Below, piece by piece: positions 1 through 64,000 of a DNA stretch of 64,000 nucleotides. A model generated the notes under the pieces. The model had not been told where the DNA came from. It was given only the letters and a program-made list of their open reading frames with translations, and ran no database searches. Within the stretch, counting starts at the first letter, position 1. Each line of letters begins with the position of its first letter. A program made the position numbers and the translations under genes. This DNA comes from Candidatus Woesebacteria bacterium GW2011_GWC1_42_9 (GTDB lineage Bacteria; Patescibacteriota; Microgenomatia; UBA8517): contig LCET01000001.1 in assembly GCA_000995185.1 (NCBI GenBank), positions 29,327 through 93,326 on the forward strand, in the 5' to 3' direction.

Positions 1-1
1 T

Positions 2-817
2 TTGCTGACTTTTGGCATCCCATATCAGGTGAACACTCTTGTCGCAGTGGTAAAAGATGATGGAATCATAATAGTGCTTGGAAGATTGCTTGGACTTGAA
101 TCAATGGGGATACTAATCTGGGCACAGAAATGGGCACAAATGCCATTGCGGTTGTTTATGGATCATGTTACTAAAGTTACTTTTCCTGCGTTTTCGAGAA
201 TGCAGAACGAAAAAGAGCATCTATCCAGGAGTGTGACCAGGTCTATTTTTTTCATTTGTTTTTTGGTGTTTCCCGCTATAGCGGGGCTTTTAGTTACAGC
301 ACCAATATTAATACAGATCGTCCCGAGATATGAAAAATGGGCTCCAGCCCTGCTTCCTTTAAGCCTGATTTCTATAAATGTAGTGTTTGCGGCAGTTACA
401 ACCCAACTTACGAATCTACTAAATGCTACGGGAAGGATACGAACAACTTTTAAGTTAATGCTTATGTGGGCGAGCCTTACTTGGTTGATTGTGCCATATG
501 CCGCTATGAAATACGGAGTAGCGGGAGCAGCAGGCGGGTACGCCTTGGTTGGAGCAAGTTCTGTTATTGCAATAATTGTTGTTAAGAAGGTTGTGAACTT
601 TTCTCTTTGGGAAGGAGCAGGTAAGCCAGGATTATCAGCACTTGTGATGGGGATGGTTTTACTGTTTGCAAGAAACACATTAGACCCAAGCCTTCTATCA
701 TTTGTTATATTGGTTGTGATAGGAATTATTGCCTATGGATTTGTTATTTTTGCTCTCGCAAGGGGTGCACTGATTAATGATGTCAAAAAATTTACGAGCA
801 GTCTTTTTTCAAAATAG
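2..817 (+). CDS. Wzx-like polysaccharide flippase, C-terminal part (5' end lies upstream of the window)
   Basis: The ORF runs off the window start. It consists of repeated hydrophobic helices with short loops, typical of the C-terminal half of MOP/Wzx-type polysaccharide biosynthesis proteins. It sits next to glycosyltransferase genes. Confidence 0.55.
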   Translation: MLTFGIPYQVNTLVAVVKDDGIIIVLGRLLGLESMGILIWAQKWAQMPLRLFMDHVTKVTFPAFSRMQNEKEHLSRSVTRSIFFICFLVFPAIAGLLVTAPILIQIVPRYEKWAPALLPLSLISINVVFAAVTTQLTNLLNATGRIRTTFKLMLMWASLTWLIVPYAAMKYGVAGAAGGYALVGASSVIAIIVVKKVVNFSLWEGAGKPGLSALVMGMVLLFARNTLDPSLLSFVILVVIGIIAYGFVIFALARGALINDVKKFTSSLFSK

Positions 818-2435
818 GGCTGCCCTCATATTAATTGCGATTGGTTCTCTGAACTTAAGCCTGACAATGATAAAAAGTGGGCTAGTATATGATGACTTTG
901 GCATGGGATTTTGGGGGGCCAATGGACACGATGGTGTTTGGCATTTGGCTTTGATTAATCATCTTTCTCAAGGATCTCTGAGGCTACCAATTTATTACAA
1001 TGAAAACATTGTTAATTACCATATTGGTTTTGATTTACTTCTCGCTTTAATTTATAAAATTAGCACTATTCCCTCTCCAGTTTTATATTTTCAGATATTT
1101 CCCCCAGTTATAGCCGTGGCTTTAGGAATATCTTCTTATGTATTTGTATATTTATGGCAGAAGTCCAAAAGTGCGGCTTTATGGTCGACTTTCTTTATTT
1201 ATTTCGGCGGTAGTTGGGGTTGGATTATCACTTTAGTTAGGAGACAGGGCTTCGGTGGAGAGTCTATGTTTTGGTCGCAGCAATCTATCTCAACGCTTAT
1301 TAATCCCCCTTTTGCTTTGTCACTAGTGATGATATTCCTCGGATTAATTTTTTTTCTTAAAAGACGTTGGATGTTATCAATTATCGTGTTTGGCGTACTC
1401 ATACAAATAAAATCTTATGCTGGGGTGCTTTGTCTAGGCGGGCTATTGTTATCAGCAATATTTCACTATGTCAAAACTAAAGATAGTCAACTATTGATTA
1501 TGTTTATTGGGTCCTTAGTTGTTTCTATTTTAATTTCCTTCCCTCTCTACAATTATTCGGGAGGAGTATTTATTTACAAGCCCTTGTGGTTTTTGGAAAC
1601 AATGATGGGGTTATCGGATCGTTTTGGCTGGGCTCGGTTTGGAGAGGCAATGGTGAACTATAAATATGGAGGAGTTTGGATTAAAGCATTTATTGCCTAT
1701 TTGTTAGCGTTTTGTTTATTTATTGTGGGAAATTTAGGCACAAGATTAATCTTTTTGTTCAAAAAATGGGGCACAATCTCTTATATCGATGTCTTTATAT
1801 TAACAGTAATCATGGGGGGAATATTTACTCCCATGTTGTTTGTGCAAAAAGGAACTGCGTGGAATACGATCCAGTTTTTTTATTACTCATTGGTATTCGT
1901 CGGAGTTTACGCAGGTATTTCTGTAAATTCGATAAAGAATAAATACATGGGTATATTTATCATTTTGCTTACCCTGCCAACGACATTTGGTTCCTTGAAG
2001 CATTATCTCCCAGGCACTCCTCCCGCAGCATTGCCAAAAGAAGAGATTCAGGCACTAAAATTTTTGGCTAAAGAACCGGAAGGAGTTGTATTAACGTTTC
2101 CCTACGATCGGCTAAGTGTTAAACCAGAATCGCCTATCCCCCTTTATCGGTATGAGTCAACAGGCTATGTTGCCGCATTTAGCGGGAAGCAATTGTTTTT
2201 AGAAGATGAGATGAATCTAGATATTATTGGTTTTGATTGGCGCGCAAGGCGAGAAGCTGTGGAAGAGTTTTACTCAAGTCTTGATGAAGAATTTGTTAGA
2301 AACTTTTTGAAAGATAATGATATTGATTATGTTTATTGGGTAGATGGACAGCGGGCAACGCTTGGAGAAACTCAACTTGGCCTCGAGAGAATTTTTGAGA
2401 ACGCGAGAGTAGATATCTATAAGGTGATAAAATAG
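777..2435 (+). CDS. polytopic membrane protein of unknown function with a C-terminal soluble domain (possible glycan polymerase or GT-C-like)
   Basis: A 552 aa ORF with about 10 or more hydrophobic segments over the N-terminal 400 aa and a hydrophilic C-terminal domain of about 150 aa. I recognise no catalytic motif. Context is a glycan cluster. Confidence 0.45.
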   Translation: MMSKNLRAVFFQNRAALILIAIGSLNLSLTMIKSGLVYDDFGMGFWGANGHDGVWHLALINHLSQGSLRLPIYYNENIVNYHIGFDLLLALIYKISTIPSPVLYFQIFPPVIAVALGISSYVFVYLWQKSKSAALWSTFFIYFGGSWGWIITLVRRQGFGGESMFWSQQSISTLINPPFALSLVMIFLGLIFFLKRRWMLSIIVFGVLIQIKSYAGVLCLGGLLLSAIFHYVKTKDSQLLIMFIGSLVVSILISFPLYNYSGGVFIYKPLWFLETMMGLSDRFGWARFGEAMVNYKYGGVWIKAFIAYLLAFCLFIVGNLGTRLIFLFKKWGTISYIDVFILTVIMGGIFTPMLFVQKGTAWNTIQFFYYSLVFVGVYAGISVNSIKNKYMGIFIILLTLPTTFGSLKHYLPGTPPAALPKEEIQALKFLAKEPEGVVLTFPYDRLSVKPESPIPLYRYESTGYVAAFSGKQLFLEDEMNLDIIGFDWRARREAVEEFYSSLDEEFVRNFLKDNDIDYVYWVDGQRATLGETQLGLERIFENARVDIYKVIK

Positions 2436-2439
2436 AGGG

Positions 2440-3339
2440 ATGAATGGGATTTCAGTGGTAATCAACACGTTGAATGAAGAGGAAAACCTTCCTTTGGCAT
2501 TGGGGTCGATAAAAGAGATTGCAGATGAAATTATTGTGGTTGATATGCAATCTGAGGATAAAACGAGAATTGTTGCAAAAAAAGCCGGTGCGAAAGTATT
2601 TGGTTTCAAGCGCATGGGTTATGTAGAACCAGCAAGGAACTTCGCGATTTCAAAGGCAACCAAGAAGTGGGTTTTGATATTAGATGCTGACGAGGAAATT
2701 CCTTCGTCTCTCTCGCGTAAACTTGTTAATCTCACAAGAGAGACTGAGTATAGTTATTTTAGTATTCCTAGGAAAAATATTATTTTTGGAAAATGGATCA
2801 AGCGGTCGAATTGGTGGCCTGATTATAATATCCGCTTCTTTAAAAAGGGCGCGGTCGATTGGGGAGACGAGATACATTCAGTTCCGGTAACTGTGGGTAA
2901 GGGCATAGATCTTGAAGCCAGGGAACAAAACGCGATCGTTCATCATAATTATCAAACGGTTGAACAATATGTCGAAAGAATGAATCGTTACACATCTATC
3001 CAAGCAAAAGAAAAATATAAGGAAGGAGACAGGTTTAGCTGGAAGGATTTGATTATAAGACCTGTCAACGAATTTAATAGTCGTTATTTCGCAGGGTATG
3101 GATATGAAGATGGAGTTCATGGTCTGGCCCTATCTGGCTTGCAAGCGTTTTCTGAGCTTGTTTTGTATATAAAATTATGGCAGTTTAGTAAATTTGACAG
3201 ACAGAAAGTAAGTACAAAGGAGATAGAGATTGAGATGAGGGCTTCGCATAAAGAGATTGCTTTTTGGGCCCAGGACATGTTGGTAAAAACTGGAGGAGGA
3301 TTAATCTCCAGATTAAAACGAAAATTTAAAGTCATCTAA
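2440..3339 (+). CDS. family 2 glycosyltransferase (WaaE/KdtX-like)
   Basis: N-terminal 'VVINTLNEEENL...IIVVDMQSEDKT' and 'ILDADEEIP' (DxD-type motif), typical of GT-A-fold GT2 enzymes. Confidence 0.8.
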   Translation: MNGISVVINTLNEEENLPLALGSIKEIADEIIVVDMQSEDKTRIVAKKAGAKVFGFKRMGYVEPARNFAISKATKKWVLILDADEEIPSSLSRKLVNLTRETEYSYFSIPRKNIIFGKWIKRSNWWPDYNIRFFKKGAVDWGDEIHSVPVTVGKGIDLEAREQNAIVHHNYQTVEQYVERMNRYTSIQAKEKYKEGDRFSWKDLIIRPVNEFNSRYFAGYGYEDGVHGLALSGLQAFSELVLYIKLWQFSKFDRQKVSTKEIEIEMRASHKEIAFWAQDMLVKTGGGLISRLKRKFKVI

Positions 3340-4256
3340 TGACAAAAGTCTTCATAATAGTATTAAATTGGAAAGGAAAGAAAGATACATTGGATTGTTT
3401 GAAATCGATCAGTAAATTAAACACAAGGGAAATAGAATTAACTACTATAGTTGTTGATAATGCTTCAGCTGACGGCTCCGTTGAGGAAATCAGTAGATTT
3501 GAAGTGGGTAAGGGTAAAATGATCGTGATAGAGAACGACGCAAATCTAGGTTTTTCGGGGGGAAATAATGTTGGAATAAAATATTCCTTAGAGAATGATG
3601 CGGACTATGTCTTAGTAGTGAATAATGACATTGTTCTTGATCATTTATCTCTAATTCAATTAATCAAAGTATTTGAAAATAGTGATAAAATAGGCGCCGT
3701 CTCTCCGATAATTTTTTTCTTTAAGGGCTACGAATATCACAAGAGACGGTACATGAAGAGTGAGTTGGGGAAAGTGGTTTGGTCTGCTGGCGGGAAAATA
3801 GACTGGAAAAATGTTTATGCCCAAAATTTTGGTGTTGACGAGGTGGATCATGGGCAGTTTATTGAGGAGGAGACTGAGTTTGCAACTGGTGCTTGTGTGT
3901 TATACAAAGCAAATATCTTGAAAAAGATAGGGATGTTTGATGAAAAATACTTTTTATATTTTGAAGATACAGATTTATCTATGAGGATCAAAAAAGGTGG
4001 TTATAAAATATTATTTACACCAAATGCTAAAGTTTGGCACAAAGTAGCTCAAAGCTCAGGAATAGGGAGCAATTTAAATGATTATTATACCACTCGCAAT
4101 AGGATGATATTTGGGATGAAATATGCGTCTATGCGTACAAAAATTGCTCTAATTAGAGAAAGTATTTCGTTGTTTTTACATGGTAGAAATTGGCAGAGGG
4201 TTGGAGTAAGGGATTATTATTTAAGACGGTTTTATCAAGGATCATGGCAAAGTTGA
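3339..4256 (+). CDS. family 2 glycosyltransferase (WbbL/rhamnosyltransferase-like)
   Basis: 'IIVLNWKGKKDTLDCLKS...VVDNASADGS' N-terminus plus an 'FEDTDL' motif, a classic GT2 signature. The start overlaps the upstream stop (TAATG). Confidence 0.8.
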   Translation: MTKVFIIVLNWKGKKDTLDCLKSISKLNTREIELTTIVVDNASADGSVEEISRFEVGKGKMIVIENDANLGFSGGNNVGIKYSLENDADYVLVVNNDIVLDHLSLIQLIKVFENSDKIGAVSPIIFFFKGYEYHKRRYMKSELGKVVWSAGGKIDWKNVYAQNFGVDEVDHGQFIEEETEFATGACVLYKANILKKIGMFDEKYFLYFEDTDLSMRIKKGGYKILFTPNAKVWHKVAQSSGIGSNLNDYYTTRNRMIFGMKYASMRTKIALIRESISLFLHGRNWQRVGVRDYYLRRFYQGSWQS

Positions 4257-5017
4257 GCGCAATTGTTATCACAAAGAATGAAGAGTTGATGATCGAAGAT
4301 TGTTTGAAATCGCTCGCGTGGGCTGACGAGATAGTCTTAGTGGATGATCATTCAGAGGATAAGACAGTAAAGATTGCCAAAAAATTTGGAGCAAGGGTGG
4401 TTTTACCCCTTAAAAATAATTCTATGGATTACTCTTTGCCGAGGAATCTTGGATTAGCAAAAGCAAATAATGACTGGGTATTGTACGTGGATGCTGATGA
4501 GCGAGTTACTAGTGATCTCTCGAAAGAAATCCAGAAGGTAATTTCAGATCCGGGATATAATTACTATGCGGTCCCACGTAAAAATATAGTACTTGGGAGG
4601 GAACTGAAACATGGAGGGATGTACCCCGATTATGTAAAAAGATTATTCAAAAAAAAACACCTTAAAGGGTGGAAGGGAAAACTCCATGAAGAACCAAATA
4701 TTATTGGAGAAATAGGGCATCTTGGGTCTGCCTTGGTTCATATAAAGCACGAAACCTTGTCTGAGATGGTTGAAAAAACTAATAAATGGAGTGTAATCGA
4801 GGCAAGATTAATGTATGACGCGAAACATCCCCAAATGAATATCCCTAGATTTGTGACTGCGATGGCAAGAGAATTTTGGAAAAGAATGGTAAGGCACGTA
4901 GCGTTTTTGGACGGCACAATAGGAATTATTTATGCGATGTATCAGGTTTTTAGTCGATTTGTGAGTTATTCAAAATTGTGGGAAATGCAAGTTAAGAATG
5001 AGAGCGGCAATTTATAA
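4244..5017 (+). CDS. family 2 glycosyltransferase
   Basis: 'LSAIVITKNEELMIEDCLKSL..DEIVLVDDHSEDKT' and 'YVDADERV'. The ATG at 4244 (MAKLSAIV) gives a typical GT2 N-terminus. The longer ORF starting at 4190 overlaps the upstream gene more heavily. Confidence 0.75.
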   Translation: MAKLSAIVITKNEELMIEDCLKSLAWADEIVLVDDHSEDKTVKIAKKFGARVVLPLKNNSMDYSLPRNLGLAKANNDWVLYVDADERVTSDLSKEIQKVISDPGYNYYAVPRKNIVLGRELKHGGMYPDYVKRLFKKKHLKGWKGKLHEEPNIIGEIGHLGSALVHIKHETLSEMVEKTNKWSVIEARLMYDAKHPQMNIPRFVTAMAREFWKRMVRHVAFLDGTIGIIYAMYQVFSRFVSYSKLWEMQVKNESGNL

Positions 5018-6020
5018 TCCATATTTAGACACTCTCGGAGGTGGGGAGCTATATACAATGAGCGTTGCCCGCTTATTGTTAGAGAGAGGGTATGTAGTCG
5101 ATGTTCAGTGGCGCGATGTAGATATTAAGAAGAGGATCGAAGATAGATTTAACTTGAAGCTTAAGGAAATCAAGATAGTTAACAATATAAATCGAGGAGA
5201 TGGTTATGATCTTTGTTTTTGGCTTTCGGACGGAAGTATCCCCATTCTCCGATCAAGAAATAACATTCTCCATTTTCAATTTCCATTTAAAAATGTTGGA
5301 GGACGCACGTTAATTAATAAAATGAAGCTTGCCAGGATAAGGCATATTGTATGCAATTCTAATTTTACTAAAAGTCATATCGATAAAGAGTACAGTGTAA
5401 ATAGTACCGTAATATATCCTCCTGTAAATACATCTAAATTTAAGCCGAGTAAAAAAGAAAATGTAATTTTTTATTTGGGCAGATTTTCTAATCTAGCGCA
5501 GCAGAAAAGACAAGATATTTTGGTTGAAGTATTTAAGAAATTTTCTAGGAAAAATCCCGGATGGAGACTAGTTCTTGCAGGCGGTGCAGAAGTGGGTGCA
5601 AAAGAGTTTCTGGAGAAGCTTAAAAAAAGATCTGTAGGATTTAACATTGAGATTCTCGAAAGTCCGGATTTCCGTGAAGTTAAAAGACTTTATGGGGTTT
5701 CAAAATTTTTTTGGAGTGCCGCTGGATATGGTGTAGATCTTGAATCTCATCCGGAGAAAGTTGAACATTTTGGAATCTCAGTTGTTGAAGCGATGGCATC
5801 TGGTTGTGTCCCGGTAGTATTTAGCGCGGGTGGATATAAGGAGATCATTGAGGATAGTATTAATGGATATCTCTGGTCTAAAAAAAAGGAGCTGTTGACT
5901 AAAACACAAAATTTTTTATATGATCCGAAACTCTGGCGAAAAATGAGTATTGCTGGGAGAAAAGACAGTGGAAAATATAGTTATGAAGAGTTTGCTAAAA
6001 ACTTCAAGAGTCTTCTTTAG
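4998..6020 (+). CDS. family 4 glycosyltransferase (GT-B fold, Glycos_transf_1)
   Basis: C-terminal 'FGISVVEAMASGCVPVV' (EX7E-like region) and a 'FYLGRFS...K' linker, typical of GT4. Confidence 0.8.
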   Translation: MRAAIYNPYLDTLGGGELYTMSVARLLLERGYVVDVQWRDVDIKKRIEDRFNLKLKEIKIVNNINRGDGYDLCFWLSDGSIPILRSRNNILHFQFPFKNVGGRTLINKMKLARIRHIVCNSNFTKSHIDKEYSVNSTVIYPPVNTSKFKPSKKENVIFYLGRFSNLAQQKRQDILVEVFKKFSRKNPGWRLVLAGGAEVGAKEFLEKLKKRSVGFNIEILESPDFREVKRLYGVSKFFWSAAGYGVDLESHPEKVEHFGISVVEAMASGCVPVVFSAGGYKEIIEDSINGYLWSKKKELLTKTQNFLYDPKLWRKMSIAGRKDSGKYSYEEFAKNFKSLL

Positions 6021-8412
6021 TTTAGCTATTAAGAATTGGCCAGTATTGCTAATAATTGCTGTTGTTTCTGTGTTTTTTTGGAAAGTGTTTATCTTGGGAT
6101 TTATTCCTTTACCGGGTGACTTTGTGGTTGGAGTATATTATCCATGGCTTGATTACCATTGGGGTTACTCGGTGGGCGTCCCGGTTAAAAATCCGATAAC
6201 AACAGATGTGATATCGCTTATCTATCCGGAGCAAATGCTTGCAATCGACATGATGAAGTCTGGTCAATTGCCCCTTTGGAATCCGTACATTTTGGCAGGA
6301 ACCCCACTCTTTGCGAATTTACAGGCTGCACCTTTTTCTCCAACAAATTTTGTCTATTTATTGGGCGATAAATTAACTGCTTGGAGTATTCAAATTATAC
6401 TTCAGCATTTCTTGACAGGATTTTTTATGTTTCTCTTACTAAGAAGATGGAAGGTGTCCGAGTTCGCATCGGTCCTGGGGAGTGTGGTTTTTGCCTTTTC
6501 CGGCTTTAATATGATTTTTTCCCAATGGAACGGGCACACTCTTTCTTCAGCATTTATTCCATTATCAATTTTATTAACGGATAAATTATTTAAAGAGGAG
6601 AGTTTCTCCAGTTTGGTAGGGCTATCGATTGTTTTGGTGCTACAACTCTTCTCAGGATATCCTCAAACAAGTTTGTATACAGTGGCCGCGATAGGTGTTT
6701 ACTGGCTGGTTCTCTCTTTTTTTAGTAGAAAAAATCTGATCAGGAAGAGTTTTTTGTTGATAGCTTCAGGAATGTTTGCTCTTGGCCTGGCTGCTATTCA
6801 ATTATTGCCTGCTGTGGAGCTATGGAAATTATCCCAGAGAGGATTTGAGCCGCATCCTTTTGAGTGGGCATTTCTCCCTTGGGAAAAAGTAATAACGATA
6901 GTGGCACCGGACTTCTTTGGTAATCACGCGACTGCAAATTATTGGGGGCCTCAGGATTACACGAGTAATACCGCCTATATTGGAGTAATCAGTCTGACAT
7001 TTTCACTTCTGGCGTTAAATTTGATAAGAAAGAATAGGAATATATTGTATTTGTTCCTAATATCATTCTTTTCATTGATAATGTCGTTCCCTACTCCGTT
7101 GTCAGTTTTTTTATGGAATGAAAATATCTTAGGGATGAGAGCCGCGTCAGCTCATAGAATAACAGTAATTTTTACTTTTTCGGCCTCTGCTTTGGCTGCT
7201 TATGGAGCTGAATATTTCATCAAAACAAAAAATCTTAAAATTAAACTTACTTTAATTGTAATTTGGATGTTGATCGGCGGATTTTTTCTGTTTTCTTTGT
7301 ACTTATATATGGGAACTTTTGGGAGCGAGCAATTTTACTTGAGAGGAATTCCAAAATATAAGGTTGCAATTCGGAATCTGATACTGCCCCAGATGCTTCT
7401 TTTGTTCACTACTTTTTCTTTATTGATCTCGCAAAGATTTAGATTTCTGCGCAGAGCAGTTTTGGTGGTTCTATTTGTATTAATGGTCTTTGAGTTTTAT
7501 AGATTTGGCTGGAAATTTACTCCGTTTACCCCTCGCCGTTTAGCCTACCCAAACACCCCTGTTTTGGAATACTTGATGTCCCAGGAAGGACCTTCTAGGA
7601 TAACTGGTAATAGTGTCATCCCTGTTAATATAAGGACACCTTATAAGCTTCAGTCCCTGGAAGGTTATGAGACAATTCATCCCTTAAGGATTTCACAATT
7701 TTTGGCTGCTCTCAACAGTAATAAAAGTGGCGCCCAACCGCTTGGAAGATTTGGAATGGTAGATAATGACACCTCTCGTCTCCTTGAATTAACAAATACC
7801 AAATATCACCTTGCACTGAAGCGTGATTTGAAGGGTAACCCAGATGTAAATGGGCAGATTGGGTCGAAATTTACTCCTGATCGTTTTAAAGTTGTTTTTG
7901 AAGATAGATCGACCTCAGTTTTAGAAAATGTTAGGGCACTTCCAAGGGGATTCATGGTTTATGAGTGGGAGATTATCGATGATGGACAAAAAATCATAAA
8001 CGCTTTATTGGATTTAGATTATCCTTTTGAATCAAAAATCATCCTGGAATCGCCAATTAAAATGGAGCAGTTTATTGGAGATGCACCGAGAAACGAGGTT
8101 AAGTTTATTTATTATAGAGAACAAGAAAGTCTCATTGCGATAAACACAAAAGAGGAGGGATTATTATTTGTTTCTGATGCATATTTCCCTGGGTGGAAAG
8201 CATATCTTGATAATAAAGAAGTTGATGTTTATCGTGCTGATTTTGCGTTTCGAGCAGTGAGAGTGCCTTCGGGAAATCACTTTGTTCGCTTTGTTTATCG
8301 ACCGAATTCTTTTTTGATTGGGGCAGGCATTTCTGCGGCTACATTAATAGGTTTGCTTCTGAGCCCTGTGGCGGCGAGGCTACTGAGAAGATATACTAAA
8401 GCGGAGATATGA
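5983..8412 (+). CDS. YfhO-family GT-C membrane glycosyltransferase
   Basis: About 810 aa. The polytopic N-terminal 500 aa contain 'YYPWLDYHWGY...PLWNPYILAGTPLFANLQA' and are followed by a soluble domain and a terminal TM helix. This architecture and size match bacterial YfhO proteins. The start is ambiguous (ATG at 5950 or 5983). Confidence 0.6.
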   Translation: MKSLLKTSRVFFSLAIKNWPVLLIIAVVSVFFWKVFILGFIPLPGDFVVGVYYPWLDYHWGYSVGVPVKNPITTDVISLIYPEQMLAIDMMKSGQLPLWNPYILAGTPLFANLQAAPFSPTNFVYLLGDKLTAWSIQIILQHFLTGFFMFLLLRRWKVSEFASVLGSVVFAFSGFNMIFSQWNGHTLSSAFIPLSILLTDKLFKEESFSSLVGLSIVLVLQLFSGYPQTSLYTVAAIGVYWLVLSFFSRKNLIRKSFLLIASGMFALGLAAIQLLPAVELWKLSQRGFEPHPFEWAFLPWEKVITIVAPDFFGNHATANYWGPQDYTSNTAYIGVISLTFSLLALNLIRKNRNILYLFLISFFSLIMSFPTPLSVFLWNENILGMRAASAHRITVIFTFSASALAAYGAEYFIKTKNLKIKLTLIVIWMLIGGFFLFSLYLYMGTFGSEQFYLRGIPKYKVAIRNLILPQMLLLFTTFSLLISQRFRFLRRAVLVVLFVLMVFEFYRFGWKFTPFTPRRLAYPNTPVLEYLMSQEGPSRITGNSVIPVNIRTPYKLQSLEGYETIHPLRISQFLAALNSNKSGAQPLGRFGMVDNDTSRLLELTNTKYHLALKRDLKGNPDVNGQIGSKFTPDRFKVVFEDRSTSVLENVRALPRGFMVYEWEIIDDGQKIINALLDLDYPFESKIILESPIKMEQFIGDAPRNEVKFIYYREQESLIAINTKEEGLLFVSDAYFPGWKAYLDNKEVDVYRADFAFRAVRVPSGNHFVRFVYRPNSFLIGAGISAATLIGLLLSPVAARLLRRYTKAEI

Positions 8413-9926
8413 ATAGAAAAATCGTTTTTATGCTGTTTGTCGTTTTTGGTTTTGGATATTTTTTGAGGGTGATGTATCTTCCCAGGCTAGCACTCACTTT
8501 TGGATACGATCAAGCGCGAGACGCATATGTCACACAGCAAATACTTTCAGGTGATTTAAAAATATTAGGGCCGCCAGCTTCAACACAGGGGTTGTACCAC
8601 GGAGTGTTTTATTATTATCTTTTGGCTCCAGCTTATTTTCTTGGGAAGGGAAGTCCTGTTGTGGCTGCTTACTGGATAGCACTTGTAAATAGCCTTACTA
8701 TCCTAGTAGTTTTTTCCTTGGGATTTTTAATGACAAGAAAAATTGGAACGGCTCTACTGTCCGCTTTTTTATATGCAATCTCATTTGAGGCTACTCAATA
8801 TGCAGTATGGCTCTCAAATCCGACAATTGCCGCGTTCTTTGTGCCCCTTTCTTATTTAGGTTTGTGGTTGTGGACAAAAGAGGGTAAAGGTTGGGGTGTT
8901 ATACTGGCCGGTGTTGGACTTGGATTATCAATCCAAGCCGAGGTCTTTCTTCTTTATCATATTGTCCCATTTACAATATGGCTCTTAATAAGAAAAGAAC
9001 AGTTGAATTTTAGGAGTTTGGTTAATTTTTTTGTTGCATTATTTTTCTCACTCCTCACCATGATTATTGCTGAAGTAAAGTTCGGATTTCGCGGAATTAT
9101 TGGAGCAAGTTCTCTTTTTGCTTCTCAAGAGGGGGCAGGTGTGGCCAAAGGACTCGGTGATATATTAGTTCTTTTCTTTAATCAAATTGGAAAGGTGTTT
9201 GCATTCTCGACTTATCCAGGCAATGTTGGATATGGTGGAATATTTGTAATTGTCCTTATTGCATTAACAATCGCCAGCTTAAGGAAAGGAAAAAGTGATA
9301 CATGGCGTTTGTTTTTATTATGTTGGTTGCTAAGTCATCTCACTGTCGTGTCGGTGGGTGGAACTAGTACGCCTTTTTTATTGGTCGGCATAGGTCCAGC
9401 TGTGTGTCTTCTTGTGGGGATAAACATTAGCGAATGGTGGGAGAAAGGGTATAGGCTGTTGGGCCTCGCCGTCTTGTTAATAATTATTTTTGGAAATATT
9501 TCTATGATTAGAAAAGAAAATGTACGGGGTCAAACTATTTTTGCTATACAAAAGGATATGATTTTATCAAAGCAATTATCTGCGATAGATTATACCTACG
9601 AAAGTGCGAAGGGAAATGAATTTAGTATTAATTCACTAACGAGTCCGATGTGGATAAATATTGTCTGGACTTATCTTTATAATTGGTATGGTGAGCCGCT
9701 GTATGGATATGTTCCCTATTGGCACGGGAGAGGGCAAGAAGGGCAACTTTCTAGCCTCAATATATCTGATCATGAGGTGAGCGATTATTATTTGGTAATT
9801 GAGCCAATGGCCGGGATTCCTTTGCGTTATTTACAAGAAACTATCGATATTGAAGATTCTTACTCCAAAATGATAGAAGAGAAGTATTTTGGGGAAATTA
9901 GAATACAAAAAAGAATTAAACAATGA
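8409..9926 (+). CDS. GT-C fold membrane glycosyltransferase, PMT_2/ArnT-like
   Basis: Polytopic 505 aa protein. Its first loop 'FGYDQARDAYV...LGPPASTQGLYHGVFYYYL' resembles PMT_2-family transferases. The start overlaps the upstream stop (ATGA). Confidence 0.5.
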   Translation: MNRKIVFMLFVVFGFGYFLRVMYLPRLALTFGYDQARDAYVTQQILSGDLKILGPPASTQGLYHGVFYYYLLAPAYFLGKGSPVVAAYWIALVNSLTILVVFSLGFLMTRKIGTALLSAFLYAISFEATQYAVWLSNPTIAAFFVPLSYLGLWLWTKEGKGWGVILAGVGLGLSIQAEVFLLYHIVPFTIWLLIRKEQLNFRSLVNFFVALFFSLLTMIIAEVKFGFRGIIGASSLFASQEGAGVAKGLGDILVLFFNQIGKVFAFSTYPGNVGYGGIFVIVLIALTIASLRKGKSDTWRLFLLCWLLSHLTVVSVGGTSTPFLLVGIGPAVCLLVGINISEWWEKGYRLLGLAVLLIIIFGNISMIRKENVRGQTIFAIQKDMILSKQLSAIDYTYESAKGNEFSINSLTSPMWINIVWTYLYNWYGEPLYGYVPYWHGRGQEGQLSSLNISDHEVSDYYLVIEPMAGIPLRYLQETIDIEDSYSKMIEEKYFGEIRIQKRIKQ

Positions 9927-10585
9927 AAGTAATAGATAAAAGCACACAGTCAGCTTCGGATTTACATAGAAACGTTCCGCCTGATTGGTATTTCCGATCT
10001 ATTAAAAGGAATATGGGGCAACGTTTTTGGCACAACACTCGTTTTAAAGAGGTTGAAAAATCTACTGATAAAGTTGAAGGATATATTCTTGATATTGGTT
10101 GTGCTGATGGGGTGTTCACAAAAATTATATTGGATGTGTCAGGAGCGAAGGAGATAATCGGGATCGACGTTCTTAAGGGTTCAATTGATTGGGCGAAAAG
10201 GCACTGGAGAAGAAATCGAAAGATGCGATTTAAACTAGGAAATGCACACAGATTAGGTTTTAGTGCAAATACTTTTGATGCAGTTTTTGCATTAGAGATA
10301 TTGGAACATGTCCCTGAACCAAAGGTTGTATTAAAAGAGATAAAAAGGGTTTTGAAAAAAAGTGGTTATGCGATATTTTTGGTGCCAACAGATAATGGGC
10401 TTTTTAAATTTATTTGGTTTTTTTGGACTAAATTTGGTCCGGGACATATATGGAATGATTGTCATATCCAATCGTATAGAGATGGTTCACTAGAGAAAGT
10501 GTCGCAAGATGTTGGTTTTAAAATAGAAGAAAATAGGAAATTTTTGTTTGATATGCTTCAAATAATTAAAGTAAGAAAAACATGA
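9923..10585 (+). CDS. class I SAM-dependent methyltransferase
   Basis: Motif I 'ILDIGCADGVF' and post-I 'ALEILEHVPEP' (Methyltransf_11-like). Confidence 0.75.
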   Translation: MKVIDKSTQSASDLHRNVPPDWYFRSIKRNMGQRFWHNTRFKEVEKSTDKVEGYILDIGCADGVFTKIILDVSGAKEIIGIDVLKGSIDWAKRHWRRNRKMRFKLGNAHRLGFSANTFDAVFALEILEHVPEPKVVLKEIKRVLKKSGYAIFLVPTDNGLFKFIWFFWTKFGPGHIWNDCHIQSYRDGSLEKVSQDVGFKIEENRKFLFDMLQIIKVRKT

Positions 10586-11478
10586 GAGTATCAATTGTAA
10601 TTCCAAGTTGGAATAGCGAGAGCTTACTGAGGAGAAATCTCCCAAAAGTTCTTGAAGCAAAAAAAATTAAGTCGAACAGGATTAATGAGATTATTATTGT
10701 CGATGATGCTTCCCAAGATAAGACGGTCACATTTCTTGCCAAAGAATATAGGGACAAGATTAGGCTCTTTAGGCATAGAACAAACCGTGGATTTGCTTCT
10801 ACGGTAAATATGGGTGCAAGAATGGCGCGTTCTTCATTGATTTGTTTGTTAAACACCGATGTTATCCCGGAGAAAGATTTCCTAAAAAAAGTTATCCCTC
10901 ATTTTAAAAATAATCAAGTTTTCGCTGTTGGGTTGCACGAGAAAGGCTTTGGTCCTGCAAAGGGAGGATATGAGAACGGGTATATAAAACATTCCCCTTT
11001 GGAGGAAAACGATGAAGTACAACACACTTTTTGGGTGAGTGGTGGAAGCGGGGTATTTAGGAGAAAGGTTTGGCTTGAGCTAGGAGGAATGGATGATCGA
11101 TTATTAAGGCCATTTTATTGGGAAGATGTGGATTTAGGGTACAGGGCGCAGAAGAGAGCGTATTTTATGCTTTGGGAGCCTGGTGCAATGGTGGTTCATA
11201 AGCATGAGTCCATAATAAATGAAACCAATTTTAAGAAAAAATATTTAGAAATCGTAAAAGAGAGAAATCAATTATTGGTGATCTGGAAGAATATCACCAG
11301 CCGAAGTATGTTTAGGAAGCACTTGGAAGCAATGTTTCAGAGGACTGTTTCAAGCCCCGGTTACTTGCGTGTTATTCTGGCGGCACTACTTAGGTTGATC
11401 GTTGTCCGCCAAGGAAGAAAAAGGGAAATTAAACAGTCGATAGTCTCAGATGAGTCGGTATTTTCAAGGTTTAAATAA
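10582..11478 (+). CDS. family 2 glycosyltransferase
   Basis: 'VSIVIPSWNSESLL...IIIVDDASQDKT' and 'YWEDVDLGYR' motifs. Confidence 0.75.
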   Translation: MRVSIVIPSWNSESLLRRNLPKVLEAKKIKSNRINEIIIVDDASQDKTVTFLAKEYRDKIRLFRHRTNRGFASTVNMGARMARSSLICLLNTDVIPEKDFLKKVIPHFKNNQVFAVGLHEKGFGPAKGGYENGYIKHSPLEENDEVQHTFWVSGGSGVFRRKVWLELGGMDDRLLRPFYWEDVDLGYRAQKRAYFMLWEPGAMVVHKHESIINETNFKKKYLEIVKERNQLLVIWKNITSRSMFRKHLEAMFQRTVSSPGYLRVILAALLRLIVVRQGRKREIKQSIVSDESVFSRFK

Positions 11479-12715
11479 CATCAAAAAAATTATCTTAATC
11501 GCACTGTGTTTGCGTTTGTTTTTGGTTCCCTGGTCATATCACTCCGACTTAACGACCAATGAGATTTGGGGGATTTATGCTCAAGAATTTGGGTTAAGGG
11601 GTTTTTATGATTGGCTAAATTTTGGAAATTATGCCCGTCCGGATTATCCTCCTTTGGCAATGCTTTTGTTTTTAGTTCTAAGATGGTTTTATTTGTTAAT
11701 TTTTGAAGTTTTTTGGAAACTGAACATTAATTTTGATGCTTTTCCTTCAGATTTTATCACTTGGTTTGATGTTTACGGATATCGTTCAATCTTGAAACTT
11801 CCAGGAATATTTGCCGATGTGGGAATTGGCCTTGCCATTTACTATTGGATTAAAAAAATTAAGAATATAAAAACTGCAAAATACTCAATGGGTCTGTATT
11901 TGTTTAATCCTGTGACGATTTATTTGTCGGGATCATGGGGGCAGCTGGACTCTGCGGTATCATTATTTGGTTTGTTAGCTGTAGTTTTTGCGATGCAAAA
12001 AAAGTTTCTATTTAGTCTAATTTCAATTTTTATTTCTGTGATGATTAAGGCAACATTTATTCCTTTAGTGCCAATTTTGATAATTTTGTCTATAAAAAAT
12101 AAGATTAGCCCAAAGACTGTTTTCCGACTGATCATAGTCTTAGTTGCTTTGCTTTGGATTTTGGGTTCATTATTTATTGATTCTCATTATCTTTCTTGGA
12201 TAGTAAATATGTATGTAAATAAAATTCTTCCTGGTGCGGTTACTCTTCCATTTATTAATCTCAACTCTTTTAATTTCTGGGGATTAGTCCTCGGGCTTGA
12301 AAGAATCGCTGTCACAAACACGTATCTTGGGATTACATTAGGGAGAATAGCCTGGATTATTGGAGGGGGAGTTGTGATTTTAATAATCAGGAAATTTATT
12401 TTTAACGCGGAAACTTTTATGACTATTATAATGCTTTACTTCTCAATTTTTATGTTTTTCCCCAGGGTTCACGAGAGATATTTATTCCCGATCTTTGTAT
12501 TTTTCCCTTTAGTTTTGGTGAACAAACCAAAACTTAGAAAGTTATATACTATACTTAGCCTGGTATTTCTTGTGAATTTGTACCATTGGTGGTGGTTCCC
12601 TGAGGTTAAGGCGTTAACTATATTTTTCGATTATGAATTAACTGAACGGTTCTTTTCGTTTTTGAACCTTGTAATATTTGTTAAATTTTTGAGGATTTAT
12701 TATGAAGAAGCTTGA
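11450..12715 (+). CDS. GT-C-like polytopic membrane glycosyltransferase, second family (paralog of 17250..18542)
   Basis: 421 aa with about 11 TM segments. It shares 'W.YH.DL' N-terminal and 'HERYLFPIF' C-terminal motifs with the ORF at 17250. I think this is DUF2029/GT87- or PIG-M-like but cannot verify it. Confidence 0.45.
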   Translation: MSRYFQGLNNIKKIILIALCLRLFLVPWSYHSDLTTNEIWGIYAQEFGLRGFYDWLNFGNYARPDYPPLAMLLFLVLRWFYLLIFEVFWKLNINFDAFPSDFITWFDVYGYRSILKLPGIFADVGIGLAIYYWIKKIKNIKTAKYSMGLYLFNPVTIYLSGSWGQLDSAVSLFGLLAVVFAMQKKFLFSLISIFISVMIKATFIPLVPILIILSIKNKISPKTVFRLIIVLVALLWILGSLFIDSHYLSWIVNMYVNKILPGAVTLPFINLNSFNFWGLVLGLERIAVTNTYLGITLGRIAWIIGGGVVILIIRKFIFNAETFMTIIMLYFSIFMFFPRVHERYLFPIFVFFPLVLVNKPKLRKLYTILSLVFLVNLYHWWWFPEVKALTIFFDYELTERFFSFLNLVIFVKFLRIYYEEA

Positions 12716-13514
12716 TCTTTCGATAATTGTCGTTAATTGGAATACCAAAAAACTAACGGTTGACTGTGTGAAGTCGATAATTTCTTCGAAACCAGGAGTT
12801 AGCTACGAGATTATAATGGTGGATAATGCTTCGGCCGATGGAAGTGTCGGGGCATTGCGCGAATTGGAACGGAAGAAGGTTAGATTAATTGAGAATAAGA
12901 ATAATTTAGGTTTTGCTCGGGGGGTTAATCTTGGCGCCAGAGGAGCGAGAGGTAAATATTTATTTCTTTTAAACTCCGATACAAAGATGGCGAGGAATTA
13001 TATCGATGAATTGATCCATTTTGCAAAAAATGCTTCTGAAGCCGGAGTGGTGGGTACGAAATTACTAAATATCGATAGATCTATTCAGCCAAGTTGCTAT
13101 CGTCTACCAACACTTTGGAGGTCTATTCGGCAATATTGGCTTGGAGAAGAGAAAATTTTGGATAAATATGTTCCATCGGGAGAAGATCCTGTCGAAGTGG
13201 AATCAGTGGTGGGGGCCTCATTCTTGATTACCCCAGAGGCGAGATCGAAAGTTGGCCTACTTGACGAGCGGTACTTTATGTATTTTGAAGACCTTGATTA
13301 CTGTAGGAGTGTGCGTAAGGCGGGGCTAAAGGTATATTATTTACCGAATGTGGAAGTAGTCCACTATCATGGTGCTAGCGGTAATAAGGCAGCTGGCAAT
13401 AAAGATCAGCTGGAAAGGTTGACAAGATCGAGCATGATTTATCATGGGATAATTAGACACTATTTAATTTGGTTTGTAATGTGGAGTGGGCAAAAGCTTA
13501 GATTAGTAATATGA
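12702..13514 (+). CDS. family 2 glycosyltransferase
   Basis: 'LSIIVVNWNTKKLTVDCVKSI...IIMVDNASADGS' and 'YFEDLDYC'. Confidence 0.8.
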   Translation: MKKLDLSIIVVNWNTKKLTVDCVKSIISSKPGVSYEIIMVDNASADGSVGALRELERKKVRLIENKNNLGFARGVNLGARGARGKYLFLLNSDTKMARNYIDELIHFAKNASEAGVVGTKLLNIDRSIQPSCYRLPTLWRSIRQYWLGEEKILDKYVPSGEDPVEVESVVGASFLITPEARSKVGLLDERYFMYFEDLDYCRSVRKAGLKVYYLPNVEVVHYHGASGNKAAGNKDQLERLTRSSMIYHGIIRHYLIWFVMWSGQKLRLVI

Positions 13515-15205
13515 AAGTAAAGTATTGCAAATTAGTATTAATTTTGATTATTTTTATCGCTTCATTTTTGAGGTTGTGGAGACTTGATCAAGTACCTGTT
13601 TCTCTGTTTGGAGATGAGTTAGATGTTGGCTATCATGCCTATTCGATATTTAAAACTGGTAAAGATTATATGGGTAATCCTTGGCCTCTGCATTTTCAAT
13701 CTCTTGCCGAGTGGCGGACCCCTCTTTATTTGTACAGTACGGTTCCGACAGTTGCTCTTTTTGGGGTTAGCCCTTGGGGAGTGCGTTTGCCGGCTGCGAT
13801 TTTTGGGATACTCGGTGTGTACATTTTCTTTTTTCTTCTAAAAGAGCTGACAAAAAATGAGAAGCTTTCATTAATAGGTACAGCCGTGTTGGCTTTTTCT
13901 CCTTGGCACATCCAATATAGCCGATCTGCGTTTGAGGTAACTCAACTTCTCTTCTTCTTATTATTGGGGATGTTACTTTTTTTTAAATCATTTAATAACG
14001 GAAAATGGTTGTGGCTGTCTATGGTCTCCTTTGCTTTAATGCCTTGGGTGTATAGTACTGCAAAGTTATTTACTCCCCTTATTTTGGTCTTTTTATTTCT
14101 TGTCTGGAGAAAAAAATTGTTTGGATTACCGAAAAAATATTTGATTCGCGGCGCGGTTGCTTTACTCATTTTTGGTGTGCCGATTGCATATAGCACAATA
14201 TTTGGAGGGGGCTCGCAAAGATTTGGGTATATTAGTGTTTTTACAAATCCAACTACGGAGGCAGAAGTTGGCACTTCGCGGCAGCTCGATGCTCGGATGC
14301 GAGGGGAGCTTGGAGAGGGATTGCATCCAACCTTTATTGACCGCGCTTTCCATAATAAATTTACCTTTTGGGGATCAAATATCGTGAATAATTATTTTGA
14401 GTCTTTCTCTGCTGATTTTTTGTTCAATGTGGGTGATCCAAACTTAAGGCACTCAATTAATGGTATGGGCTTATTTTACAAGATTGAGATTGTGGCATTT
14501 TTTGTTGGCTTAATATACTTCTTTTCAAGAAACAAAATTGACAAGAAGATAAGGCTTTTGGTGCTGTATTGGATTATTATAGGAGTTCTGCCGGCTTCAA
14601 TTACCAGGGATGGTGGTCATCATGCAACTAGATTAATAGTAATCCTGCCTCCGATGGTGATTCTTATCGCCTATGGGATCCACAATTTTAATAAATATGT
14701 TTTGTTAAGTTACTTTTTTCTGTTTATAGCTTGTTTTATTTTTTATCAACACAGTTTTTGGGTTCATAATCCATGGGGGAGTGAGCGCTGGTGGCATGCA
14801 GGTTTTAGAGAGTCAGTTCAATCTATTAAAGAGATTGAAAATGGGTATGAGAAGATTATTATCTCTACTTCAAGTGAACCACCTTGGACCTTTTTTGCGG
14901 CATGGTATGAATATCCGCCTGATAAGTGGCAAAGTGAGTTCCCGTTGGATAATGTAGTTAATTTAGAGGGGGTTGGAAATGTATCACATATTGATAAATA
15001 TTACTTTGGGAGTGTCAAAGGTGGATTATATGATTGGGGAAAGATACTTGATGGAAATACTTTATATCTTGCGTCTGAAAAAGACGTAAATGTTAATCTG
15101 ATTATGGAGCCGGATCGTACCCCCGGCGATCTAAAGTTAATTAAATCTATCCCTTACCCTTCCGGCCAACCAGCATTTTATCTTTTCTCAGGCAAGAGTG
15201 AATGA
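13511..15205 (+). CDS. GT-C glycosyltransferase, PMT_2/ArnT-like (GT39/GT83-type), tandem paralog 1 of 8
   Basis: 564 aa. An N-terminal TM helix is followed by the first-loop motif 'FGDELDVGYHAYSI..TGKDYMGNPWPLHFQS' (DE motif) and more than 10 TM segments, then a C-terminal soluble domain of about 150 aa. ATGA overlap with the upstream gene. Confidence 0.7.
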   Translation: MKVKYCKLVLILIIFIASFLRLWRLDQVPVSLFGDELDVGYHAYSIFKTGKDYMGNPWPLHFQSLAEWRTPLYLYSTVPTVALFGVSPWGVRLPAAIFGILGVYIFFFLLKELTKNEKLSLIGTAVLAFSPWHIQYSRSAFEVTQLLFFLLLGMLLFFKSFNNGKWLWLSMVSFALMPWVYSTAKLFTPLILVFLFLVWRKKLFGLPKKYLIRGAVALLIFGVPIAYSTIFGGGSQRFGYISVFTNPTTEAEVGTSRQLDARMRGELGEGLHPTFIDRAFHNKFTFWGSNIVNNYFESFSADFLFNVGDPNLRHSINGMGLFYKIEIVAFFVGLIYFFSRNKIDKKIRLLVLYWIIIGVLPASITRDGGHHATRLIVILPPMVILIAYGIHNFNKYVLLSYFFLFIACFIFYQHSFWVHNPWGSERWWHAGFRESVQSIKEIENGYEKIIISTSSEPPWTFFAAWYEYPPDKWQSEFPLDNVVNLEGVGNVSHIDKYYFGSVKGGLYDWGKILDGNTLYLASEKDVNVNLIMEPDRTPGDLKLIKSIPYPSGQPAFYLFSGKSE

Positions 15206-15714
15206 AGGGGCTACGAAATAAGTTGTTGTTGCTAATATCTCCAGGTTTTTGGTTTATGTTGCTAAACACTAAAACGGCAGTTGGTGAATGGATGAAAACA
15301 CCTCTTTATATTTCTAGCAAAATAGAATCAATCTTTGCTGTATATAACTTGAGATTTGTTTTTGATTTAAAAGATACTTCCATTTTTTCGCGGCTTTATT
15401 TTGGTAAGTTAGGACTTGTTTTTAACAATATGTCTGAGATATTAAATTTAATTTCTCCGAAAACTTTTTTTGTTGACAGTATGGTATTTGGAAAATGGGA
15501 AATGATCCCGTTCTTTCTCTTTCCTCTGTGGTTTATAGGTGTTTATATATTAGTGAAAACGAATCACTTCGTGCCCTTTCTTGTTTTGGTGTTTACTACA
15601 TTATTTGCATATCTATCGGGCCAACGTAGTGTGTACTTTTTATTTCCCTCATATCTTGTAAATATTTATATCGTTAGTTTTGGTTTAGGCTATCTCTTTA
15701 ATGAAAAAAAGTAG
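15202..15714 (+). CDS. small membrane protein; possible truncated derivative of the tandem GT-C family
   Basis: 170 aa with 3-4 TM segments. The segment 'ISPKTFFVDSMVFGKWEMIPFFLFPLWFIGVYIL' resembles the central 'F.SP.F.F..GD...' region of the full-length paralogs. ATGA overlaps on both sides. Confidence 0.4.
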   Translation: MKGLRNKLLLLISPGFWFMLLNTKTAVGEWMKTPLYISSKIESIFAVYNLRFVFDLKDTSIFSRLYFGKLGLVFNNMSEILNLISPKTFFVDSMVFGKWEMIPFFLFPLWFIGVYILVKTNHFVPFLVLVFTTLFAYLSGQRSVYFLFPSYLVNIYIVSFGLGYLFNEKK

Positions 15715-17275
15715 CAGATTTTTTGGACTAGGAATACTTGTCGTATTTTTACTAGCATTAGTATTAAGAACTTATCGTTTGCCGAATCTTCCGATCAGTC
15801 TTTCGATGGACGAGGTAACTTTTGGGTATGCAGCATATGCCGTTATGGAGACGGGGAGAGATGAACAAGGAAAATTACTTCCATTATATTTCCGCGGTAT
15901 CGGGGATTATAAGCCCCCAATCGATGTTTATCTAAAAATCCCGTTTATTTATATTTTTGGTTTAAACGAGCTTTCGGTTCGATTGCCAGGTGCGATATTG
16001 GGAAGTTTAAGCGTATTATTTGTAATTTTAATACTAATGACGTTGAAATTTAAAGAAAGATATTCACTATTAGCCGGTTTCTGGCTTGCAATATCGGGTT
16101 GGCACATATTTTTTTCAAGGGCTGGTTTTGAGGCGGTGACTGCGCTTTTCTTCTTATTGGCAGGATTATATTTTTTCATGTCTTGGGTTAGAAAAGGATA
16201 TGCTTTGTTTTTCTATTTGTTTATTCTCTCTTTTTCATTATCTGTTTGGAGCTATCATGCCGAGAGATTATTTATCCCGGTTCTTTCCATCGCCTTGATT
16301 GCTCTATATAAAAAAGAGTTTAAGAAACTTGTGACAAACAAAAGAGATTTACTGCAAATATTATTAGTTTTATTGTTTTTTTTGATCCCATTTTTATATA
16401 TTAGTTTATTTACCTTGGGAGTGAGGGCAAGGGCCGAGGATCTATGGATAGGAAAAGAAATCGGATTGTTGGACAACCCATATGGTTTTTTTCGATTATT
16501 GGTGGGTCAATATCTATCATATTTTGATCCGAGGTTTATTTTTTGGAAGGCGATCGGGATGACTCCTAAGGGATATACGGATTTGGGAATAATATATTTT
16601 ATTGACGTTCCAATAATTCTAGCTGGGATTTACTCGGTTATAAAATCAAAAAATAGAGATATAAAAAATATTGTGTATTTGTTTTTATTCTTGGGCCCTT
16701 TACCTGGGGCAGTTGCTAGGGGAGACGCTAGTCCAATTAGAATACTTCAGTGGGTTCCATTGTTTGCGATTTTGTATGCATCTGGGTCCGAATATTTTTT
16801 GGAAAAGCGTGTACCCAAAATAGCAATTTTGGTTTATTCGCTTGCTCTTGTGATTAATGCAAGTTTATTCTGGAGTATTTATCGCAATAGTTTCCATAAA
16901 TATTATGGAGATCTGTGGCACTATGGATATAAGGAGGCAGCTAATTATGTATGCGAGAATCATCAGCGCTATAATGAGATAGTGTTTACCGATAAATACG
17001 GAATTGAGTTACCAAAAGTTAAGACGATCCCGCATTATTATGTACTGTTTCATTGTGGAATTAGCCCAAAGAATTATCTTGATAATGATCAAATATTAAA
17101 TATCGAGTTTAGGCAGCCACAATGGAGACTAGATAAAGAAATGGAAAATGCTTTGTTAATTGGATCGCCTTGGGATTTTCCCGAAGATTTTGATGCCAAA
17201 AGAATAATGAAGATAATACAATTTCCGGGCGGTAAACCTGCGTTTTATTTTGTCGAAACAAATGAAAAAAATTAG
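15701..17275 (+). CDS. GT-C glycosyltransferase, PMT_2/ArnT-like, tandem paralog 2 of 8
   Basis: 'SMDEVTFGYAAYAV..TGRDEQGKLLPLYFRGIGDYKPP' and the same architecture as paralog 1. Confidence 0.7.
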   Translation: MKKSSRFFGLGILVVFLLALVLRTYRLPNLPISLSMDEVTFGYAAYAVMETGRDEQGKLLPLYFRGIGDYKPPIDVYLKIPFIYIFGLNELSVRLPGAILGSLSVLFVILILMTLKFKERYSLLAGFWLAISGWHIFFSRAGFEAVTALFFLLAGLYFFMSWVRKGYALFFYLFILSFSLSVWSYHAERLFIPVLSIALIALYKKEFKKLVTNKRDLLQILLVLLFFLIPFLYISLFTLGVRARAEDLWIGKEIGLLDNPYGFFRLLVGQYLSYFDPRFIFWKAIGMTPKGYTDLGIIYFIDVPIILAGIYSVIKSKNRDIKNIVYLFLFLGPLPGAVARGDASPIRILQWVPLFAILYASGSEYFLEKRVPKIAILVYSLALVINASLFWSIYRNSFHKYYGDLWHYGYKEAANYVCENHQRYNEIVFTDKYGIELPKVKTIPHYYVLFHCGISPKNYLDNDQILNIEFRQPQWRLDKEMENALLIGSPWDFPEDFDAKRIMKIIQFPGGKPAFYFVETNEKN

Positions 17276-18542
17276 TCTTAAAAAGATATTTCTGTTTGCT
17301 TTTTTGTTTCGTTTGATATTTGCCTTTTGGATATGGCATCCAGATTTGAATAATCATATTGATTGGGGTATTAGGTTTTGGGATTATGGAGCGAAAGGGT
17401 TTTATGCGCCTGAATCGAATGTGTGGAATTATACTTGGCCGAATCAGCCCCCGGGAACGATTATAATTTTTGCATTCATATATAAATTATTTAAGTTCAT
17501 ATTTTCATTCTTTTGGTTTTTGAATATAAAGATTCCTTTGTTCCCTTCTCTTGTAATGCTCTTTTTGGAAGATCGTTTATACCCCGCCCTACTTCAACTA
17601 CCGGCGATATTATCTGATTTAGGAATGGCATACTTGATCTACAAAATCCTTGTTAAGTGGAAAAATGTTCAAACTGCGAGGTTTGGAGCGATACTTTTTT
17701 TATTCAATCCTATTATTTGGTATAACTCGGCGGTTTGGGGACAGACCGATGCAACCGTGAATTTTTTTGGGCTTCTTGCTCTATATTTCTTGCTAAATAA
17801 GAAGCTTACGAAAAGCCTCCTTGCGATTGCTATCTCGCTTTATATAAAAGTTTCTTTGGCTATTTTTCTCCCTCTCTTTGCTATTGTTATTGTACGCCAG
17901 AGGCATAAAGTTATAAACATCGTTAAATCTTTATCATTTCCGGTTTTGATTATTCTTGGGGTCACTCTATTTTTTTCGACGAAGGTAGATCCAGCTACAT
18001 GGCTTTATAATATTTATACTAAAAAAGTATTGACCGAACAGCTCCAAGTGATTACGGCAAATGCGTTTAATTTGTGGGCAGCTTTAACTGGCATACATGA
18101 ACAACCTCATATATTGAAGCTTGGGCCGTTGAGTTATCAGTACTGGGGCATGGTTTTGACAGGATTGGTGTTGGCCCCAATTTTTTGGAAATTGTGGAGA
18201 AATCAAGATAAAGAAAATATCTTTTGGTCATTTGTTCTACTTGCGTTTTCGGTGTGGATGTTTAAAACAAACATGCATGAGAGGTATTTATATCCGCTGT
18301 TTCCTTATTTGACCATATTGGTTGCCCGGGACAGAAAGCTGCTTCCAATTTATTGGTCGCTCTCTGGGATTAATCTATTGAATTTGTATAATTTTTGGTG
18401 GGTTCCAAAGGTTGATTTGTTAGTTGGATTTTTGTCTTTTGGGAACAGAGTTATGCCAAGGATATTGGGATTAATTAATCTTGTTATTTTTGTTTATCTT
18501 GCGAGGTCAAGAAGGCTATTTCATCCCAACGATGTGAGCTAA
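17250..18542 (+). CDS. GT-C-like polytopic membrane glycosyltransferase, second family (paralog of 11450..12715)
   Basis: 'WIWHPDLNNHIDWG' N-terminus and 'MHERYLYPLFPYL' near the C-terminus. The TM-rich 430 aa layout is collinear with the ORF at 11450. Confidence 0.45.
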   Translation: MSKQMKKISLKKIFLFAFLFRLIFAFWIWHPDLNNHIDWGIRFWDYGAKGFYAPESNVWNYTWPNQPPGTIIIFAFIYKLFKFIFSFFWFLNIKIPLFPSLVMLFLEDRLYPALLQLPAILSDLGMAYLIYKILVKWKNVQTARFGAILFLFNPIIWYNSAVWGQTDATVNFFGLLALYFLLNKKLTKSLLAIAISLYIKVSLAIFLPLFAIVIVRQRHKVINIVKSLSFPVLIILGVTLFFSTKVDPATWLYNIYTKKVLTEQLQVITANAFNLWAALTGIHEQPHILKLGPLSYQYWGMVLTGLVLAPIFWKLWRNQDKENIFWSFVLLAFSVWMFKTNMHERYLYPLFPYLTILVARDRKLLPIYWSLSGINLLNLYNFWWVPKVDLLVGFLSFGNRVMPRILGLINLVIFVYLARSRRLFHPNDVS

Positions 18543-20069
18543 TACATTGCCTTCTTTGTCCTTCACCACAATTATTCTGTCAACTTCCTTATTAAGTCTG
18601 ACTTCTTCAAGAGGCAGACTGGAAGGGGGTCCTACGAGAAGTGTGTCTTTTGCATATTCATCTTGCCTAAACCAATAGACATCTCGAAATTCATATTTAC
18701 CGAAATTAAAATCCTTTCTGCCTTTGGGATTGTCAGCAATTTTTTTGATCTCCTTTTGATATTTGTCTGGTGAATAATTTGAATAGAATAGAATGAAAAT
18801 ATGCGGCTGTGCAGTTCTGGTTTCAAAAATAATCCTGTTATAATCACCCTCCACCTTTGATGATTCAGTTATGATTTCCTTCATCCCGAATTGCCATGCA
18901 CCTTTGGACGTACCTGGAAAGATATAAGTGATACTACCTATTAGGTGGGTAAGAGACATTATTGTCAGCGGGACGATAAAAAGGAGAGCAAGTTTGTGGC
19001 GCGCAATGGAGACGAAGCCGATACTTATAATAATAGTAAAAAATACGAATAGAGGAAGGACTCTTGCTGGGTAAAACCAATTCCAAGTGAGAATTGCTGG
19101 TAGCGGTGAGATGATAGTAAGCAGGGCAAGGTTCTTATATTTTTTTGGATTTTTGATGATATTAATGATCCCTGCCACCCAGAAAAAAAACCAGAAACTA
19201 TAGAATTCTGCAAAACCCGATATTTGTTGTGTTGGCTCGCCAGTCCCTCTAACAAAGAGGTTTATTGGAGAAAAATAAGATAAATATCTCGAATAGATGG
19301 CGTTAACCAAACTTGACGGTGAAAGATCACTATTCCTTTTTAAAGCGTGATAAAGTGAAGTGGACGACATGCGGCTAGTGGTCTCGGGATTGTTAAAATA
19401 AATAATTGCAAGCGGAAGCAATGTCAAAAGAAACAGCAAAATAGTTTTTTGATTTTTCCTAATCAGAAAGTGATTTGTAAACATAAAAAGTATAAAAGTG
19501 ATTGGTGCAAGGATTTTTTCTGAGTGGTAAGAATATATGGAAAGTGAGAGCAGAAATACAGCCGACACGAGGTGCTTACCGGGAGACTTTGAGTTTATGA
19601 TAAGACAATAAACTCCAGCTAGATAAAAGAGAAGAGCTAAGTTCGCCTCAAATGCTGCCCTTGAAAAGAATATTGCCCAGGGTGATATTGAAATTGCGAG
19701 AGAAGCAAACATTCCGACAATTCGGTTATTAGTTAAATTCTTGGCGAGAAAGTAGGTGACTACTATGATCATGGTTCCAGAAAGAGAAGATAAGAGTCTC
19801 ACCGAGATTTCATTTAGACCAAGGAAATATATAAAAGGAATTGAAAAATAGGCGTAGGCAGAAGATTTATAGTCATCAAAAGACCTTAATAGTATTGGTA
19901 ATTTATATCCAAACTCATCTCTTCCAGTTTTGGACAGGGAATAGGAGTTATATCCGAGGGCAACTTCATCCCAGTTTAACGCAGGCGGAGAGTGATGAAG
20001 CCATAATGCTCTCAAGCCAAATCCAAGCAAAATAATTGACAAGAGGATTACTTTTGTATGCCTATCCAT
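18516..20069 (-). CDS. GT-C glycosyltransferase, PMT_2/ArnT-like, tandem paralog 3 of 8 (inverted orientation)
   Basis: 'NWDEVALGYNSYSL..TGRDEFGYKLPILLRSFDDYK', same architecture. Its 3' end overlaps the convergent upstream gene by 27 nt. Confidence 0.7.
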   Translation of the reverse strand: MDRHTKVILLSIILLGFGLRALWLHHSPPALNWDEVALGYNSYSLSKTGRDEFGYKLPILLRSFDDYKSSAYAYFSIPFIYFLGLNEISVRLLSSLSGTMIIVVTYFLAKNLTNNRIVGMFASLAISISPWAIFFSRAAFEANLALLFYLAGVYCLIINSKSPGKHLVSAVFLLSLSIYSYHSEKILAPITFILFMFTNHFLIRKNQKTILLFLLTLLPLAIIYFNNPETTSRMSSTSLYHALKRNSDLSPSSLVNAIYSRYLSYFSPINLFVRGTGEPTQQISGFAEFYSFWFFFWVAGIINIIKNPKKYKNLALLTIISPLPAILTWNWFYPARVLPLFVFFTIIISIGFVSIARHKLALLFIVPLTIMSLTHLIGSITYIFPGTSKGAWQFGMKEIITESSKVEGDYNRIIFETRTAQPHIFILFYSNYSPDKYQKEIKKIADNPKGRKDFNFGKYEFRDVYWFRQDEYAKDTLLVGPPSSLPLEEVRLNKEVDRIIVVKDKEGNVLAHIVGMK

Positions 20070-21295
20070 AGCTCTTTACCGTGTTCAAAGACGACTTCGT
20101 CTTCTCCTTGTATTTTGTCAATTAGATCAATATTATTCGGAATAATTTCAGTATCAGTGTTCTTCCCTTTTCCCACAAATTCTCCTGAGAGCCCAATGTA
20201 TAAATTCTCAGAGTTATTTTCTTCAGCAAAATAATATGATTTATAAGTGATATTGTTACCCTCAAAATAGTAAGGGATGAACGTCTCAGTGGGTCCAAAT
20301 CTCTGGCTGATTATTATCTGGGGGTAATTATCACTATTTGAATTAAGCCAGCTTCCAATTTTCTGGTAATAGATTAAATCTGTATTTAGAAATTTTTGAG
20401 GGAATTTGTGGTAGAACGCCAAATATTGCGTTGATGAAAAAAATGATAGAAGTAGTAGGAAGTATAGTGCAAACGATGATAGTTTCTCCTCGATATTTTT
20501 GATACCGTTGTAATAAACACTTGCAATAAGGGGAATAACTAAAAAACTAGAATCGGCTAGGTTTTTTTTCTCAAAAATGAGGAATATTCCCACCCCACAC
20601 GCTCCAAGAAATATGAGTTTTGCGCGGGGCTTATATTTAAGTAATCCAAAAAAAACAATAGGGATTTGCCAAGTAAAAAGAATTAATGGATTATTTTTTG
20701 GGGAAAGCCCGCTAAGTTTTATCAATTCATAGGAATCTTTAGGAGATGACCATTGTTCAAAGTCAAAGAAGCTAATAAAGTGAGAGATGGAAATATCGAC
20801 AACATATGTCAACTTGTTATAAGTGATCTTTCTGATTAGATGTTCAGAGATAAATTTTTGTTTTTCATTTACCTCAAGAGTTGCCCGTGCCAAGTCATAA
20901 TTTTTAAGAAAGATTTTTAGTGAGCGATTATTTTGAAGGGCAGTAAAGGTGAGTATAAAGATTAAGATGATTAATGGAGTATTATATTTTTTGGTTCGAT
21001 AGTATACCGCTGATAAGAAGAGAATAATGGTCTCAATAATTCTAAATTCATAAATATAGAGACACCAAGGAATGGTGATATAAAAAAAAAGTCTTTTGGC
21101 GTTGTTTTCTGCAAACATTTGAAAGGCAGATACGAGTATAAATAAGGCAAATATTTTTAGAATATAATTATTGAAGTGGATAAATATCTTGGAACTTGCA
21201 ATCTCAAAATTTACAGGGAGAGGCATTAATATAATTAAAATTATATTAATAGTAATAATTAGAGCGATTGCGACTGGGAAAATGTGACTTTTCAT
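20048..21295 (-). CDS. polytopic membrane protein of unknown function (possible glycan polymerase/ligase-type)
   Basis: 415 aa with about 10 TM segments and a C-terminal hydrophilic tail of about 100 aa. Co-oriented with, and overlapping, the ORF at 18516..20069. No recognisable motif. Confidence 0.4.
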   Translation of the reverse strand: MKSHIFPVAIALIITINIILIILMPLPVNFEIASSKIFIHFNNYILKIFALFILVSAFQMFAENNAKRLFFYITIPWCLYIYEFRIIETIILFLSAVYYRTKKYNTPLIILIFILTFTALQNNRSLKIFLKNYDLARATLEVNEKQKFISEHLIRKITYNKLTYVVDISISHFISFFDFEQWSSPKDSYELIKLSGLSPKNNPLILFTWQIPIVFFGLLKYKPRAKLIFLGACGVGIFLIFEKKNLADSSFLVIPLIASVYYNGIKNIEEKLSSFALYFLLLLSFFSSTQYLAFYHKFPQKFLNTDLIYYQKIGSWLNSNSDNYPQIIISQRFGPTETFIPYYFEGNNITYKSYYFAEENNSENLYIGLSGEFVGKGKNTDTEIIPNNIDLIDKIQGEDEVVFEHGKELWIGIQK

Positions 21296-21322
21296 TTATC
21301 TGTCATTTGCAAGTATAATTAA

Positions 21323-22975
21323 ATGGTTATGAATAAGATAGTTCTATTTGTGCTAGGATTGGCCTTTTTTCTTAGGATATATGGACTTAGTAATCATCCG
21401 GCAGGTTTCACTCCTGATGAAGCTTCATTTGGTTATGACGCGTATTCGATTTTGAGAACTGGTCGTGATCAATGGGGTAATTTCTTTCCTCTTAGCTTTA
21501 AATCTTTCGGAGACTACAAAATGCCTATATATGGGTATTTGACTATTCCTTCTGTTGCAATATTTGGATTAAATGAATTCGCCGTGAGGCTACCGAATGC
21601 CATTTTGGGCATACTTGCTGTATTGGGTACATATTTATTGGTTGATGAGGTTTTTAAAGACAAAAGGACCGCTTATTTGACAGCCTTTTTGTTAGCTGTC
21701 TCTTCATGGCATATTTCAATGTCTCGAGGAGCTTTTGAGGCCAACCTGACTACTTTTTTTATGCCTTTTGGAATATTTCTTTTTTATAAGGGGGTAAAGA
21801 ATTCGAAATATTTTATATGGTCGGCTACTTTTTTTGGCTTAAATCTTTTTACTTATCACTCAGCCCGCTTGGTTACTCCACTAATTGTGGGGTATTTAAT
21901 CGTAGATAATCGTGCAAATTTGAAATTGAGCAAAAAAATGAGATTCCCAATTGGAATTTTTGGACTATTTTGCATAGGCGCTTTGTATACATATCTTACT
22001 GGATCAGGGTCAAGGGCGGTTTCCGCTGGGATATTTAGTTTGGCAAGCAATGTTGGTGGTCAACGTTATGGTGCGGTTATGGTAGGGCTCCCGGATTTTT
22101 TGGCGAGAGTTTTTAATAATAAACTTACTTATCTTTTTTCTATTTTCTTGGGTAATTACGTATCGTATTTTTCCCCGCAGTTTTTATTTACACAAGGTGC
22201 TGGTGAAGGGACATATGGGATGCTCCCAGGTAGAGGTTTGCTTTATTTGATTGAATTGCCTTTACTAGTAGGATTTGTTTGGGGATGGGCATCCGGAAAA
22301 ATAAAGAAGGTTAACTGGCTTGTTGTTTGGCTATTGATAGCACCGGTTCCTGCGGCGTTGTCGATTGGTCCGGGATATGCAGCCAATCGTGCTGTAATTA
22401 TGATGCCGGCTATTTCGATTATTCTGGGCCTTGGCGGCGTACATGTTTTTAAGGAACTCGCGCGATATATTGATCAAAAAATATTAGTTTTCATCTATCT
22501 GTCTATGTTTTTGCTTGGTTTTGTCTTTTTCATTGAAGATTATTTTATTCAACAACCGTCTCGTGAGGCGAAGACGATGATCTATGGCCAGCGGGAATTG
22601 TTTGGCTATTTAGCTCAAATTGAGGGGGATTACCATCAAATAATTATTTCAAAAAAGATTTCTGAGGGACATGTTTATCTAAGTTTTTATAATGGATTTG
22701 ATCCAGCTGAATACCAATCAGAAATTAATTCGTGGGGTTTTGACGAAGGGAAATATAGTTGGGTTGATCAAATCCCAAAATATACTTTAGGAAAATTTGT
22801 GTTCCAGAATATAGATTGGTCATTTCATTCAAGGGTTCCACAGGTATTGTTAGTTGGTGAACCAGGTGAATTCCCTGAGTCCACAGAAGCCATCAAAAAA
22901 ATACTTTATCCAAACAAAACAGAGGCTTATTGGATAGTTGCTCCGACGCAAGAGCTTTATGCGAATAACAAATAA
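21323..22975 (+). CDS. GT-C glycosyltransferase, PMT_2/ArnT-like, tandem paralog 4 of 8
   Basis: 'TPDEASFGYDAYSI..TGRDQWGNFFPLSFKSFGDYKMP', same architecture. A TATAAT hexamer lies 4 nt upstream of the first ATG. A second ATG at 21329 is also possible. Confidence 0.7.
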   Translation: MVMNKIVLFVLGLAFFLRIYGLSNHPAGFTPDEASFGYDAYSILRTGRDQWGNFFPLSFKSFGDYKMPIYGYLTIPSVAIFGLNEFAVRLPNAILGILAVLGTYLLVDEVFKDKRTAYLTAFLLAVSSWHISMSRGAFEANLTTFFMPFGIFLFYKGVKNSKYFIWSATFFGLNLFTYHSARLVTPLIVGYLIVDNRANLKLSKKMRFPIGIFGLFCIGALYTYLTGSGSRAVSAGIFSLASNVGGQRYGAVMVGLPDFLARVFNNKLTYLFSIFLGNYVSYFSPQFLFTQGAGEGTYGMLPGRGLLYLIELPLLVGFVWGWASGKIKKVNWLVVWLLIAPVPAALSIGPGYAANRAVIMMPAISIILGLGGVHVFKELARYIDQKILVFIYLSMFLLGFVFFIEDYFIQQPSREAKTMIYGQRELFGYLAQIEGDYHQIIISKKISEGHVYLSFYNGFDPAEYQSEINSWGFDEGKYSWVDQIPKYTLGKFVFQNIDWSFHSRVPQVLLVGEPGEFPESTEAIKKILYPNKTEAYWIVAPTQELYANNK

Positions 22976-23594
22976 TGTGCGTCATCTTTTGCTATTTTTT
23001 GTTTTGTGTCCTGGTTTTTGGTGGGGAATTATTAACTCGACCAATGTTTTTCGTGAAATAGGTAAATCTCCTCATTATTTTCAGGGTAAATTGGGATCAA
23101 TTTATAGCTATGAGAGGACTGAGAGAATTAAGGCTACCAAAAATGCCAATGTTGACCTTGGGTTGCCAGGTAGACTTGTAGGAGGTTTTTTCTTTAATGA
23201 ATTTACAATAGTAGTCGATGAATTTTTTGATCTTACGTCGTTTTTGAGCCCCCGATTTTTTTTCCAAGCAGGCGATGGTAGTTTGATGTCTCCGCCTCGT
23301 ACTGAGCCAATTCCATTGGTTTTGTTTCCTGCATGGGTTTTAGGGATTATTACCATTGTAAGAAAGAAAAACTTTGGGCTATTAAAGATATTGATAATTT
23401 TGGTATTTATTCCCTACATATTGGGTCAAAAAAATCTTGTTTTCCTCTGGCCGGTGATGATTCTTTATATATTTATAGCAAGGGAAGGGATTATGAATAT
23501 TGGAAACATCAAAACGAAAAATAATTATCTTCATCTTTTTGTTGTTTATGGAGTTTTTGTTGTATTAAGAAGTTTTTATCTTTTATTACGGTAA
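22938..23594 (+). CDS. truncated paralog or remnant of the tandem GT-C family, central TM segment only
   Basis: 218 aa. 'GLPGRLVGGFFFNEFTIVVDEFFDLTSFLSPRFFFQAGDGS' matches by eye 'GLPDFLARVFNNKLTYLFSIFLGNYVSYFSPQFLFTQGAGEG' in the upstream paralog 21323..22975. It lacks the N-terminal DE-motif region. Confidence 0.45.
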   Translation: MLRRKSFMRITNNVRHLLLFFVLCPGFWWGIINSTNVFREIGKSPHYFQGKLGSIYSYERTERIKATKNANVDLGLPGRLVGGFFFNEFTIVVDEFFDLTSFLSPRFFFQAGDGSLMSPPRTEPIPLVLFPAWVLGIITIVRKKNFGLLKILIILVFIPYILGQKNLVFLWPVMILYIFIAREGIMNIGNIKTKNNYLHLFVVYGVFVVLRSFYLLLR

Positions 23595-23595
23595 T

Positions 23596-25212
23596 ATGAA
23601 AGGAATTCGTTTATGCCCACTGTTAATTGTCTTTATCCTAGCTTTTAGTTTTCGTTTCTATAAATTGTCTTCATATCCGGTTAGTCTATCTATTGATGAG
23701 GTGGGGTTTGGATACAATGCATATTCCATAATAAAAACGGGTAGAGATGAATGGGGGATGAAAATGCCATTAGTCTTTAGGGCGATAGGGGATTACAAGC
23801 CGGCAATCGATATTTATCTCACTGTGCCCTCGGTTTATCTTTTTGGTTTGACGGAATTTGGAGTAAGGTTCCCTACCGCACTGCTTGGCGCTTTAACTGC
23901 CGTAATCTTTGTAATGATTTTATTTGAGTTTGGGTTATCACGACCTGCGTCTATTCTTGGGGGTCTTTGGCTAGCGGTAAATCCTTGGCATGTACATTTC
24001 TCCAGGGGAAATTTTGAGGCCATCATCGCGCTTTTCTTTTTGCTAGTTGGGGTATGGAGTTTGCTTCGTTGGAATAAAAGTATGAAAAATAGATATTTAA
24101 GTTTGAGTGTAATGGCTTTTGCCTTGTCTGTTTGGAGTTATAACGCAGAACGGCTGTTCTCTCCCTTATTATTTTTAATCTTGAGCTTTCTGCTTAGGGG
24201 AAATTTGAGAGTTATAATTAGAAATCCCAAACTTCTTATCGCACCGTTAGTTATTTTACTTATCTTTATAACGCCGTATTTTTATCTAGGCTTTTTTACC
24301 GAAGCGATTAGATCTAGACCTTTATCAACATCCATTTTTCGAGAGGCAGGATTAATGGACTCCCTCCACAGAGGAACATATGTCAATTGGATAGAGAGAC
24401 TATTGGATAATGATATTTATTTAATTTTTAGGCATTGGGCGGGAAAATATTTGAACTATTTTGATCTAAGATTTTGGTTTTGGAAAGGAATGGGTTACAC
24501 CCAGCCTGGAGATCCTGATTTGGGGCTTTTTTACATTGTCGATGTAATCCCGATATTATCAGGGACATACCTCGTCTTTTCAAGTAAAAATAAATTATTT
24601 AGAGCCATTGCGGTCACCTGGTTATTTTTGGGCCCACTCCCGGCGTCATTAACAATGAACGAGCAACATACAATAAGATCTCTGACTTGGCTTCCTTTTT
24701 TTGGATTCGCTTATGCGAGTTCTATCGAGTTTGTAATTAAAAATGTTCGGAGATTGAGGACAATTTCTGTAGTATATTTTGCGTTGCTTGCTGTTAATAT
24801 TGCGTACTTCGCTAACTTATATTTTGTGCATTATCCAAAATACTATTCAGAGTATTGGCAATACGGGTACAAGGAAATAGCTCTTTATGCTTGTGGTCAC
24901 ATAGATGAGTATAATGAGGTTATCATTACCGACACTTTCGGTAGCTTGGGGCCCTTAAATACTGGTATTCCATACGCCTATGTTCTATTTTACTGTCAAT
25001 ACGATCCGAACACTTTTCTTGCAAATGGGAGGAGGATTTCGAAGATATCTTTTCGCAGGCCTGACTGGCCAAATGACTCACTGCAAAAAAATAGACTATT
25101 AATTGGTTCTCCCTGGGATTTAGATATTCAGGAAATCCCCATGGAGGCTATAATTAGAGTGACTTATTTTAAAAATAAACAAAGGTCATTTATTTATGCG
25201 GATACTAGATAA
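23596..25212 (+). CDS. GT-C glycosyltransferase, PMT_2/ArnT-like, tandem paralog 5 of 8
   Basis: 'SIDEVGFGYNAYSI..TGRDEWGMKMPLVFRAIGDYKPA'. Confidence 0.7.
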   Translation: MKGIRLCPLLIVFILAFSFRFYKLSSYPVSLSIDEVGFGYNAYSIIKTGRDEWGMKMPLVFRAIGDYKPAIDIYLTVPSVYLFGLTEFGVRFPTALLGALTAVIFVMILFEFGLSRPASILGGLWLAVNPWHVHFSRGNFEAIIALFFLLVGVWSLLRWNKSMKNRYLSLSVMAFALSVWSYNAERLFSPLLFLILSFLLRGNLRVIIRNPKLLIAPLVILLIFITPYFYLGFFTEAIRSRPLSTSIFREAGLMDSLHRGTYVNWIERLLDNDIYLIFRHWAGKYLNYFDLRFWFWKGMGYTQPGDPDLGLFYIVDVIPILSGTYLVFSSKNKLFRAIAVTWLFLGPLPASLTMNEQHTIRSLTWLPFFGFAYASSIEFVIKNVRRLRTISVVYFALLAVNIAYFANLYFVHYPKYYSEYWQYGYKEIALYACGHIDEYNEVIITDTFGSLGPLNTGIPYAYVLFYCQYDPNTFLANGRRISKISFRRPDWPNDSLQKNRLLIGSPWDLDIQEIPMEAIIRVTYFKNKQRSFIYADTR

Positions 25213-26878
25213 GCTAACAAGTCCCGGGGTATTGCTATCTTTGATAGTAATTAATGCGTTTATATTAAGGATTATATTTCTGGATAAAACTCCCCCCTCC
25301 CTTAATTGGGATGAAGTTAGCCACGGATATAATGCCTATTCTATATTGAAGACCGGGAGGGATGAATGGGGAAAGTCTTTTCCTCTTATTTTTCGGGCGT
25401 ATGGAGATTACAAACTACCGGTGTACATTTATGCGGTAGCGGTTAGCGAGTTCTTTATTGGTCCAAGTGAACTTGCAGTTCGATTGCCATCAGCATTAGC
25501 TGGCACATTCAGTGTTTTTTTTGTATACCTATTTACTTACGAGCTATATAAAAATAAAAAAGTTGCATTGTTTTCAGGGGTATTGGTGGCGATTGAACCA
25601 TGGGGATTATTCCTTTCTCGTATCGCCGTTGAAGCAAATCTCGCGCTAATGTTCATTATTTCTGGAGCATATTTTTATATCCGTGGTGTTAGGTTGAGAT
25701 CAAGTAGTATATTGATTGGAATCTCATTGTTAGGAATTTCTGCTTGGACTTATAATTCTGCTAGGATATTTTCTCCATTGTTTTTATTTGGTTTGGCTTT
25801 TATCTATCAAAGAGAAACAAAAGAATTTATTAAGAGAAGGGTGGCCAATCTTGTCCTCTCAATATTATTGATATGCGGTTTGTTTCTGACTATGTTTTGG
25901 CAATTGACCGCCTCAAGCGGGCTTGCACGATACGCCAACGTCCAGATAATAAATGATGGAGCTATTTCTAGGATCGTTGAATCTAGAAATACATCGGAAC
26001 TCCCGGGAGTTTTACCTAGGGTAGTCTATAACAAGGGAACATTCTTCGTTAACGAATACGTAAGAAATTATATATCACATTTTTCACCCACTTTTTTATA
26101 TCTTAAGGGTGGATCGCATTATCAATTTAATATCCCAAATTTTGGACTCCTTTACCTAGTTAATGCGCCTTTTTTGCTCATAGGTATTTTGCATTTAATC
26201 AAAAATAGAAATGTGAGCAGTAAAGTTTTATTGTTATGGATTATAATTGCTCCGATTGCCGCAAGTTTTACTCGCGAATCTCCGCATGCCTTAAGGTCAA
26301 TACTAATTATTCCTATTCCTATGATTTTATCGGCACAAGGGATAATAGTTTCTTGGGAAAGTCTAAAAAATAATCAAAACAGGATGATATTTATGCTACT
26401 TTATTTAGTATTGTTATCTATTTCTGCATATAGTTTTTTAATCAGATACTTAGACTATAAGGATAAGTATTCGTGGGCATGGCAGTATGGGAACAAAGAA
26501 ATGGTCGACTACGTACGAGAAAATTACAATAATTATGACAAGATAATCATTTCTAAAAAATATGGAGAGCCGCACGAATTTTTATTATTTTACTGGCCTT
26601 GGAGACCAGATGTGTACCAAAACGACCAAAAACTTATCCGTTTTTACCAATCAAATTGGTATTGGGTCGATCAGTTTGACAAGTTTTATTTTGTAAATGA
26701 TTGGGATATACCAAACGATTCATCTATGCTGACTTTGGAGAGCGGCAAGGAGGTTGATTGCACAATAGGTAAGTGTTTATTGGTAAGTAGCCCTGAAAAA
26801 AACCTGCACGGATGGGATAAGGTTTATTCAATCAATTTTTTAGATGGTTCAAGAGCGTTTGATATTTATGAAAACTAA
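25196..26878 (+). CDS. GT-C glycosyltransferase, PMT_2/ArnT-like, tandem paralog 6 of 8
   Basis: 'NWDEVSHGYNAYSI..TGRDEWGKSFPLIFRAYGDYKLP'. Confidence 0.7.
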   Translation: MRILDKLTSPGVLLSLIVINAFILRIIFLDKTPPSLNWDEVSHGYNAYSILKTGRDEWGKSFPLIFRAYGDYKLPVYIYAVAVSEFFIGPSELAVRLPSALAGTFSVFFVYLFTYELYKNKKVALFSGVLVAIEPWGLFLSRIAVEANLALMFIISGAYFYIRGVRLRSSSILIGISLLGISAWTYNSARIFSPLFLFGLAFIYQRETKEFIKRRVANLVLSILLICGLFLTMFWQLTASSGLARYANVQIINDGAISRIVESRNTSELPGVLPRVVYNKGTFFVNEYVRNYISHFSPTFLYLKGGSHYQFNIPNFGLLYLVNAPFLLIGILHLIKNRNVSSKVLLLWIIIAPIAASFTRESPHALRSILIIPIPMILSAQGIIVSWESLKNNQNRMIFMLLYLVLLSISAYSFLIRYLDYKDKYSWAWQYGNKEMVDYVRENYNNYDKIIISKKYGEPHEFLLFYWPWRPDVYQNDQKLIRFYQSNWYWVDQFDKFYFVNDWDIPNDSSMLTLESGKEVDCTIGKCLLVSSPEKNLHGWDKVYSINFLDGSRAFDIYEN

Positions 26879-28493
26879 CAAGTATTTGGTTGCTATTGTA
26901 GTTTTATCTTTAGTTTTAAGGGTGTGGGATTTGGGAAATATCCCACCTCATTTGTCAAGCGATGAAGCTTCGTTAGGATACAATGCCTATTCAATTCTGA
27001 AAACTGGACGGGATGAATACGGTAAGTTGTTTCCAATCATTTTTAAGTCATTCGGCGATTATAAGCCTGGTTTGTATATTTATTTCTCAGTACCAGTCGT
27101 TGCAATTTTAGGATTGACGGAATTTGCAATCAGATTACCAAGTGCAATTATGGGGGGCGTTGCGGTTGTATTGGTATATTTTTTATCAAAAAATATTCTG
27201 AATTCACGAAAGATGGGGTTATTTACTGCGTTTGCGTTATCTATTAACCCGTGGCATATTCATTTTTCACGAGGGGCGTGGGAAGCAAATTTAGCGTTTA
27301 CCTTAACAATTGCAGGAATACTCGCTTTTCTTTTATCTTTTGAGAAGCGTAAATGGCTCTATATGTCGGCGTTGTTTTTTGGTTTAACACTGGTTGCATA
27401 TCAGGGAGCAAAATTAACATCACTTATCAGTTTAGTTGCTCTTATTCTTATATATTTCAAGGATTTGAAACAAATTGATAAACAAACTTTGGCAGGGAGC
27501 TTTTTTGTAGGGCTAATTATATCTTCACCGATAATTTACAGTTTCTTTGTAGGCCAGACAGGTAGACTTGAAGTTTTTAGCATTTTTTCTTATCCGAGAG
27601 AAAGTTGGTATGTAGATAAATTATTAAGTGAAGGGGAGGAACAGAGAGGTAGTGCAAGTTACTTGCTTTATCATTCAGAACTTTTAAGTTTTTTTCAAGG
27701 GATAGTAGGGAGATGGTTTAATCACTTTTCGGGAAGATTTCTATTTTTTCAGGGTGATTGGGAAAATTCTCGGCATGGCATACCAGGATTGGGGCAACTC
27801 CTTTTTGCAGATCTATTAGCGCTCTTGATCGGAACTTTTTATTTGATAAAAAGTAAGAGTATTGCAACAAAGAGTAAATTATTATTAATGATGTTGTTTT
27901 TGTTATCTCCGCTACCGGCTGCGCTTTCTCGCAGTCAGGTGAACGCGGTAAGAAGCATGAATATGATATTGCCTCTGGTAATTATCTTGGGGATTGGGAT
28001 GAACTATATGTTTGCTCAAAAAAGATGGGTATTTTTATATTTCGCAATGTATATATTTTCTTTTATTTACTTTGTAGATGCTTACTTCGTGCACCTCCCT
28101 GTTCATAATGTTCGGTCGTGGAATTGGGGGTATCGAGAAATGGTTAATTATGTATTAATCGTTGAGTCTGATTATGATGAAATTCAAATTCAACAAAGTT
28201 ATCGGCAGCCATACATATATTTCTTATTTTACGGAGGATATGATCCTTCTAGTTATCAAAAAACATCTCATTTATTAGAAAATGAGTTTGGAGATGTGGG
28301 GCTAGTCGAAAGTTTTGATAAATATGTTTTTAAGTCTATAAATTGGCCGGTTGGAGAGACCGATAAAAGGATCTTGTATATTGGGGACGAAGTAACGATC
28401 GCTCGTGAGCTTGGTTCATCAAAAAATTACGTTTTAGAAAAAGAGATTAAATATTTAGATGGGACAACCGCTTTTATGGCAATTCATGATTAA
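26868..28493 (+). CDS. GT-C glycosyltransferase, PMT_2/ArnT-like, tandem paralog 7 of 8
   Basis: 'SSDEASLGYNAYSI..TGRDEYGKLFPIIFKSFGDYKPG'. I prefer the ATG at 26868 (MKTNKY..), which overlaps the upstream stop by 11 nt. The ORF could also start at 26844. Confidence 0.7.
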   Translation: MKTNKYLVAIVVLSLVLRVWDLGNIPPHLSSDEASLGYNAYSILKTGRDEYGKLFPIIFKSFGDYKPGLYIYFSVPVVAILGLTEFAIRLPSAIMGGVAVVLVYFLSKNILNSRKMGLFTAFALSINPWHIHFSRGAWEANLAFTLTIAGILAFLLSFEKRKWLYMSALFFGLTLVAYQGAKLTSLISLVALILIYFKDLKQIDKQTLAGSFFVGLIISSPIIYSFFVGQTGRLEVFSIFSYPRESWYVDKLLSEGEEQRGSASYLLYHSELLSFFQGIVGRWFNHFSGRFLFFQGDWENSRHGIPGLGQLLFADLLALLIGTFYLIKSKSIATKSKLLLMMLFLLSPLPAALSRSQVNAVRSMNMILPLVIILGIGMNYMFAQKRWVFLYFAMYIFSFIYFVDAYFVHLPVHNVRSWNWGYREMVNYVLIVESDYDEIQIQQSYRQPYIYFLFYGGYDPSSYQKTSHLLENEFGDVGLVESFDKYVFKSINWPVGETDKRILYIGDEVTIARELGSSKNYVLEKEIKYLDGTTAFMAIHD

Positions 28494-30093
28494 GAAATAT
28501 AATTTATTATTAGTTGGAATTTTTGCTTTGGGATTGGTGTTGCGGCTATATCAACTAGGGAATTATCCTGCATTAAATGCCGACGAGGCAGCGCTTGGGT
28601 ATAATGCATACTCTCTATTGGAGACCGGTAAAGATGAACATGGAAACAGTTGGCCTATTCATTTCCAGTCCTTTAATGATTATAAGCCGGGACTGACAGT
28701 ATATTTGATCCTGCCGTTTGTGAAATTATTTGGGTTAAATATTTGGTCAGTAAGAATATTCCCAATGTTTCTGAGCTCTCTCACCATTCTTGCAATATAT
28801 TACCTAGTACAAGAACTTTTTAGTAACAGGAGATTTTCATTATTATCGGCATTGTTTTTATCTATTAGTCCATGGCATATTCATTTCTCTCGTGGTGCCT
28901 GGGAAGTGAGCATTGCGACATTTTTTATGACCTTCGGAATGTGGTCTTTTCTCCGCGCCCGATCATCCCCAAAATTATATTTATTGAGCGTTTTGGTGTT
29001 TGCAGCGTCGTTATACACTTATCATTCCGCCCGTTTAGTTACCCCATTGTTAGGGTTGGGATTATTGGTTTTCCAATACAAAAATATGTTGAACGACAAG
29101 GCGATTATTGGGTTATCAATTGGACTGGGTATTATAGTCTTAACCCCACTAATATTGGATTTGATGGGTCCAGCAGGTATTTCGCGTGCCTCAGGCGTAG
29201 GAATTACAGCTGATATGGGCACAGTTTCCCGAATTAATGAACAAAGAGGAGAACACGCAAACCAAGATGGCTTGTGGACAAAAGCACTCCACAATAAATT
29301 AGTGAATTTTGGTTTAGTCTTTACTAAAAATTGGAGTGATCATTACTGGGGAGAGTTTTTATTTAATTCTGGTGATGAGATCCAAAGAAATAAAGTACCT
29401 GAAATGGGGCAAATGTATATATTTGACATTATTTTTATTTTGATAGGGTTTGCCGGAATTGTAAAATTAAAAGTCAAAAATAATTGGAAACTTGTCATTT
29501 GGTGGCTTATTGTTGCCCCAGTTGCCTCCGCTTTAACCTTTCAATCTCCTCATGCTCTTCGCGCACATAATATGGTTATTCCGATGGTTATTATTAGTGC
29601 TTACGGGTTTTCGGTAATGATGAATAGAATCCATAGAGTAGGATTAATTTTGTTTATTGTTTTGATTGTTTTGGGTGTTAGCCGTTATCTTCATTTGTAT
29701 TGGGTACATACCGCGAAAGCGTATCCATATTCTTCTCAATATGGTGTGAGTGAATTAGTCGGGTATTTATCGGGGAAGACTGGTGAGTACAAAAAGATAT
29801 TGGTTACAGACAGATATGATCAGCCGTATATATTGTTTCTATTTTATTCTAAATTTCCTCCAGAAAAGTTTCAGCAAGAACATGTATTAACTGATAGGGA
29901 CAGGTTTGGATTTTCGACTGTCAGGGAGTTTGGGAATTATCATTTTGAGAGAATAGATTTTGAAAAAATTAGGGGTAGTTCTTCGGATAGTCTAATAGTG
30001 GGGACCTCTAAGGAAATCCCGTCGGATGCGAATATAGTTAAAACGATAGCTTTCCCAAATGGGGAAGATGCCTTTAGAGTAGTTGAAAACTGA
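28486..30093 (+). CDS. GT-C glycosyltransferase, PMT_2/ArnT-like, tandem paralog 8 of 8
   Basis: 'NADEAALGYNAYSL..TGKDEHGNSWPIHFQSFNDYKPG'. The ATG at 28486 (MIKKYN) overlaps the upstream TAA. Confidence 0.7.
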   Translation: MIKKYNLLLVGIFALGLVLRLYQLGNYPALNADEAALGYNAYSLLETGKDEHGNSWPIHFQSFNDYKPGLTVYLILPFVKLFGLNIWSVRIFPMFLSSLTILAIYYLVQELFSNRRFSLLSALFLSISPWHIHFSRGAWEVSIATFFMTFGMWSFLRARSSPKLYLLSVLVFAASLYTYHSARLVTPLLGLGLLVFQYKNMLNDKAIIGLSIGLGIIVLTPLILDLMGPAGISRASGVGITADMGTVSRINEQRGEHANQDGLWTKALHNKLVNFGLVFTKNWSDHYWGEFLFNSGDEIQRNKVPEMGQMYIFDIIFILIGFAGIVKLKVKNNWKLVIWWLIVAPVASALTFQSPHALRAHNMVIPMVIISAYGFSVMMNRIHRVGLILFIVLIVLGVSRYLHLYWVHTAKAYPYSSQYGVSELVGYLSGKTGEYKKILVTDRYDQPYILFLFYSKFPPEKFQQEHVLTDRDRFGFSTVREFGNYHFERIDFEKIRGSSSDSLIVGTSKEIPSDANIVKTIAFPNGEDAFRVVEN

Positions 30094-30094
30094 T

Positions 30095-30952
30095 ATGAAA
30101 TTATCTGTAGTGTTAGCCACAAAAAATGAGGAGGAAAATATAGGGGATTGCTTGAGGTCAGTCAGAGGAATTGCGGATGAAATAATCATTTACGATGAAT
30201 ATTCCACAGATAAAACGCGTGAGATTGCCAAAAAATATGAGGCTCATGTATTTAAATGGAGGCATCAAAAAAATTTTCATGAAACAAAACAAAGGGCGCT
30301 TAGAAAAGCAAAAGGGGAATGGATCCTTCAGCTTGATGCCGACGAAAGGGTCGGTAAAAGTTTGTCAGATGAGATTTCAAGAATAATTAACCTAAACCAT
30401 AAACAAATCAGGTCTCGAGAAATACCGCGAGAAAAAAGAAGGTTATTTGAGAAGCATCAGAAGCTTGTTGAAGAAAGGGATGGAGGAATCGGTAAAGTAA
30501 CTGGCGAAGTCGTTGCTTTTTTCATTCCAAGAGTTAATTATTTTTTAGGCAAGCCTTTAATACACGCTGGTGTGTATCCTGATGGGGTGATACGTTTAGT
30601 TAAAAATGGTAAAGCACATTTTCCGGCAAAGTCTGTTCACGAGCAGATAGTTATTGATGGAGAAGTGGCATGGCTAATGGGAGATTTGGAACACCACGAT
30701 TCTCCAACCTTAAGTAGATATTTGTTTCGCTTGAATCGATATACCGACTTGAGAGCAAGTGATTTTGCGAATAGTAAATTACCAAAAAATATATTTTTCC
30801 TTCTTTTCTACTCGACACTAAAACCATTTTTTGTATTTTTGAAGTTATTTATTAGACATAGAGGATATAAAGATGGAATTAGAGGATTTTTATGGTCGAT
30901 GTTTTCATCAATGCATTATCCGATTGCTTATTATAAATATTGGAGCATATGA
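30095..30952 (+). CDS. family 2 glycosyltransferase (WaaE-like)
   Basis: 'KLSVVLATKNEEENIGDCLRSV..DEIIIYDEYSTDKT' and 'QLDADERV'. The ATG at 30095 sits just after the upstream TGA. The six-frame track used an upstream TTG. Confidence 0.75.
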   Translation: MKLSVVLATKNEEENIGDCLRSVRGIADEIIIYDEYSTDKTREIAKKYEAHVFKWRHQKNFHETKQRALRKAKGEWILQLDADERVGKSLSDEISRIINLNHKQIRSREIPREKRRLFEKHQKLVEERDGGIGKVTGEVVAFFIPRVNYFLGKPLIHAGVYPDGVIRLVKNGKAHFPAKSVHEQIVIDGEVAWLMGDLEHHDSPTLSRYLFRLNRYTDLRASDFANSKLPKNIFFLLFYSTLKPFFVFLKLFIRHRGYKDGIRGFLWSMFSSMHYPIAYYKYWSI

Positions 30953-32016
30953 GAGTAGCGGTAGATATTGCTCCGCTCTACGGCGGACATGCGGCGCGAG
31001 GAATGGGTGTGTATACAAAGAATTTGCTTGATTCCCTTCAGAGAATATCTAGCGACTTTAGGGTAGAGGTTGAGGGATTTCAGTTTTCTAAAGACAAAGG
31101 TAGGATTAAAAAGTATGATTTAGTTCACTATCCATATTTTGATTTATTCTATTTAAGTCTTCCATTTGTTAAATATACTAAGACTGTAGTAACAGTTCCC
31201 GACGTGATTCCTCTCCTTTACCCAAATCGGTATCCACCAGGAACTAGAGGAAAAATCAAACATTTTTTGCAAAAGAAATCTTTAAATGAATGTGAAGCAG
31301 TGATCACTTTATCTGAAACATCAAAAAAAGATATTGTGAGATATTTGGGAGTCCCAGAAGACAGGGTGTATCCAATCCATTTGGCTCCGGGATTTAACTT
31401 TGCAAAGCAGGATAGACAAGCACTAAGGATGGTCCGAAGTAAATATAAGTTGCCACAGCATTATGTATTATACGTTGGAGATGTTAATTATAATAAGAAT
31501 TTACTTCAATTGATTAAAGCAGTAAAAAGGACAAATATGGCCATTATTATTGTTGGCAAGCAAGCCTCGATCAATGAATTTGACAGAGATCATATAGAAA
31601 ATCTCTCTTTAAAAATATTGCAAGATAGATATAGGAAGGACAAAAACGTTATCAGGCTTGGATATCTAGAAGGAAGTGAATTTATGTCAATATGGCAGAT
31701 GGCAACTGTGTATTGTCAACCTTCGTTATATGAAGGATTTGGATTACCGATACTTGAAGCATTTCAAGTTGGCCTGCCTGTGGTTGCATCAAAAATACAA
31801 ACACACATTGAAATTGCAGGAGATGCGGCGGTATATTTTGACCCTAAAAATTCTAAAGACCTTGAAGAAAAATTAAGATTAATAACTAATAACAAAGTAC
31901 AGGATAAGAACGATGTTAATAAGGGCAAAAAATGTTTAGCAAAATACTCGTGGTTAAAAACCGCTAGGCAAACCATGGCAATATATCAAAAGGTAGTCAA
32001 TAATGAAAAAGAATGA
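30940..32016 (+). CDS. family 4 glycosyltransferase
   Basis: 'LYVGDVNYNKNL' linker and 'EGFGLPILEAFQVGLPVVAS' C-terminal GT4 signature. Confidence 0.8.
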   Translation: MEHMRVAVDIAPLYGGHAARGMGVYTKNLLDSLQRISSDFRVEVEGFQFSKDKGRIKKYDLVHYPYFDLFYLSLPFVKYTKTVVTVPDVIPLLYPNRYPPGTRGKIKHFLQKKSLNECEAVITLSETSKKDIVRYLGVPEDRVYPIHLAPGFNFAKQDRQALRMVRSKYKLPQHYVLYVGDVNYNKNLLQLIKAVKRTNMAIIIVGKQASINEFDRDHIENLSLKILQDRYRKDKNVIRLGYLEGSEFMSIWQMATVYCQPSLYEGFGLPILEAFQVGLPVVASKIQTHIEIAGDAAVYFDPKNSKDLEEKLRLITNNKVQDKNDVNKGKKCLAKYSWLKTARQTMAIYQKVVNNEKE

Positions 32017-33151
32017 TTTTTGGTATTTGATAACGATGTTTACTCTTTGGAGGGTTTATCTTTTTCTTGTGGCGTTATCTGCGACAAAAATGATTCCGTT
32101 GCAACAAAATTTTCTTGGCGGGGGGATGAGCAATTATCAATCAGCCCCTTGGATTTGGGGATGGGCGAACTTTGATGGAGAACATTTTTTGTCAATTGCC
32201 CGGTATGGGTATAAACCTCTTCAGTTTTTTTACTTTCCGGTTTATCCGCTTGTTGTAAGGAAAATTTCTTATTTTCTTGGGTCGGGGGTTGATGGTTTTC
32301 TTTTTTCTGGGATTTTGTCGTCTAATCTTGCCTTTTTCTTGGGATTAATTGGATTTTGGAAATTGATTGAAATAGATTACGGAAAAAATATCACTCGATT
32401 GTCAGTGTTGCTTCTATTGATTTTTCCCACTTCATTTTATTTCGGAAGTTTTTATTCGGAGGCGTTATTTTTGTGTTTATCGGTTTGGGCCTTTTATTTT
32501 GCTCGAAAGAAAAAGTGGTTTGTGGCGGTAGTGCTAGCAAGCATTGCATCGGCAACTAGGGTGATAGGAATAATTCTTTTGCCTGCATTGGCTTGGGAAA
32601 TGTTGAGTCAAAACAAAAGCACCGGAAAAATTATAAATTGCAAACTTCTATTTTTGTTAATTATCCCAGTAGGTCTACTCATTTATATGAGATATTTGTA
32701 TTTTCGCACAGGTGATTATTTGGAGTTTTTACATTCCGTTGAAATTTTTGGATCCCAACGATCCTCGAGTTTTATAGTATTGCCGCAAGTTTTTTATCGT
32801 TATTTTTTTAAGATACTTCCCAGCTTGAATCATTCTATTTCCCCAGTTATTTTTACTACATATTTAGAGCTTTTTTCTGCTATATTTTTTTTGACTTTGT
32901 GTGTCTTGGGATGGTGGAAGATTCGGAGAAGCTACTGGCTATTTATGGCGAGTGGCTATTTATTACCCACTTTATCTGGTAGTTTTTCATCAATGCCTAG
33001 ATATGTTTCAGTCCTTTTCCCTGGATTTATATTATTAGCGCAATACAATTGTAGAATACCTTTATTAATGCAAAAACTATTAATTATTTTATTACTGGTT
33101 GGTCTAGCTATAACATCGGGATTATTTATTAGAGGATATTGGATTGCATAA
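32003..33151 (+). CDS. GT-C-like membrane mannosyltransferase-type protein (PIG-V/DUF2029-like)
   Basis: 382 aa with about 9 TM segments. The first-loop segment 'WANFDGEHFLSIARYGYKP' is reminiscent of PIG-V-type GT-C mannosyltransferases that are frequently annotated in CPR genomes. Confidence 0.45.
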   Translation: MKKNDFWYLITMFTLWRVYLFLVALSATKMIPLQQNFLGGGMSNYQSAPWIWGWANFDGEHFLSIARYGYKPLQFFYFPVYPLVVRKISYFLGSGVDGFLFSGILSSNLAFFLGLIGFWKLIEIDYGKNITRLSVLLLLIFPTSFYFGSFYSEALFLCLSVWAFYFARKKKWFVAVVLASIASATRVIGIILLPALAWEMLSQNKSTGKIINCKLLFLLIIPVGLLIYMRYLYFRTGDYLEFLHSVEIFGSQRSSSFIVLPQVFYRYFFKILPSLNHSISPVIFTTYLELFSAIFFLTLCVLGWWKIRRSYWLFMASGYLLPTLSGSFSSMPRYVSVLFPGFILLAQYNCRIPLLMQKLLIILLLVGLAITSGLFIRGYWIA

Positions 33152-33154
33152 CTC

Positions 33155-34420
33155 ATGAAATTAAAAAAAATATTAAATAACAATTCGTTGTTGGCCGGCA
33201 GCGCGGTCATGATTTTTGGCAGCCTTGGTGTTAACGCGATTAATTATTTTTACCACATTGTTATGGGGAGGTTGCTTGGTCCAGCCGATTATGGGGAGTT
33301 AATAAGTTTGTATGCGATTTTGTACATAATTAGTGTTGCCCCTATGTCAACAAGTTATGCAATAGTGAAAGAAATTTCCCGCGCAAAAAACAAAAAAGAA
33401 CGGTCAATTGTGTATTATTCACTAAGGAGATATCTTTGGCGATTCGCTATTGCGTCCTCTATTTTTTTTGTTTTTATGTCGCCGATAATCGCCCATTTTT
33501 TGCATATCGAAGGAGTTTTTTCAACCGCGACCGTTGGTTTTACTCTCTTTTTTATGTTAGTTTTACTTGAGGATCAGGCAGCACTTCAAGGGACGCTTAA
33601 TTTTTTTGGGGTAGTGGCATCTAATCTTGCCAGTAGTCTTATTAAGTTAATATTTGGGGTGATCTTCATAGTTTTGGGGTTATCGGTCCCTGGTGCCATG
33701 ATGGCAATTCTTTTAGCAGTAGTTGCCTCTTATTGTGTGGCTTCTCTCATGGTCAGGGGAGTTATTAGTACACGACCACCGAAAAAAGAAATTCCCCTTG
33801 CACCTTTTTTGAAATTTGCCTTTCCCGTTTTATTGCAAGCTCTAGCCTTTGTGTCGTTGATGTCCACTGATATCATTCTTGTTAAACATTTTTTATCTCC
33901 GAAAGATGCTGGGCTTTATGGAGCTCTCTCGACATTAGGCAAAATAATTTATTTTGCTGCACAACCAGTCACCGCTGTGATGTTCCCCTTAGTTTCTGGT
34001 AGAAAGTCAAGAGGAGAGCATTACCGTCATATATTTTACGCGTCTTTTGTCTTGACCTTACTAATTTCATCGTGTGTGGTGTTTATATATTATCTCATCC
34101 CTCATGTCGCCATAGGAATATTGTATGGCGGGGAATATTTGGAAGCTAAGTCGGAATTAGTCTGGATGGGCCTGTTTATAACTTTTTATACAGCCTCTTA
34201 TTTGGTTGTTAACTTTCTATTATCTATCAATAGAGTAAAGATAGTTATCCTGCCTCTAGTCGCCTCGATTGCACAAATCGTAATGATTTGGAGTTATCAC
34301 GTTAACCTGTTGGCTGTTATAAAGTCATCGTTGACAATTTCTATTCTATTGTTTTTAAGTTTAGGTTTTTACCTTGCTAATTATCAGTTTAGACTCATGT
34401 ATGCCAACAAAAAATCTTAA
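33155..34420 (+). CDS. Wzx-like oligosaccharide flippase (polysaccharide biosynthesis protein, MOP superfamily)
   Basis: 421 aa with about 12-14 TM segments. N-terminal 'LAGSAVMIFGSLGVNAINYFYHIVMGRLLGPADYGEL' is typical of the Wzx/Polysacc_synt family. Confidence 0.65.
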   Translation: MKLKKILNNNSLLAGSAVMIFGSLGVNAINYFYHIVMGRLLGPADYGELISLYAILYIISVAPMSTSYAIVKEISRAKNKKERSIVYYSLRRYLWRFAIASSIFFVFMSPIIAHFLHIEGVFSTATVGFTLFFMLVLLEDQAALQGTLNFFGVVASNLASSLIKLIFGVIFIVLGLSVPGAMMAILLAVVASYCVASLMVRGVISTRPPKKEIPLAPFLKFAFPVLLQALAFVSLMSTDIILVKHFLSPKDAGLYGALSTLGKIIYFAAQPVTAVMFPLVSGRKSRGEHYRHIFYASFVLTLLISSCVVFIYYLIPHVAIGILYGGEYLEAKSELVWMGLFITFYTASYLVVNFLLSINRVKIVILPLVASIAQIVMIWSYHVNLLAVIKSSLTISILLFLSLGFYLANYQFRLMYANKKS

Positions 34421-35159
34421 GACACTTTCGGTAATAATTCCCGCCTATAAAGAAGCAAAGACAATTCGGCGGGACCTTAATAATATTGAGAGGACTCTCA
34501 AAGGAGGTCTAAGTGGAAACTTTCACTATGAAATAATTTGTATTGTGGACGGAGAAGTAGATGATACGTGTAGGGAAGCAAAAAAAGTGTCATCTCCGAG
34601 TGTAAAAATATATTCCTACAAAATTAATAGGGGAAAAGGTTATGCTGTCCGTTTTGGGATGAAAAAAGCTAAGGGAGAATTAATTTCGTTTTTAGATGCT
34701 GGGCGCGATATAAAGCCGGCTGGCATAATGATGCTTTTGGCTCATATGGAGTGGTATGGAGCGGACGTGATAGTGGGATCAAAAAGACACCCAGTTTCTA
34801 AATTAAATTACCCGTGGTTTCGACAAATATTGAGTATTGGCTACCAAGTTGGAATTCGAATATTGTTTAATCTTAATCTTCGCGATACCCAAAGTGGAAT
34901 AAAGATATATAAGCGGAAAGTTATTAAAAAAATATTACCGAAACTAAAGGTTGATCGTTTTGCTATGGATATTGAGATGCTTGCTTTGGCTAGACATTAT
35001 GGTTTTAAACGAATTTATGAGGCTCCAATAGAAGTTAATTTTAATAAAGCTAGTAAGATCCAGTATCTACCTATAACGAACCCAAATTCTCCGGTGCGGA
35101 TGGCATGGGATACATTAATTGTTTTTTGGGAGTTGAAGGTATTAGGGAAATATAATTAA
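34401..35159 (+). CDS. polyprenol-phosphate sugar synthase, GT2 (DPM1/GtrB/CsbB-like)
   Basis: 'LSVIIPAYKEAKTI' N-terminus, 'FLDAGRDIKP' (DxD-like) and 'RDTQSGIKIYKR', typical of dolichol-/undecaprenol-phosphate glycosyltransferases. Confidence 0.7.
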   Translation: MPTKNLKTLSVIIPAYKEAKTIRRDLNNIERTLKGGLSGNFHYEIICIVDGEVDDTCREAKKVSSPSVKIYSYKINRGKGYAVRFGMKKAKGELISFLDAGRDIKPAGIMMLLAHMEWYGADVIVGSKRHPVSKLNYPWFRQILSIGYQVGIRILFNLNLRDTQSGIKIYKRKVIKKILPKLKVDRFAMDIEMLALARHYGFKRIYEAPIEVNFNKASKIQYLPITNPNSPVRMAWDTLIVFWELKVLGKYN

Positions 35160-35174
35160 ACTTGTTTACTGTCC

Positions 35175-35597
35175 ATGGGATACGATTTATTTATTGATGA
35201 GATTCTGCACGGAGTGGTGGCGCTTCCGTTTGCAGTATTTATTTTTTATAAAACCAAAAATTGGAAATTGCCCTTGATCACTCTTTTTGCTATATATGCA
35301 ATTGATACGGACCATATTTTGGATTTTTGGAGATTTAGGGCGTTTAGCATAGATGTGGGATTATTTTTCCAGCTTGATTATTTTGACCAAACAGGAAAGG
35401 CATTAGTGTTATTTCATGCTTGGGAGTGGCTACTGATAATGGCATATTTTTCGATTAAGAAAGGCTGGAATTATTGGCTTACGGCAGTTAGCTTGGGGAT
35501 ATTTGCGCATTTATTGTGGGATTCCCATACTGTGGGGAGTATTATGTTTTACTCTTTTATTTATCGGGCTTCGACAGGTTTTTCCATTCCGTTTTGA
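35175..35597 (+). CDS. small 4-TM membrane protein (candidate GtrA-like lipid-linked-sugar flippase)
   Basis: 140 aa with about 4 hydrophobic helices, immediately downstream of the DPM1/GtrB-like gene. This position and size class match GtrA in gtrABV operons. I recognise no sequence motif. Confidence 0.3.
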   Translation: MGYDLFIDEILHGVVALPFAVFIFYKTKNWKLPLITLFAIYAIDTDHILDFWRFRAFSIDVGLFFQLDYFDQTGKALVLFHAWEWLLIMAYFSIKKGWNYWLTAVSLGIFAHLLWDSHTVGSIMFYSFIYRASTGFSIPF

Positions 35598-35614
35598 TAT
35601 ACTCTGTATTTAGT

Positions 35615-36742
35615 ATGGATATTTTAGTTATGTCTTGGCGCGACCCGAAACATCCCCAGGCAGGCGGGGCGGAGCAGGTGATGCATGAGCACATGAAGGG
35701 GTGGATCGAAGCTGGTCACGAGGTGACCCTTTTTTCTTCAAAGATTCATGGTCAGCCCAAAAGAGAAGAGCTAGATGGGATAAAAATTGTGAGGTCCGGC
35801 CATCAGTATCTTGGCGTTCAAATATCTGGATTTATTTATTGGATAAAAAATTGTAAGAAGTACAGCTTGGTGGTTGATCAATTTCATGGTATTCCCTTTT
35901 TTACACCTCTTTATGTTAGTAAGCCAAAATTGGCTGTTTTACAGGAGGTTGCCCGTGAGGTTTGGTTCACAAATCCGATGCCTTGGCCATTTAATTGGAT
36001 TATTGGCGTAATTGGTTATTTGAGTGAGTTTTTTATTTTTCAGTTGTACCGGGCTACTCCTTTTATGGTTGGCAGTAGTTCTGCCAAGAAGGATCTTGAG
36101 AGGATGGGTATCCCTGCCAAGAAAATTATCATTATCCCCCACGGAGTAATTATTAGACGGCCAAAGTTGATGCCAAAAAAAGAAACTCAGCCAACAGTTA
36201 TCTTTTTAGGAGCTTTGACAAAGGATAAAGGGGTAGAAGATGCGATAAAATGTTTTGCTATTTTAGCAAGGGATAGTAATTATTGCTTTTGGATTGTTGG
36301 TAGGGCAGAGGATAGATTATATCTTCTCAGATTAAGGAGGATTGTAGGTAAATTAAACTTGAAAAATCGTGTAAAATTTTGGGGATTTGTAGGGCAAGAA
36401 AGAAAATTTGAACTTTTAGCTAGAGCACACGTTATGGTTAACCCTTCTATGCGAGAAGGATGGGGGTTAGTTAATATTGAGGCAAATGCTATGGGGACGC
36501 CTGTTGTCGGCTACCACTCATCTGGATTGGTTGATTCAATCCGGAACGGAGAGACTGGCGTTGTCATCAAAAAAAATTTGCCAGAGGAACTGGCAGTGGC
36601 AGTATCCACTCTTTTGGACAATACTGAAAGATTAGACGAACTCCGAAGAGGTGCTATTTCTTGGAGTAGGGGGTTTAGTTGGATAAAGTCAAAGGAAATA
36701 AGCATTAATTATCTTAAAAAGGTACAAAATGGCCAGGTCTAA
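35615..36742 (+). CDS. family 4 glycosyltransferase
   Basis: 'MDILVMSWRDPKHPQAGGAEQVMHEH' N-terminus and 'EGWGLVNIEANAMGTPVVG' C-terminal motif. I prefer the ATG at 35615 to the long upstream extension. Confidence 0.8.
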   Translation: MDILVMSWRDPKHPQAGGAEQVMHEHMKGWIEAGHEVTLFSSKIHGQPKREELDGIKIVRSGHQYLGVQISGFIYWIKNCKKYSLVVDQFHGIPFFTPLYVSKPKLAVLQEVAREVWFTNPMPWPFNWIIGVIGYLSEFFIFQLYRATPFMVGSSSAKKDLERMGIPAKKIIIIPHGVIIRRPKLMPKKETQPTVIFLGALTKDKGVEDAIKCFAILARDSNYCFWIVGRAEDRLYLLRLRRIVGKLNLKNRVKFWGFVGQERKFELLARAHVMVNPSMREGWGLVNIEANAMGTPVVGYHSSGLVDSIRNGETGVVIKKNLPEELAVAVSTLLDNTERLDELRRGAISWSRGFSWIKSKEISINYLKKVQNGQV

Positions 36743-37373
36743 ACAATACCAACAATCAAAAAAGTGGGAAAGAGCTTGTTTGGATACAAGGCGGAGCTTG
36801 GGATCCAGAAAAAAAAGACTTGCAAAGTTTCGGATTTCCTCTGGGTTAAAAGTTCTTGACTTGGGATGCGGTGATGGCTTGAATACCAATATTTTATTCG
36901 AGCAGACAAGAAATATAGTTGGGGTAGATATCTCTGGGGATCTAATAAAAATTGCTAGAATGAAAAATCCTCGAGTCAAATTTTATATTGGTACAGCCGA
37001 GAAAATACCTTTAAGGGCTAATCAATTTGACGTCGTATTGGTAGATTCCGTTTTTCATCATATTTTGGATTACAAAAAAGCTGTTGGCGAAATTAAAAGA
37101 GTTTTGATTAGTGGAGGGGTCTTATGTTTCATCGAGCCTGATAATTCTCTAATCAGGAGATTTATTGATTACCTATGTACATTAAAAGTAAGTAAGTATA
37201 TGCCTATTTTAAATAAAAGAAGAATAACTTATTTAGAAGAGAAAGATCTCATGGAACATTGGCTTGGCACTAAGAATGAGTTTTTGAACGTTCTTAAAAA
37301 ATATAATTTTAGAAAGATTTTCCTTAATAACGATTTTCTGAGTATTATCGGAAAATATAAAGTTAAAAAATAG
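36729..37373 (+). CDS. class I SAM-dependent methyltransferase
   Basis: 'VLDLGCGDGLNT' motif I and 'VLVDSVFHHI'. Confidence 0.75.
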   Translation: MARSKQYQQSKKWERACLDTRRSLGSRKKRLAKFRISSGLKVLDLGCGDGLNTNILFEQTRNIVGVDISGDLIKIARMKNPRVKFYIGTAEKIPLRANQFDVVLVDSVFHHILDYKKAVGEIKRVLISGGVLCFIEPDNSLIRRFIDYLCTLKVSKYMPILNKRRITYLEEKDLMEHWLGTKNEFLNVLKKYNFRKIFLNNDFLSIIGKYKVKK

Positions 37374-37383
37374 CTTTTGCCCC

Positions 37384-37412
37384 TTGATTTTCTAATATCT
37401 GAGAATGATAAT
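37384..37412 (+). promoter_or_regulatory. candidate sigma70-like promoter (TTGATT, 17 nt spacer, TGATAAT) giving a near-leaderless transcript for the downstream ORF
   Basis: TTGATT at 37384-37389 and GATAAT at 37407-37412, preceded by TG, with a 17 nt spacer. The predicted TSS falls 3-4 nt before the ATG at 37423. In AT-rich DNA this could be chance. Confidence 0.25.
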
Positions 37413-37971
37413 CAATGGAGCGATGTTTAGCCGTATTCATAAAATAATTATAATCTTTCTCTTTTTTGCTTTCTCATTTATTGCCTTGGGTGCGGGGTTA
37501 GCGGGAGCAAAGGGAGAGGCAGTCGAAGAGCCCAAAGTTACTAACGTTAATTCGTATGAACTTTTTTGGCCGTTGGTGGCGGGCAAAACTAAAGGAGAGT
37601 CGCTCTATTCGTTGAAGCTTTTTAAAGAGAAGGCGCGGGGGGCACTAATTTTTGGTGCTTTTAAGAAAGTTGATTACGAGGTCTTTCTGGCCACAAAAAG
37701 AGTAATTGAGGCAGAGAAGTTGCTTAACTCTGGGAAACAAGACTTAGCAAATGAGTCTCTCAATTTGGCCGCAGTCCATCTAGAAAATGCACAAAAGAAG
37801 ATGGAGGACATGGGAAATGAATATAAAGTCAAAGCTAAGGTCGATGAGGTCAATAATAAACTTAATAATTTGGAAACATTCTTATCTTGGTTGACGCCTC
37901 AATATGAGGTCTCCTCCGATGAGATTAAGGAGGTTCTTGTTAGGGTTCAAGATCTTAACCAAAAGATCTAG
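37405..37971 (+). CDS. secreted or membrane-anchored hypothetical protein (coiled-coil rich)
   Basis: An N-terminal hydrophobic signal/anchor 'IIIIFLFFAFSFIALGAGLAGA' is followed by a charged, helix-forming sequence. No known domain. The start may be the ATG at 37423. Confidence 0.5.
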   Translation: MIINGAMFSRIHKIIIIFLFFAFSFIALGAGLAGAKGEAVEEPKVTNVNSYELFWPLVAGKTKGESLYSLKLFKEKARGALIFGAFKKVDYEVFLATKRVIEAEKLLNSGKQDLANESLNLAAVHLENAQKKMEDMGNEYKVKAKVDEVNNKLNNLETFLSWLTPQYEVSSDEIKEVLVRVQDLNQKI

Positions 37972-38010
37972 CCTATATATTTGAGGTATCAACAAGCTTC
38001 ACATGATCCC

Positions 38011-38019
38011 TGATATAAT
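38011..38019 (+). promoter_or_regulatory. candidate extended -10 element (TGATATAAT) 8 nt upstream of the ATG at 38028
   Basis: An exact TGnTATAAT match lies in the 53 nt intergenic gap before the GT-C/discoidin gene. There is no convincing -35. Confidence 0.2.
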
Positions 38020-38024
38020 CACAA

Positions 38025-40004
38025 GTGATGCGAAATAATTTTTGTGGTTTGATTGTCGCTTTAAGTTTTTTTGTTGTTAGTGTCTTCACTCTTTCGGATT
38101 ATGGGATTAATGTTGATGAGCCAGCTCACTTCATACGCGGTCAGGCTTACGCCGAGTTTTTATTAACAGGAAGAAAGACTTATTTGGCGAAAGATCTAGA
38201 GTCATCTAGAGTCAGCGCGTGGAAACTTCCGCTTTATGATGGGTACTTTTATATGGAGAGAGACACTGGCCATCCGCCTTTAAATGGCATTTTGGCGGCA
38301 CTAACAAACAGGGTTTTCTATGAAAAATTTGGGATATTTGGAGACCTAGAGTCATATCATTTATTTGAAGTTTTTGTTTCAAGTCTTCTGGTTCTTCTGG
38401 TTTATGTTTTTACTTCCCGGCATTATGGTCAGTTTGCTGGAGTCATTGCGGCTTTATCAATTAGTCTGTATCCGCTCTTTTTTGGTGAATCACATTTTAA
38501 TATTAAGGATCCTGTTGAGACTACTTTTTATGCCTTCACTCTCTATTTTTTCTATTGGGGGCTTGAAAAAAACCAAGGACGCTTTTTTTTGGCATCCAGC
38601 CTTTTTTTTGCATTAGCTTTAGGTACAAAATTTAATATTTTATTCTTGATACCTACTATTTTTCTTTATTTAGTGATATCCCATTACCCTATCAAAAGGA
38701 TTTCCATTCAAGTTTGGGTTAGCTTGATAGCCTACCCTGTGATAGTTTTGACGATATATTTTTTAACCAGACCTTATTTCTGGGCTGATCCGATTGGTCG
38801 TTTTTTTGAAACCTATCAGTATTATCATGAGATGGGTACTGGCGGGTTTTCGGATAGCCGGTTTTTAATAGGCAAATGGAATACTTATCCTTTAGTTTTT
38901 GTAATAGTTTCCACTCCTCTTGTTATTCTTTTCTACTCACTAGTTGGAATTATTTCAGGCTTATTGGGGGAGAGAAAAGATAGGAAGAAATTTTCAATCA
39001 TGATTTTTTTGTGGCTAACAATCCCTATTGTACGGGTTTCGTTGCCCGGGATGTCAATTTATAGCGGTGTTAGACAAATTATGGAATATATTCCCGCGAT
39101 GGCGATCTTTGCAGGACGAGGTGCTTTAGCTGTAAAAGAGTTACTGCCTAAGCGTATTGGCGACGGGTTTTCGAATGCTTTGATATTAGCTAGCTTTGTT
39201 CCTCTTCTTTTAACACTTATTAGATTACATCCGAATGAAAATGTGTTTATTAACTCATTGGTGGGTGGTTTGTCTGGAGCAGTAGAGAAAAGGATTCCAG
39301 GGGCGGGCGAGAGCATGGGTAATGTATACCTTCAGGGAATATGGTGGCTTAATGAGAATGCGCCAGATGACGCTCATTTTGGATTACCTGTGGGACTTAA
39401 GTCAAACGTCCCAGATCAATACTTAGAAAGAGGGATCGGAGTGGGTCCATACTTTTCAGGAATGAGCAGAGATGGTGAGTATATGATGGAAAAGATTTCT
39501 GTTGGCCAGCCAATAAATCCCAATCTTTATAATTTTGCTTATTTAGAGAGATTTTTAGATCCAGTTTACGAAGTTAAAGTAGATGGTGTTACGCTTTTGA
39601 AAATTTGGCAAAATGATGATGCTCACACCAGATCTGGTTTCATTAGTGAAGAGGAAATTAATTATCATATGACTATTGATGAAAACAAAGATTTTCGATT
39701 TGACTTTGACAAACCCCGCCAGCTAACAAGACTGGAAATAGATCACTCTTCATATAATTGCGAGCTTGATGCGAAAGGAGTGATTAGCTACTCGGCCGAT
39801 GGTGCTTCAGGGATTATTTCTGGTGATCTTTATTCCCTTCAAGGGCCATATGCAAGTTCTTTGAGGACAAACTCGCACCATGTTTATTTTTTTGCCGCCG
39901 AAGAAGCCAAATGGGTTAAAGTATCAATTAGTACGAAGAATTCTTGCATAGCGCGGATCGATCAGGTAAAGATATTTGGACTAGAAAATATCAAAAGTGA
40001 ATAA
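38025..40004 (+). CDS. GT-C PMT_2-like membrane glycosyltransferase fused to a C-terminal discoidin/galactose-binding-like domain
   Basis: 'YGINVDEPAHFIRGQAY' DE motif and a TM-rich core of about 450 aa. The C-terminal segment of about 150 aa, 'LTRLEIDHS..AKWVKVSIST', resembles F5/8 type C. A candidate extended -10 sequence (TGATATAAT) lies 8 nt upstream. Confidence 0.6.
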   Translation: MMRNNFCGLIVALSFFVVSVFTLSDYGINVDEPAHFIRGQAYAEFLLTGRKTYLAKDLESSRVSAWKLPLYDGYFYMERDTGHPPLNGILAALTNRVFYEKFGIFGDLESYHLFEVFVSSLLVLLVYVFTSRHYGQFAGVIAALSISLYPLFFGESHFNIKDPVETTFYAFTLYFFYWGLEKNQGRFFLASSLFFALALGTKFNILFLIPTIFLYLVISHYPIKRISIQVWVSLIAYPVIVLTIYFLTRPYFWADPIGRFFETYQYYHEMGTGGFSDSRFLIGKWNTYPLVFVIVSTPLVILFYSLVGIISGLLGERKDRKKFSIMIFLWLTIPIVRVSLPGMSIYSGVRQIMEYIPAMAIFAGRGALAVKELLPKRIGDGFSNALILASFVPLLLTLIRLHPNENVFINSLVGGLSGAVEKRIPGAGESMGNVYLQGIWWLNENAPDDAHFGLPVGLKSNVPDQYLERGIGVGPYFSGMSRDGEYMMEKISVGQPINPNLYNFAYLERFLDPVYEVKVDGVTLLKIWQNDDAHTRSGFISEEEINYHMTIDENKDFRFDFDKPRQLTRLEIDHSSYNCELDAKGVISYSADGASGIISGDLYSLQGPYASSLRTNSHHVYFFAAEEAKWVKVSISTKNSCIARIDQVKIFGLENIKSE

Positions 40005-41181
40005 AGCTTTGAAAGTAATATTTGTTACATCAACCTTTTCTTTTAAGAAAAATGACTCATTGGTGCCTTGGATGAGAAGATTAGTTGTGGAACTTAGGTC
40101 TGGAGGAGTAGACATAAAAGTACTTGCCCCGGCCGTGAAGGGTTCCCCTAGTCACGAAGTTTCAAAGATACCGGTTTATCGGTTCCGATATGCCCCCGCT
40201 TCGCTTGAAATTTTGACTCAAGATGAAGGGGCAGTAACCAAGATTCACAATAACCCATTTTTAGCTTTATTGGCAGTTCCTTATATTTTTTTTGGGACAA
40301 TTGCTGGGATACGCCGGTCAATCGGGGCTCACTACGACGTAGTTCATGTGAATTGGCCTTTCCCGCTTGGGATTATAGGATTAATAATAAAATGGGTAAG
40401 TGGTGCCAAATTAGTGCTTACTTTTTATGGAGCGGAGTTTGTGCTAGTGAACAAATTTCCTTTTGGAAAATTAATCTTGGCATTTATCATCAAGAGAGCA
40501 GACAAAGTAATTGCGATTTCTAGTCACACCAAAGCAATGGTTCAACAAATTGCTGACGTGGATGTGTCGGTCATTCCATTCACTTCAGGAATTCAGATAA
40601 CAGCGCCCAAGAGTATTAACCGAAAGCAATCTAGGACTAAACGTATTTTGTTCGTTGGCCGATTGATTGAACGTAAGGGAGTGAAATATTTGGTTGATGC
40701 AATTCCGGACGTACGCGGATCAATGAAAGTAGAGGTTGACATCGTGGGCGGTGGACCTCTTATTACTGAGCTTAAGAAACAAACTAATAGAAAAGGGTTA
40801 AATAACACAGTGACGATTCATGGGAAAGTTAGTAAAGATAAGTTAAAGAAACTATATTTGATGAGTGATGTTTTTGTTTTGCCTGCCATTATTGACCAGT
40901 GGGGAGACACAGAAGGACTGGGGGTAGTGCTTCTTGAGGCGATGAGTATTTCCAAGCCTGTAATTGCCAGTAAAGTCGGAGGGATAACTGATATTGTTAA
41001 ACATAATAAAACTGGTTATTTAGTACCGGAGAAGAATTCTCCAGCACTATCCAAAGCTTTAGTTAAAATTCTAAGTGATCAAAAGCTAGCGAATAGGTTG
41101 GCTAAATCAGGCCAGCAATTTGTCCAAGAAAAGTTTGACTGGAACGTGATCATTAAGCGGACATTAAAAATATATCAATGA
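39997..41181 (+). CDS. family 4 glycosyltransferase
   Basis: 'LFVGRLIERKGVKYLVDA' and 'EGLGVVLLEAMSISKPVIAS'. Confidence 0.8.
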   Translation: MNKALKVIFVTSTFSFKKNDSLVPWMRRLVVELRSGGVDIKVLAPAVKGSPSHEVSKIPVYRFRYAPASLEILTQDEGAVTKIHNNPFLALLAVPYIFFGTIAGIRRSIGAHYDVVHVNWPFPLGIIGLIIKWVSGAKLVLTFYGAEFVLVNKFPFGKLILAFIIKRADKVIAISSHTKAMVQQIADVDVSVIPFTSGIQITAPKSINRKQSRTKRILFVGRLIERKGVKYLVDAIPDVRGSMKVEVDIVGGGPLITELKKQTNRKGLNNTVTIHGKVSKDKLKKLYLMSDVFVLPAIIDQWGDTEGLGVVLLEAMSISKPVIASKVGGITDIVKHNKTGYLVPEKNSPALSKALVKILSDQKLANRLAKSGQQFVQEKFDWNVIIKRTLKIYQ

Positions 41182-43208
41182 GGTCGGTCAAGAAGAAGTC
41201 CATTTTGGCTGCCCTTATTTTTTTTGTAGCCGGTGTAATCACATTACCTCATTATGGAATTAATTGGGATGCAATTAATCATCTTTCTCGCGGTCAGGCC
41301 TACTTAAATTATTTCCTAACTGGGAGTGAAGATTTTTCTAATAGACCACCTTATTTTGACAATTGGCCAGAGCCGGGCGATGACGGCGGGTGGTATTTAC
41401 AGAATCCGGATAATCTTTTCTTCGACCCTGACCGCCCCAAGGAAGAGGTTAGTCCAAGGAGTATGTATGAACTGCCCACTCTAACAATGGCTCTATATCG
41501 AAATAGTGATGGCGGTCACCCGCCTTTGTCAGATATATTATCCTCACTTTTTAATCGAATTCTTTTTGGAGAATTGAGACTTATCAATGATATTGATGCT
41601 TACAGAATATATGGTGTATTGTTGGCGGCTTCCTTAGTAGGTCTTATTTTTTATTGGGTTAGTGAAATATATGGAGGTTTTGCTGGGTTAATAGCGGCAT
41701 TGTCTCTTTCTCTTTATCCCCTTTTTTGGGCTGAAAGCCATTTCAATACAGAAAAAGATGTACCAGAGACCGTGTATTGGTCATTTTTAATGTTTACAAT
41801 ATGGAAGGGAGTAGAGACAAAAAAATGGCAGTGGATATTATCCTCTGGAGTATTTTTTGGACTAGCACTGGGAACAAAATTTAATGTACTTTTCGCCATT
41901 CTAGTAATTATCCCTTGGTTAGCTCTTACTTCTAGAAAATTAATCATGCAAAAGTGGTTTCTTGTTTCTGGAACCACAGCATTATTAATTGGTCTTATGA
42001 TCTTTGTAGGCTCCTGGCCATATCTATGGGGAGATCCAATCATGCGAATCTCAGAAGTGGGTAATTTTTATAAAACGATCGGCACATCACCAAGAAATCA
42101 CATACTTAACATCTATCCATTGGAATGGATATTTTATACAACACCAATTGCTTTTCTCATCCTTTTTGCTACTGGGATATATGGGTGTGTTAAAAGAATT
42201 TTTGCTGATCAAGATAAGGTCACTTTACTTTTTTTATTTTGGCTAATTGTCCCCATTGGCCGGGTTGTGTGGCCTGGAACTGTAGTTTATGGCGGCATTA
42301 GGCAGGCGATGGAGTATATTCCGGCTTTTTGTGTCTTTGTAGGTATTGGCGCACAGGCTGTCAGGATGCGACTTAATAATCTATTTGGGACCGCGATTGT
42401 TTTATTGATGTTTATCCCCATCACCCTAAAGCTGATTGAGATTCATCCGAATGAAAACGTGTATTTCAATCAATTAATTGGAGGTTTGGCGGGAGCAAAA
42501 AAGCACAATTTTCCTTATTGGGGATTTTCTTTCGGTGCTCCTTATCGCCAGGGTGCCAATTGGCTTAATGAAAATGCTCCTATGGGAGCAGATGTAGCGT
42601 ACTCATATGAATTAATTCCAAATTTGCCAAGGATTTTTTTGAGGAGGGATTTGAATTTGCATAATATAAACCGCAGTGGTTATTTGAGAAACGGTGAGTA
42701 TGCGATGACTTTAACTTACCAAGGGACGGCAGAGCGCTCTTATTACGATATGTATCTTGAGAAGTTTATCGATCCAGTTTATCAGGTTACTATTGACGGG
42801 GTAGCCATTTTTAAAATTTGGAAGAATGATAGCGAGCATTTAAAATTTAATTGGAGTGAAAAATTATCTAACGAAGCCAAAGTTCAAAAGGAAAACAATC
42901 GCTTGATTTTTGATTTATCTGAGCCTCGTCCACTGTCACGATTGGAGATCGACTATTCGGAAGAAAATTGCTCTCTTATGAATGAGGGATATGTCCAAAT
43001 TTCAGTGGATGGAAATAAATGGCAAAGACTACCTGGGATCCTCAGTGAAGAGGAGGCCAAAATACCTGCTCTTGGTCCACAGCCGAAAAATGGTCATTTT
43101 ATCGAACCGTTTGTAGGGCAAGAAGCTAGGTTTATTGAAATCAAGATGCCTGAGAAAACTTGCCTTGGAAACTTGCGTCATTTTGATATATATTATTTTG
43201 ACCTATGA
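41178..43208 (+). CDS. GT-C PMT_2-like membrane protein fused to a discoidin-like domain; paralog of 38025..40004 with an altered catalytic-motif position (DA instead of DE)
   Basis: It is collinear with the ORF at 38025 ('YGINWDAINHLSRGQAY' against 'YGINVDEPAHFIRGQAY'; shared 'IHPNENV..N.L.GGL.GA'). The C-terminal 'LSRLEIDYSEENCSL...ARFIEIKM' is discoidin-like. Confidence 0.6.
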   Translation: MRSVKKKSILAALIFFVAGVITLPHYGINWDAINHLSRGQAYLNYFLTGSEDFSNRPPYFDNWPEPGDDGGWYLQNPDNLFFDPDRPKEEVSPRSMYELPTLTMALYRNSDGGHPPLSDILSSLFNRILFGELRLINDIDAYRIYGVLLAASLVGLIFYWVSEIYGGFAGLIAALSLSLYPLFWAESHFNTEKDVPETVYWSFLMFTIWKGVETKKWQWILSSGVFFGLALGTKFNVLFAILVIIPWLALTSRKLIMQKWFLVSGTTALLIGLMIFVGSWPYLWGDPIMRISEVGNFYKTIGTSPRNHILNIYPLEWIFYTTPIAFLILFATGIYGCVKRIFADQDKVTLLFLFWLIVPIGRVVWPGTVVYGGIRQAMEYIPAFCVFVGIGAQAVRMRLNNLFGTAIVLLMFIPITLKLIEIHPNENVYFNQLIGGLAGAKKHNFPYWGFSFGAPYRQGANWLNENAPMGADVAYSYELIPNLPRIFLRRDLNLHNINRSGYLRNGEYAMTLTYQGTAERSYYDMYLEKFIDPVYQVTIDGVAIFKIWKNDSEHLKFNWSEKLSNEAKVQKENNRLIFDLSEPRPLSRLEIDYSEENCSLMNEGYVQISVDGNKWQRLPGILSEEEAKIPALGPQPKNGHFIEPFVGQEARFIEIKMPEKTCLGNLRHFDIYYFDL

Positions 43209-43966
43209 AAAAAGAAATTGTTGGCATTTTAGGGAAAGGTGAAATTGGTACAGCCATAGCTAAGATTTCTCGTGAGGCTGGGTATAAAGTTTTAGTACGA
43301 GAAATAAAATATGATCAAATGGCAGGTAATACCGTCGATTTTTTACATGTGAATATTCCAGAGAAGAATAACAAAAAGTTTGTTGATTTAGTTGTGGCCA
43401 ATATCTTAGAGCTCGAGCCGCGTTTGACCGTGATAAACAGTTCTGTGACTCCAGGGACAACAAGAAAAATTTTTAATCGGGCCAACAAACCTATTGTCCA
43501 TTCGCCGGTAATTGGTATACATCCCCAGTTGTATAAATCGATAAAGGTATATTTCAAGAAAGTTATTGGCCCAACCGACAAAAAATCTTTAAATCTCGCA
43601 AAAAAACATTTTAAAAAATTGGGCTTGAATGTTCAGACTTATGATAGTGCAGAAAATTCGGAGTCAGCTAAACTTTTAGATCTGATTTATTATGCCTGGA
43701 ATATAGTTTTTTGTAAGTGGGTAGATGAAATTAGTAAGGAATTAAAACTTAATTTCAATCAAGTTTATACTATCAATAATCAAATTTATAATCAGGGATA
43801 TAAAAAGCTTCGGCCTAATGTAATAAGACCGGTATTAACTCCAACTTTAGGACCAATTGGCGGACACTGTACGGTAGAAGATACGATACTTTTTGATCGC
43901 TATTATAAAAGTAGATTCACAAAATTTATTTTAGGTGAAAATGAAAGATATAAAAAAAATAAATAA
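43205..43966 (+). CDS. NAD(P)-binding Rossmann protein, possibly a short nucleotide-sugar dehydrogenase-like enzyme
   Basis: N-terminal 'IVGILGKGEIGTAIA' (GxGxxG) and a C-terminal 'GPIGGHCTVED' resembling the catalytic-cysteine 'GGxC..KD' motif of the UDP-glucose/GDP-mannose dehydrogenase family. At only 253 aa it has no C-terminal UDP-binding domain. Confidence 0.35.
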   Translation: MKKEIVGILGKGEIGTAIAKISREAGYKVLVREIKYDQMAGNTVDFLHVNIPEKNNKKFVDLVVANILELEPRLTVINSSVTPGTTRKIFNRANKPIVHSPVIGIHPQLYKSIKVYFKKVIGPTDKKSLNLAKKHFKKLGLNVQTYDSAENSESAKLLDLIYYAWNIVFCKWVDEISKELKLNFNQVYTINNQIYNQGYKKLRPNVIRPVLTPTLGPIGGHCTVEDTILFDRYYKSRFTKFILGENERYKKNK

Positions 43967-44984
43967 TTGGCCAAAAGTGTCGGTTATTGTCCCTGTCTTT
44001 AATCGCCAGTGGTGTATCGGGAAGTGTTTGGCTTCAATACAAAAACAGAATTACCCCTCGAAAAAAATTGAGGTGCTTTTGGTTGATGCCTGGTCCACTG
44101 ACGAAACACTAAAAATTGCCAGAGATTTTCAGAAACGAAAGGGACCGATGGACTTAAAGATTATTATGATTGATGACCCTTTAGCTCAGAAAATTGGCGA
44201 GCCTGGCAAGGTATTAGGATATAAGAAGATGACAGGTGATTTTTATTTTTATCTTGATAGTGATGCAGAGTTTGTTTCTAAAAACTTTGTCAGAGATTTA
44301 ATCTTCCCTTTTTTAGACGACCCAGAGATTGCAGGGAGTTTCACTTGCTACCTGCCAAATAAAAGACAAAACACATTTAATCGTTATGTTTCTTATAATG
44401 AGCTTCAACTCTGGCCGATGCTTGCTTATTTAGTACCCAAAATTAAAGAAATAATTATCGTTAAGAGGCAGGGGTATGATTTGGTGAATATTGATCCCGA
44501 TAAATCGCCTCCGATAGGAATGGCGTTCTTTAGAAAAAGTTTTTTGGATAAAGTTATTACTGAGGTTAACAAATTTAATTATGTAGATATTGCTATTCCA
44601 CTACAATTATCTGAGGCGGGACATAATAAATTTGCCTATGTTAGAAAAGCAGGAATGTACCATTTTCGAGCCGGTTTAGGCCGTGAGTTTTGGCGTCAAA
44701 AACGTGATGTTACAATTACTTATCTACCAGTCGTTAAGAGTAGAAAATTCCAATATGTTAATTTTAGAAATCCAGTTGATTTAGCAAAGATCATTTGTTG
44801 GATAATTTGGGTTAATTTAATTATCCCTAGTTTTTTAGTAGGAGTATATAAAAGCCTTAAATATCGTGATTGGGCAGGCATGTATGAGCTACCAACTAAC
44901 TTTATTTTAACTAATTACATAATCTATCTTTTTATGAATGATCCAAACGGACGCCGGCTAATTAAACATGTTGTTTTTGGGTAG
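43935..44984 (+). CDS. family 2 glycosyltransferase
   Basis: 'VSVIVPVFNRQWCIGKCLASI...VLLVDAWSTDET' and 'YLDSDAEF'. Confidence 0.7.
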   Translation: MKMKDIKKINNWPKVSVIVPVFNRQWCIGKCLASIQKQNYPSKKIEVLLVDAWSTDETLKIARDFQKRKGPMDLKIIMIDDPLAQKIGEPGKVLGYKKMTGDFYFYLDSDAEFVSKNFVRDLIFPFLDDPEIAGSFTCYLPNKRQNTFNRYVSYNELQLWPMLAYLVPKIKEIIIVKRQGYDLVNIDPDKSPPIGMAFFRKSFLDKVITEVNKFNYVDIAIPLQLSEAGHNKFAYVRKAGMYHFRAGLGREFWRQKRDVTITYLPVVKSRKFQYVNFRNPVDLAKIICWIIWVNLIIPSFLVGVYKSLKYRDWAGMYELPTNFILTNYIIYLFMNDPNGRRLIKHVVFG

Positions 44985-45001
44985 GGTGTCTAGGGGGGAT
45001 C

Positions 45002-45940
45002 TTATAATTCTTGATCTATGAAGTTTACATCCCGGCCCTTTTTTTGGCTTAAGTTGACGATCATTTCTGCCACAAGTCCGGTGGTAACAAGCTGAATACC
45101 AATAATCATCAGGAGTATGCCGAAAAATAAAAGCGGGTGTCGGTACTGGATGCTTCCTGTGGCAATCCTTAAGTAGGTGATATATAAACCTATCATAAAA
45201 CCAGACGAAAAAAGAATTATACCCCACGTTCCAAAAAAGTGAGCCGGCCTTTTTAAATATACCGTGAGAAAAACAATGGTTATCATATCTAGAAAGCCCT
45301 TCATGTTCCTTTCCCAGCCAAATTTGCTTTGACCATATTTTCTTTTATGGTGTTTGACAATAACTTCTGAAACTTTGAAATTTTGTTTTTCTGCCAAAAC
45401 GGGAATATATTTGTAGAGTTCACCATAAAGATTAAGATTTTCTATTACTTCTCGTCGGTAAACTTTATATCCACAGTTTAAATCGTGAATAGAGATCCCT
45501 GTTAGTAGTCTAGTGGCAAAATTACCAATTTTAGAGGGGAGTGTTTTGCTAATTGGATCATAACGTTGTTTTTTCCACCCGGAAACCAGATCGTAACCTT
45601 CTTCTAGTTTATTTAATAACTTTGGTAATTCCGCAGGGTCGTCTTGCAAGTCGGCGTCCATTGTGACAACTATTTTGCCCCTTGATCTTTCAAAGCCAAC
45701 TTGTAAAGCCGTAGATTTACCAAAGTTGCCACGTAGCTTAATAACTTTCACTTTGTTGTTTTTTTTGGTTAATTTAGAGAGGACTTCGAATGTTGTGTCT
45801 GTGGAGCCATCGTCAATAAATATTATTTCATAGGTCTTCCTTGTTTTTGAGATTACCTCGAGTATTTTTTTGTATAGTTTTTCGACTGATTTTTCTTCAT
45901 TTTTGGCCGGGATGATGAAGGATAATTCAACTTTATTCAT
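45002..45940 (-). CDS. polyprenol-phosphate sugar synthase, GT2 with C-terminal TM helices (GtrB/ArnC/DPM1-like)
   Basis: 'LSFIIPAKNEEKSV...IIFIDDGSTDTT', 'TMDADLQDDP' and 'IHDLNCGYKVYRR'. Two C-terminal TM helices give the classic GtrB/ArnC architecture. Confidence 0.8.
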   Translation of the reverse strand: MNKVELSFIIPAKNEEKSVEKLYKKILEVISKTRKTYEIIFIDDGSTDTTFEVLSKLTKKNNKVKVIKLRGNFGKSTALQVGFERSRGKIVVTMDADLQDDPAELPKLLNKLEEGYDLVSGWKKQRYDPISKTLPSKIGNFATRLLTGISIHDLNCGYKVYRREVIENLNLYGELYKYIPVLAEKQNFKVSEVIVKHHKRKYGQSKFGWERNMKGFLDMITIVFLTVYLKRPAHFFGTWGIILFSSGFMIGLYITYLRIATGSIQYRHPLLFFGILLMIIGIQLVTTGLVAEMIVNLSQKKGRDVNFIDQEL

Positions 45941-45958
45941 GAAAACAACTGTATTATA

Positions 45959-46855
45959 ATGTCACAGATGAATTACAACAAGTGGAAGTGCATTGTTTGC
46001 GGAGGAGATAGAAAGAAGCTTCTTTATAGAGAAAAGAGGATTACTAAAAGTAAAATAACTCCAAAGGAAGCAGTCTGTACAGGCGAGATTGGCTCAAGAG
46101 GTAGACACGGAAAAATTTGGAAATGCGATACTTGTGGGTTTGTTTGCCAAGATTTTACTTTTTCGGAAAATGAGTTAAATAATGCCTACAAAGGGGGTAC
46201 TGATGAAATATATTTTGAACAATATAAAGAGCGGGAACATCTTTTTGAGAAGTGTCTAGATAGGATACACCAACATATTAAACCTCCAGGGAAAATGCTT
46301 GACATTGGATGCAACGCGGGGATATTTCTTAATACAGCAAGAAGAATGGGATGGAAAACGGAAGGTATAGAGCCCTCTTCTTGGGCTGCAAGGGTTGCCC
46401 GTGAGCGGTTTGAATTAAAAGTTAGAACAGGAATATTTGAGAAGACCAGATATAAGCCTGGGACCTACGACGTTATTACTAGTTGGGATGTTTTAGAACA
46501 TTTTGTCGACCCCGTTATGGTTCTTGATAAGATTCATAAATTACTTAAGAAGGATGGTGTCCTAGTTTTATCCACGATTGACATAAATAGCTGGTTTTCG
46601 CTGGTTTTAGGATCTCATTGGCCTTGGCTCATTAGAGTTCATCTCTGGTACTTCACTCCGGATACCTTTAGGCGGTTAGTTGAAAATAGCGGTTTTGAAA
46701 TATCCTGGATGGGGCCGCAGATCAGATGGTTTTCACTGCCCTACTTATTGACTAGGTTTACTGGTAAAAATTTTTCTTGGATGCCAACTATTTCCCTGCC
46801 GGCGCCAACAGGCGATATTATTTATCTTGTTGCTAGAAAAAAACAAAGTGACTGA
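45959..46855 (+). CDS. SAM-dependent methyltransferase with N-terminal 4-Cys zinc-ribbon
   Basis: 'CIVCGG...CDTCGF' followed by 'MLDIGCNAGIF' motif I and 'SWDVLEHFVDP'. Confidence 0.7.
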   Translation: MSQMNYNKWKCIVCGGDRKKLLYREKRITKSKITPKEAVCTGEIGSRGRHGKIWKCDTCGFVCQDFTFSENELNNAYKGGTDEIYFEQYKEREHLFEKCLDRIHQHIKPPGKMLDIGCNAGIFLNTARRMGWKTEGIEPSSWAARVARERFELKVRTGIFEKTRYKPGTYDVITSWDVLEHFVDPVMVLDKIHKLLKKDGVLVLSTIDINSWFSLVLGSHWPWLIRVHLWYFTPDTFRRLVENSGFEISWMGPQIRWFSLPYLLTRFTGKNFSWMPTISLPAPTGDIIYLVARKKQSD

Positions 46856-47855
46856 ATATCCCTTAGTATCGATAATAATTGTTAATTGGAATGGGGGCAA
46901 GGTTTTTGAAAATTGTTTGATTTCTCTTAAGAAGATTGACTACTTAAATTGGGAACTAATTATTGTGGATAATGGTAGTACGGATGGCACCCAAAGGTAT
47001 GCAACGATAAAAAATAAAAGGAATGTCGGATTTGCGCGAGCGAATAATCAAGGTTATAGAAAATGCAAAGGTAAGTACGTTTTATTATTGAATAATGATA
47101 CTAGGGTTGAGAAACGATTTTTGACTAAGTTAGTTGGAAGAATTGAAAAAGAACCCCAAATTGGCATAATTCAACCCAAGATTTTAGTGATGGATAAGCC
47201 GACTCATCTTGATAGTGTGGGGTCATTTCTAACGCGGACTGGCTTTTTAGAGCATTATGGATTTCTTGCTAAAGATTCAAAAAAATATGACAAAGAATTG
47301 CTAATTTTTTCCGCCAAAGGCGCTTGTATGCTTGTTCGGAGAGAGGTAATTGAAAAGGTGGAATTATTTGATGGTGATTATATTTCTTATTTAGAAGAAA
47401 CTGATTTTTGCTGGCGAGTTTGGCTAGCTGGCTATAAGATCTTATATTTTCCTCAGTCGAAGATCTTGCATAAAGTCGGCATGACCTCGAAAAGATTAAA
47501 CCAAGTGATAGTTAATTATCATTCTTTTAAGAACCGCTTAATTACGCTTTTTAAAAATTTGAATGGTCTCAATATTATATTAATTGGCGGTTTGCATTTG
47601 GTTATTATTTTAGGATTGAGCTTTTATTATTTAATTCACTTTCGGTTTAAAGAAGCAATTATGGTTTGGAGGGCAATTTATTGGAATTTATCTCATTTGC
47701 CAAGCTTGGTCCGTAAAAGAAGAAAGGTGCAAAAAATAAGAACGGTAACTGACAAAGAAGTTTTTAGGTATATTTTAAAACCTGTTGATTGGCAAGAAAT
47801 GTTTGGCCATTTTTTGCGTTCAGAGAGGATGCTGGCGGGGAAGCATGAGATTTAG
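46848..47855 (+). CDS. family 2 glycosyltransferase (rhamnosyltransferase-like)
   Basis: 'PLVSIIIVNWNGGKVFENCLISL...LIIVDNGSTDGT' and 'YLEETDFC'. No in-frame ATG lies near the 5' end. The likely start is GTG at 46848 or TTG at 46827. Confidence 0.7.
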   Translation: MTEYPLVSIIIVNWNGGKVFENCLISLKKIDYLNWELIIVDNGSTDGTQRYATIKNKRNVGFARANNQGYRKCKGKYVLLLNNDTRVEKRFLTKLVGRIEKEPQIGIIQPKILVMDKPTHLDSVGSFLTRTGFLEHYGFLAKDSKKYDKELLIFSAKGACMLVRREVIEKVELFDGDYISYLEETDFCWRVWLAGYKILYFPQSKILHKVGMTSKRLNQVIVNYHSFKNRLITLFKNLNGLNIILIGGLHLVIILGLSFYYLIHFRFKEAIMVWRAIYWNLSHLPSLVRKRRKVQKIRTVTDKEVFRYILKPVDWQEMFGHFLRSERMLAGKHEI

Positions 47856-49459
47856 GAGTTACCACTTCTTAGGATGTGGGAAGGTAGGCCTTGTCCCATC
47901 GAGTGTTCAAACTGCCTCGCAGCAACTGTCTGAATTTCTGGAAGCTGTAGATATTTTCTGGTGGTTCTTTCAGCGTGATCTCGAATCACTACCAACTCTT
48001 GAGGGTTAAGGTGATCGGTCCAAATATAAGCTGTGTAGTCACCAGGAATTCCTTTGTAAAAATTGGTGTCTTTGGCGTAGTTTAACTCGTCGCTCCATAG
48101 CCTGAGTGGTTGATGAGTATGAGGGTCGGCGATGGTATAGACCCAGGCTTTTTTTTCTGGTATGAAGATCGATTCATCATAATATGGTGTTCCGGGGTAT
48201 TGAGTTATAATTGTCCAATCTATTTCGTCTCCATGTTTAAGGTTATTTACTACCCAATCTATCGATTCTTCAACCGTTTGCGATGATTCTCCGGGATGGC
48301 CAATTGACATGAGGGCTTTGAATCGTAGTCCCGCCTGATGGGCAAGATTGACGCACCTGGCATTTGTTTCGCGGCTAGTACCCTTGTTCATCGCTCTAAG
48401 CATTTGGTCCGATCCTGATTCCACTCCGCTAAGTACGACCCTAAATCCGGCTTTATACATTAATTCTGCCTGTTCAGAGGTGAAGAGTTCTGCTTTAATA
48501 AAGCCTCGAAAACGCATTTCGATACCTAATTCCTTCTGCATCTTGATTAACCCAAGACAAAGGTTTTCAAGGGTGCCTGGGTTAATATTTAGCTCATCAT
48601 CATAAAACATCACCCCTCGGAGGGGCTCTGCCCAGTTTTTTGATCCGATTATAACCTGTCTGATTTCATCAATTGTATTGCCAATTTCTCTCTGTCTGGC
48701 CATGCGGAAAACTTGTGATTTTCGGCCGCCGCAGAATCCACATCCAAAGGGGCAACCAAGCTGGGAGATAACACTAAAAGTACGATACCGTTGGCCTTGA
48801 TCAGTAATATAATATTTATAACTTTCGTGGTCGATAAGATGTCGTGCTGGCCAGGCATATTGGTCAAGTGTACCCTTGGCAAGAAAAAGTGGTGATTTGT
48901 TATTGCCCGCGTCAACGATATTATCAAGATAATCGGGATCTATAGCATAAAAAATAGCAGCTTCACCATCTCCGACAACAATCTTGTCGACGTATTTGGT
49001 AAGTTGTTCAAAAGCGCGTGTACCTCTTCGTGGAGCACCAAATTTTATGTCCTCCTTCATGGCTGTATGGGTGAGAGTGGCGTGCGGACCGCCAAGAATG
49101 ATATGTGATTCAGGGGAAATTGTTTTAATTCGTTCGGCAATTTGCATTGTAGCTGGGATTTGCGGGGTGGTTGCGGTAATTCCAAAGACATGTCTTCCAT
49201 TTTGAGAGACATATTGATCGATAATATCCAGGTAATTTTGATGTCCGGAAAGGTCGAGGACCTTGATAGGATTCCCATTTCTTTCTAATTCAGCAGCAAT
49301 TTTAAGTGCGCCGAGAAAAGGGAAAACGCGTTCATCTGCCAAGAAAGTGGAGGGAGGGATGATAATACAAACTGGAATATCTCTAACTTTATCTTTTTGG
49401 GACTCCAGACTGGGGAATTTTTCAGGGCCTAGGTACACTAATCGTTCATTCACAGACAT
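47852..49459 (-). CDS. B12-binding radical SAM enzyme (class B radical SAM, candidate methyltransferase)
   Basis: Cys triad 'CPFGCGFCGG' (CxxxCxxC). The N-terminal 130 aa, 'PVCIIIPPSTF...IAAELERNG', have cobalamin-binding-domain character. Confidence 0.75.
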   Translation of the reverse strand: MSVNERLVYLGPEKFPSLESQKDKVRDIPVCIIIPPSTFLADERVFPFLGALKIAAELERNGNPIKVLDLSGHQNYLDIIDQYVSQNGRHVFGITATTPQIPATMQIAERIKTISPESHIILGGPHATLTHTAMKEDIKFGAPRRGTRAFEQLTKYVDKIVVGDGEAAIFYAIDPDYLDNIVDAGNNKSPLFLAKGTLDQYAWPARHLIDHESYKYYITDQGQRYRTFSVISQLGCPFGCGFCGGRKSQVFRMARQREIGNTIDEIRQVIIGSKNWAEPLRGVMFYDDELNINPGTLENLCLGLIKMQKELGIEMRFRGFIKAELFTSEQAELMYKAGFRVVLSGVESGSDQMLRAMNKGTSRETNARCVNLAHQAGLRFKALMSIGHPGESSQTVEESIDWVVNNLKHGDEIDWTIITQYPGTPYYDESIFIPEKKAWVYTIADPHTHQPLRLWSDELNYAKDTNFYKGIPGDYTAYIWTDHLNPQELVVIRDHAERTTRKYLQLPEIQTVAARQFEHSMGQGLPSHILRSGNS

Positions 49460-49546
49460 GTGTATTTTATAGCCTTAACCACTCTATGTATGAGGCTAAT
49501 AAATTTACTGTGGAGTGTCAATAACTAAAATTTTTTTTACAGTAAA

Positions 49547-50329
49547 CTACTTTATTATGGATTTTTTGAAGAATGCGGTATTTGCACGGACATAGCCTTT
49601 AGGCGTGCCGGTGTCATAAGTATGTCCGATAATTTTGATCCCATAAACATTTTGGCGAGCTTCAAGGGCGGCATGAAGAGCGTCGACATCGGTGATTTCA
49701 GTTTTAATTCTATTTTTTAACAAACTTTTTATGATTGGAAAAATTTTTGTGGTAAAAATGAAACGTCCAGACATCCTGATTTTATTATTTTTGTGGTGTG
49801 GTTTTTTGCTTGAGACTTTCGAACAAAAATGTCTAATAATTAACTTGTCGAACTTTTTTTGTGTGAGGCATTCGCCGTAGAGATCTAGGTTTTCAGGAGG
49901 AAACTTATCAAAAGAGATATAGTGAGATTTTTCTTTTAGGTAGACATTAATGAGCTGTTTTAATGCGGGTTTTTTGGAAATTATCGGGAGGTCAGGAAGG
50001 GAAACACAGAAAACGTCTTTCTTTATTAAGTTACGACAACACCAAATAGCATGAGCGATTCCCTTTGGACTTTTTTGATAAACGAATGTGTATTGTATAT
50101 TTACATGGTGCTTCTTTGTATTCACCAAATATTTTTTGATAAGTTCTTTCTGCTTATTGATTACAATGATTATGTTTTTGCATCCTGAGTAAATTGCCTC
50201 ATCAACTGTCCACTCAATCACAGGCTTATCTATAAGAGGAAGCATTTCCTTTGGGAGATATCCGGAGATTGGGGCCCATCGGGAACCTCTTCCAGCAGCA
50301 GGGATGATGCAATAATCAATTTTCCCCAA
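49547..50329 (-). CDS. sugar-1-phosphate nucleotidylyltransferase (GalU-like UTP-glucose-1-phosphate uridylyltransferase)
   Basis: 'CIIPAAGRGSRWAPISGYLPKEMLPLIDKPVIEW' matches the GalU-type signature G-x-G-T-R-x-L-P-x-T-K-x-x-P-K-E-M-L-P. Confidence 0.7.
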   Translation of the reverse strand: MGKIDYCIIPAAGRGSRWAPISGYLPKEMLPLIDKPVIEWTVDEAIYSGCKNIIIVINKQKELIKKYLVNTKKHHVNIQYTFVYQKSPKGIAHAIWCCRNLIKKDVFCVSLPDLPIISKKPALKQLINVYLKEKSHYISFDKFPPENLDLYGECLTQKKFDKLIIRHFCSKVSSKKPHHKNNKIRMSGRFIFTTKIFPIIKSLLKNRIKTEITDVDALHAALEARQNVYGIKIIGHTYDTGTPKGYVRANTAFFKKSIIK

Positions 50330-50333
50330 CGAA

Positions 50334-51062
50334 CTATTTAAACTTTATTTCATACCATAGCTGGAGTGCACTTTGAAAAGTTTGTCGAACGACTTTGAGT
50401 TTTGCGTTCTTGACTTCACCCGCAATTCTAGGATGATAATAACTTGGAGCCTCGATTATCTTGTATTTCTTTTGTTTGAAACGGACAAGAATTTCGGTTA
50501 GAAGGAAGATGCCTCCAGTGTAACGCATGGGAATTCGCTTGATTTTGCTTGTTCGCCATATATTGACCCAGCCAACATCCATGTATTTGATGTCAAAAAG
50601 TAGTAGTAGTAGGAGGAGATATCCGTACGAAAAGAAAATGCGTCGAGTGGCATAGTCTGACCGGCCCCCGCGGTAGCCAAGGACAAGATCTGCACCTTTC
50701 ATAACTTCAAAGCAATGACGCATATCATCGACTAAAAACTGACCATCAGCAGGCATGTAAGCAACAAATTCTTTTTTACTGGCTTTAATGCCTGCAAGCA
50801 TTGCTTGGCTATAGCCGCCATTTGATTGGTGGATGACACGTACACTTTTATTTCTTTTAGCGATTTGATCAGCTATTTTTCCTGTCTTATCAGTGCTGCC
50901 GTCATTAACAACTATTATTTCGTAATCTTTAAAATAATTTGGGAGGGATTTAAGAGTATTTTTGAGAATTGTCCGAATATTTTCTGCCTCGTTGTATGCA
51001 GGGATGACGACAGCAAGACTTGCTGATATTTTACTCTGTTTCATTTGGCAGAATATTAACAT
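50334..51062 (-). CDS. polyprenol-phosphate sugar synthase-like GT2 (DPM1-like)
   Basis: 'LAVVIPAYNEAENI...IIVVNDGSTDKT', 'YMPADGQF'. The start may be a downstream ATG (MKQSK). Confidence 0.7.
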   Translation of the reverse strand: MLIFCQMKQSKISASLAVVIPAYNEAENIRTILKNTLKSLPNYFKDYEIIVVNDGSTDKTGKIADQIAKRNKSVRVIHQSNGGYSQAMLAGIKASKKEFVAYMPADGQFLVDDMRHCFEVMKGADLVLGYRGGRSDYATRRIFFSYGYLLLLLLLFDIKYMDVGWVNIWRTSKIKRIPMRYTGGIFLLTEILVRFKQKKYKIIEAPSYYHPRIAGEVKNAKLKVVRQTFQSALQLWYEIKFK

Positions 51063-51068
51063 ATTTTA

Positions 51069-51746
51069 GTGAAGGATGTTATTGATAAATATTTGTGGTT
51101 TAATATGTTGGCGATGGATGAGGTTATAAAGCTGTATCAGAAAGACGGCGGTTTTGTAAGAGTGTTTTCAAAAATTAGATTTTGGGACGCTCCGTATAGT
51201 ATTGTCGAAAGAATCGTACCGGAAAAAGGGAACATTGTTGAAATTGGCTGCGGGGAGGGAATATTTACCAATTATTTAGGGATAACTTCTCAAAAGCGAG
51301 ATATTCTAGGGATTGAGATAAATAGGAAAAGACTTGGCAAGGCGAATCGAGGCATTAGAAATGTAAAGTTTAAATATGGGGATGCAACTAAAGTTAAGTT
51401 GCCGAGAGCAGACTCAATTATTTTGTTTCATTTATTGCACCACTTGCTATCTTTCAGTGATCAAGAGAAGGTAATTAGGAAATGTCTTTTGGCGCTCAAG
51501 CCAGGAGGAAAATTAATTATTGTAGAAGTAGATAAGAAGTTTAGTTTAAAGTATTTATTTACTTGGTTGACTGACCATTTTTTTGTGCCCTGGGTATTTG
51601 AAGGACGCTTTTATTCTCCGATTTTTTTTAGGAGTGGGAAAGATTGGTTGAGTGTTTTGAATAATCTGGGGATGAAGTGTAAAGCTAGATCGGCAGAAAA
51701 AGGAATGCCATTTACCCACATTATCATCAGCGGGGTTAAATATTAA
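51069..51746 (+). CDS. class I SAM-dependent methyltransferase
   Basis: 'IVEIGCGEGIFT' and 'LKPGGKLIIVE'. Confidence 0.7.
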   Translation: MKDVIDKYLWFNMLAMDEVIKLYQKDGGFVRVFSKIRFWDAPYSIVERIVPEKGNIVEIGCGEGIFTNYLGITSQKRDILGIEINRKRLGKANRGIRNVKFKYGDATKVKLPRADSIILFHLLHHLLSFSDQEKVIRKCLLALKPGGKLIIVEVDKKFSLKYLFTWLTDHFFVPWVFEGRFYSPIFFRSGKDWLSVLNNLGMKCKARSAEKGMPFTHIIISGVKY

Positions 51747-52484
51747 TTATTTTTTTTGGAGCGTGATCGTAGCGAACATGCTAATTTGTGGGACTTGTGT
51801 GCTGATAAGGTTATCAATTATTCTAATTGGGTTATAGAGAAAGCTTGGGAGAAGTTGTGGGAGTTTGAGCCCGCCTGAGAGTAAATAAAGGAATGGAGTG
51901 TGAAGTCTGATTGAGATTAGTTTTAGACCTGGAAAGATATCATTTAGTTTCTCCTTGTCGCGGTAGAATATAATCCATGGTAATGCTGTATTTGAATCAG
52001 ACATTCTCCCCCTACCACTAGTTTTCCAATTTTTAGTTTTAGGATCATAGTGTTCGTGATGCAGGTATTTATAGACGAATTTCCCCCAGAGTGAATTCCA
52101 AGGCTCGATCATGATGATTTTCCCTTTTGACTTTAATGTACGCTCCATCTCATAAAGTGCTTTTTGAGGATCTTTAATATGATGAAAAACATCAAGCATA
52201 ATGTATGCCGAAATTGAAGAATCCTTATACGGGATTTTGGTGGCGGAAAAAACTTTATCAATACCCGGCCCTTTGATAATGTCAGAAGTAGTGAGATTGC
52301 CAATAACGTCTTTAGTAAAACCACCACCAGATCCAAGTTCGATAATTGGACCTTCAGGGATCCTTTTTGGATTTAATTGGCTATAGAAATTAAGATAAAT
52401 CTGTTTTAAAAAATACTTTTCTAGAATTTTCCGCTTATCAGATGATATGTTTTCTGGATTGTCGATAGTTTTCATTTTAATCAA
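51747..52484 (-). CDS. class I SAM-dependent methyltransferase
   Basis: 'IIELGSGGGFTK' and 'LKSKGKIIMIEPW'. Confidence 0.7.
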   Translation of the reverse strand: MIKMKTIDNPENISSDKRKILEKYFLKQIYLNFYSQLNPKRIPEGPIIELGSGGGFTKDVIGNLTTSDIIKGPGIDKVFSATKIPYKDSSISAYIMLDVFHHIKDPQKALYEMERTLKSKGKIIMIEPWNSLWGKFVYKYLHHEHYDPKTKNWKTSGRGRMSDSNTALPWIIFYRDKEKLNDIFPGLKLISIRLHTPFLYLLSGGLKLPQLLPSFLYNPIRIIDNLISTQVPQISMFATITLQKK

Positions 52485-52509
52485 ATGGTAATATATCGAG
52501 ACATAAAAA

Positions 52510-53787
52510 ATGAGACATAGTTATTATTTTGAGAAAAATTTAAAAACCTTAGAGTTTTTACTTCCCAAAAATTGTAAGGTATTAGTTAACGGCGAACAAG
52601 GGGGTTTCATTTCTCGAAAATTGAAACATGTTCGGCCCGATCTAACGGTTGATACCACTGATAGAAAGATGAGTGGAAAGTATGATTATATTTTTTTATA
52701 TGGACAGCTTGGGAAGAGCGAGAACATAATGCAGTTGCTATATGAGACAAAAAAATTAGCGAAACCTACTTCAAGGGTGATTATCTATCAGCACAATCAT
52801 CTTTGGCAAGGAATATTAACATTATTGGAACAATTAGGAGCGAAAAGGAAAGAAGGGATTTTTAATTGGTTGTCTGTCGGAGATGTCAAATCATACACGA
52901 GCGCTTCAGGGATAGAAGTGACGAGAATTTATAGGAGAACTTTGATCCCAGTTGAGTTGTTTGGGTTGGGGAAATTAGTTAATAAATTGGCTGTTATCCT
53001 TCCGTTTTTTGATTTTTTAAAACTCGATCAATATCTTGTTTGTAGGGTGATTATGCCGGAGACGAAGTCGATGGGTTTAACGATTTGTATTACAGTTCGC
53101 AATGAGAAAGAAAACATTGAACCGATTGTTAAATCATTGCCAATCTTGACCGAAAATCAGGAAATATTATTTGTTGAGGGAAACTCGACTGACGGGACAA
53201 GAGAGGAGATTAGGCGTGTCTTGAGAAAATATCCAAGAAAAAGTGTGCGTGTAATTGGTCAGCCTGGGAAGGGCCAGGGAGACGCGATCAGAGTAGGTTT
53301 TAAACACGCCGCGTACGAGGCGGTTGTGTTATATGAAGGGGATGGAACTTCCGATCCTGATGACGTTAGATTTTACTTTGACGCACTTCGTAGTGGCCAA
53401 GCAGAATTTATTGAGGGAAGTCGATTTGTTTATCCTAGAGAGCGTGAGGCAATGCCGTTTGTAAAACAAGTTGGAAATATCTTTTTTGCTGTTTGGTTTA
53501 GTTTCTTTTTGGGGCAGAGAACCACAGATGTATTAAGCGGTATAAAGGCAATAAGAAAAGATCTTTATTTAAGGATTTACGACAATTGGGGATATTTGGG
53601 AGTATCTGATCCTTTTGGGGATTTTGAACTTCTCTTTGGCGCTGCCAGGTGGGGTTTGAAATTTGGTGAGATTCCTATGAGATATTATCCAAGACAATAT
53701 GGTCGTCCCAAAACCAATGTGTTAACACATGGCCCCGTGCTGTTAAAAATGGCAGTGATTGGGCATTGGGTATTTCGTGGTAATTAA
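52510..53787 (+). CDS. two-domain protein: N-terminal Rossmann-like (degenerate methyltransferase-like) domain fused to a DPM1-like GT2 domain
   Basis: The C-terminal half carries 'LTICITVRNEKENI...FVEGNSTDGT' and 'YEGDGTSDPDD'. The N-terminal 190 aa form an alpha/beta-like domain without a clear GxGxG motif. Confidence 0.6.
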   Translation: MRHSYYFEKNLKTLEFLLPKNCKVLVNGEQGGFISRKLKHVRPDLTVDTTDRKMSGKYDYIFLYGQLGKSENIMQLLYETKKLAKPTSRVIIYQHNHLWQGILTLLEQLGAKRKEGIFNWLSVGDVKSYTSASGIEVTRIYRRTLIPVELFGLGKLVNKLAVILPFFDFLKLDQYLVCRVIMPETKSMGLTICITVRNEKENIEPIVKSLPILTENQEILFVEGNSTDGTREEIRRVLRKYPRKSVRVIGQPGKGQGDAIRVGFKHAAYEAVVLYEGDGTSDPDDVRFYFDALRSGQAEFIEGSRFVYPREREAMPFVKQVGNIFFAVWFSFFLGQRTTDVLSGIKAIRKDLYLRIYDNWGYLGVSDPFGDFELLFGAARWGLKFGEIPMRYYPRQYGRPKTNVLTHGPVLLKMAVIGHWVFRGN

Positions 53788-53812
53788 TTCCTTGACGGCG
53801 GACTTATAATGT

Positions 53813-55684
53813 ATGAATATGAAGATACCTCAAATTGAACCATATATAGGGAATGAGGAATATAGAGAGTTGAAGTCTTGCTTTGATAATAAATGGGTGA
53901 CTGAGGGACCAAAGACCCAAGAGTTTCAAAAAGAATTGTTAAAGTTAATTGGAGCAAAGTATGGTGTCTTTGCGCCCAATGGCACTTTGGCCTTGTATCT
54001 GGCTCTAAAGGCGATTGGCGTTGGAGAAGGCCATGAAGTAATAGTCCCCGATTTTACATTTATTGCTTCAGCGACATCAGTGATTATGGCAGGTGCAAAG
54101 CCTGTATTTATAGATGTTAACCGGAAAAATTTTCAGATTGATGTAAATTTAGCACAGAGTTTGATTAACAAGAGGACCAGAGCAATAATGCCCGTACACA
54201 TGTATGGAACGATGTGTGAGATGGGTCCGATAATGGACTTTGCGAATACTAATAAATTAAAGGTAATAGAAGATGCAGCGCAAGCAGTTGGAGTTAAATA
54301 CAGAGGAAAGCATGCGGGAACATGGGGGGACATAGGTTGCTTTTCTTTTTTTGCTGACAAAACCATTACAATTGGCGAGGGCGGCTTCATTGTCACCAAT
54401 AGTGAGAGTGTATATGATAAATTACTTTATTTAAGGAACCAAGGGAGGAAAGATAGAGGGACTTTTATCCATCCAGAGATAGGTTATAATTTTAGGATTA
54501 CTGATTTCCAGAGCGCTGTCGGACTTGCACAACTCAGAAAACTTCCTCGAATAATTCAGCTTAAAAAGGAGATTTTATCTTATTACTTGAGAAATTTATC
54601 ACACATAGAGGGAGTAAAGATATTTGAGCCGTTTGTTGGTTATGATTGGATCCCATTTCGTGTAGGTATTATGGTGGACAATGCTGATATGTTAATGGAG
54701 TATATGGAAAGTAAGGGGATTCAAACTAGAGGTTTTTTTTACCCATTACACAAACAACCGGCATTTAAAAGCATCGTCGGTTATCAGGAAAATGATGTGT
54801 CTTTTCCCAATTCATCCTGGGGTTACAAAAGTGGAGTCTGCCTTCCCACATATCCGACACTAAGTAAAGATGAAATCAGATATATATGTAAGACAATTAA
54901 AGATTTTGTTCACAGCCAAAGAAGTATGTTTTATAAATATTATGATTTGATGTATTCGGAAAAAAATTATGAAAAAGAAACCGATTTTGTCTTCAAAGTA
55001 GTAGGTCTTGGAGACAGTGGAAAAACAAAAAAAATAAAAGTACTCGAAATAGGCTGTGGGACCGGAAACCACACCAGAAAAATACTTGACAGAAAAAAAG
55101 TTGGAAAGTTGATAGCGATTGATATCGATGAAAAAATGATTAATCTGGCAAAAAAGAAACTCGGAGGAGAAAAAAAACTATCGATTTATTGCAGTGAAGT
55201 ATCTGCTCTTGGTGAAAAGGAATTTGACTTAGCATTGGCTTTATTTAATGTTGTTACCTATATTTCAAAGGAAAGTGAGTTAGAAGAATTTTTCAAGGCT
55301 ATTTACGAAAGGTTAAAGAGTGGGGGGTATTTTGTCTTTGATGCATGGAATGGTGTGGCGGCCATAAAATATCCACCAAAAAAGAAGAAAACTATTTATA
55401 AGATTAGTAAGGGCTTTCTTGAAGTAAGTATTTTACCCCAAGTTAATATCTTGGACCAGAAGGTTGATTTGAATTATCAAATGAGGAAATCATTTAATGG
55501 TGCGGAGAAGAAATCAAACTATATTATTAATCAATATCTTTGGACACCAAACCAATTGAGGAATATATACCAAAAAGTTGGGTTTGAACAGAAGGCTATC
55601 AGGTCTATGGACGAACCAGATCACGAGGCAACTAAAGATGACTGGAAAATAATCTACGTATTGGTTAAACGTTCAGAAAAATAA
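53813..55684 (+). CDS. fusion of DegT/DnrJ/EryC1-family PLP sugar aminotransferase (N-terminal) and class I SAM methyltransferase (C-terminal)
   Basis: The N-terminal 380 aa carry 'GHEVIVPDFTFIASATSVIMAGAKPVFIDV', 'IEDAAQAVGVKYRGKHAGTWGDIGCFSFFADKTITIGEGG' (PLP-lysine region) and 'LRNQGR'. The C-terminal domain carries 'VLEIGCGTGNHT' and 'LKSGGYFVFDAWNG'. Confidence 0.75.
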   Translation: MNMKIPQIEPYIGNEEYRELKSCFDNKWVTEGPKTQEFQKELLKLIGAKYGVFAPNGTLALYLALKAIGVGEGHEVIVPDFTFIASATSVIMAGAKPVFIDVNRKNFQIDVNLAQSLINKRTRAIMPVHMYGTMCEMGPIMDFANTNKLKVIEDAAQAVGVKYRGKHAGTWGDIGCFSFFADKTITIGEGGFIVTNSESVYDKLLYLRNQGRKDRGTFIHPEIGYNFRITDFQSAVGLAQLRKLPRIIQLKKEILSYYLRNLSHIEGVKIFEPFVGYDWIPFRVGIMVDNADMLMEYMESKGIQTRGFFYPLHKQPAFKSIVGYQENDVSFPNSSWGYKSGVCLPTYPTLSKDEIRYICKTIKDFVHSQRSMFYKYYDLMYSEKNYEKETDFVFKVVGLGDSGKTKKIKVLEIGCGTGNHTRKILDRKKVGKLIAIDIDEKMINLAKKKLGGEKKLSIYCSEVSALGEKEFDLALALFNVVTYISKESELEEFFKAIYERLKSGGYFVFDAWNGVAAIKYPPKKKKTIYKISKGFLEVSILPQVNILDQKVDLNYQMRKSFNGAEKKSNYIINQYLWTPNQLRNIYQKVGFEQKAIRSMDEPDHEATKDDWKIIYVLVKRSEK

Positions 55685-56065
55685 CTTATCTTCTTTGTAT
55701 GGTCCGTTTTTTAGTTCCAATATTTTTGTGTCTTCAAGAATTTTGAATTCGTGTCCGCCAGATAGGGTGAGAAGTGCTTCTCCTGAAGTTAGGGTAACTG
55801 ATCGGATAAATATTTGTTTATCGGAATACAATTTAATTTTTATTTTACCGGAAATGACTATGAAACACTCCTGAAGAATGCTTGTAGTTCGTTTTGTCGG
55901 TTTGTGTTGGTGTCTTTTGAGAGTAGATCCTTTTTTGTGATTCAATGTCAAAAGGCCTAACGCTTCTTCACCTTTGCCTAAGCCGGTGTGTGGCACTGAG
56001 CCCTCTGGGTATTCACCATTTATAATAATGGCAATGGCTTTTTTGCCATCGAAAACCGTTTTCAC
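55673..56065 (-). CDS. small cupin-fold protein, possible nucleotide-sugar 3,4-ketoisomerase (FdtA/WxcM-like) or epimerase
   Basis: 130 aa with beta-rich '[28 protein letters not shown]' (a His-containing cupin core). It overlaps gmd by 4 nt and lies next to the aminotransferase gene. Confidence 0.4.
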
Positions 56066-57141
56066 TTTAGGTTGATTTTACCATGTTGAACTTCCACCTT
56101 GAAACCAGTTTTTGATTCCTTTTTAGCGAGGTCATAATCGTGTTTTGTCATTAAAGTAGCAAGAGCACTAAAAGTTACCTTTGGTTTCCATCCGAGGATT
56201 TCCCGAGCTTTTGAAGAATCACCTATAAGAATATCAACTTCAGATGGTCTAAAATAGACAGGGTCGATTTCGATGACTGTCTTATTTGTGTTTTTATCGA
56301 TACCTTTCTCATCTACACCTTTCCCTTTCCAAATAATATCCATATCAAGATTTTTTCCGACTTCTTGTACAAATTCCCGCACGGTATGTGTTTCACCAGT
56401 CGCGATTACAAAATCATCCGGCTCATGATGTTGGAGGATACTCCAAATCGCGTTTACGTAATCCTTGGCATATCCCCAGTCTCTTTTGGCATCGAGATTT
56501 CCAAGCTTAAGCACTTCTTGGACGCCGTGTTTAACTCGCGAGAGACCGAGCGTGATCTTCCTAGTTACAAATGTGTAGCCCCGCCGCGGGGACTCGTGAT
56601 TAAATAATATTCCATTTGAAGCAAATAATCCGTAACTATTACGGTACACTTTGGTGATATAAAAGGCAAAAGTTTTTGACACACCATATGGAGATTGCGG
56701 GTTAAATGGAGTAGTTTCTCTTTGAGGGGTTTCAAGGACTTTGCCAAACATTTCGGAGGAACTTGCTTGGTAATATTTGGATGGAATTTTGAGATCACGA
56801 ATTGCATCTAGTAGTCTCAGTGCGCCCAGACCATTCACTTCCGCAGTGTATTCGGGAACATCAAAACTTACTTTTACATGGCTTTGAGCGCCGAGGTTAT
56901 ATATTTCATCAGGATCGATTTTAGAAATTATGCGGCTCAGATTAGAACTTTCTGAAAGATCGCCGTATAAAGTGGAAAATTGTGGGTATTGGGGATTGTC
57001 AAAGATGTGATCTATTCGATAGGTATTACTTAAGCTGCTTCGCCTTTGTATGGCATATACTTCGTACCCTTTTTCCAAAAGAAGCTCGGCGAGGTATGAA
57101 CCATCCTGACCTGTGACTCCGGTGACTAAAGCTCTTTTCAT
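56062..57141 (-). CDS. gmd: GDP-mannose 4,6-dehydratase
   Basis: It is near-collinear with E. coli Gmd: '[25 protein letters not shown]', '[14 protein letters not shown]', '[35 protein letters not shown]', '[20 protein letters not shown]', '[13 protein letters not shown]'. Confidence 0.93.
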
Positions 57142-57170
57142 AATTTGAAAGCAATATAGCAGATTTGCGC

Positions 57171-58679
57171 CTACTGTAAAAACTTAATTTTTTCTCCTGC
57201 CCGATACTTCTCGGTTAAATTGATGACCTTCCCTCTTGCAGGATCAAAACTACTACCACTTCTTTCGTAATCGTAATCAAATATAAAGACGTTTTCGCTA
57301 TTACTTCTGAATTCTTCTTCCCACCCTGGAAGTGGCAGAGCGAATGCAAACCCAAGAGGTGCGTAAAAGAGTTTAAACATCGGATTTGGCCAGCCGAGAT
57401 ATGACGGGGTAATCATGATGGACTCAGAGGTAAACTGGTCTGAAATTGATTTCGTGTAGGTTATAAATCTTTGCATCATTTCGGACGAGTATTGGATAGA
57501 GTCGATATGTTTGTTGATAATAATTGAATTGGAGATGACATAGATTGTTAGGATAATCAGAGAAGAAAAAAAGTATAGGCGCTGTCTTTTGGAGAACAAC
57601 ACATAGAGAATAATTGACCAGACGATCGAAAGCAAAATAGTTGAAAGGAAAAATTGCCTGCTTTGACCAATGCCTTTGTAGACATCAAGCTTTACATCCA
57701 CATAAACATAAAGAAACATGATCGATAATGCTCCGAGGAGACTTGTCAAATAAAGCTTTGTTAATCGACTCTCACCTTTGCGTATCCAGAAAATTACTCC
57801 AATATAAATTATGAGTAATACCTTTGTAGATAAATCAACGGCTTTAGTAAACGGATAGCTGAGTGAACCGTTCGGCCAATTTTTTGCGATCAATTTGATT
57901 ATGTCCGGCGGGAGGCTGATGATAGGGACTTGATAGGTAGTTTTTTGTATAACCCTGTCTTGAATAAGAACGAATTTTAGAGGATTTGTGGTTGGTTTTT
58001 GACCATCTTGGCTGTTGAAAATGTAGCTGATGGCGACAAACGGAATTGTGAGTGTGACCCCTAATGCGAGGCTTTTTATTTTAGATTTGCTGTCAATGAA
58101 TTGAACCAGCGGTAAAATAACAAACACGGGCAACATGAAAGTAGAAAAATGAGCCAGAAAAACGGCCATCATGAACAAAGCAACAGAAGTTACATAAAAT
58201 ATAAATCTTTTTTTTAGGAAAAACTTTTCTAGATAGTAAAAAGCGATGAGAGTAGGGAGCATGCCAGGGACTCGTTGAAGAAACCATTGATATTGCCCTG
58301 CGGCCATCATGCCAAATGAACCAATATAATTAGCCAGGAAGAAAACCGCGGATGAAAATCCGATAAGTGGGCTTTTAGTTATTTTAGTAATGATTAAAAA
58401 GAGAGTTGCATGCAAACTGCTTATAGTCAGCAAGAGGAAAAGTTGATAAAGGCGGATATTGTCACCAAATATTGGCGGAAGAATATCAAAGATTATTTTG
58501 GCAAAAATATCAAGTTGTTCCAAGGGTTTAAAATTATCCAATTTCGAAAAGAAGTCTTGGGATCGATCGAAATAATAATACCCTTCACCTAAGAATACCT
58601 GGTCAAGAATCTTGTGCCAGACAATAAAATCCAAGGCGAAAATAACTGTGATGATTAAAAAGAGTCGGCTTTTATTCAT
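57171..58679 (-). CDS. polytopic membrane protein of unknown function (possible glycan polymerase or GT-C-like)
   Basis: 502 aa with about 12 or more hydrophobic segments and a C-terminal soluble tail of about 100 aa. No recognisable motif. Embedded in the glycan cluster. Confidence 0.4.
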
Positions 58680-58715
58680 TAAAATTTGTCATGATGGTGT
58701 TAGAATGGCATTGAT

Positions 58716-60899
58716 ATGCCACAACTTATAGCTTTTGTCCGTAAAAATCAATGGTTGCTTTTGATACTCTTTTTAGCATTTCTATTTCGATTTGTTGGCG
58801 TCAGGCCAGGCTATAACTCTTTTCATCCCGATGAGCCGATCTTAACAGGAAAGGCCATACAGATGATTAAAAGAGGAAACTTAGATCCTGGACGATACGA
58901 CTATCCAACATTGTCAATATATATCGATTTTCTATTTTTCAAATTTTTTTTCACTCCCATTTATTGGATGAAATATTACTTGACTAATATCGTTGGTATT
59001 ATTGACGGAGTAATCCATATCCCCCCAAGCGCATTGGAGGCCAAGCGGCTTTTTCAGGTTGAAATATTAGGAGTAAGAGACATTAGCGCTTTATTTTGGG
59101 GGAGGTATGTGTCGGCATTATTTAGTTTAGGATGTGTTTTTTTAATTTATCTATTGGGATGTAAATTATTTAATAAATCTATCGGCCTAGTTGCAGCCTT
59201 TTTGTTAATTTTTAATTTTAAGCATGTTGCTAATTCACATATCAACTTACCAGACACTTATAACTCGTTCTTTTTACTTTTATCAATTATTGCGAGCGTT
59301 AATCTTTGGCAGAGACCTTCCAAAAAAAATTATATATTGGGTGGTATTGCTGCAGGACTATTTTTTTCAACAAAGTATCAATTTTTTGCCCTATTCCCTT
59401 TTGGACTAGCACATTTATATCGCTCAAGAAACCCCTTTAGTTATATTTTTATATCCTCGGGATTGGTGTTTCTTTTGGTGTTTTTAATTTTAAATGCTTA
59501 TTTTTTTATAAACATAGAACTTGCGTTGTATTGGATGGCAAGTGTTTCTGGACGATATGCAGTTGGAACAAATAATCTAAATTTATTTCCTCTTTCTTAT
59601 CTTTATAAAGTTGACTACGGGCAATTCGAGTCGATCATGATCTTGATTGGAAGCATTTTAATTCTGAGAAAATCTTTTCGAAAAGGTTCGTTTCTTTTTG
59701 TAACAGTTATTCCTTTCGCTTTTATGTTTCTTTATTATACAGGCGGGGGATTGTTTGTTAGAAATTTCATTACTATCACGCCAATCTTATTATTATTGGC
59801 GGCTTATGGTATTTGGAATATATATAAGTTTTTTAACAAGAGGATAATACCAGCTTTTTCTACATTAGTTTTGTTTTTTTTGTTGTTGGGGTCAGTTTAT
59901 GTCCCTGCTAAAAATAGTTTGATTAATTCTTATTACTATACTAAGCCGTGGAATATTAATGTTTTAAAAGATTGGCAAAGACAAATTTTACCCGACAGTG
60001 TTGCGATCGCTGCCCACCCCTTTGATCCCGTTGAAGGACCGTCTAATGTCATCCGATCTGAATTTGAAATAAGTGGCAATTACTCTTTGAATGAGCACAG
60101 GGAAGCTGGGGCTGACTGGGCTTTAGTTAACCTAATGTGGGCAGCTAACCCTTTTTATTTTTGGATGGGCTATGGTTTTAAGGATTTAAATATTTATTGG
60201 GATAAGCCAATTGACCAATTGCGCAACATGTACCACGGCTTGGCTACAGAGGAGCTATTTCGTTATCAAGTTTTTTCGGTCACTAAGCCTTGGCAGGCGC
60301 CCGAGTTTAATTATGTGATGATCAAGTTTCCGGAGTGGCCTGAGGTGCAGATGAAAGCACTTAAATTATTTGATTTTAGCGACGGTACACAGGGGTGGAG
60401 TTTTGGTTATGACGACAAGATAGGCCACAGTAGCCCCGGATCTATCGCGGTAGAGTTATCTGGAGATAAGTTTCCTTATAAGCGAATAACTTCTGAACCA
60501 ATGGAAGTGAAACCTGGCCGCCTTTATAAAGTGGAAGGTTTCCTAAAGACAGGAGCGATACTCCCTTCAAATCAGAGAGATGGTTTGTTGCGAATTGATT
60601 TTTACAGTGAAGTTATTTATTCTGCTGATAGAGTTGGCTTGATTAGTTCAGTTTCGTCACGTGCGTGGGGACCAGATGATTGGTTTAAGAAGCAAGTAAT
60701 TGAGCGTGCTCCTGGCGGTGCAAAATACATGGTTGTAAGTTTGCAGGTTGGTTCATCTGGAAGGACTAAAATATGGGCTGACGATATCGTAGTAGAAGAG
60801 TCAGATTCTGAAATTGTTGAGATAACATCTCAACCTCCGTATCTTGACAAACCTATCGATTTAAATTTACTTTACTTTAATTCAATTGGTAATTTATGA
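58716..60899 (+). CDS. GT-C PMT_2-like membrane glycosyltransferase fused to a C-terminal carbohydrate-binding (CBM_4_9-like) domain
   Basis: 'FHPDEPILTGKAIQMIKRGNLDPGRYDYP' DE motif and a TM-rich core of about 420 aa. The C-terminal 'FDFSDGTQGWSFGYDDKIGHSSPGSIAVELSGD...GRLYKVEGFLKTG' has a CBM beta-sandwich character. Confidence 0.55.
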   Translation: MPQLIAFVRKNQWLLLILFLAFLFRFVGVRPGYNSFHPDEPILTGKAIQMIKRGNLDPGRYDYPTLSIYIDFLFFKFFFTPIYWMKYYLTNIVGIIDGVIHIPPSALEAKRLFQVEILGVRDISALFWGRYVSALFSLGCVFLIYLLGCKLFNKSIGLVAAFLLIFNFKHVANSHINLPDTYNSFFLLLSIIASVNLWQRPSKKNYILGGIAAGLFFSTKYQFFALFPFGLAHLYRSRNPFSYIFISSGLVFLLVFLILNAYFFINIELALYWMASVSGRYAVGTNNLNLFPLSYLYKVDYGQFESIMILIGSILILRKSFRKGSFLFVTVIPFAFMFLYYTGGGLFVRNFITITPILLLLAAYGIWNIYKFFNKRIIPAFSTLVLFFLLLGSVYVPAKNSLINSYYYTKPWNINVLKDWQRQILPDSVAIAAHPFDPVEGPSNVIRSEFEISGNYSLNEHREAGADWALVNLMWAANPFYFWMGYGFKDLNIYWDKPIDQLRNMYHGLATEELFRYQVFSVTKPWQAPEFNYVMIKFPEWPEVQMKALKLFDFSDGTQGWSFGYDDKIGHSSPGSIAVELSGDKFPYKRITSEPMEVKPGRLYKVEGFLKTGAILPSNQRDGLLRIDFYSEVIYSADRVGLISSVSSRAWGPDDWFKKQVIERAPGGAKYMVVSLQVGSSGRTKIWADDIVVEESDSEIVEITSQPPYLDKPIDLNLLYFNSIGNL

Positions 60900-63538
60900 G
60901 ACGGTATAAAGTATTTTTATTAATTACTGTCCTTATTTCTTATGGCCAGATATTGGGGATGGGTGTATGGAAAGATGATAACGCTATTTTTTTTAAATTT
61001 ACCCATGTCAACGAACCGACAGGGTTTTTCGGGACTGGTATTTTGGGTCAAGGACCATACCGGTTTTCAATCACTCCATATTGGTTTGTCTATCAATTGG
61101 TCGGATATGAACACATTTGGGCATATTATCTACTAATTTTATTTTTTTATTTTTTGATTGCCTTCTTGGTTTATAAGGTCTTTTCTAGAATAATATCACC
61201 ATTGGGTGGTCAGGTTGCAGGATTACTTTTCGCAGCTGGATATGTCGCTTCGGAAGGATACTTTTGGGTTGCAAACGCGATGTTAGCAAATGCGAGTATG
61301 GTGATTGACCTCTTGATCCTACTATTTTATCACCTCTATTTTCAAAAAAAGAGATTGACCTATTACTTATTTGCATTAGGGCTTTATTGGTTGGTTTCTT
61401 TCCTTATCCCCTTGAGGAACTATTACTTTGTTTCTATTGTGATAATTTTTGAGTTAATACACATAAATTTGCGAAATCTACCCAGAGCAATCTTAACATC
61501 ACTAATAAGATTGGTTCCTTTTGGGATAGTTTTTCAACGTTATTTTTTGAGCCAGATGGATGGTAGAGCAGTTTCGGTACAGAATTTTTTTGTCTCATTG
61601 AGGGGTGGTGATTTATATCTGACACAAGGATTCTTGTCGTCAATTGCCAGCTTGATTATCCCAGACTGGTTCGTGTTTTGGTTGTTCCGATATTTTCCAC
61701 CGAGGATCGCTCTTTTTTGTGTCATTTCACTATTTTTTATTGTTTTGTTTTTTCTTTTTAGGAGCCAGAGAAGAAAGTTTTTAAAGATTGTTTGTTTTAA
61801 TTTGTTTGGTATTGTTTGGTTGATTGTTTCTAGAAATCTATATGATACGCCCGTCCTTGCACTTGTCCCTGTCAGAATATTTATTATCCGGTTGGGGGGT
61901 CTAGTTTTAATCTTAGCTTTAAGTCTTCTTTTTACTCTCCCAAAAAAAATGAAGGGCCAGTTCTTCTTTTTCTTTTCTTGGTTTGTGATCAGTATTGCCG
62001 GGTATACTTTTTACGAACCAAAGGCATACCTGGGGACGACCCATCGTTATTTTGCGCATTCTCTGGTTCCTTTGGCCGGGGTTTTAGCTGTTGTTTTTGT
62101 TGCCGTAAAACCAAAAAATCTCTGGACTAAACTGGTTAGATCAATGATTATTTTTTGGGGACTTACGAATTTAGTTAGCTCGGTGATTTATCAAAATAAA
62201 ATATTGAAAGAACGAAGTATTCCAGTTAGGAATTTCTATGTGCAGTTAAAAGATCACCTTGAAAGGGTTAAACCCGGGGATGTTTTTTACTTTGATGTAG
62301 CGAAAGAGTCAGCATCACAATTTGGAGATGCCTTCAAGGTTTCTTCAATGCCGAATGAAACTGCGATAGCGTGGCGTTATGGTGTTGACAGGAATGACTT
62401 TCGTCTTTTTGACGATTTTGATAGTTTTATTATTTGGGTTTGGGATAATAAGCTCACAAGAGAGCAAATTCACACTTATTATTATTCCAAAGAAGGGTTG
62501 GTTGATACTTCAGTACAGACTTGGCACTATTTAAAAAACAAAGAGGGATACAAGGAATTGAACGTAACTGCGCAGAGAAGCAACGGAGGATTGGAAATTG
62601 CCTTTGACGAACCGATTAATTCTGTTTCTCCTCTTGAATTTGAACTTGGTATAAGTGCAAAGCCATTAGCAGTTTCAGAGCTTTCTTTTCCATATCACAA
62701 TGATGTGGCTTTATTTTCAAATAAGTTGGCCGGAGATTCTTCTTTACGCCAGAGCGCCTTTGACTATCAAAAACAAAAAGAGTCGTTGATGGCAAGGGCG
62801 AGAATTAGCACCAATAGTACATGGTTTGGAGATGTGGCTGACCACTTGATAGATGGTAATTTAGGGAGTGTTTGGCGCTCTCATAGAGTATTATGGTCAA
62901 AGGAAAAGTCAACGAATTTAACCGTAGATCTAACCACGGAATTGTCAGTTGATAGATTTGTTTGGTATAACGCTTACTCTAATAATACGCCTACGAGATA
63001 CCGGCTCGAGCTATCTTCTGATAATCAAGATTGGCTAACAGTTTATGAGTCGGAAGGTCAATATCGAATTGAGCCCAACGAGATACAGGTCATAAAGTTT
63101 AATCCCAGAAGAGCGAGATATGTTCGGATGACTATTACTAAAACCTTGAGTGATGATTCACCAGGGGTAGCTGAAGTTTGGGTAGTGCCGTCCAGTTTCG
63201 ATAATTTAGATATTGTAGAGGCAGAGTCGTTTCTGTCGCAGCCATTTGCATTCGTACCCAATGGGCAAGATTATTTGGACACCCTAAGGAATGTCGGCTA
63301 TATAGGTAGGGCGACGATCTATTGGGAAGATAATCAACGAAAAGAATGGACGACGAAGTTTGGATCAGAGGTCCGGCCCATGTATAACTCTAGCGATCAT
63401 TTATACACAGTTTATGTGCCCTCAAGAGGAACAAAAATTGAAAAAATAAGAATAGCTGATACAACAATACCAGGGGAGATTGAGATAACTAGTGTGAGAT
63501 ATAGACATCTTACTCTGGAGGAGATTTTGATAAGATGA
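60896..63538 (+). CDS. large polytopic membrane protein (GT-C-like) with a C-terminal F5/8 type C (discoidin) domain
   Basis: A TM-rich N-terminal 430 aa is followed by a soluble region. The C-terminal 'FGDVADHLIDGNLGSVWRSH...LTVDLTTELSVDRFVWYN...YRLELSSDNQDWLTVY...ARYVRMTI' fits the discoidin consensus closely. Confidence 0.6.
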   Translation: MRRYKVFLLITVLISYGQILGMGVWKDDNAIFFKFTHVNEPTGFFGTGILGQGPYRFSITPYWFVYQLVGYEHIWAYYLLILFFYFLIAFLVYKVFSRIISPLGGQVAGLLFAAGYVASEGYFWVANAMLANASMVIDLLILLFYHLYFQKKRLTYYLFALGLYWLVSFLIPLRNYYFVSIVIIFELIHINLRNLPRAILTSLIRLVPFGIVFQRYFLSQMDGRAVSVQNFFVSLRGGDLYLTQGFLSSIASLIIPDWFVFWLFRYFPPRIALFCVISLFFIVLFFLFRSQRRKFLKIVCFNLFGIVWLIVSRNLYDTPVLALVPVRIFIIRLGGLVLILALSLLFTLPKKMKGQFFFFFSWFVISIAGYTFYEPKAYLGTTHRYFAHSLVPLAGVLAVVFVAVKPKNLWTKLVRSMIIFWGLTNLVSSVIYQNKILKERSIPVRNFYVQLKDHLERVKPGDVFYFDVAKESASQFGDAFKVSSMPNETAIAWRYGVDRNDFRLFDDFDSFIIWVWDNKLTREQIHTYYYSKEGLVDTSVQTWHYLKNKEGYKELNVTAQRSNGGLEIAFDEPINSVSPLEFELGISAKPLAVSELSFPYHNDVALFSNKLAGDSSLRQSAFDYQKQKESLMARARISTNSTWFGDVADHLIDGNLGSVWRSHRVLWSKEKSTNLTVDLTTELSVDRFVWYNAYSNNTPTRYRLELSSDNQDWLTVYESEGQYRIEPNEIQVIKFNPRRARYVRMTITKTLSDDSPGVAEVWVVPSSFDNLDIVEAESFLSQPFAFVPNGQDYLDTLRNVGYIGRATIYWEDNQRKEWTTKFGSEVRPMYNSSDHLYTVYVPSRGTKIEKIRIADTTIPGEIEITSVRYRHLTLEEILIR

Positions 63539-64000
63539 AAAAACCGAAAATCATAGTCGTTATGCCTGCATACAATGCTGAAAAAACGCTGAAAAAAACT
63601 TATCGGGATATCCCCAAAGGCCTAGTGAATGAGGTAATTTTGGTAGATGATGGTTCAAAGGATAAGACGGTTGCCCTGGCCAAGAAACTTGGTATTACCG
63701 TTTTTGAGCATCCTAATAACTTAGGATATGGAGGTAATCAGAAGACTTGTTATTGGGAGGCACTGCAAAAGAATCCCGATGTGGTAGTGATGCTTCACCC
63801 AGATTATCAGTATGATTCCTCTTTGATAGGCGAGCTGGTTAGGCCGATTCTCCAAGGTAGGTTTGACTATATGTTTGGATCCAGAGTTAGGACGAGGAAG
63901 GAAGCTTTGGAAGGAGGAATGCCAGCGATCAAGTATTTAGTTAATAGAATTTATTCGCTCATTGCCAACTTAATTATGGGAGTAAATTTTACAGAGCACA
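63535..64000 (+). CDS. family 2 glycosyltransferase (DPM1-like), 3' end beyond window
   Basis: The ATG at 63535 overlaps the upstream TGA. 'KIIVVMPAYNAEKTLKKTYRDIP...VILVDDGSKDKT', 'HPDYQYD'. The ORF runs off the window end. Confidence 0.7.
   Translation, partial: MKKPKIIVVMPAYNAEKTLKKTYRDIPKGLVNEVILVDDGSKDKTVALAKKLGITVFEHPNNLGYGGNQKTCYWEALQKNPDVVVMLHPDYQYDSSLIGELVRPILQGRFDYMFGSRVRTRKEALEGGMPAIKYLVNRIYSLIANLIMGVNFTEH

Follow-up and report, generated by a model that had tools for sequence, protein, structure and literature searches.

The GDP-perosamine synthase Per (RfbE) of Caulobacter crescentus (3BN1/3DR4/3DR7) is a stand-alone DegT fold-type I PLP aminotransferase of approximately 370 aa that acts at C4, and the GDP-specific C3 aminotransferases NysDII and AmphDII are likewise Per-like. 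The 3,4-ketoisomerase step of GDP-mycosamine biosynthesis has long been assumed to be either spontaneous or orphan. In dTDP-sugar pathways, FdtA, QdtA, Tyl1a and WlaRB are cupins of approximately 130-140 aa, carrying an HxH pair, whose genes lie between those for a 4,6-dehydratase and a DegT aminotransferase, while TylM1 and DesVI are dTDP-3-amino-sugar N,N-dimethyltransferases, separate polypeptides of actinomycete antibiotic pathways that act after the separate aminotransferases TylB and DesV. FdtD/WxcM (PDB 4MZU) provides a precedent for uniting two sugar-nucleotide tailoring activities, from consecutive or nearby steps, in one polypeptide, its cupin and LbH domains forming a ketoisomerase-N-acetyltransferase. 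The ArnB-ArnC-ArnT route to lipid A aminoarabinose combines a DegT aminotransferase, a GT2 polyprenyl-phosphate loader and a GT-C membrane enzyme that hands the cationic sugar on outside the cell, and uses UDP-Ara4N with transient N-formylation.

A locus of Candidatus Woesebacteria bacterium GW2011_GWC1_42_9, found in a 64,000-nucleotide stretch of DNA (the window), resembles each of these systems in part. Its aminotransferase shares with Per the fold, an aligned catalytic lysine and a gmd neighbour, but carries a C-terminal methyltransferase domain and has an orphan cupin as its partner. Unlike TylM1 and DesVI, this methyltransferase domain is fused to the aminotransferase and occurs in a gmd (GDP) context, within a CPR cell-envelope glycosylation island; the fusion also differs from FdtD/WxcM in both its domains and its nucleotide. 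The enzyme types are already known, but there is no characterised counterpart of the fusion, of its predicted sugar or of the orphan cupin that accompanies Gmd.

Results

The preliminary description had placed three ORFs, encoding the fused protein, the cupin and Gmd, and the ORF listing gave identical coordinates, strands and lengths (Table 1). It had also reported that the fusion and cupin genes converge with a 12 nt overlap, which is seen at 55673-55684. The GTG start codon of the cupin gene shares bases with the TGA stop codon of gmd (GTGA), an arrangement typical of translational coupling. Chance can be excluded for these genes, given the long ORFs and very strong HMM matches.

Table 1. 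Features of the module and of its neighbourhood, in window coordinates
Feature	Position	Strand	Basis
B12-radical SAM protein	47852-49459	-	
GalU-like NTP transferase	49547-50329	-	
Second GT2 gene	50334-51062	-	
Second methyltransferase gene	51069-51746	+	
Methyltransf_11 methyltransferase, 245 aa, adjoining the GT2-fusion pair	51747..52484	-	family scan
GT2 protein, 425 aa, candidate dedicated transferase	52510..53787	+	PF00535
Fusion ORF, 623 aa	53813..55684	+	ORF listing
Fusion N-terminal domain, DegT PLP sugar aminotransferase, perosamine-synthase-like	53813..54907	+	PF01041, PDB matches
Fusion C-terminal domain, class I SAM methyltransferase, TylM1/DesVI-type (small-molecule N-methyltransferases)	54908..55684	+	
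WbuC-like orphan cupin, 130 aa, probable modifier (predicted) of the Gmd product	55673..56065	-	
gmd, GDP-mannose 4,6-dehydratase, 359 aa	56062..57141	-	TIGR01472, PF16363
Polytopic membrane protein, 502 aa, head of the mem502-gmd-cupin operon	57171..58679	-	~9 hydrophobic segments

The fusion in the 623 aa ORF is genuine and conserved. The architecture is found in approximately 31 clusters, the 30 others having 41-62% identity at 95-100% coverage, and the identical protein is present on 10 contigs, which rules out an assembly or frameshift artefact as its source. The authors of the preliminary description were not aware of a characterised aminotransferase-N-methyltransferase fusion in a GDP-sugar pathway, and no characterised fusion of this kind was found in the literature searched here.

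The identification of Gmd was upheld, as the protein scored 501.1 bits against the TIGR01472 equivalog model (cutoff 415) and matched PF16363 (E=4e-140), with an SDR fold. Its family membership marks it as a genuine GDP-mannose 4,6-dehydratase, and that activity is predicted for it. The gmd and cupin genes are convergent to the GT2-aminotransferase(-methyltransferase) genes in seven related loci (L001-L004, L007, L010 and L090). The genes manB and manC were not co-located with the module.

The cupin belongs to a family of at least 315 clusters, for which no Pfam match was found among the 120 listed or 104 scanned, with weak Cupin_2 and cNMP_binding matches in some members (scan at E<=5). An AlphaFold2 model (pLDDT 91.6) has a cupin beta-barrel. 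A tblastn search of plasmids with the cupin returned nothing but rhizobial plasmid proteins annotated as hypothetical. WbuC (TIGR04366) was the sole family model to match all 33/33 diverse members tested (best E 1.7e-10), and these members matched no other model. With the 130 aa protein itself at 35.6 bits against a cutoff of 42, this indicates that these cupins form a remote sister family of WbuC. The name WbuC derives from L-FucNAc O-antigen clusters, and both families occur in sugar-nucleotide (4-keto-6-deoxy) gene clusters. NCBIfam describes WbuC as a 'cupin fold metalloprotein', and the literature found mentions it only as a neighbour of mcr-9/blaCTX-M.

The cupin adjoins gmd in 65/80 genomes, spanning CPR bacteria, Bacteroidota, Proteobacteria, Actinomarina and an archaeon, with downstream enzymes that include an aminotransferase, a TcaB9-type C-methyltransferase with an SDR, an aldo-keto reductase or an Fcl-like SDR. 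As some of these loci have no aminotransferase nearby, the role of the cupin cannot be tied to amination.

This pairing with gmd, whatever the downstream tailoring enzyme, would suit a C3, C5 or C3,5 epimerase of GDP-4-keto-6-deoxymannose, analogous to RmlC, WbcA or the Zn cupin of CapF, in which case the fusion would make an N-methylated, non-manno 4-amino-4,6-dideoxyhexose. This is a possible reading, if a tentative one. It draws on WbuC being the only family common to every member, and on the precedent of the CapF cupin domain, which epimerises a 4-keto-6-deoxy sugar nucleotide in a Zn-dependent manner (PMC5393024). Yet none of the 104 members matched PF00908 (RmlC) even at E<=5, so that RmlC-type membership was not found; hhalign gave a probability of 0.3% against an RmlC-like cupin (from L009), and CapF matched poorly in Foldseek (prob 0.54, TM 0.23). 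Furthermore, while the H52-x-H54 pair is invariant, the third canonical metal-binding histidine (H105) is just 65% conserved in the CPR branch, making an obligate 3-His metal site doubtful.

The preliminary description had instead likened the cupin to FdtA-type 3,4-ketoisomerases, on the basis of its size and position. The module would then be a GDP version of the mycaminose pathway, in which the cupin isomerises GDP-4-keto-6-deoxymannose as an analogue of Tyl1a and FdtA, the aminotransferase acts at C3 in the manner of TylB or NysDII, and the product is a 3-(di)methylamino-3,6-dideoxyhexose, an N-methylated sugar of the mycosamine type. Each of the four enzyme types in the Tyl1a/TylB/TylM1 route has a counterpart in the module, 3-amino sugars are the substrates of both DesVI and TylM1, and the order of cupin, LbH acetyltransferase and DegT genes in non-CPR genomes mirrors both FdtA/FdtC/FdtB and the WxcM/FdtD fusions. 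The HxH pair occupies a place comparable to that of the catalytic His49/His51 of FdtA, and the incomplete conservation of H105 in the CPR branch also counts in favour. The top Foldseek matches in the PDB were WlaRB, QdtA, HCAN_0198, FdtA and FdtD, at weak, non-significant values (E~0.02-0.07), with titles among them naming the FdtA mutants H49N/H51N. The likeness of the cupin to FdtA is weak, made up of the invariant HxH, the position and these structural matches, and did not extend to family membership, leaving the ketoisomerase assignment unproven. PF05523 (FdtA/WxcM) matched 0/104 members even at E<=5, hhalign gave a probability of 1.4% against an FdtA-like cupin (from L002), and no ketoisomerase emerged from PDB searches with the single sequence, a 104-sequence profile or a 33-sequence cross-phylum profile, which yielded noise or, at best, a generic metal cupin. 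The cupin also differs from FdtA, QdtA, Tyl1a and WlaRB in a 7-residue insertion after the HxH, in its own conserved C-terminal LEIKNGP..D+ motif, and in its context, which is GDP rather than dTDP. The general epimerase is the better fit to the loci in which the cupin and gmd accompany a TcaB9-type C-methyltransferase/SDR or an aldo-keto reductase without an aminotransferase, and the nearest relative of the aminotransferase is the C4 enzyme Per. Overall, this reading is doubtful. Its fullest form, in which the cupin is the first dedicated GDP-4-keto-6-deoxy-D-mannose 3,4-ketoisomerase, the module is the GDP counterpart of the dTDP-mycaminose pathway, and the fusion makes a previously undescribed GDP-3-(di)methylamino-3,6-dideoxyhexose, delivered by polyprenyl phosphate to the CPR envelope as a cationic sugar, is unlikely. 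Literature searches on GDP-sugar ketoisomerases, and on PDB entries 7B0M/7B0D, returned nothing relevant.

It is less probable again that the cupin is irrelevant to the sugar, serving instead in regulation, in binding or, like phosphomannose isomerase, in the supply of mannose-6-P, with the fusion making plain N-methyl- or N,N-dimethyl-D-perosamine. The parts are separable, as L090 has an aminotransferase lacking a methyltransferase, and the aminotransferase-methyltransferase pairs of L005, L009 and L091 lack the cupin; the best PDB profile match was the metal cupin quercetinase (E=0.016), and the weak Cupin_2/cNMP_binding matches would also be compatible with such a role. However, the tight pairing with gmd in many phyla, with translational coupling, points to the product of Gmd as what the cupin acts on, manB and manC are not co-located, and organisms that already have ManA still keep the cupin inside a sugar-tailoring operon.

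The N-terminal half of the fusion was confirmed as a DegT-family aminotransferase, with PF01041 (DegT_DnrJ_EryC1) covering aa 11-362 at E=4e-108 (362 bits, spanning positions 2-359 of the 360 in the profile). Its proposed action on a sugar was supported by the nearest solved relative of aa 10-356, the Caulobacter GDP-perosamine synthase (3bn1/3dr4/3dr7, E about 2e-72 to 7e-72). Per scored 246-247 bits, against 173-169 for ArnB, WbpE and QdtB, 124 for E1 (3bb8) and 107 for ColD, while every NCBIfam equivalog model scored below its cutoff. Lys183 (FFADKTIT), invariant in the 31 fused homologues, aligns with the Schiff-base lysine of Per (FFGNKIIT), which is alanine in the 3dr4 K-to-A mutant. An amino-acid aminotransferase was rejected, such matches being weak and partial. 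Amination at C4 is favoured by this homology to Per, with the caveat that neither the substrate nor the choice between C3 and C4 can be told from DegT sequence. The name given by NCBI to the 623 aa protein, CDP-4-dehydro-6-deoxy-D-glucose 3-dehydratase (E1/ColD-type), agrees with an NCBIfam RfbH match of 183.5 bits but is highly improbable, as that score is far under the cutoff of 423, E1 and ColD trail Per, Lys183 is invariant where E1 and ColD have a histidine in place of the Schiff-base lysine, and the neighbour is gmd rather than a CDP-glucose dehydratase. H188 is noted in ColD (PMC8987622).

The C-terminal half proved to be a class I SAM methyltransferase, as had been described, matching Methyltransf_25/11/12 over aa ~405-510 above cutoffs (E=4e-15 to 3e-13) and keeping all the SAM-binding motifs. 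Motif I (E412-I-G-C-G-T-G418), the acidic D437 at the end of beta2 and a DesVI-like N-terminus (YD..KDY..E) are invariant among fused homologues. The earlier analogy with TylM1 and DesVI also held, the domain having an N-terminal helix with this motif, a C-terminal beta-sheet lid and significant similarity. By fold (AF2 model, pLDDT 94.3) and profile it groups with DesVI, TylM1 and other small-molecule N-methyltransferases, at an identity of only 16-24% to TylM1/DesVI; the fold group also includes one C-methyltransferase, PsmD, and the closest structures, 1wzn, 1y8c and 3d2l, are uncharacterised. The two halves are adjacent genes overlapping by 14-23 nt in Levybacteria (L009), Gottesmanbacteria (L091) and L010, which supports a functional link between them, and there was 1 fused representative among the 150 best methyltransferase relatives. 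From the fold, the motifs and this pattern of fusion and splitting, we infer that the domain N-methylates an NDP-aminosugar. The fused L005/L006 and split L009 and L091 lack gmd and the cupin nearby, having SDR, GHMP-kinase, SIS and NTP-transferase genes instead, which suggests GDP-heptose-type substrates in those lineages.

The preliminary description had proposed seeking a dedicated glycosyltransferase for the product, and a candidate ends 25 nt upstream of the fusion. This protein combines a degenerate methyltransferase-like N-terminal domain with a GT2 domain (PF00535 at aa 191-340), and has no predicted TM helix. Its NCBIfam matches were to AglJ (90.6 bits, 1e-25, cutoff 325) and the Dol-P hexose transferase (54 bits, 8e-15, cutoff 375), with ArnC at only E=0.0066, while its sole PDB sequence match was the GDP-Man-dependent Pyrococcus dolichol-P-mannose synthase 5mlz (E about 3e-10). 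The domain appears to be of the polyprenyl-phosphate sugar synthase type (DPMS/AglJ-like), and it lies directly upstream of the aminotransferase in every relative (L001-L007, L009, L010, L090 and L091).

The 502 aa membrane protein matched no Pfam or NCBIfam family, and its homologues in L001, L004, L007 and L009 (26-34% identity) are again encoded next to the module. It is possibly a GT-C-like transferase using a lipid-linked sugar, and the island is rich in PMT_2/GT-C proteins. Together with the GT2, these polytopic membrane proteins suggest, by analogy, an Arn-like lipid-carrier route, a context-based step given that the GT2 falls well short of the AglJ/DPMS cutoffs and the membrane protein of 502 aa is without a family match. 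The preliminary description had missed both the upstream DPMS-like GT2 and this lipid-carrier context.

Homologues of the 245 aa methyltransferase occur at 42-63% identity in L001-L007, L009 and L021. The gene order from the B12-radical SAM protein to the second methyltransferase is kept in the closest relatives (L001-L004), and these genes probably serve another pathway within this island, for a second sugar or for a modification.

Discussion

Combining these assignments yields a pathway of six steps. Firstly, Gmd would convert GDP-mannose to GDP-4-keto-6-deoxy-D-mannose. Secondly, the coupled WbuC-like cupin would act on this keto-sugar, probably as an isomerase or epimerase. Thirdly, the DegT domain of the fusion would transaminate the keto-sugar, most likely at C4, as its closest homologue does. 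Fourthly, the fused TylM1/DesVI-type domain would use SAM to methylate the new amine once or twice. Fifthly, the DPMS-like GT2 would transfer the resulting (di)methylamino-6-deoxyhexose from GDP to polyprenyl phosphate, and sixthly, the island's GT-C and polytopic membrane proteins would attach the sugar to an envelope target. The outcome of this Arn-like route would be a cell surface bearing a cationic sugar, and the whole sequence, from Gmd through to lipid-carrier delivery, is on balance somewhat probable. The low equivalog scores of the aminotransferase, the homologues without gmd and the cupin nearby, and the presence of PsmD in the methyltransferase fold group count against it. The proposal of a GDP-linked, N-methylated amino-6-deoxyhexose in the preliminary description was largely right, in keeping with Gmd, the Per-like aminotransferase, the DesVI/TylM1-type domain and the split gene pairs, but the FdtA-type role it suggested for the cupin was not established. 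That the fusion channels substrate from aminotransferase to methyltransferase is pure speculation.

The parallel with the Arn pathway is one of enzyme types, as the aminotransferase, the polyprenyl-phosphate loader and the GT-C membrane enzyme can each be matched. The chemistry differs, with a sugar derived from a GDP-6-deoxyhexose, and predicted N-methylation, in the Woesebacteria module. The acceptor may differ too, as CPR bacteria have, to our knowledge, no lipid A.

No mention of N-methylperosamine was found in the literature searched, and, if confirmed, the product, an N-methylated amino-6-deoxyhexose linked to GDP, would be new among the nucleotide sugars. The protein making it would be the first characterised aminotransferase-N-methyltransferase fusion, of interest for glycoengineering, and a function would be gained for an orphan cupin family, a possible source of the missing isomerase or epimerase of GDP-ketosugars. 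Confirmation would also reveal an Arn-like lipid-carrier route in ultra-small CPR bacteria, by which a cationic sugar is displayed at the surface, and so bear on the way in which the envelopes of these episymbionts are built and charged.

Gene organisation and the conserved fusion

The three open reading frames placed at this locus by the preliminary description were recovered with the same coordinates and strands, as was the 12-nt overlap of the convergent fusion and cupin genes. The cupin start codon GTG overlaps the gmd stop codon TGA as GTGA, which indicates that this pair is translationally coupled, and G+C content is ~37% throughout the window. Public names of identical proteins place the source genome in Candidatus Woesebacteria, a lineage of the candidate phyla radiation. 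The assignment of gmd (GDP-mannose 4,6-dehydratase) is settled at the level of sequence family, its product scoring 501 bits against the cutoff of 415 for the TIGR01472 equivalog and matching PF16363 with E=4e-140.

Features of the window and of related genome loci (L numbers) discussed in the text
Locus	Feature	Coordinates	Strand	Remarks
Window	Glycosylation island	21323-30093, 38025-43208, 58716-63538		very large
Window	B12-binding radical SAM, GalU-like NTP transferase, GT2	47852-51062	-	block
Window	Degenerate methyltransferase-like N-terminus + GT2 domain	52510-53787	+	425 aa; ends 25 nt upstream of fusion
Window	Aminotransferase-methyltransferase fusion	53813-55684	+	ORF, 623 aa
Window	Cupin	55673-56065	-	ORF, 130 aa
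Window	gmd	56062-57141	-	ORF, 359 aa
Window	Polytopic membrane protein	57171-58679		502 aa; ~9 hydrophobic segments; heads gmd-cupin operon
L005/L006	Aminotransferase-methyltransferase without gmd and cupin	1-6601		fused or split
L009	Aminotransferase-methyltransferase without gmd and cupin	11463-15862		fused or split
L001	Fused deoxysugar enzyme	13927-17497	-	765-770 aa
L002	Fused deoxysugar enzyme	13973-17590	-	765-770 aa
L062	gmd/Fcl-like SDR/cupin/(LbH)/DegT operon	5922-9936
L032	gmd/Fcl-like SDR/cupin/(LbH)/DegT operon	5951-9417
L015	gmd-cupin without aminotransferase	6047-9532
L017	gmd-cupin without aminotransferase	5849-10243
L019	gmd-cupin without aminotransferase	5928-9200

The proposed single-ORF fusion was borne out. 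The DegT_DnrJ_EryC1 model aligns over its full length with residues 11-362 (E=4e-108), and residues ~405-510 match Methyltransf_25/11/12. An assembly or frameshift artefact is excluded, because 10 contigs carry an identical protein and 30 more clusters formed at 90% identity repeat the architecture (599-650 aa, at 41-62% identity and 95-100% coverage), with both halves conserved in alignment. Only a few residues link the halves of these homologues, with the exception of one that has a 30-residue linker.

Three relatives instead encode a separate aminotransferase (370-374 aa) followed by a methyltransferase of the same family (251-264 aa), the genes overlapping by 14-23 nt: Levybacteria (L009), Gottesmanbacteria (L091) and a genome labelled Saccharibacteria (L010). 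The Beckwithbacteria locus L090 has the aminotransferase without such a methyltransferase. When 1.84 billion representatives were searched exhaustively by HMMER with the methyltransferase domain, 66 relatives reached E<=1e-30; the best 150 contained only one fusion of this kind (619 aa), nearly all the others being stand-alone proteins of ~250 aa. Thus the fusion is a rare, derived state, and the adjacent gene pair the common one, which supports the two enzymes acting consecutively on one substrate, while falling short of demonstrating channelling.

The same methyltransferase family also occurs at the N-terminus of longer proteins with other architectures (proteins P0340, 499 aa, and P0384, 555 aa). 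Where the aminotransferase-methyltransferase lacks gmd and cupin (L005/L006, L009), its neighbours are SIS isomerase, GHMP kinase, NTP transferase and SDR genes, a set resembling GDP-heptose biosynthesis. Hence in these lineages the pair may act on different GDP-ketosugars, such as heptose-derived ones.

Relationships of the two catalytic domains

The best solved relative of the aminotransferase domain is the Caulobacter GDP-perosamine synthase, Per (3bn1/3dr4/3dr7; E~2e-72, 247 bits, aa 10-356), followed by 7b0m (224 bits), ArnB, WbpE and QdtB (173-169 bits), E1 (124 bits) and ColD (107 bits). Matches to amino-acid aminotransferases were short and weak, and that reading was rejected in favour of the sugar aminotransferase originally suggested. 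All NCBIfam equivalog scores fall below their cutoffs, so that the exact substrate and regiochemistry are predictions. The public NCBI name for the fusion, 'CDP-4-dehydro-6-deoxy-D-glucose 3-dehydratase', is very unlikely to be correct, as the Schiff-base lysine of Per has its counterpart in Lys183 (FFADKTIT), which is invariant in 31/31 fused proteins, whereas the E1 and ColD dehydratases use His at this position. The His188 of ColD is noted in PMC8987622. The NCBI entry therefore appears misannotated; JGI names homologues 'perosamine synthetase', overlooking the methyltransferase half.

The SAM-binding residues on which the preliminary reading depended are kept in the methyltransferase half (the METHYLTRANSFERASE domain), motif I (LEIGCGTGNH), Asp437 at the end of beta2 and the N-terminal YYD..KDY..E motif all being invariant in the alignment of fused homologues. 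Its analogy with TylM1 and DesVI also gained support: among PDB sequences the domain profile matches DesVI (E=2e-14), 5bsz, deposited as 'N-methyltransferase' (E=3e-12), CalS10 (E=2e-10) and TylM1 (E=4e-10), with YD..KDY..E, GxGxG and FxxxxY/FDxW in register. The methyl acceptor is an amine for every characterised neighbour of the domain except PsmD, a C-methyltransferase.

A cupin family associated with Gmd

The FdtA-type identity suggested for the cupin is a lead rather than a membership, as sequence searches were negative and the structural ranks non-significant. AF2 models it with confidence as a cupin barrel (pLDDT 91.6), and profile searches turned up proteins of 120-135 aa in at least 315 clusters. 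Pfam gave no match for the cupin itself, and no Pfam domain is on record for any of the 120 clusters listed; neither FdtA (PF05523) nor dTDP_sugar_isom (PF00908) matched any of 104 members, even at E<=5. Profile searches of PDB sequences found no sugar cupins, and hhalign probabilities were 1.4% against an FdtA-like and 0.3% against an RmlC-like cupin. The sole family model matched was WbuC (TIGR04366), on which the cupin of the window reaches 35.6 bits, below the cutoff of 42, and which 33/33 diverse members match (best E 1.7e-10). Foldseek ranked the 3,4-ketoisomerases WlaRB, QdtA, HCAN_0198, FdtA and FdtD at the top, with non-significant E values of 0.02-0.07 and TM of 0.39-0.48. Invariant residues are H52, H54, E66, K119 and D126, and R59 is almost invariant; H105, the canonical third metal-binding His, is 65% conserved in the candidate phyla radiation (CPR) branch and >=90% conserved in a wider 33-sequence alignment. 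A second paralogue, 44% identical (P0212, UV74_C0010G0004), lies on another contig of the same genome.

Genomic context was examined in 80 species-level loci encoding a cupin relative, from CPR phyla, Bacteroidota, Proteobacteria, Actinomarina, Planctomycetes, Firmicutes and a Micrarchaeia archaeon. Within 4 kb of the cupin, gmd was present in 65/80 and a DegT aminotransferase in 59/80, with both in 49/80; the methyltransferase domain occurred in only two. Non-CPR loci have the gene order gmd, Fcl-like SDR, cupin, (LbH acetyltransferase), DegT, as checked in L062 and L032; this operon is conserved in about 45 other loci, spanning all the non-CPR groups sampled. CPR loci that lack an aminotransferase close by show gmd-cupin in one of two settings: with an aldo-keto reductase and glycosyltransferases (GT4/GT2), or with a TcaB9-type C-methyltransferase, an RmlD-like SDR and a short SDR. 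Therefore the cupin serves several GDP-deoxysugar branches and is partnered with Gmd, not with the aminotransferase; its substrate is most plausibly GDP-4-keto-6-deoxymannose.

The neighbouring glycosyltransferases

The 425 aa GT2 protein was absent from the preliminary account of the module. Its best NCBIfam matches are to the AglJ and dolichyl-phosphate hexose transferase models, and its only PDB sequence match is a GDP-mannose-dependent dolichol-phosphate-mannose synthase (E=3e-10). A GT2 gene lies directly upstream of the aminotransferase, fused or split, in 11/11 aminotransferase-bearing related loci checked. The 502 aa membrane protein has no family match, and recurs beside the module in other loci.

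Beyond the module, the window forms an island in which PMT_2/GT-C, GT2, GT4 and methyltransferase genes are gathered. Several of its membrane glycosyltransferases are of PMT_2/GT-C type (659, 676, 727 aa); the island also holds five ORFs in a row, of 538-560 aa, and an 880 aa membrane protein with an F5/8 type C (discoidin) domain. The radical SAM block is conserved beside the module in the closest relatives (L001-L004); its radical SAM protein is PhpK-family-like (104 bits, under cutoff), and the block may carry out radical C- or P-methylation of a second sugar. The fused deoxysugar enzyme of related Woesebacteria joins a TcaB9-type C-methyltransferase (Methyltransf_13/14) to an SDR epimerase/reductase, and adjoins an SDR and a 128-131 aa FdtA/dTDP_sugar_isom-like cupin.

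A proposed route to an N-methylated aminosugar

These demonstrated family memberships, with all activities inferred, make the following overall scheme moderately probable. Firstly, Gmd would convert GDP-mannose to GDP-4-keto-6-deoxy-D-mannose. Secondly, the cupin may epimerise or isomerise this product. Thirdly, the DegT domain would transaminate the keto-sugar, with C4 favoured since no other solved enzyme comes as near to the domain as Per. Fourthly, the fused methyltransferase would place one or two SAM-derived methyls on the amine. The GT2 protein, which is DPMS-like, would then move the sugar onto polyprenyl phosphate, from which membrane transferases would deliver it to an envelope acceptor.

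The alternatives turn on the cupin. A general epimerase, with precedents in RmlC, WbcA and CapF, which has a Zn-dependent cupin domain (PMC5393024), fits its genomic behaviour no less well than does a 3,4-ketoisomerase; if the cupin is an epimerase, a non-manno 4-amino epimer, compatible with the main scheme, is a tentative possibility. Amination at C3 following ketoisomerisation by the cupin, as a GDP analogue of Tyl1a/TylB/TylM1, would accord with the Foldseek ranking, and is rather unlikely given the kinship with Per; unlikelier still is the reading in which the cupin fills the gap of a 3,4-ketoisomerase for GDP-ketosugars and the product is a GDP-3-dimethylamino sugar. That the cupin, coupled as it is to gmd, is irrelevant to the sugar of this module is improbable.

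Every enzyme type in the module is already known, and aminotransferase then N-methyltransferase is the textbook order for dTDP sugars. What is new is the fusion itself, its GDP/gmd context, the predicted product and the orphan Gmd-associated cupin family; the literature searched, with incomplete coverage, yielded no mention of methylperosamine and no characterised aminotransferase-N-methyltransferase fusion. By gene type, the components of the proposed scheme resemble ArnB (DegT), ArnC (GT2) and ArnT (GT-C). Hence the module would reproduce, by type, the logic of the Arn system, in which a cationic aminosugar is exported on a polyprenyl-phosphate carrier.
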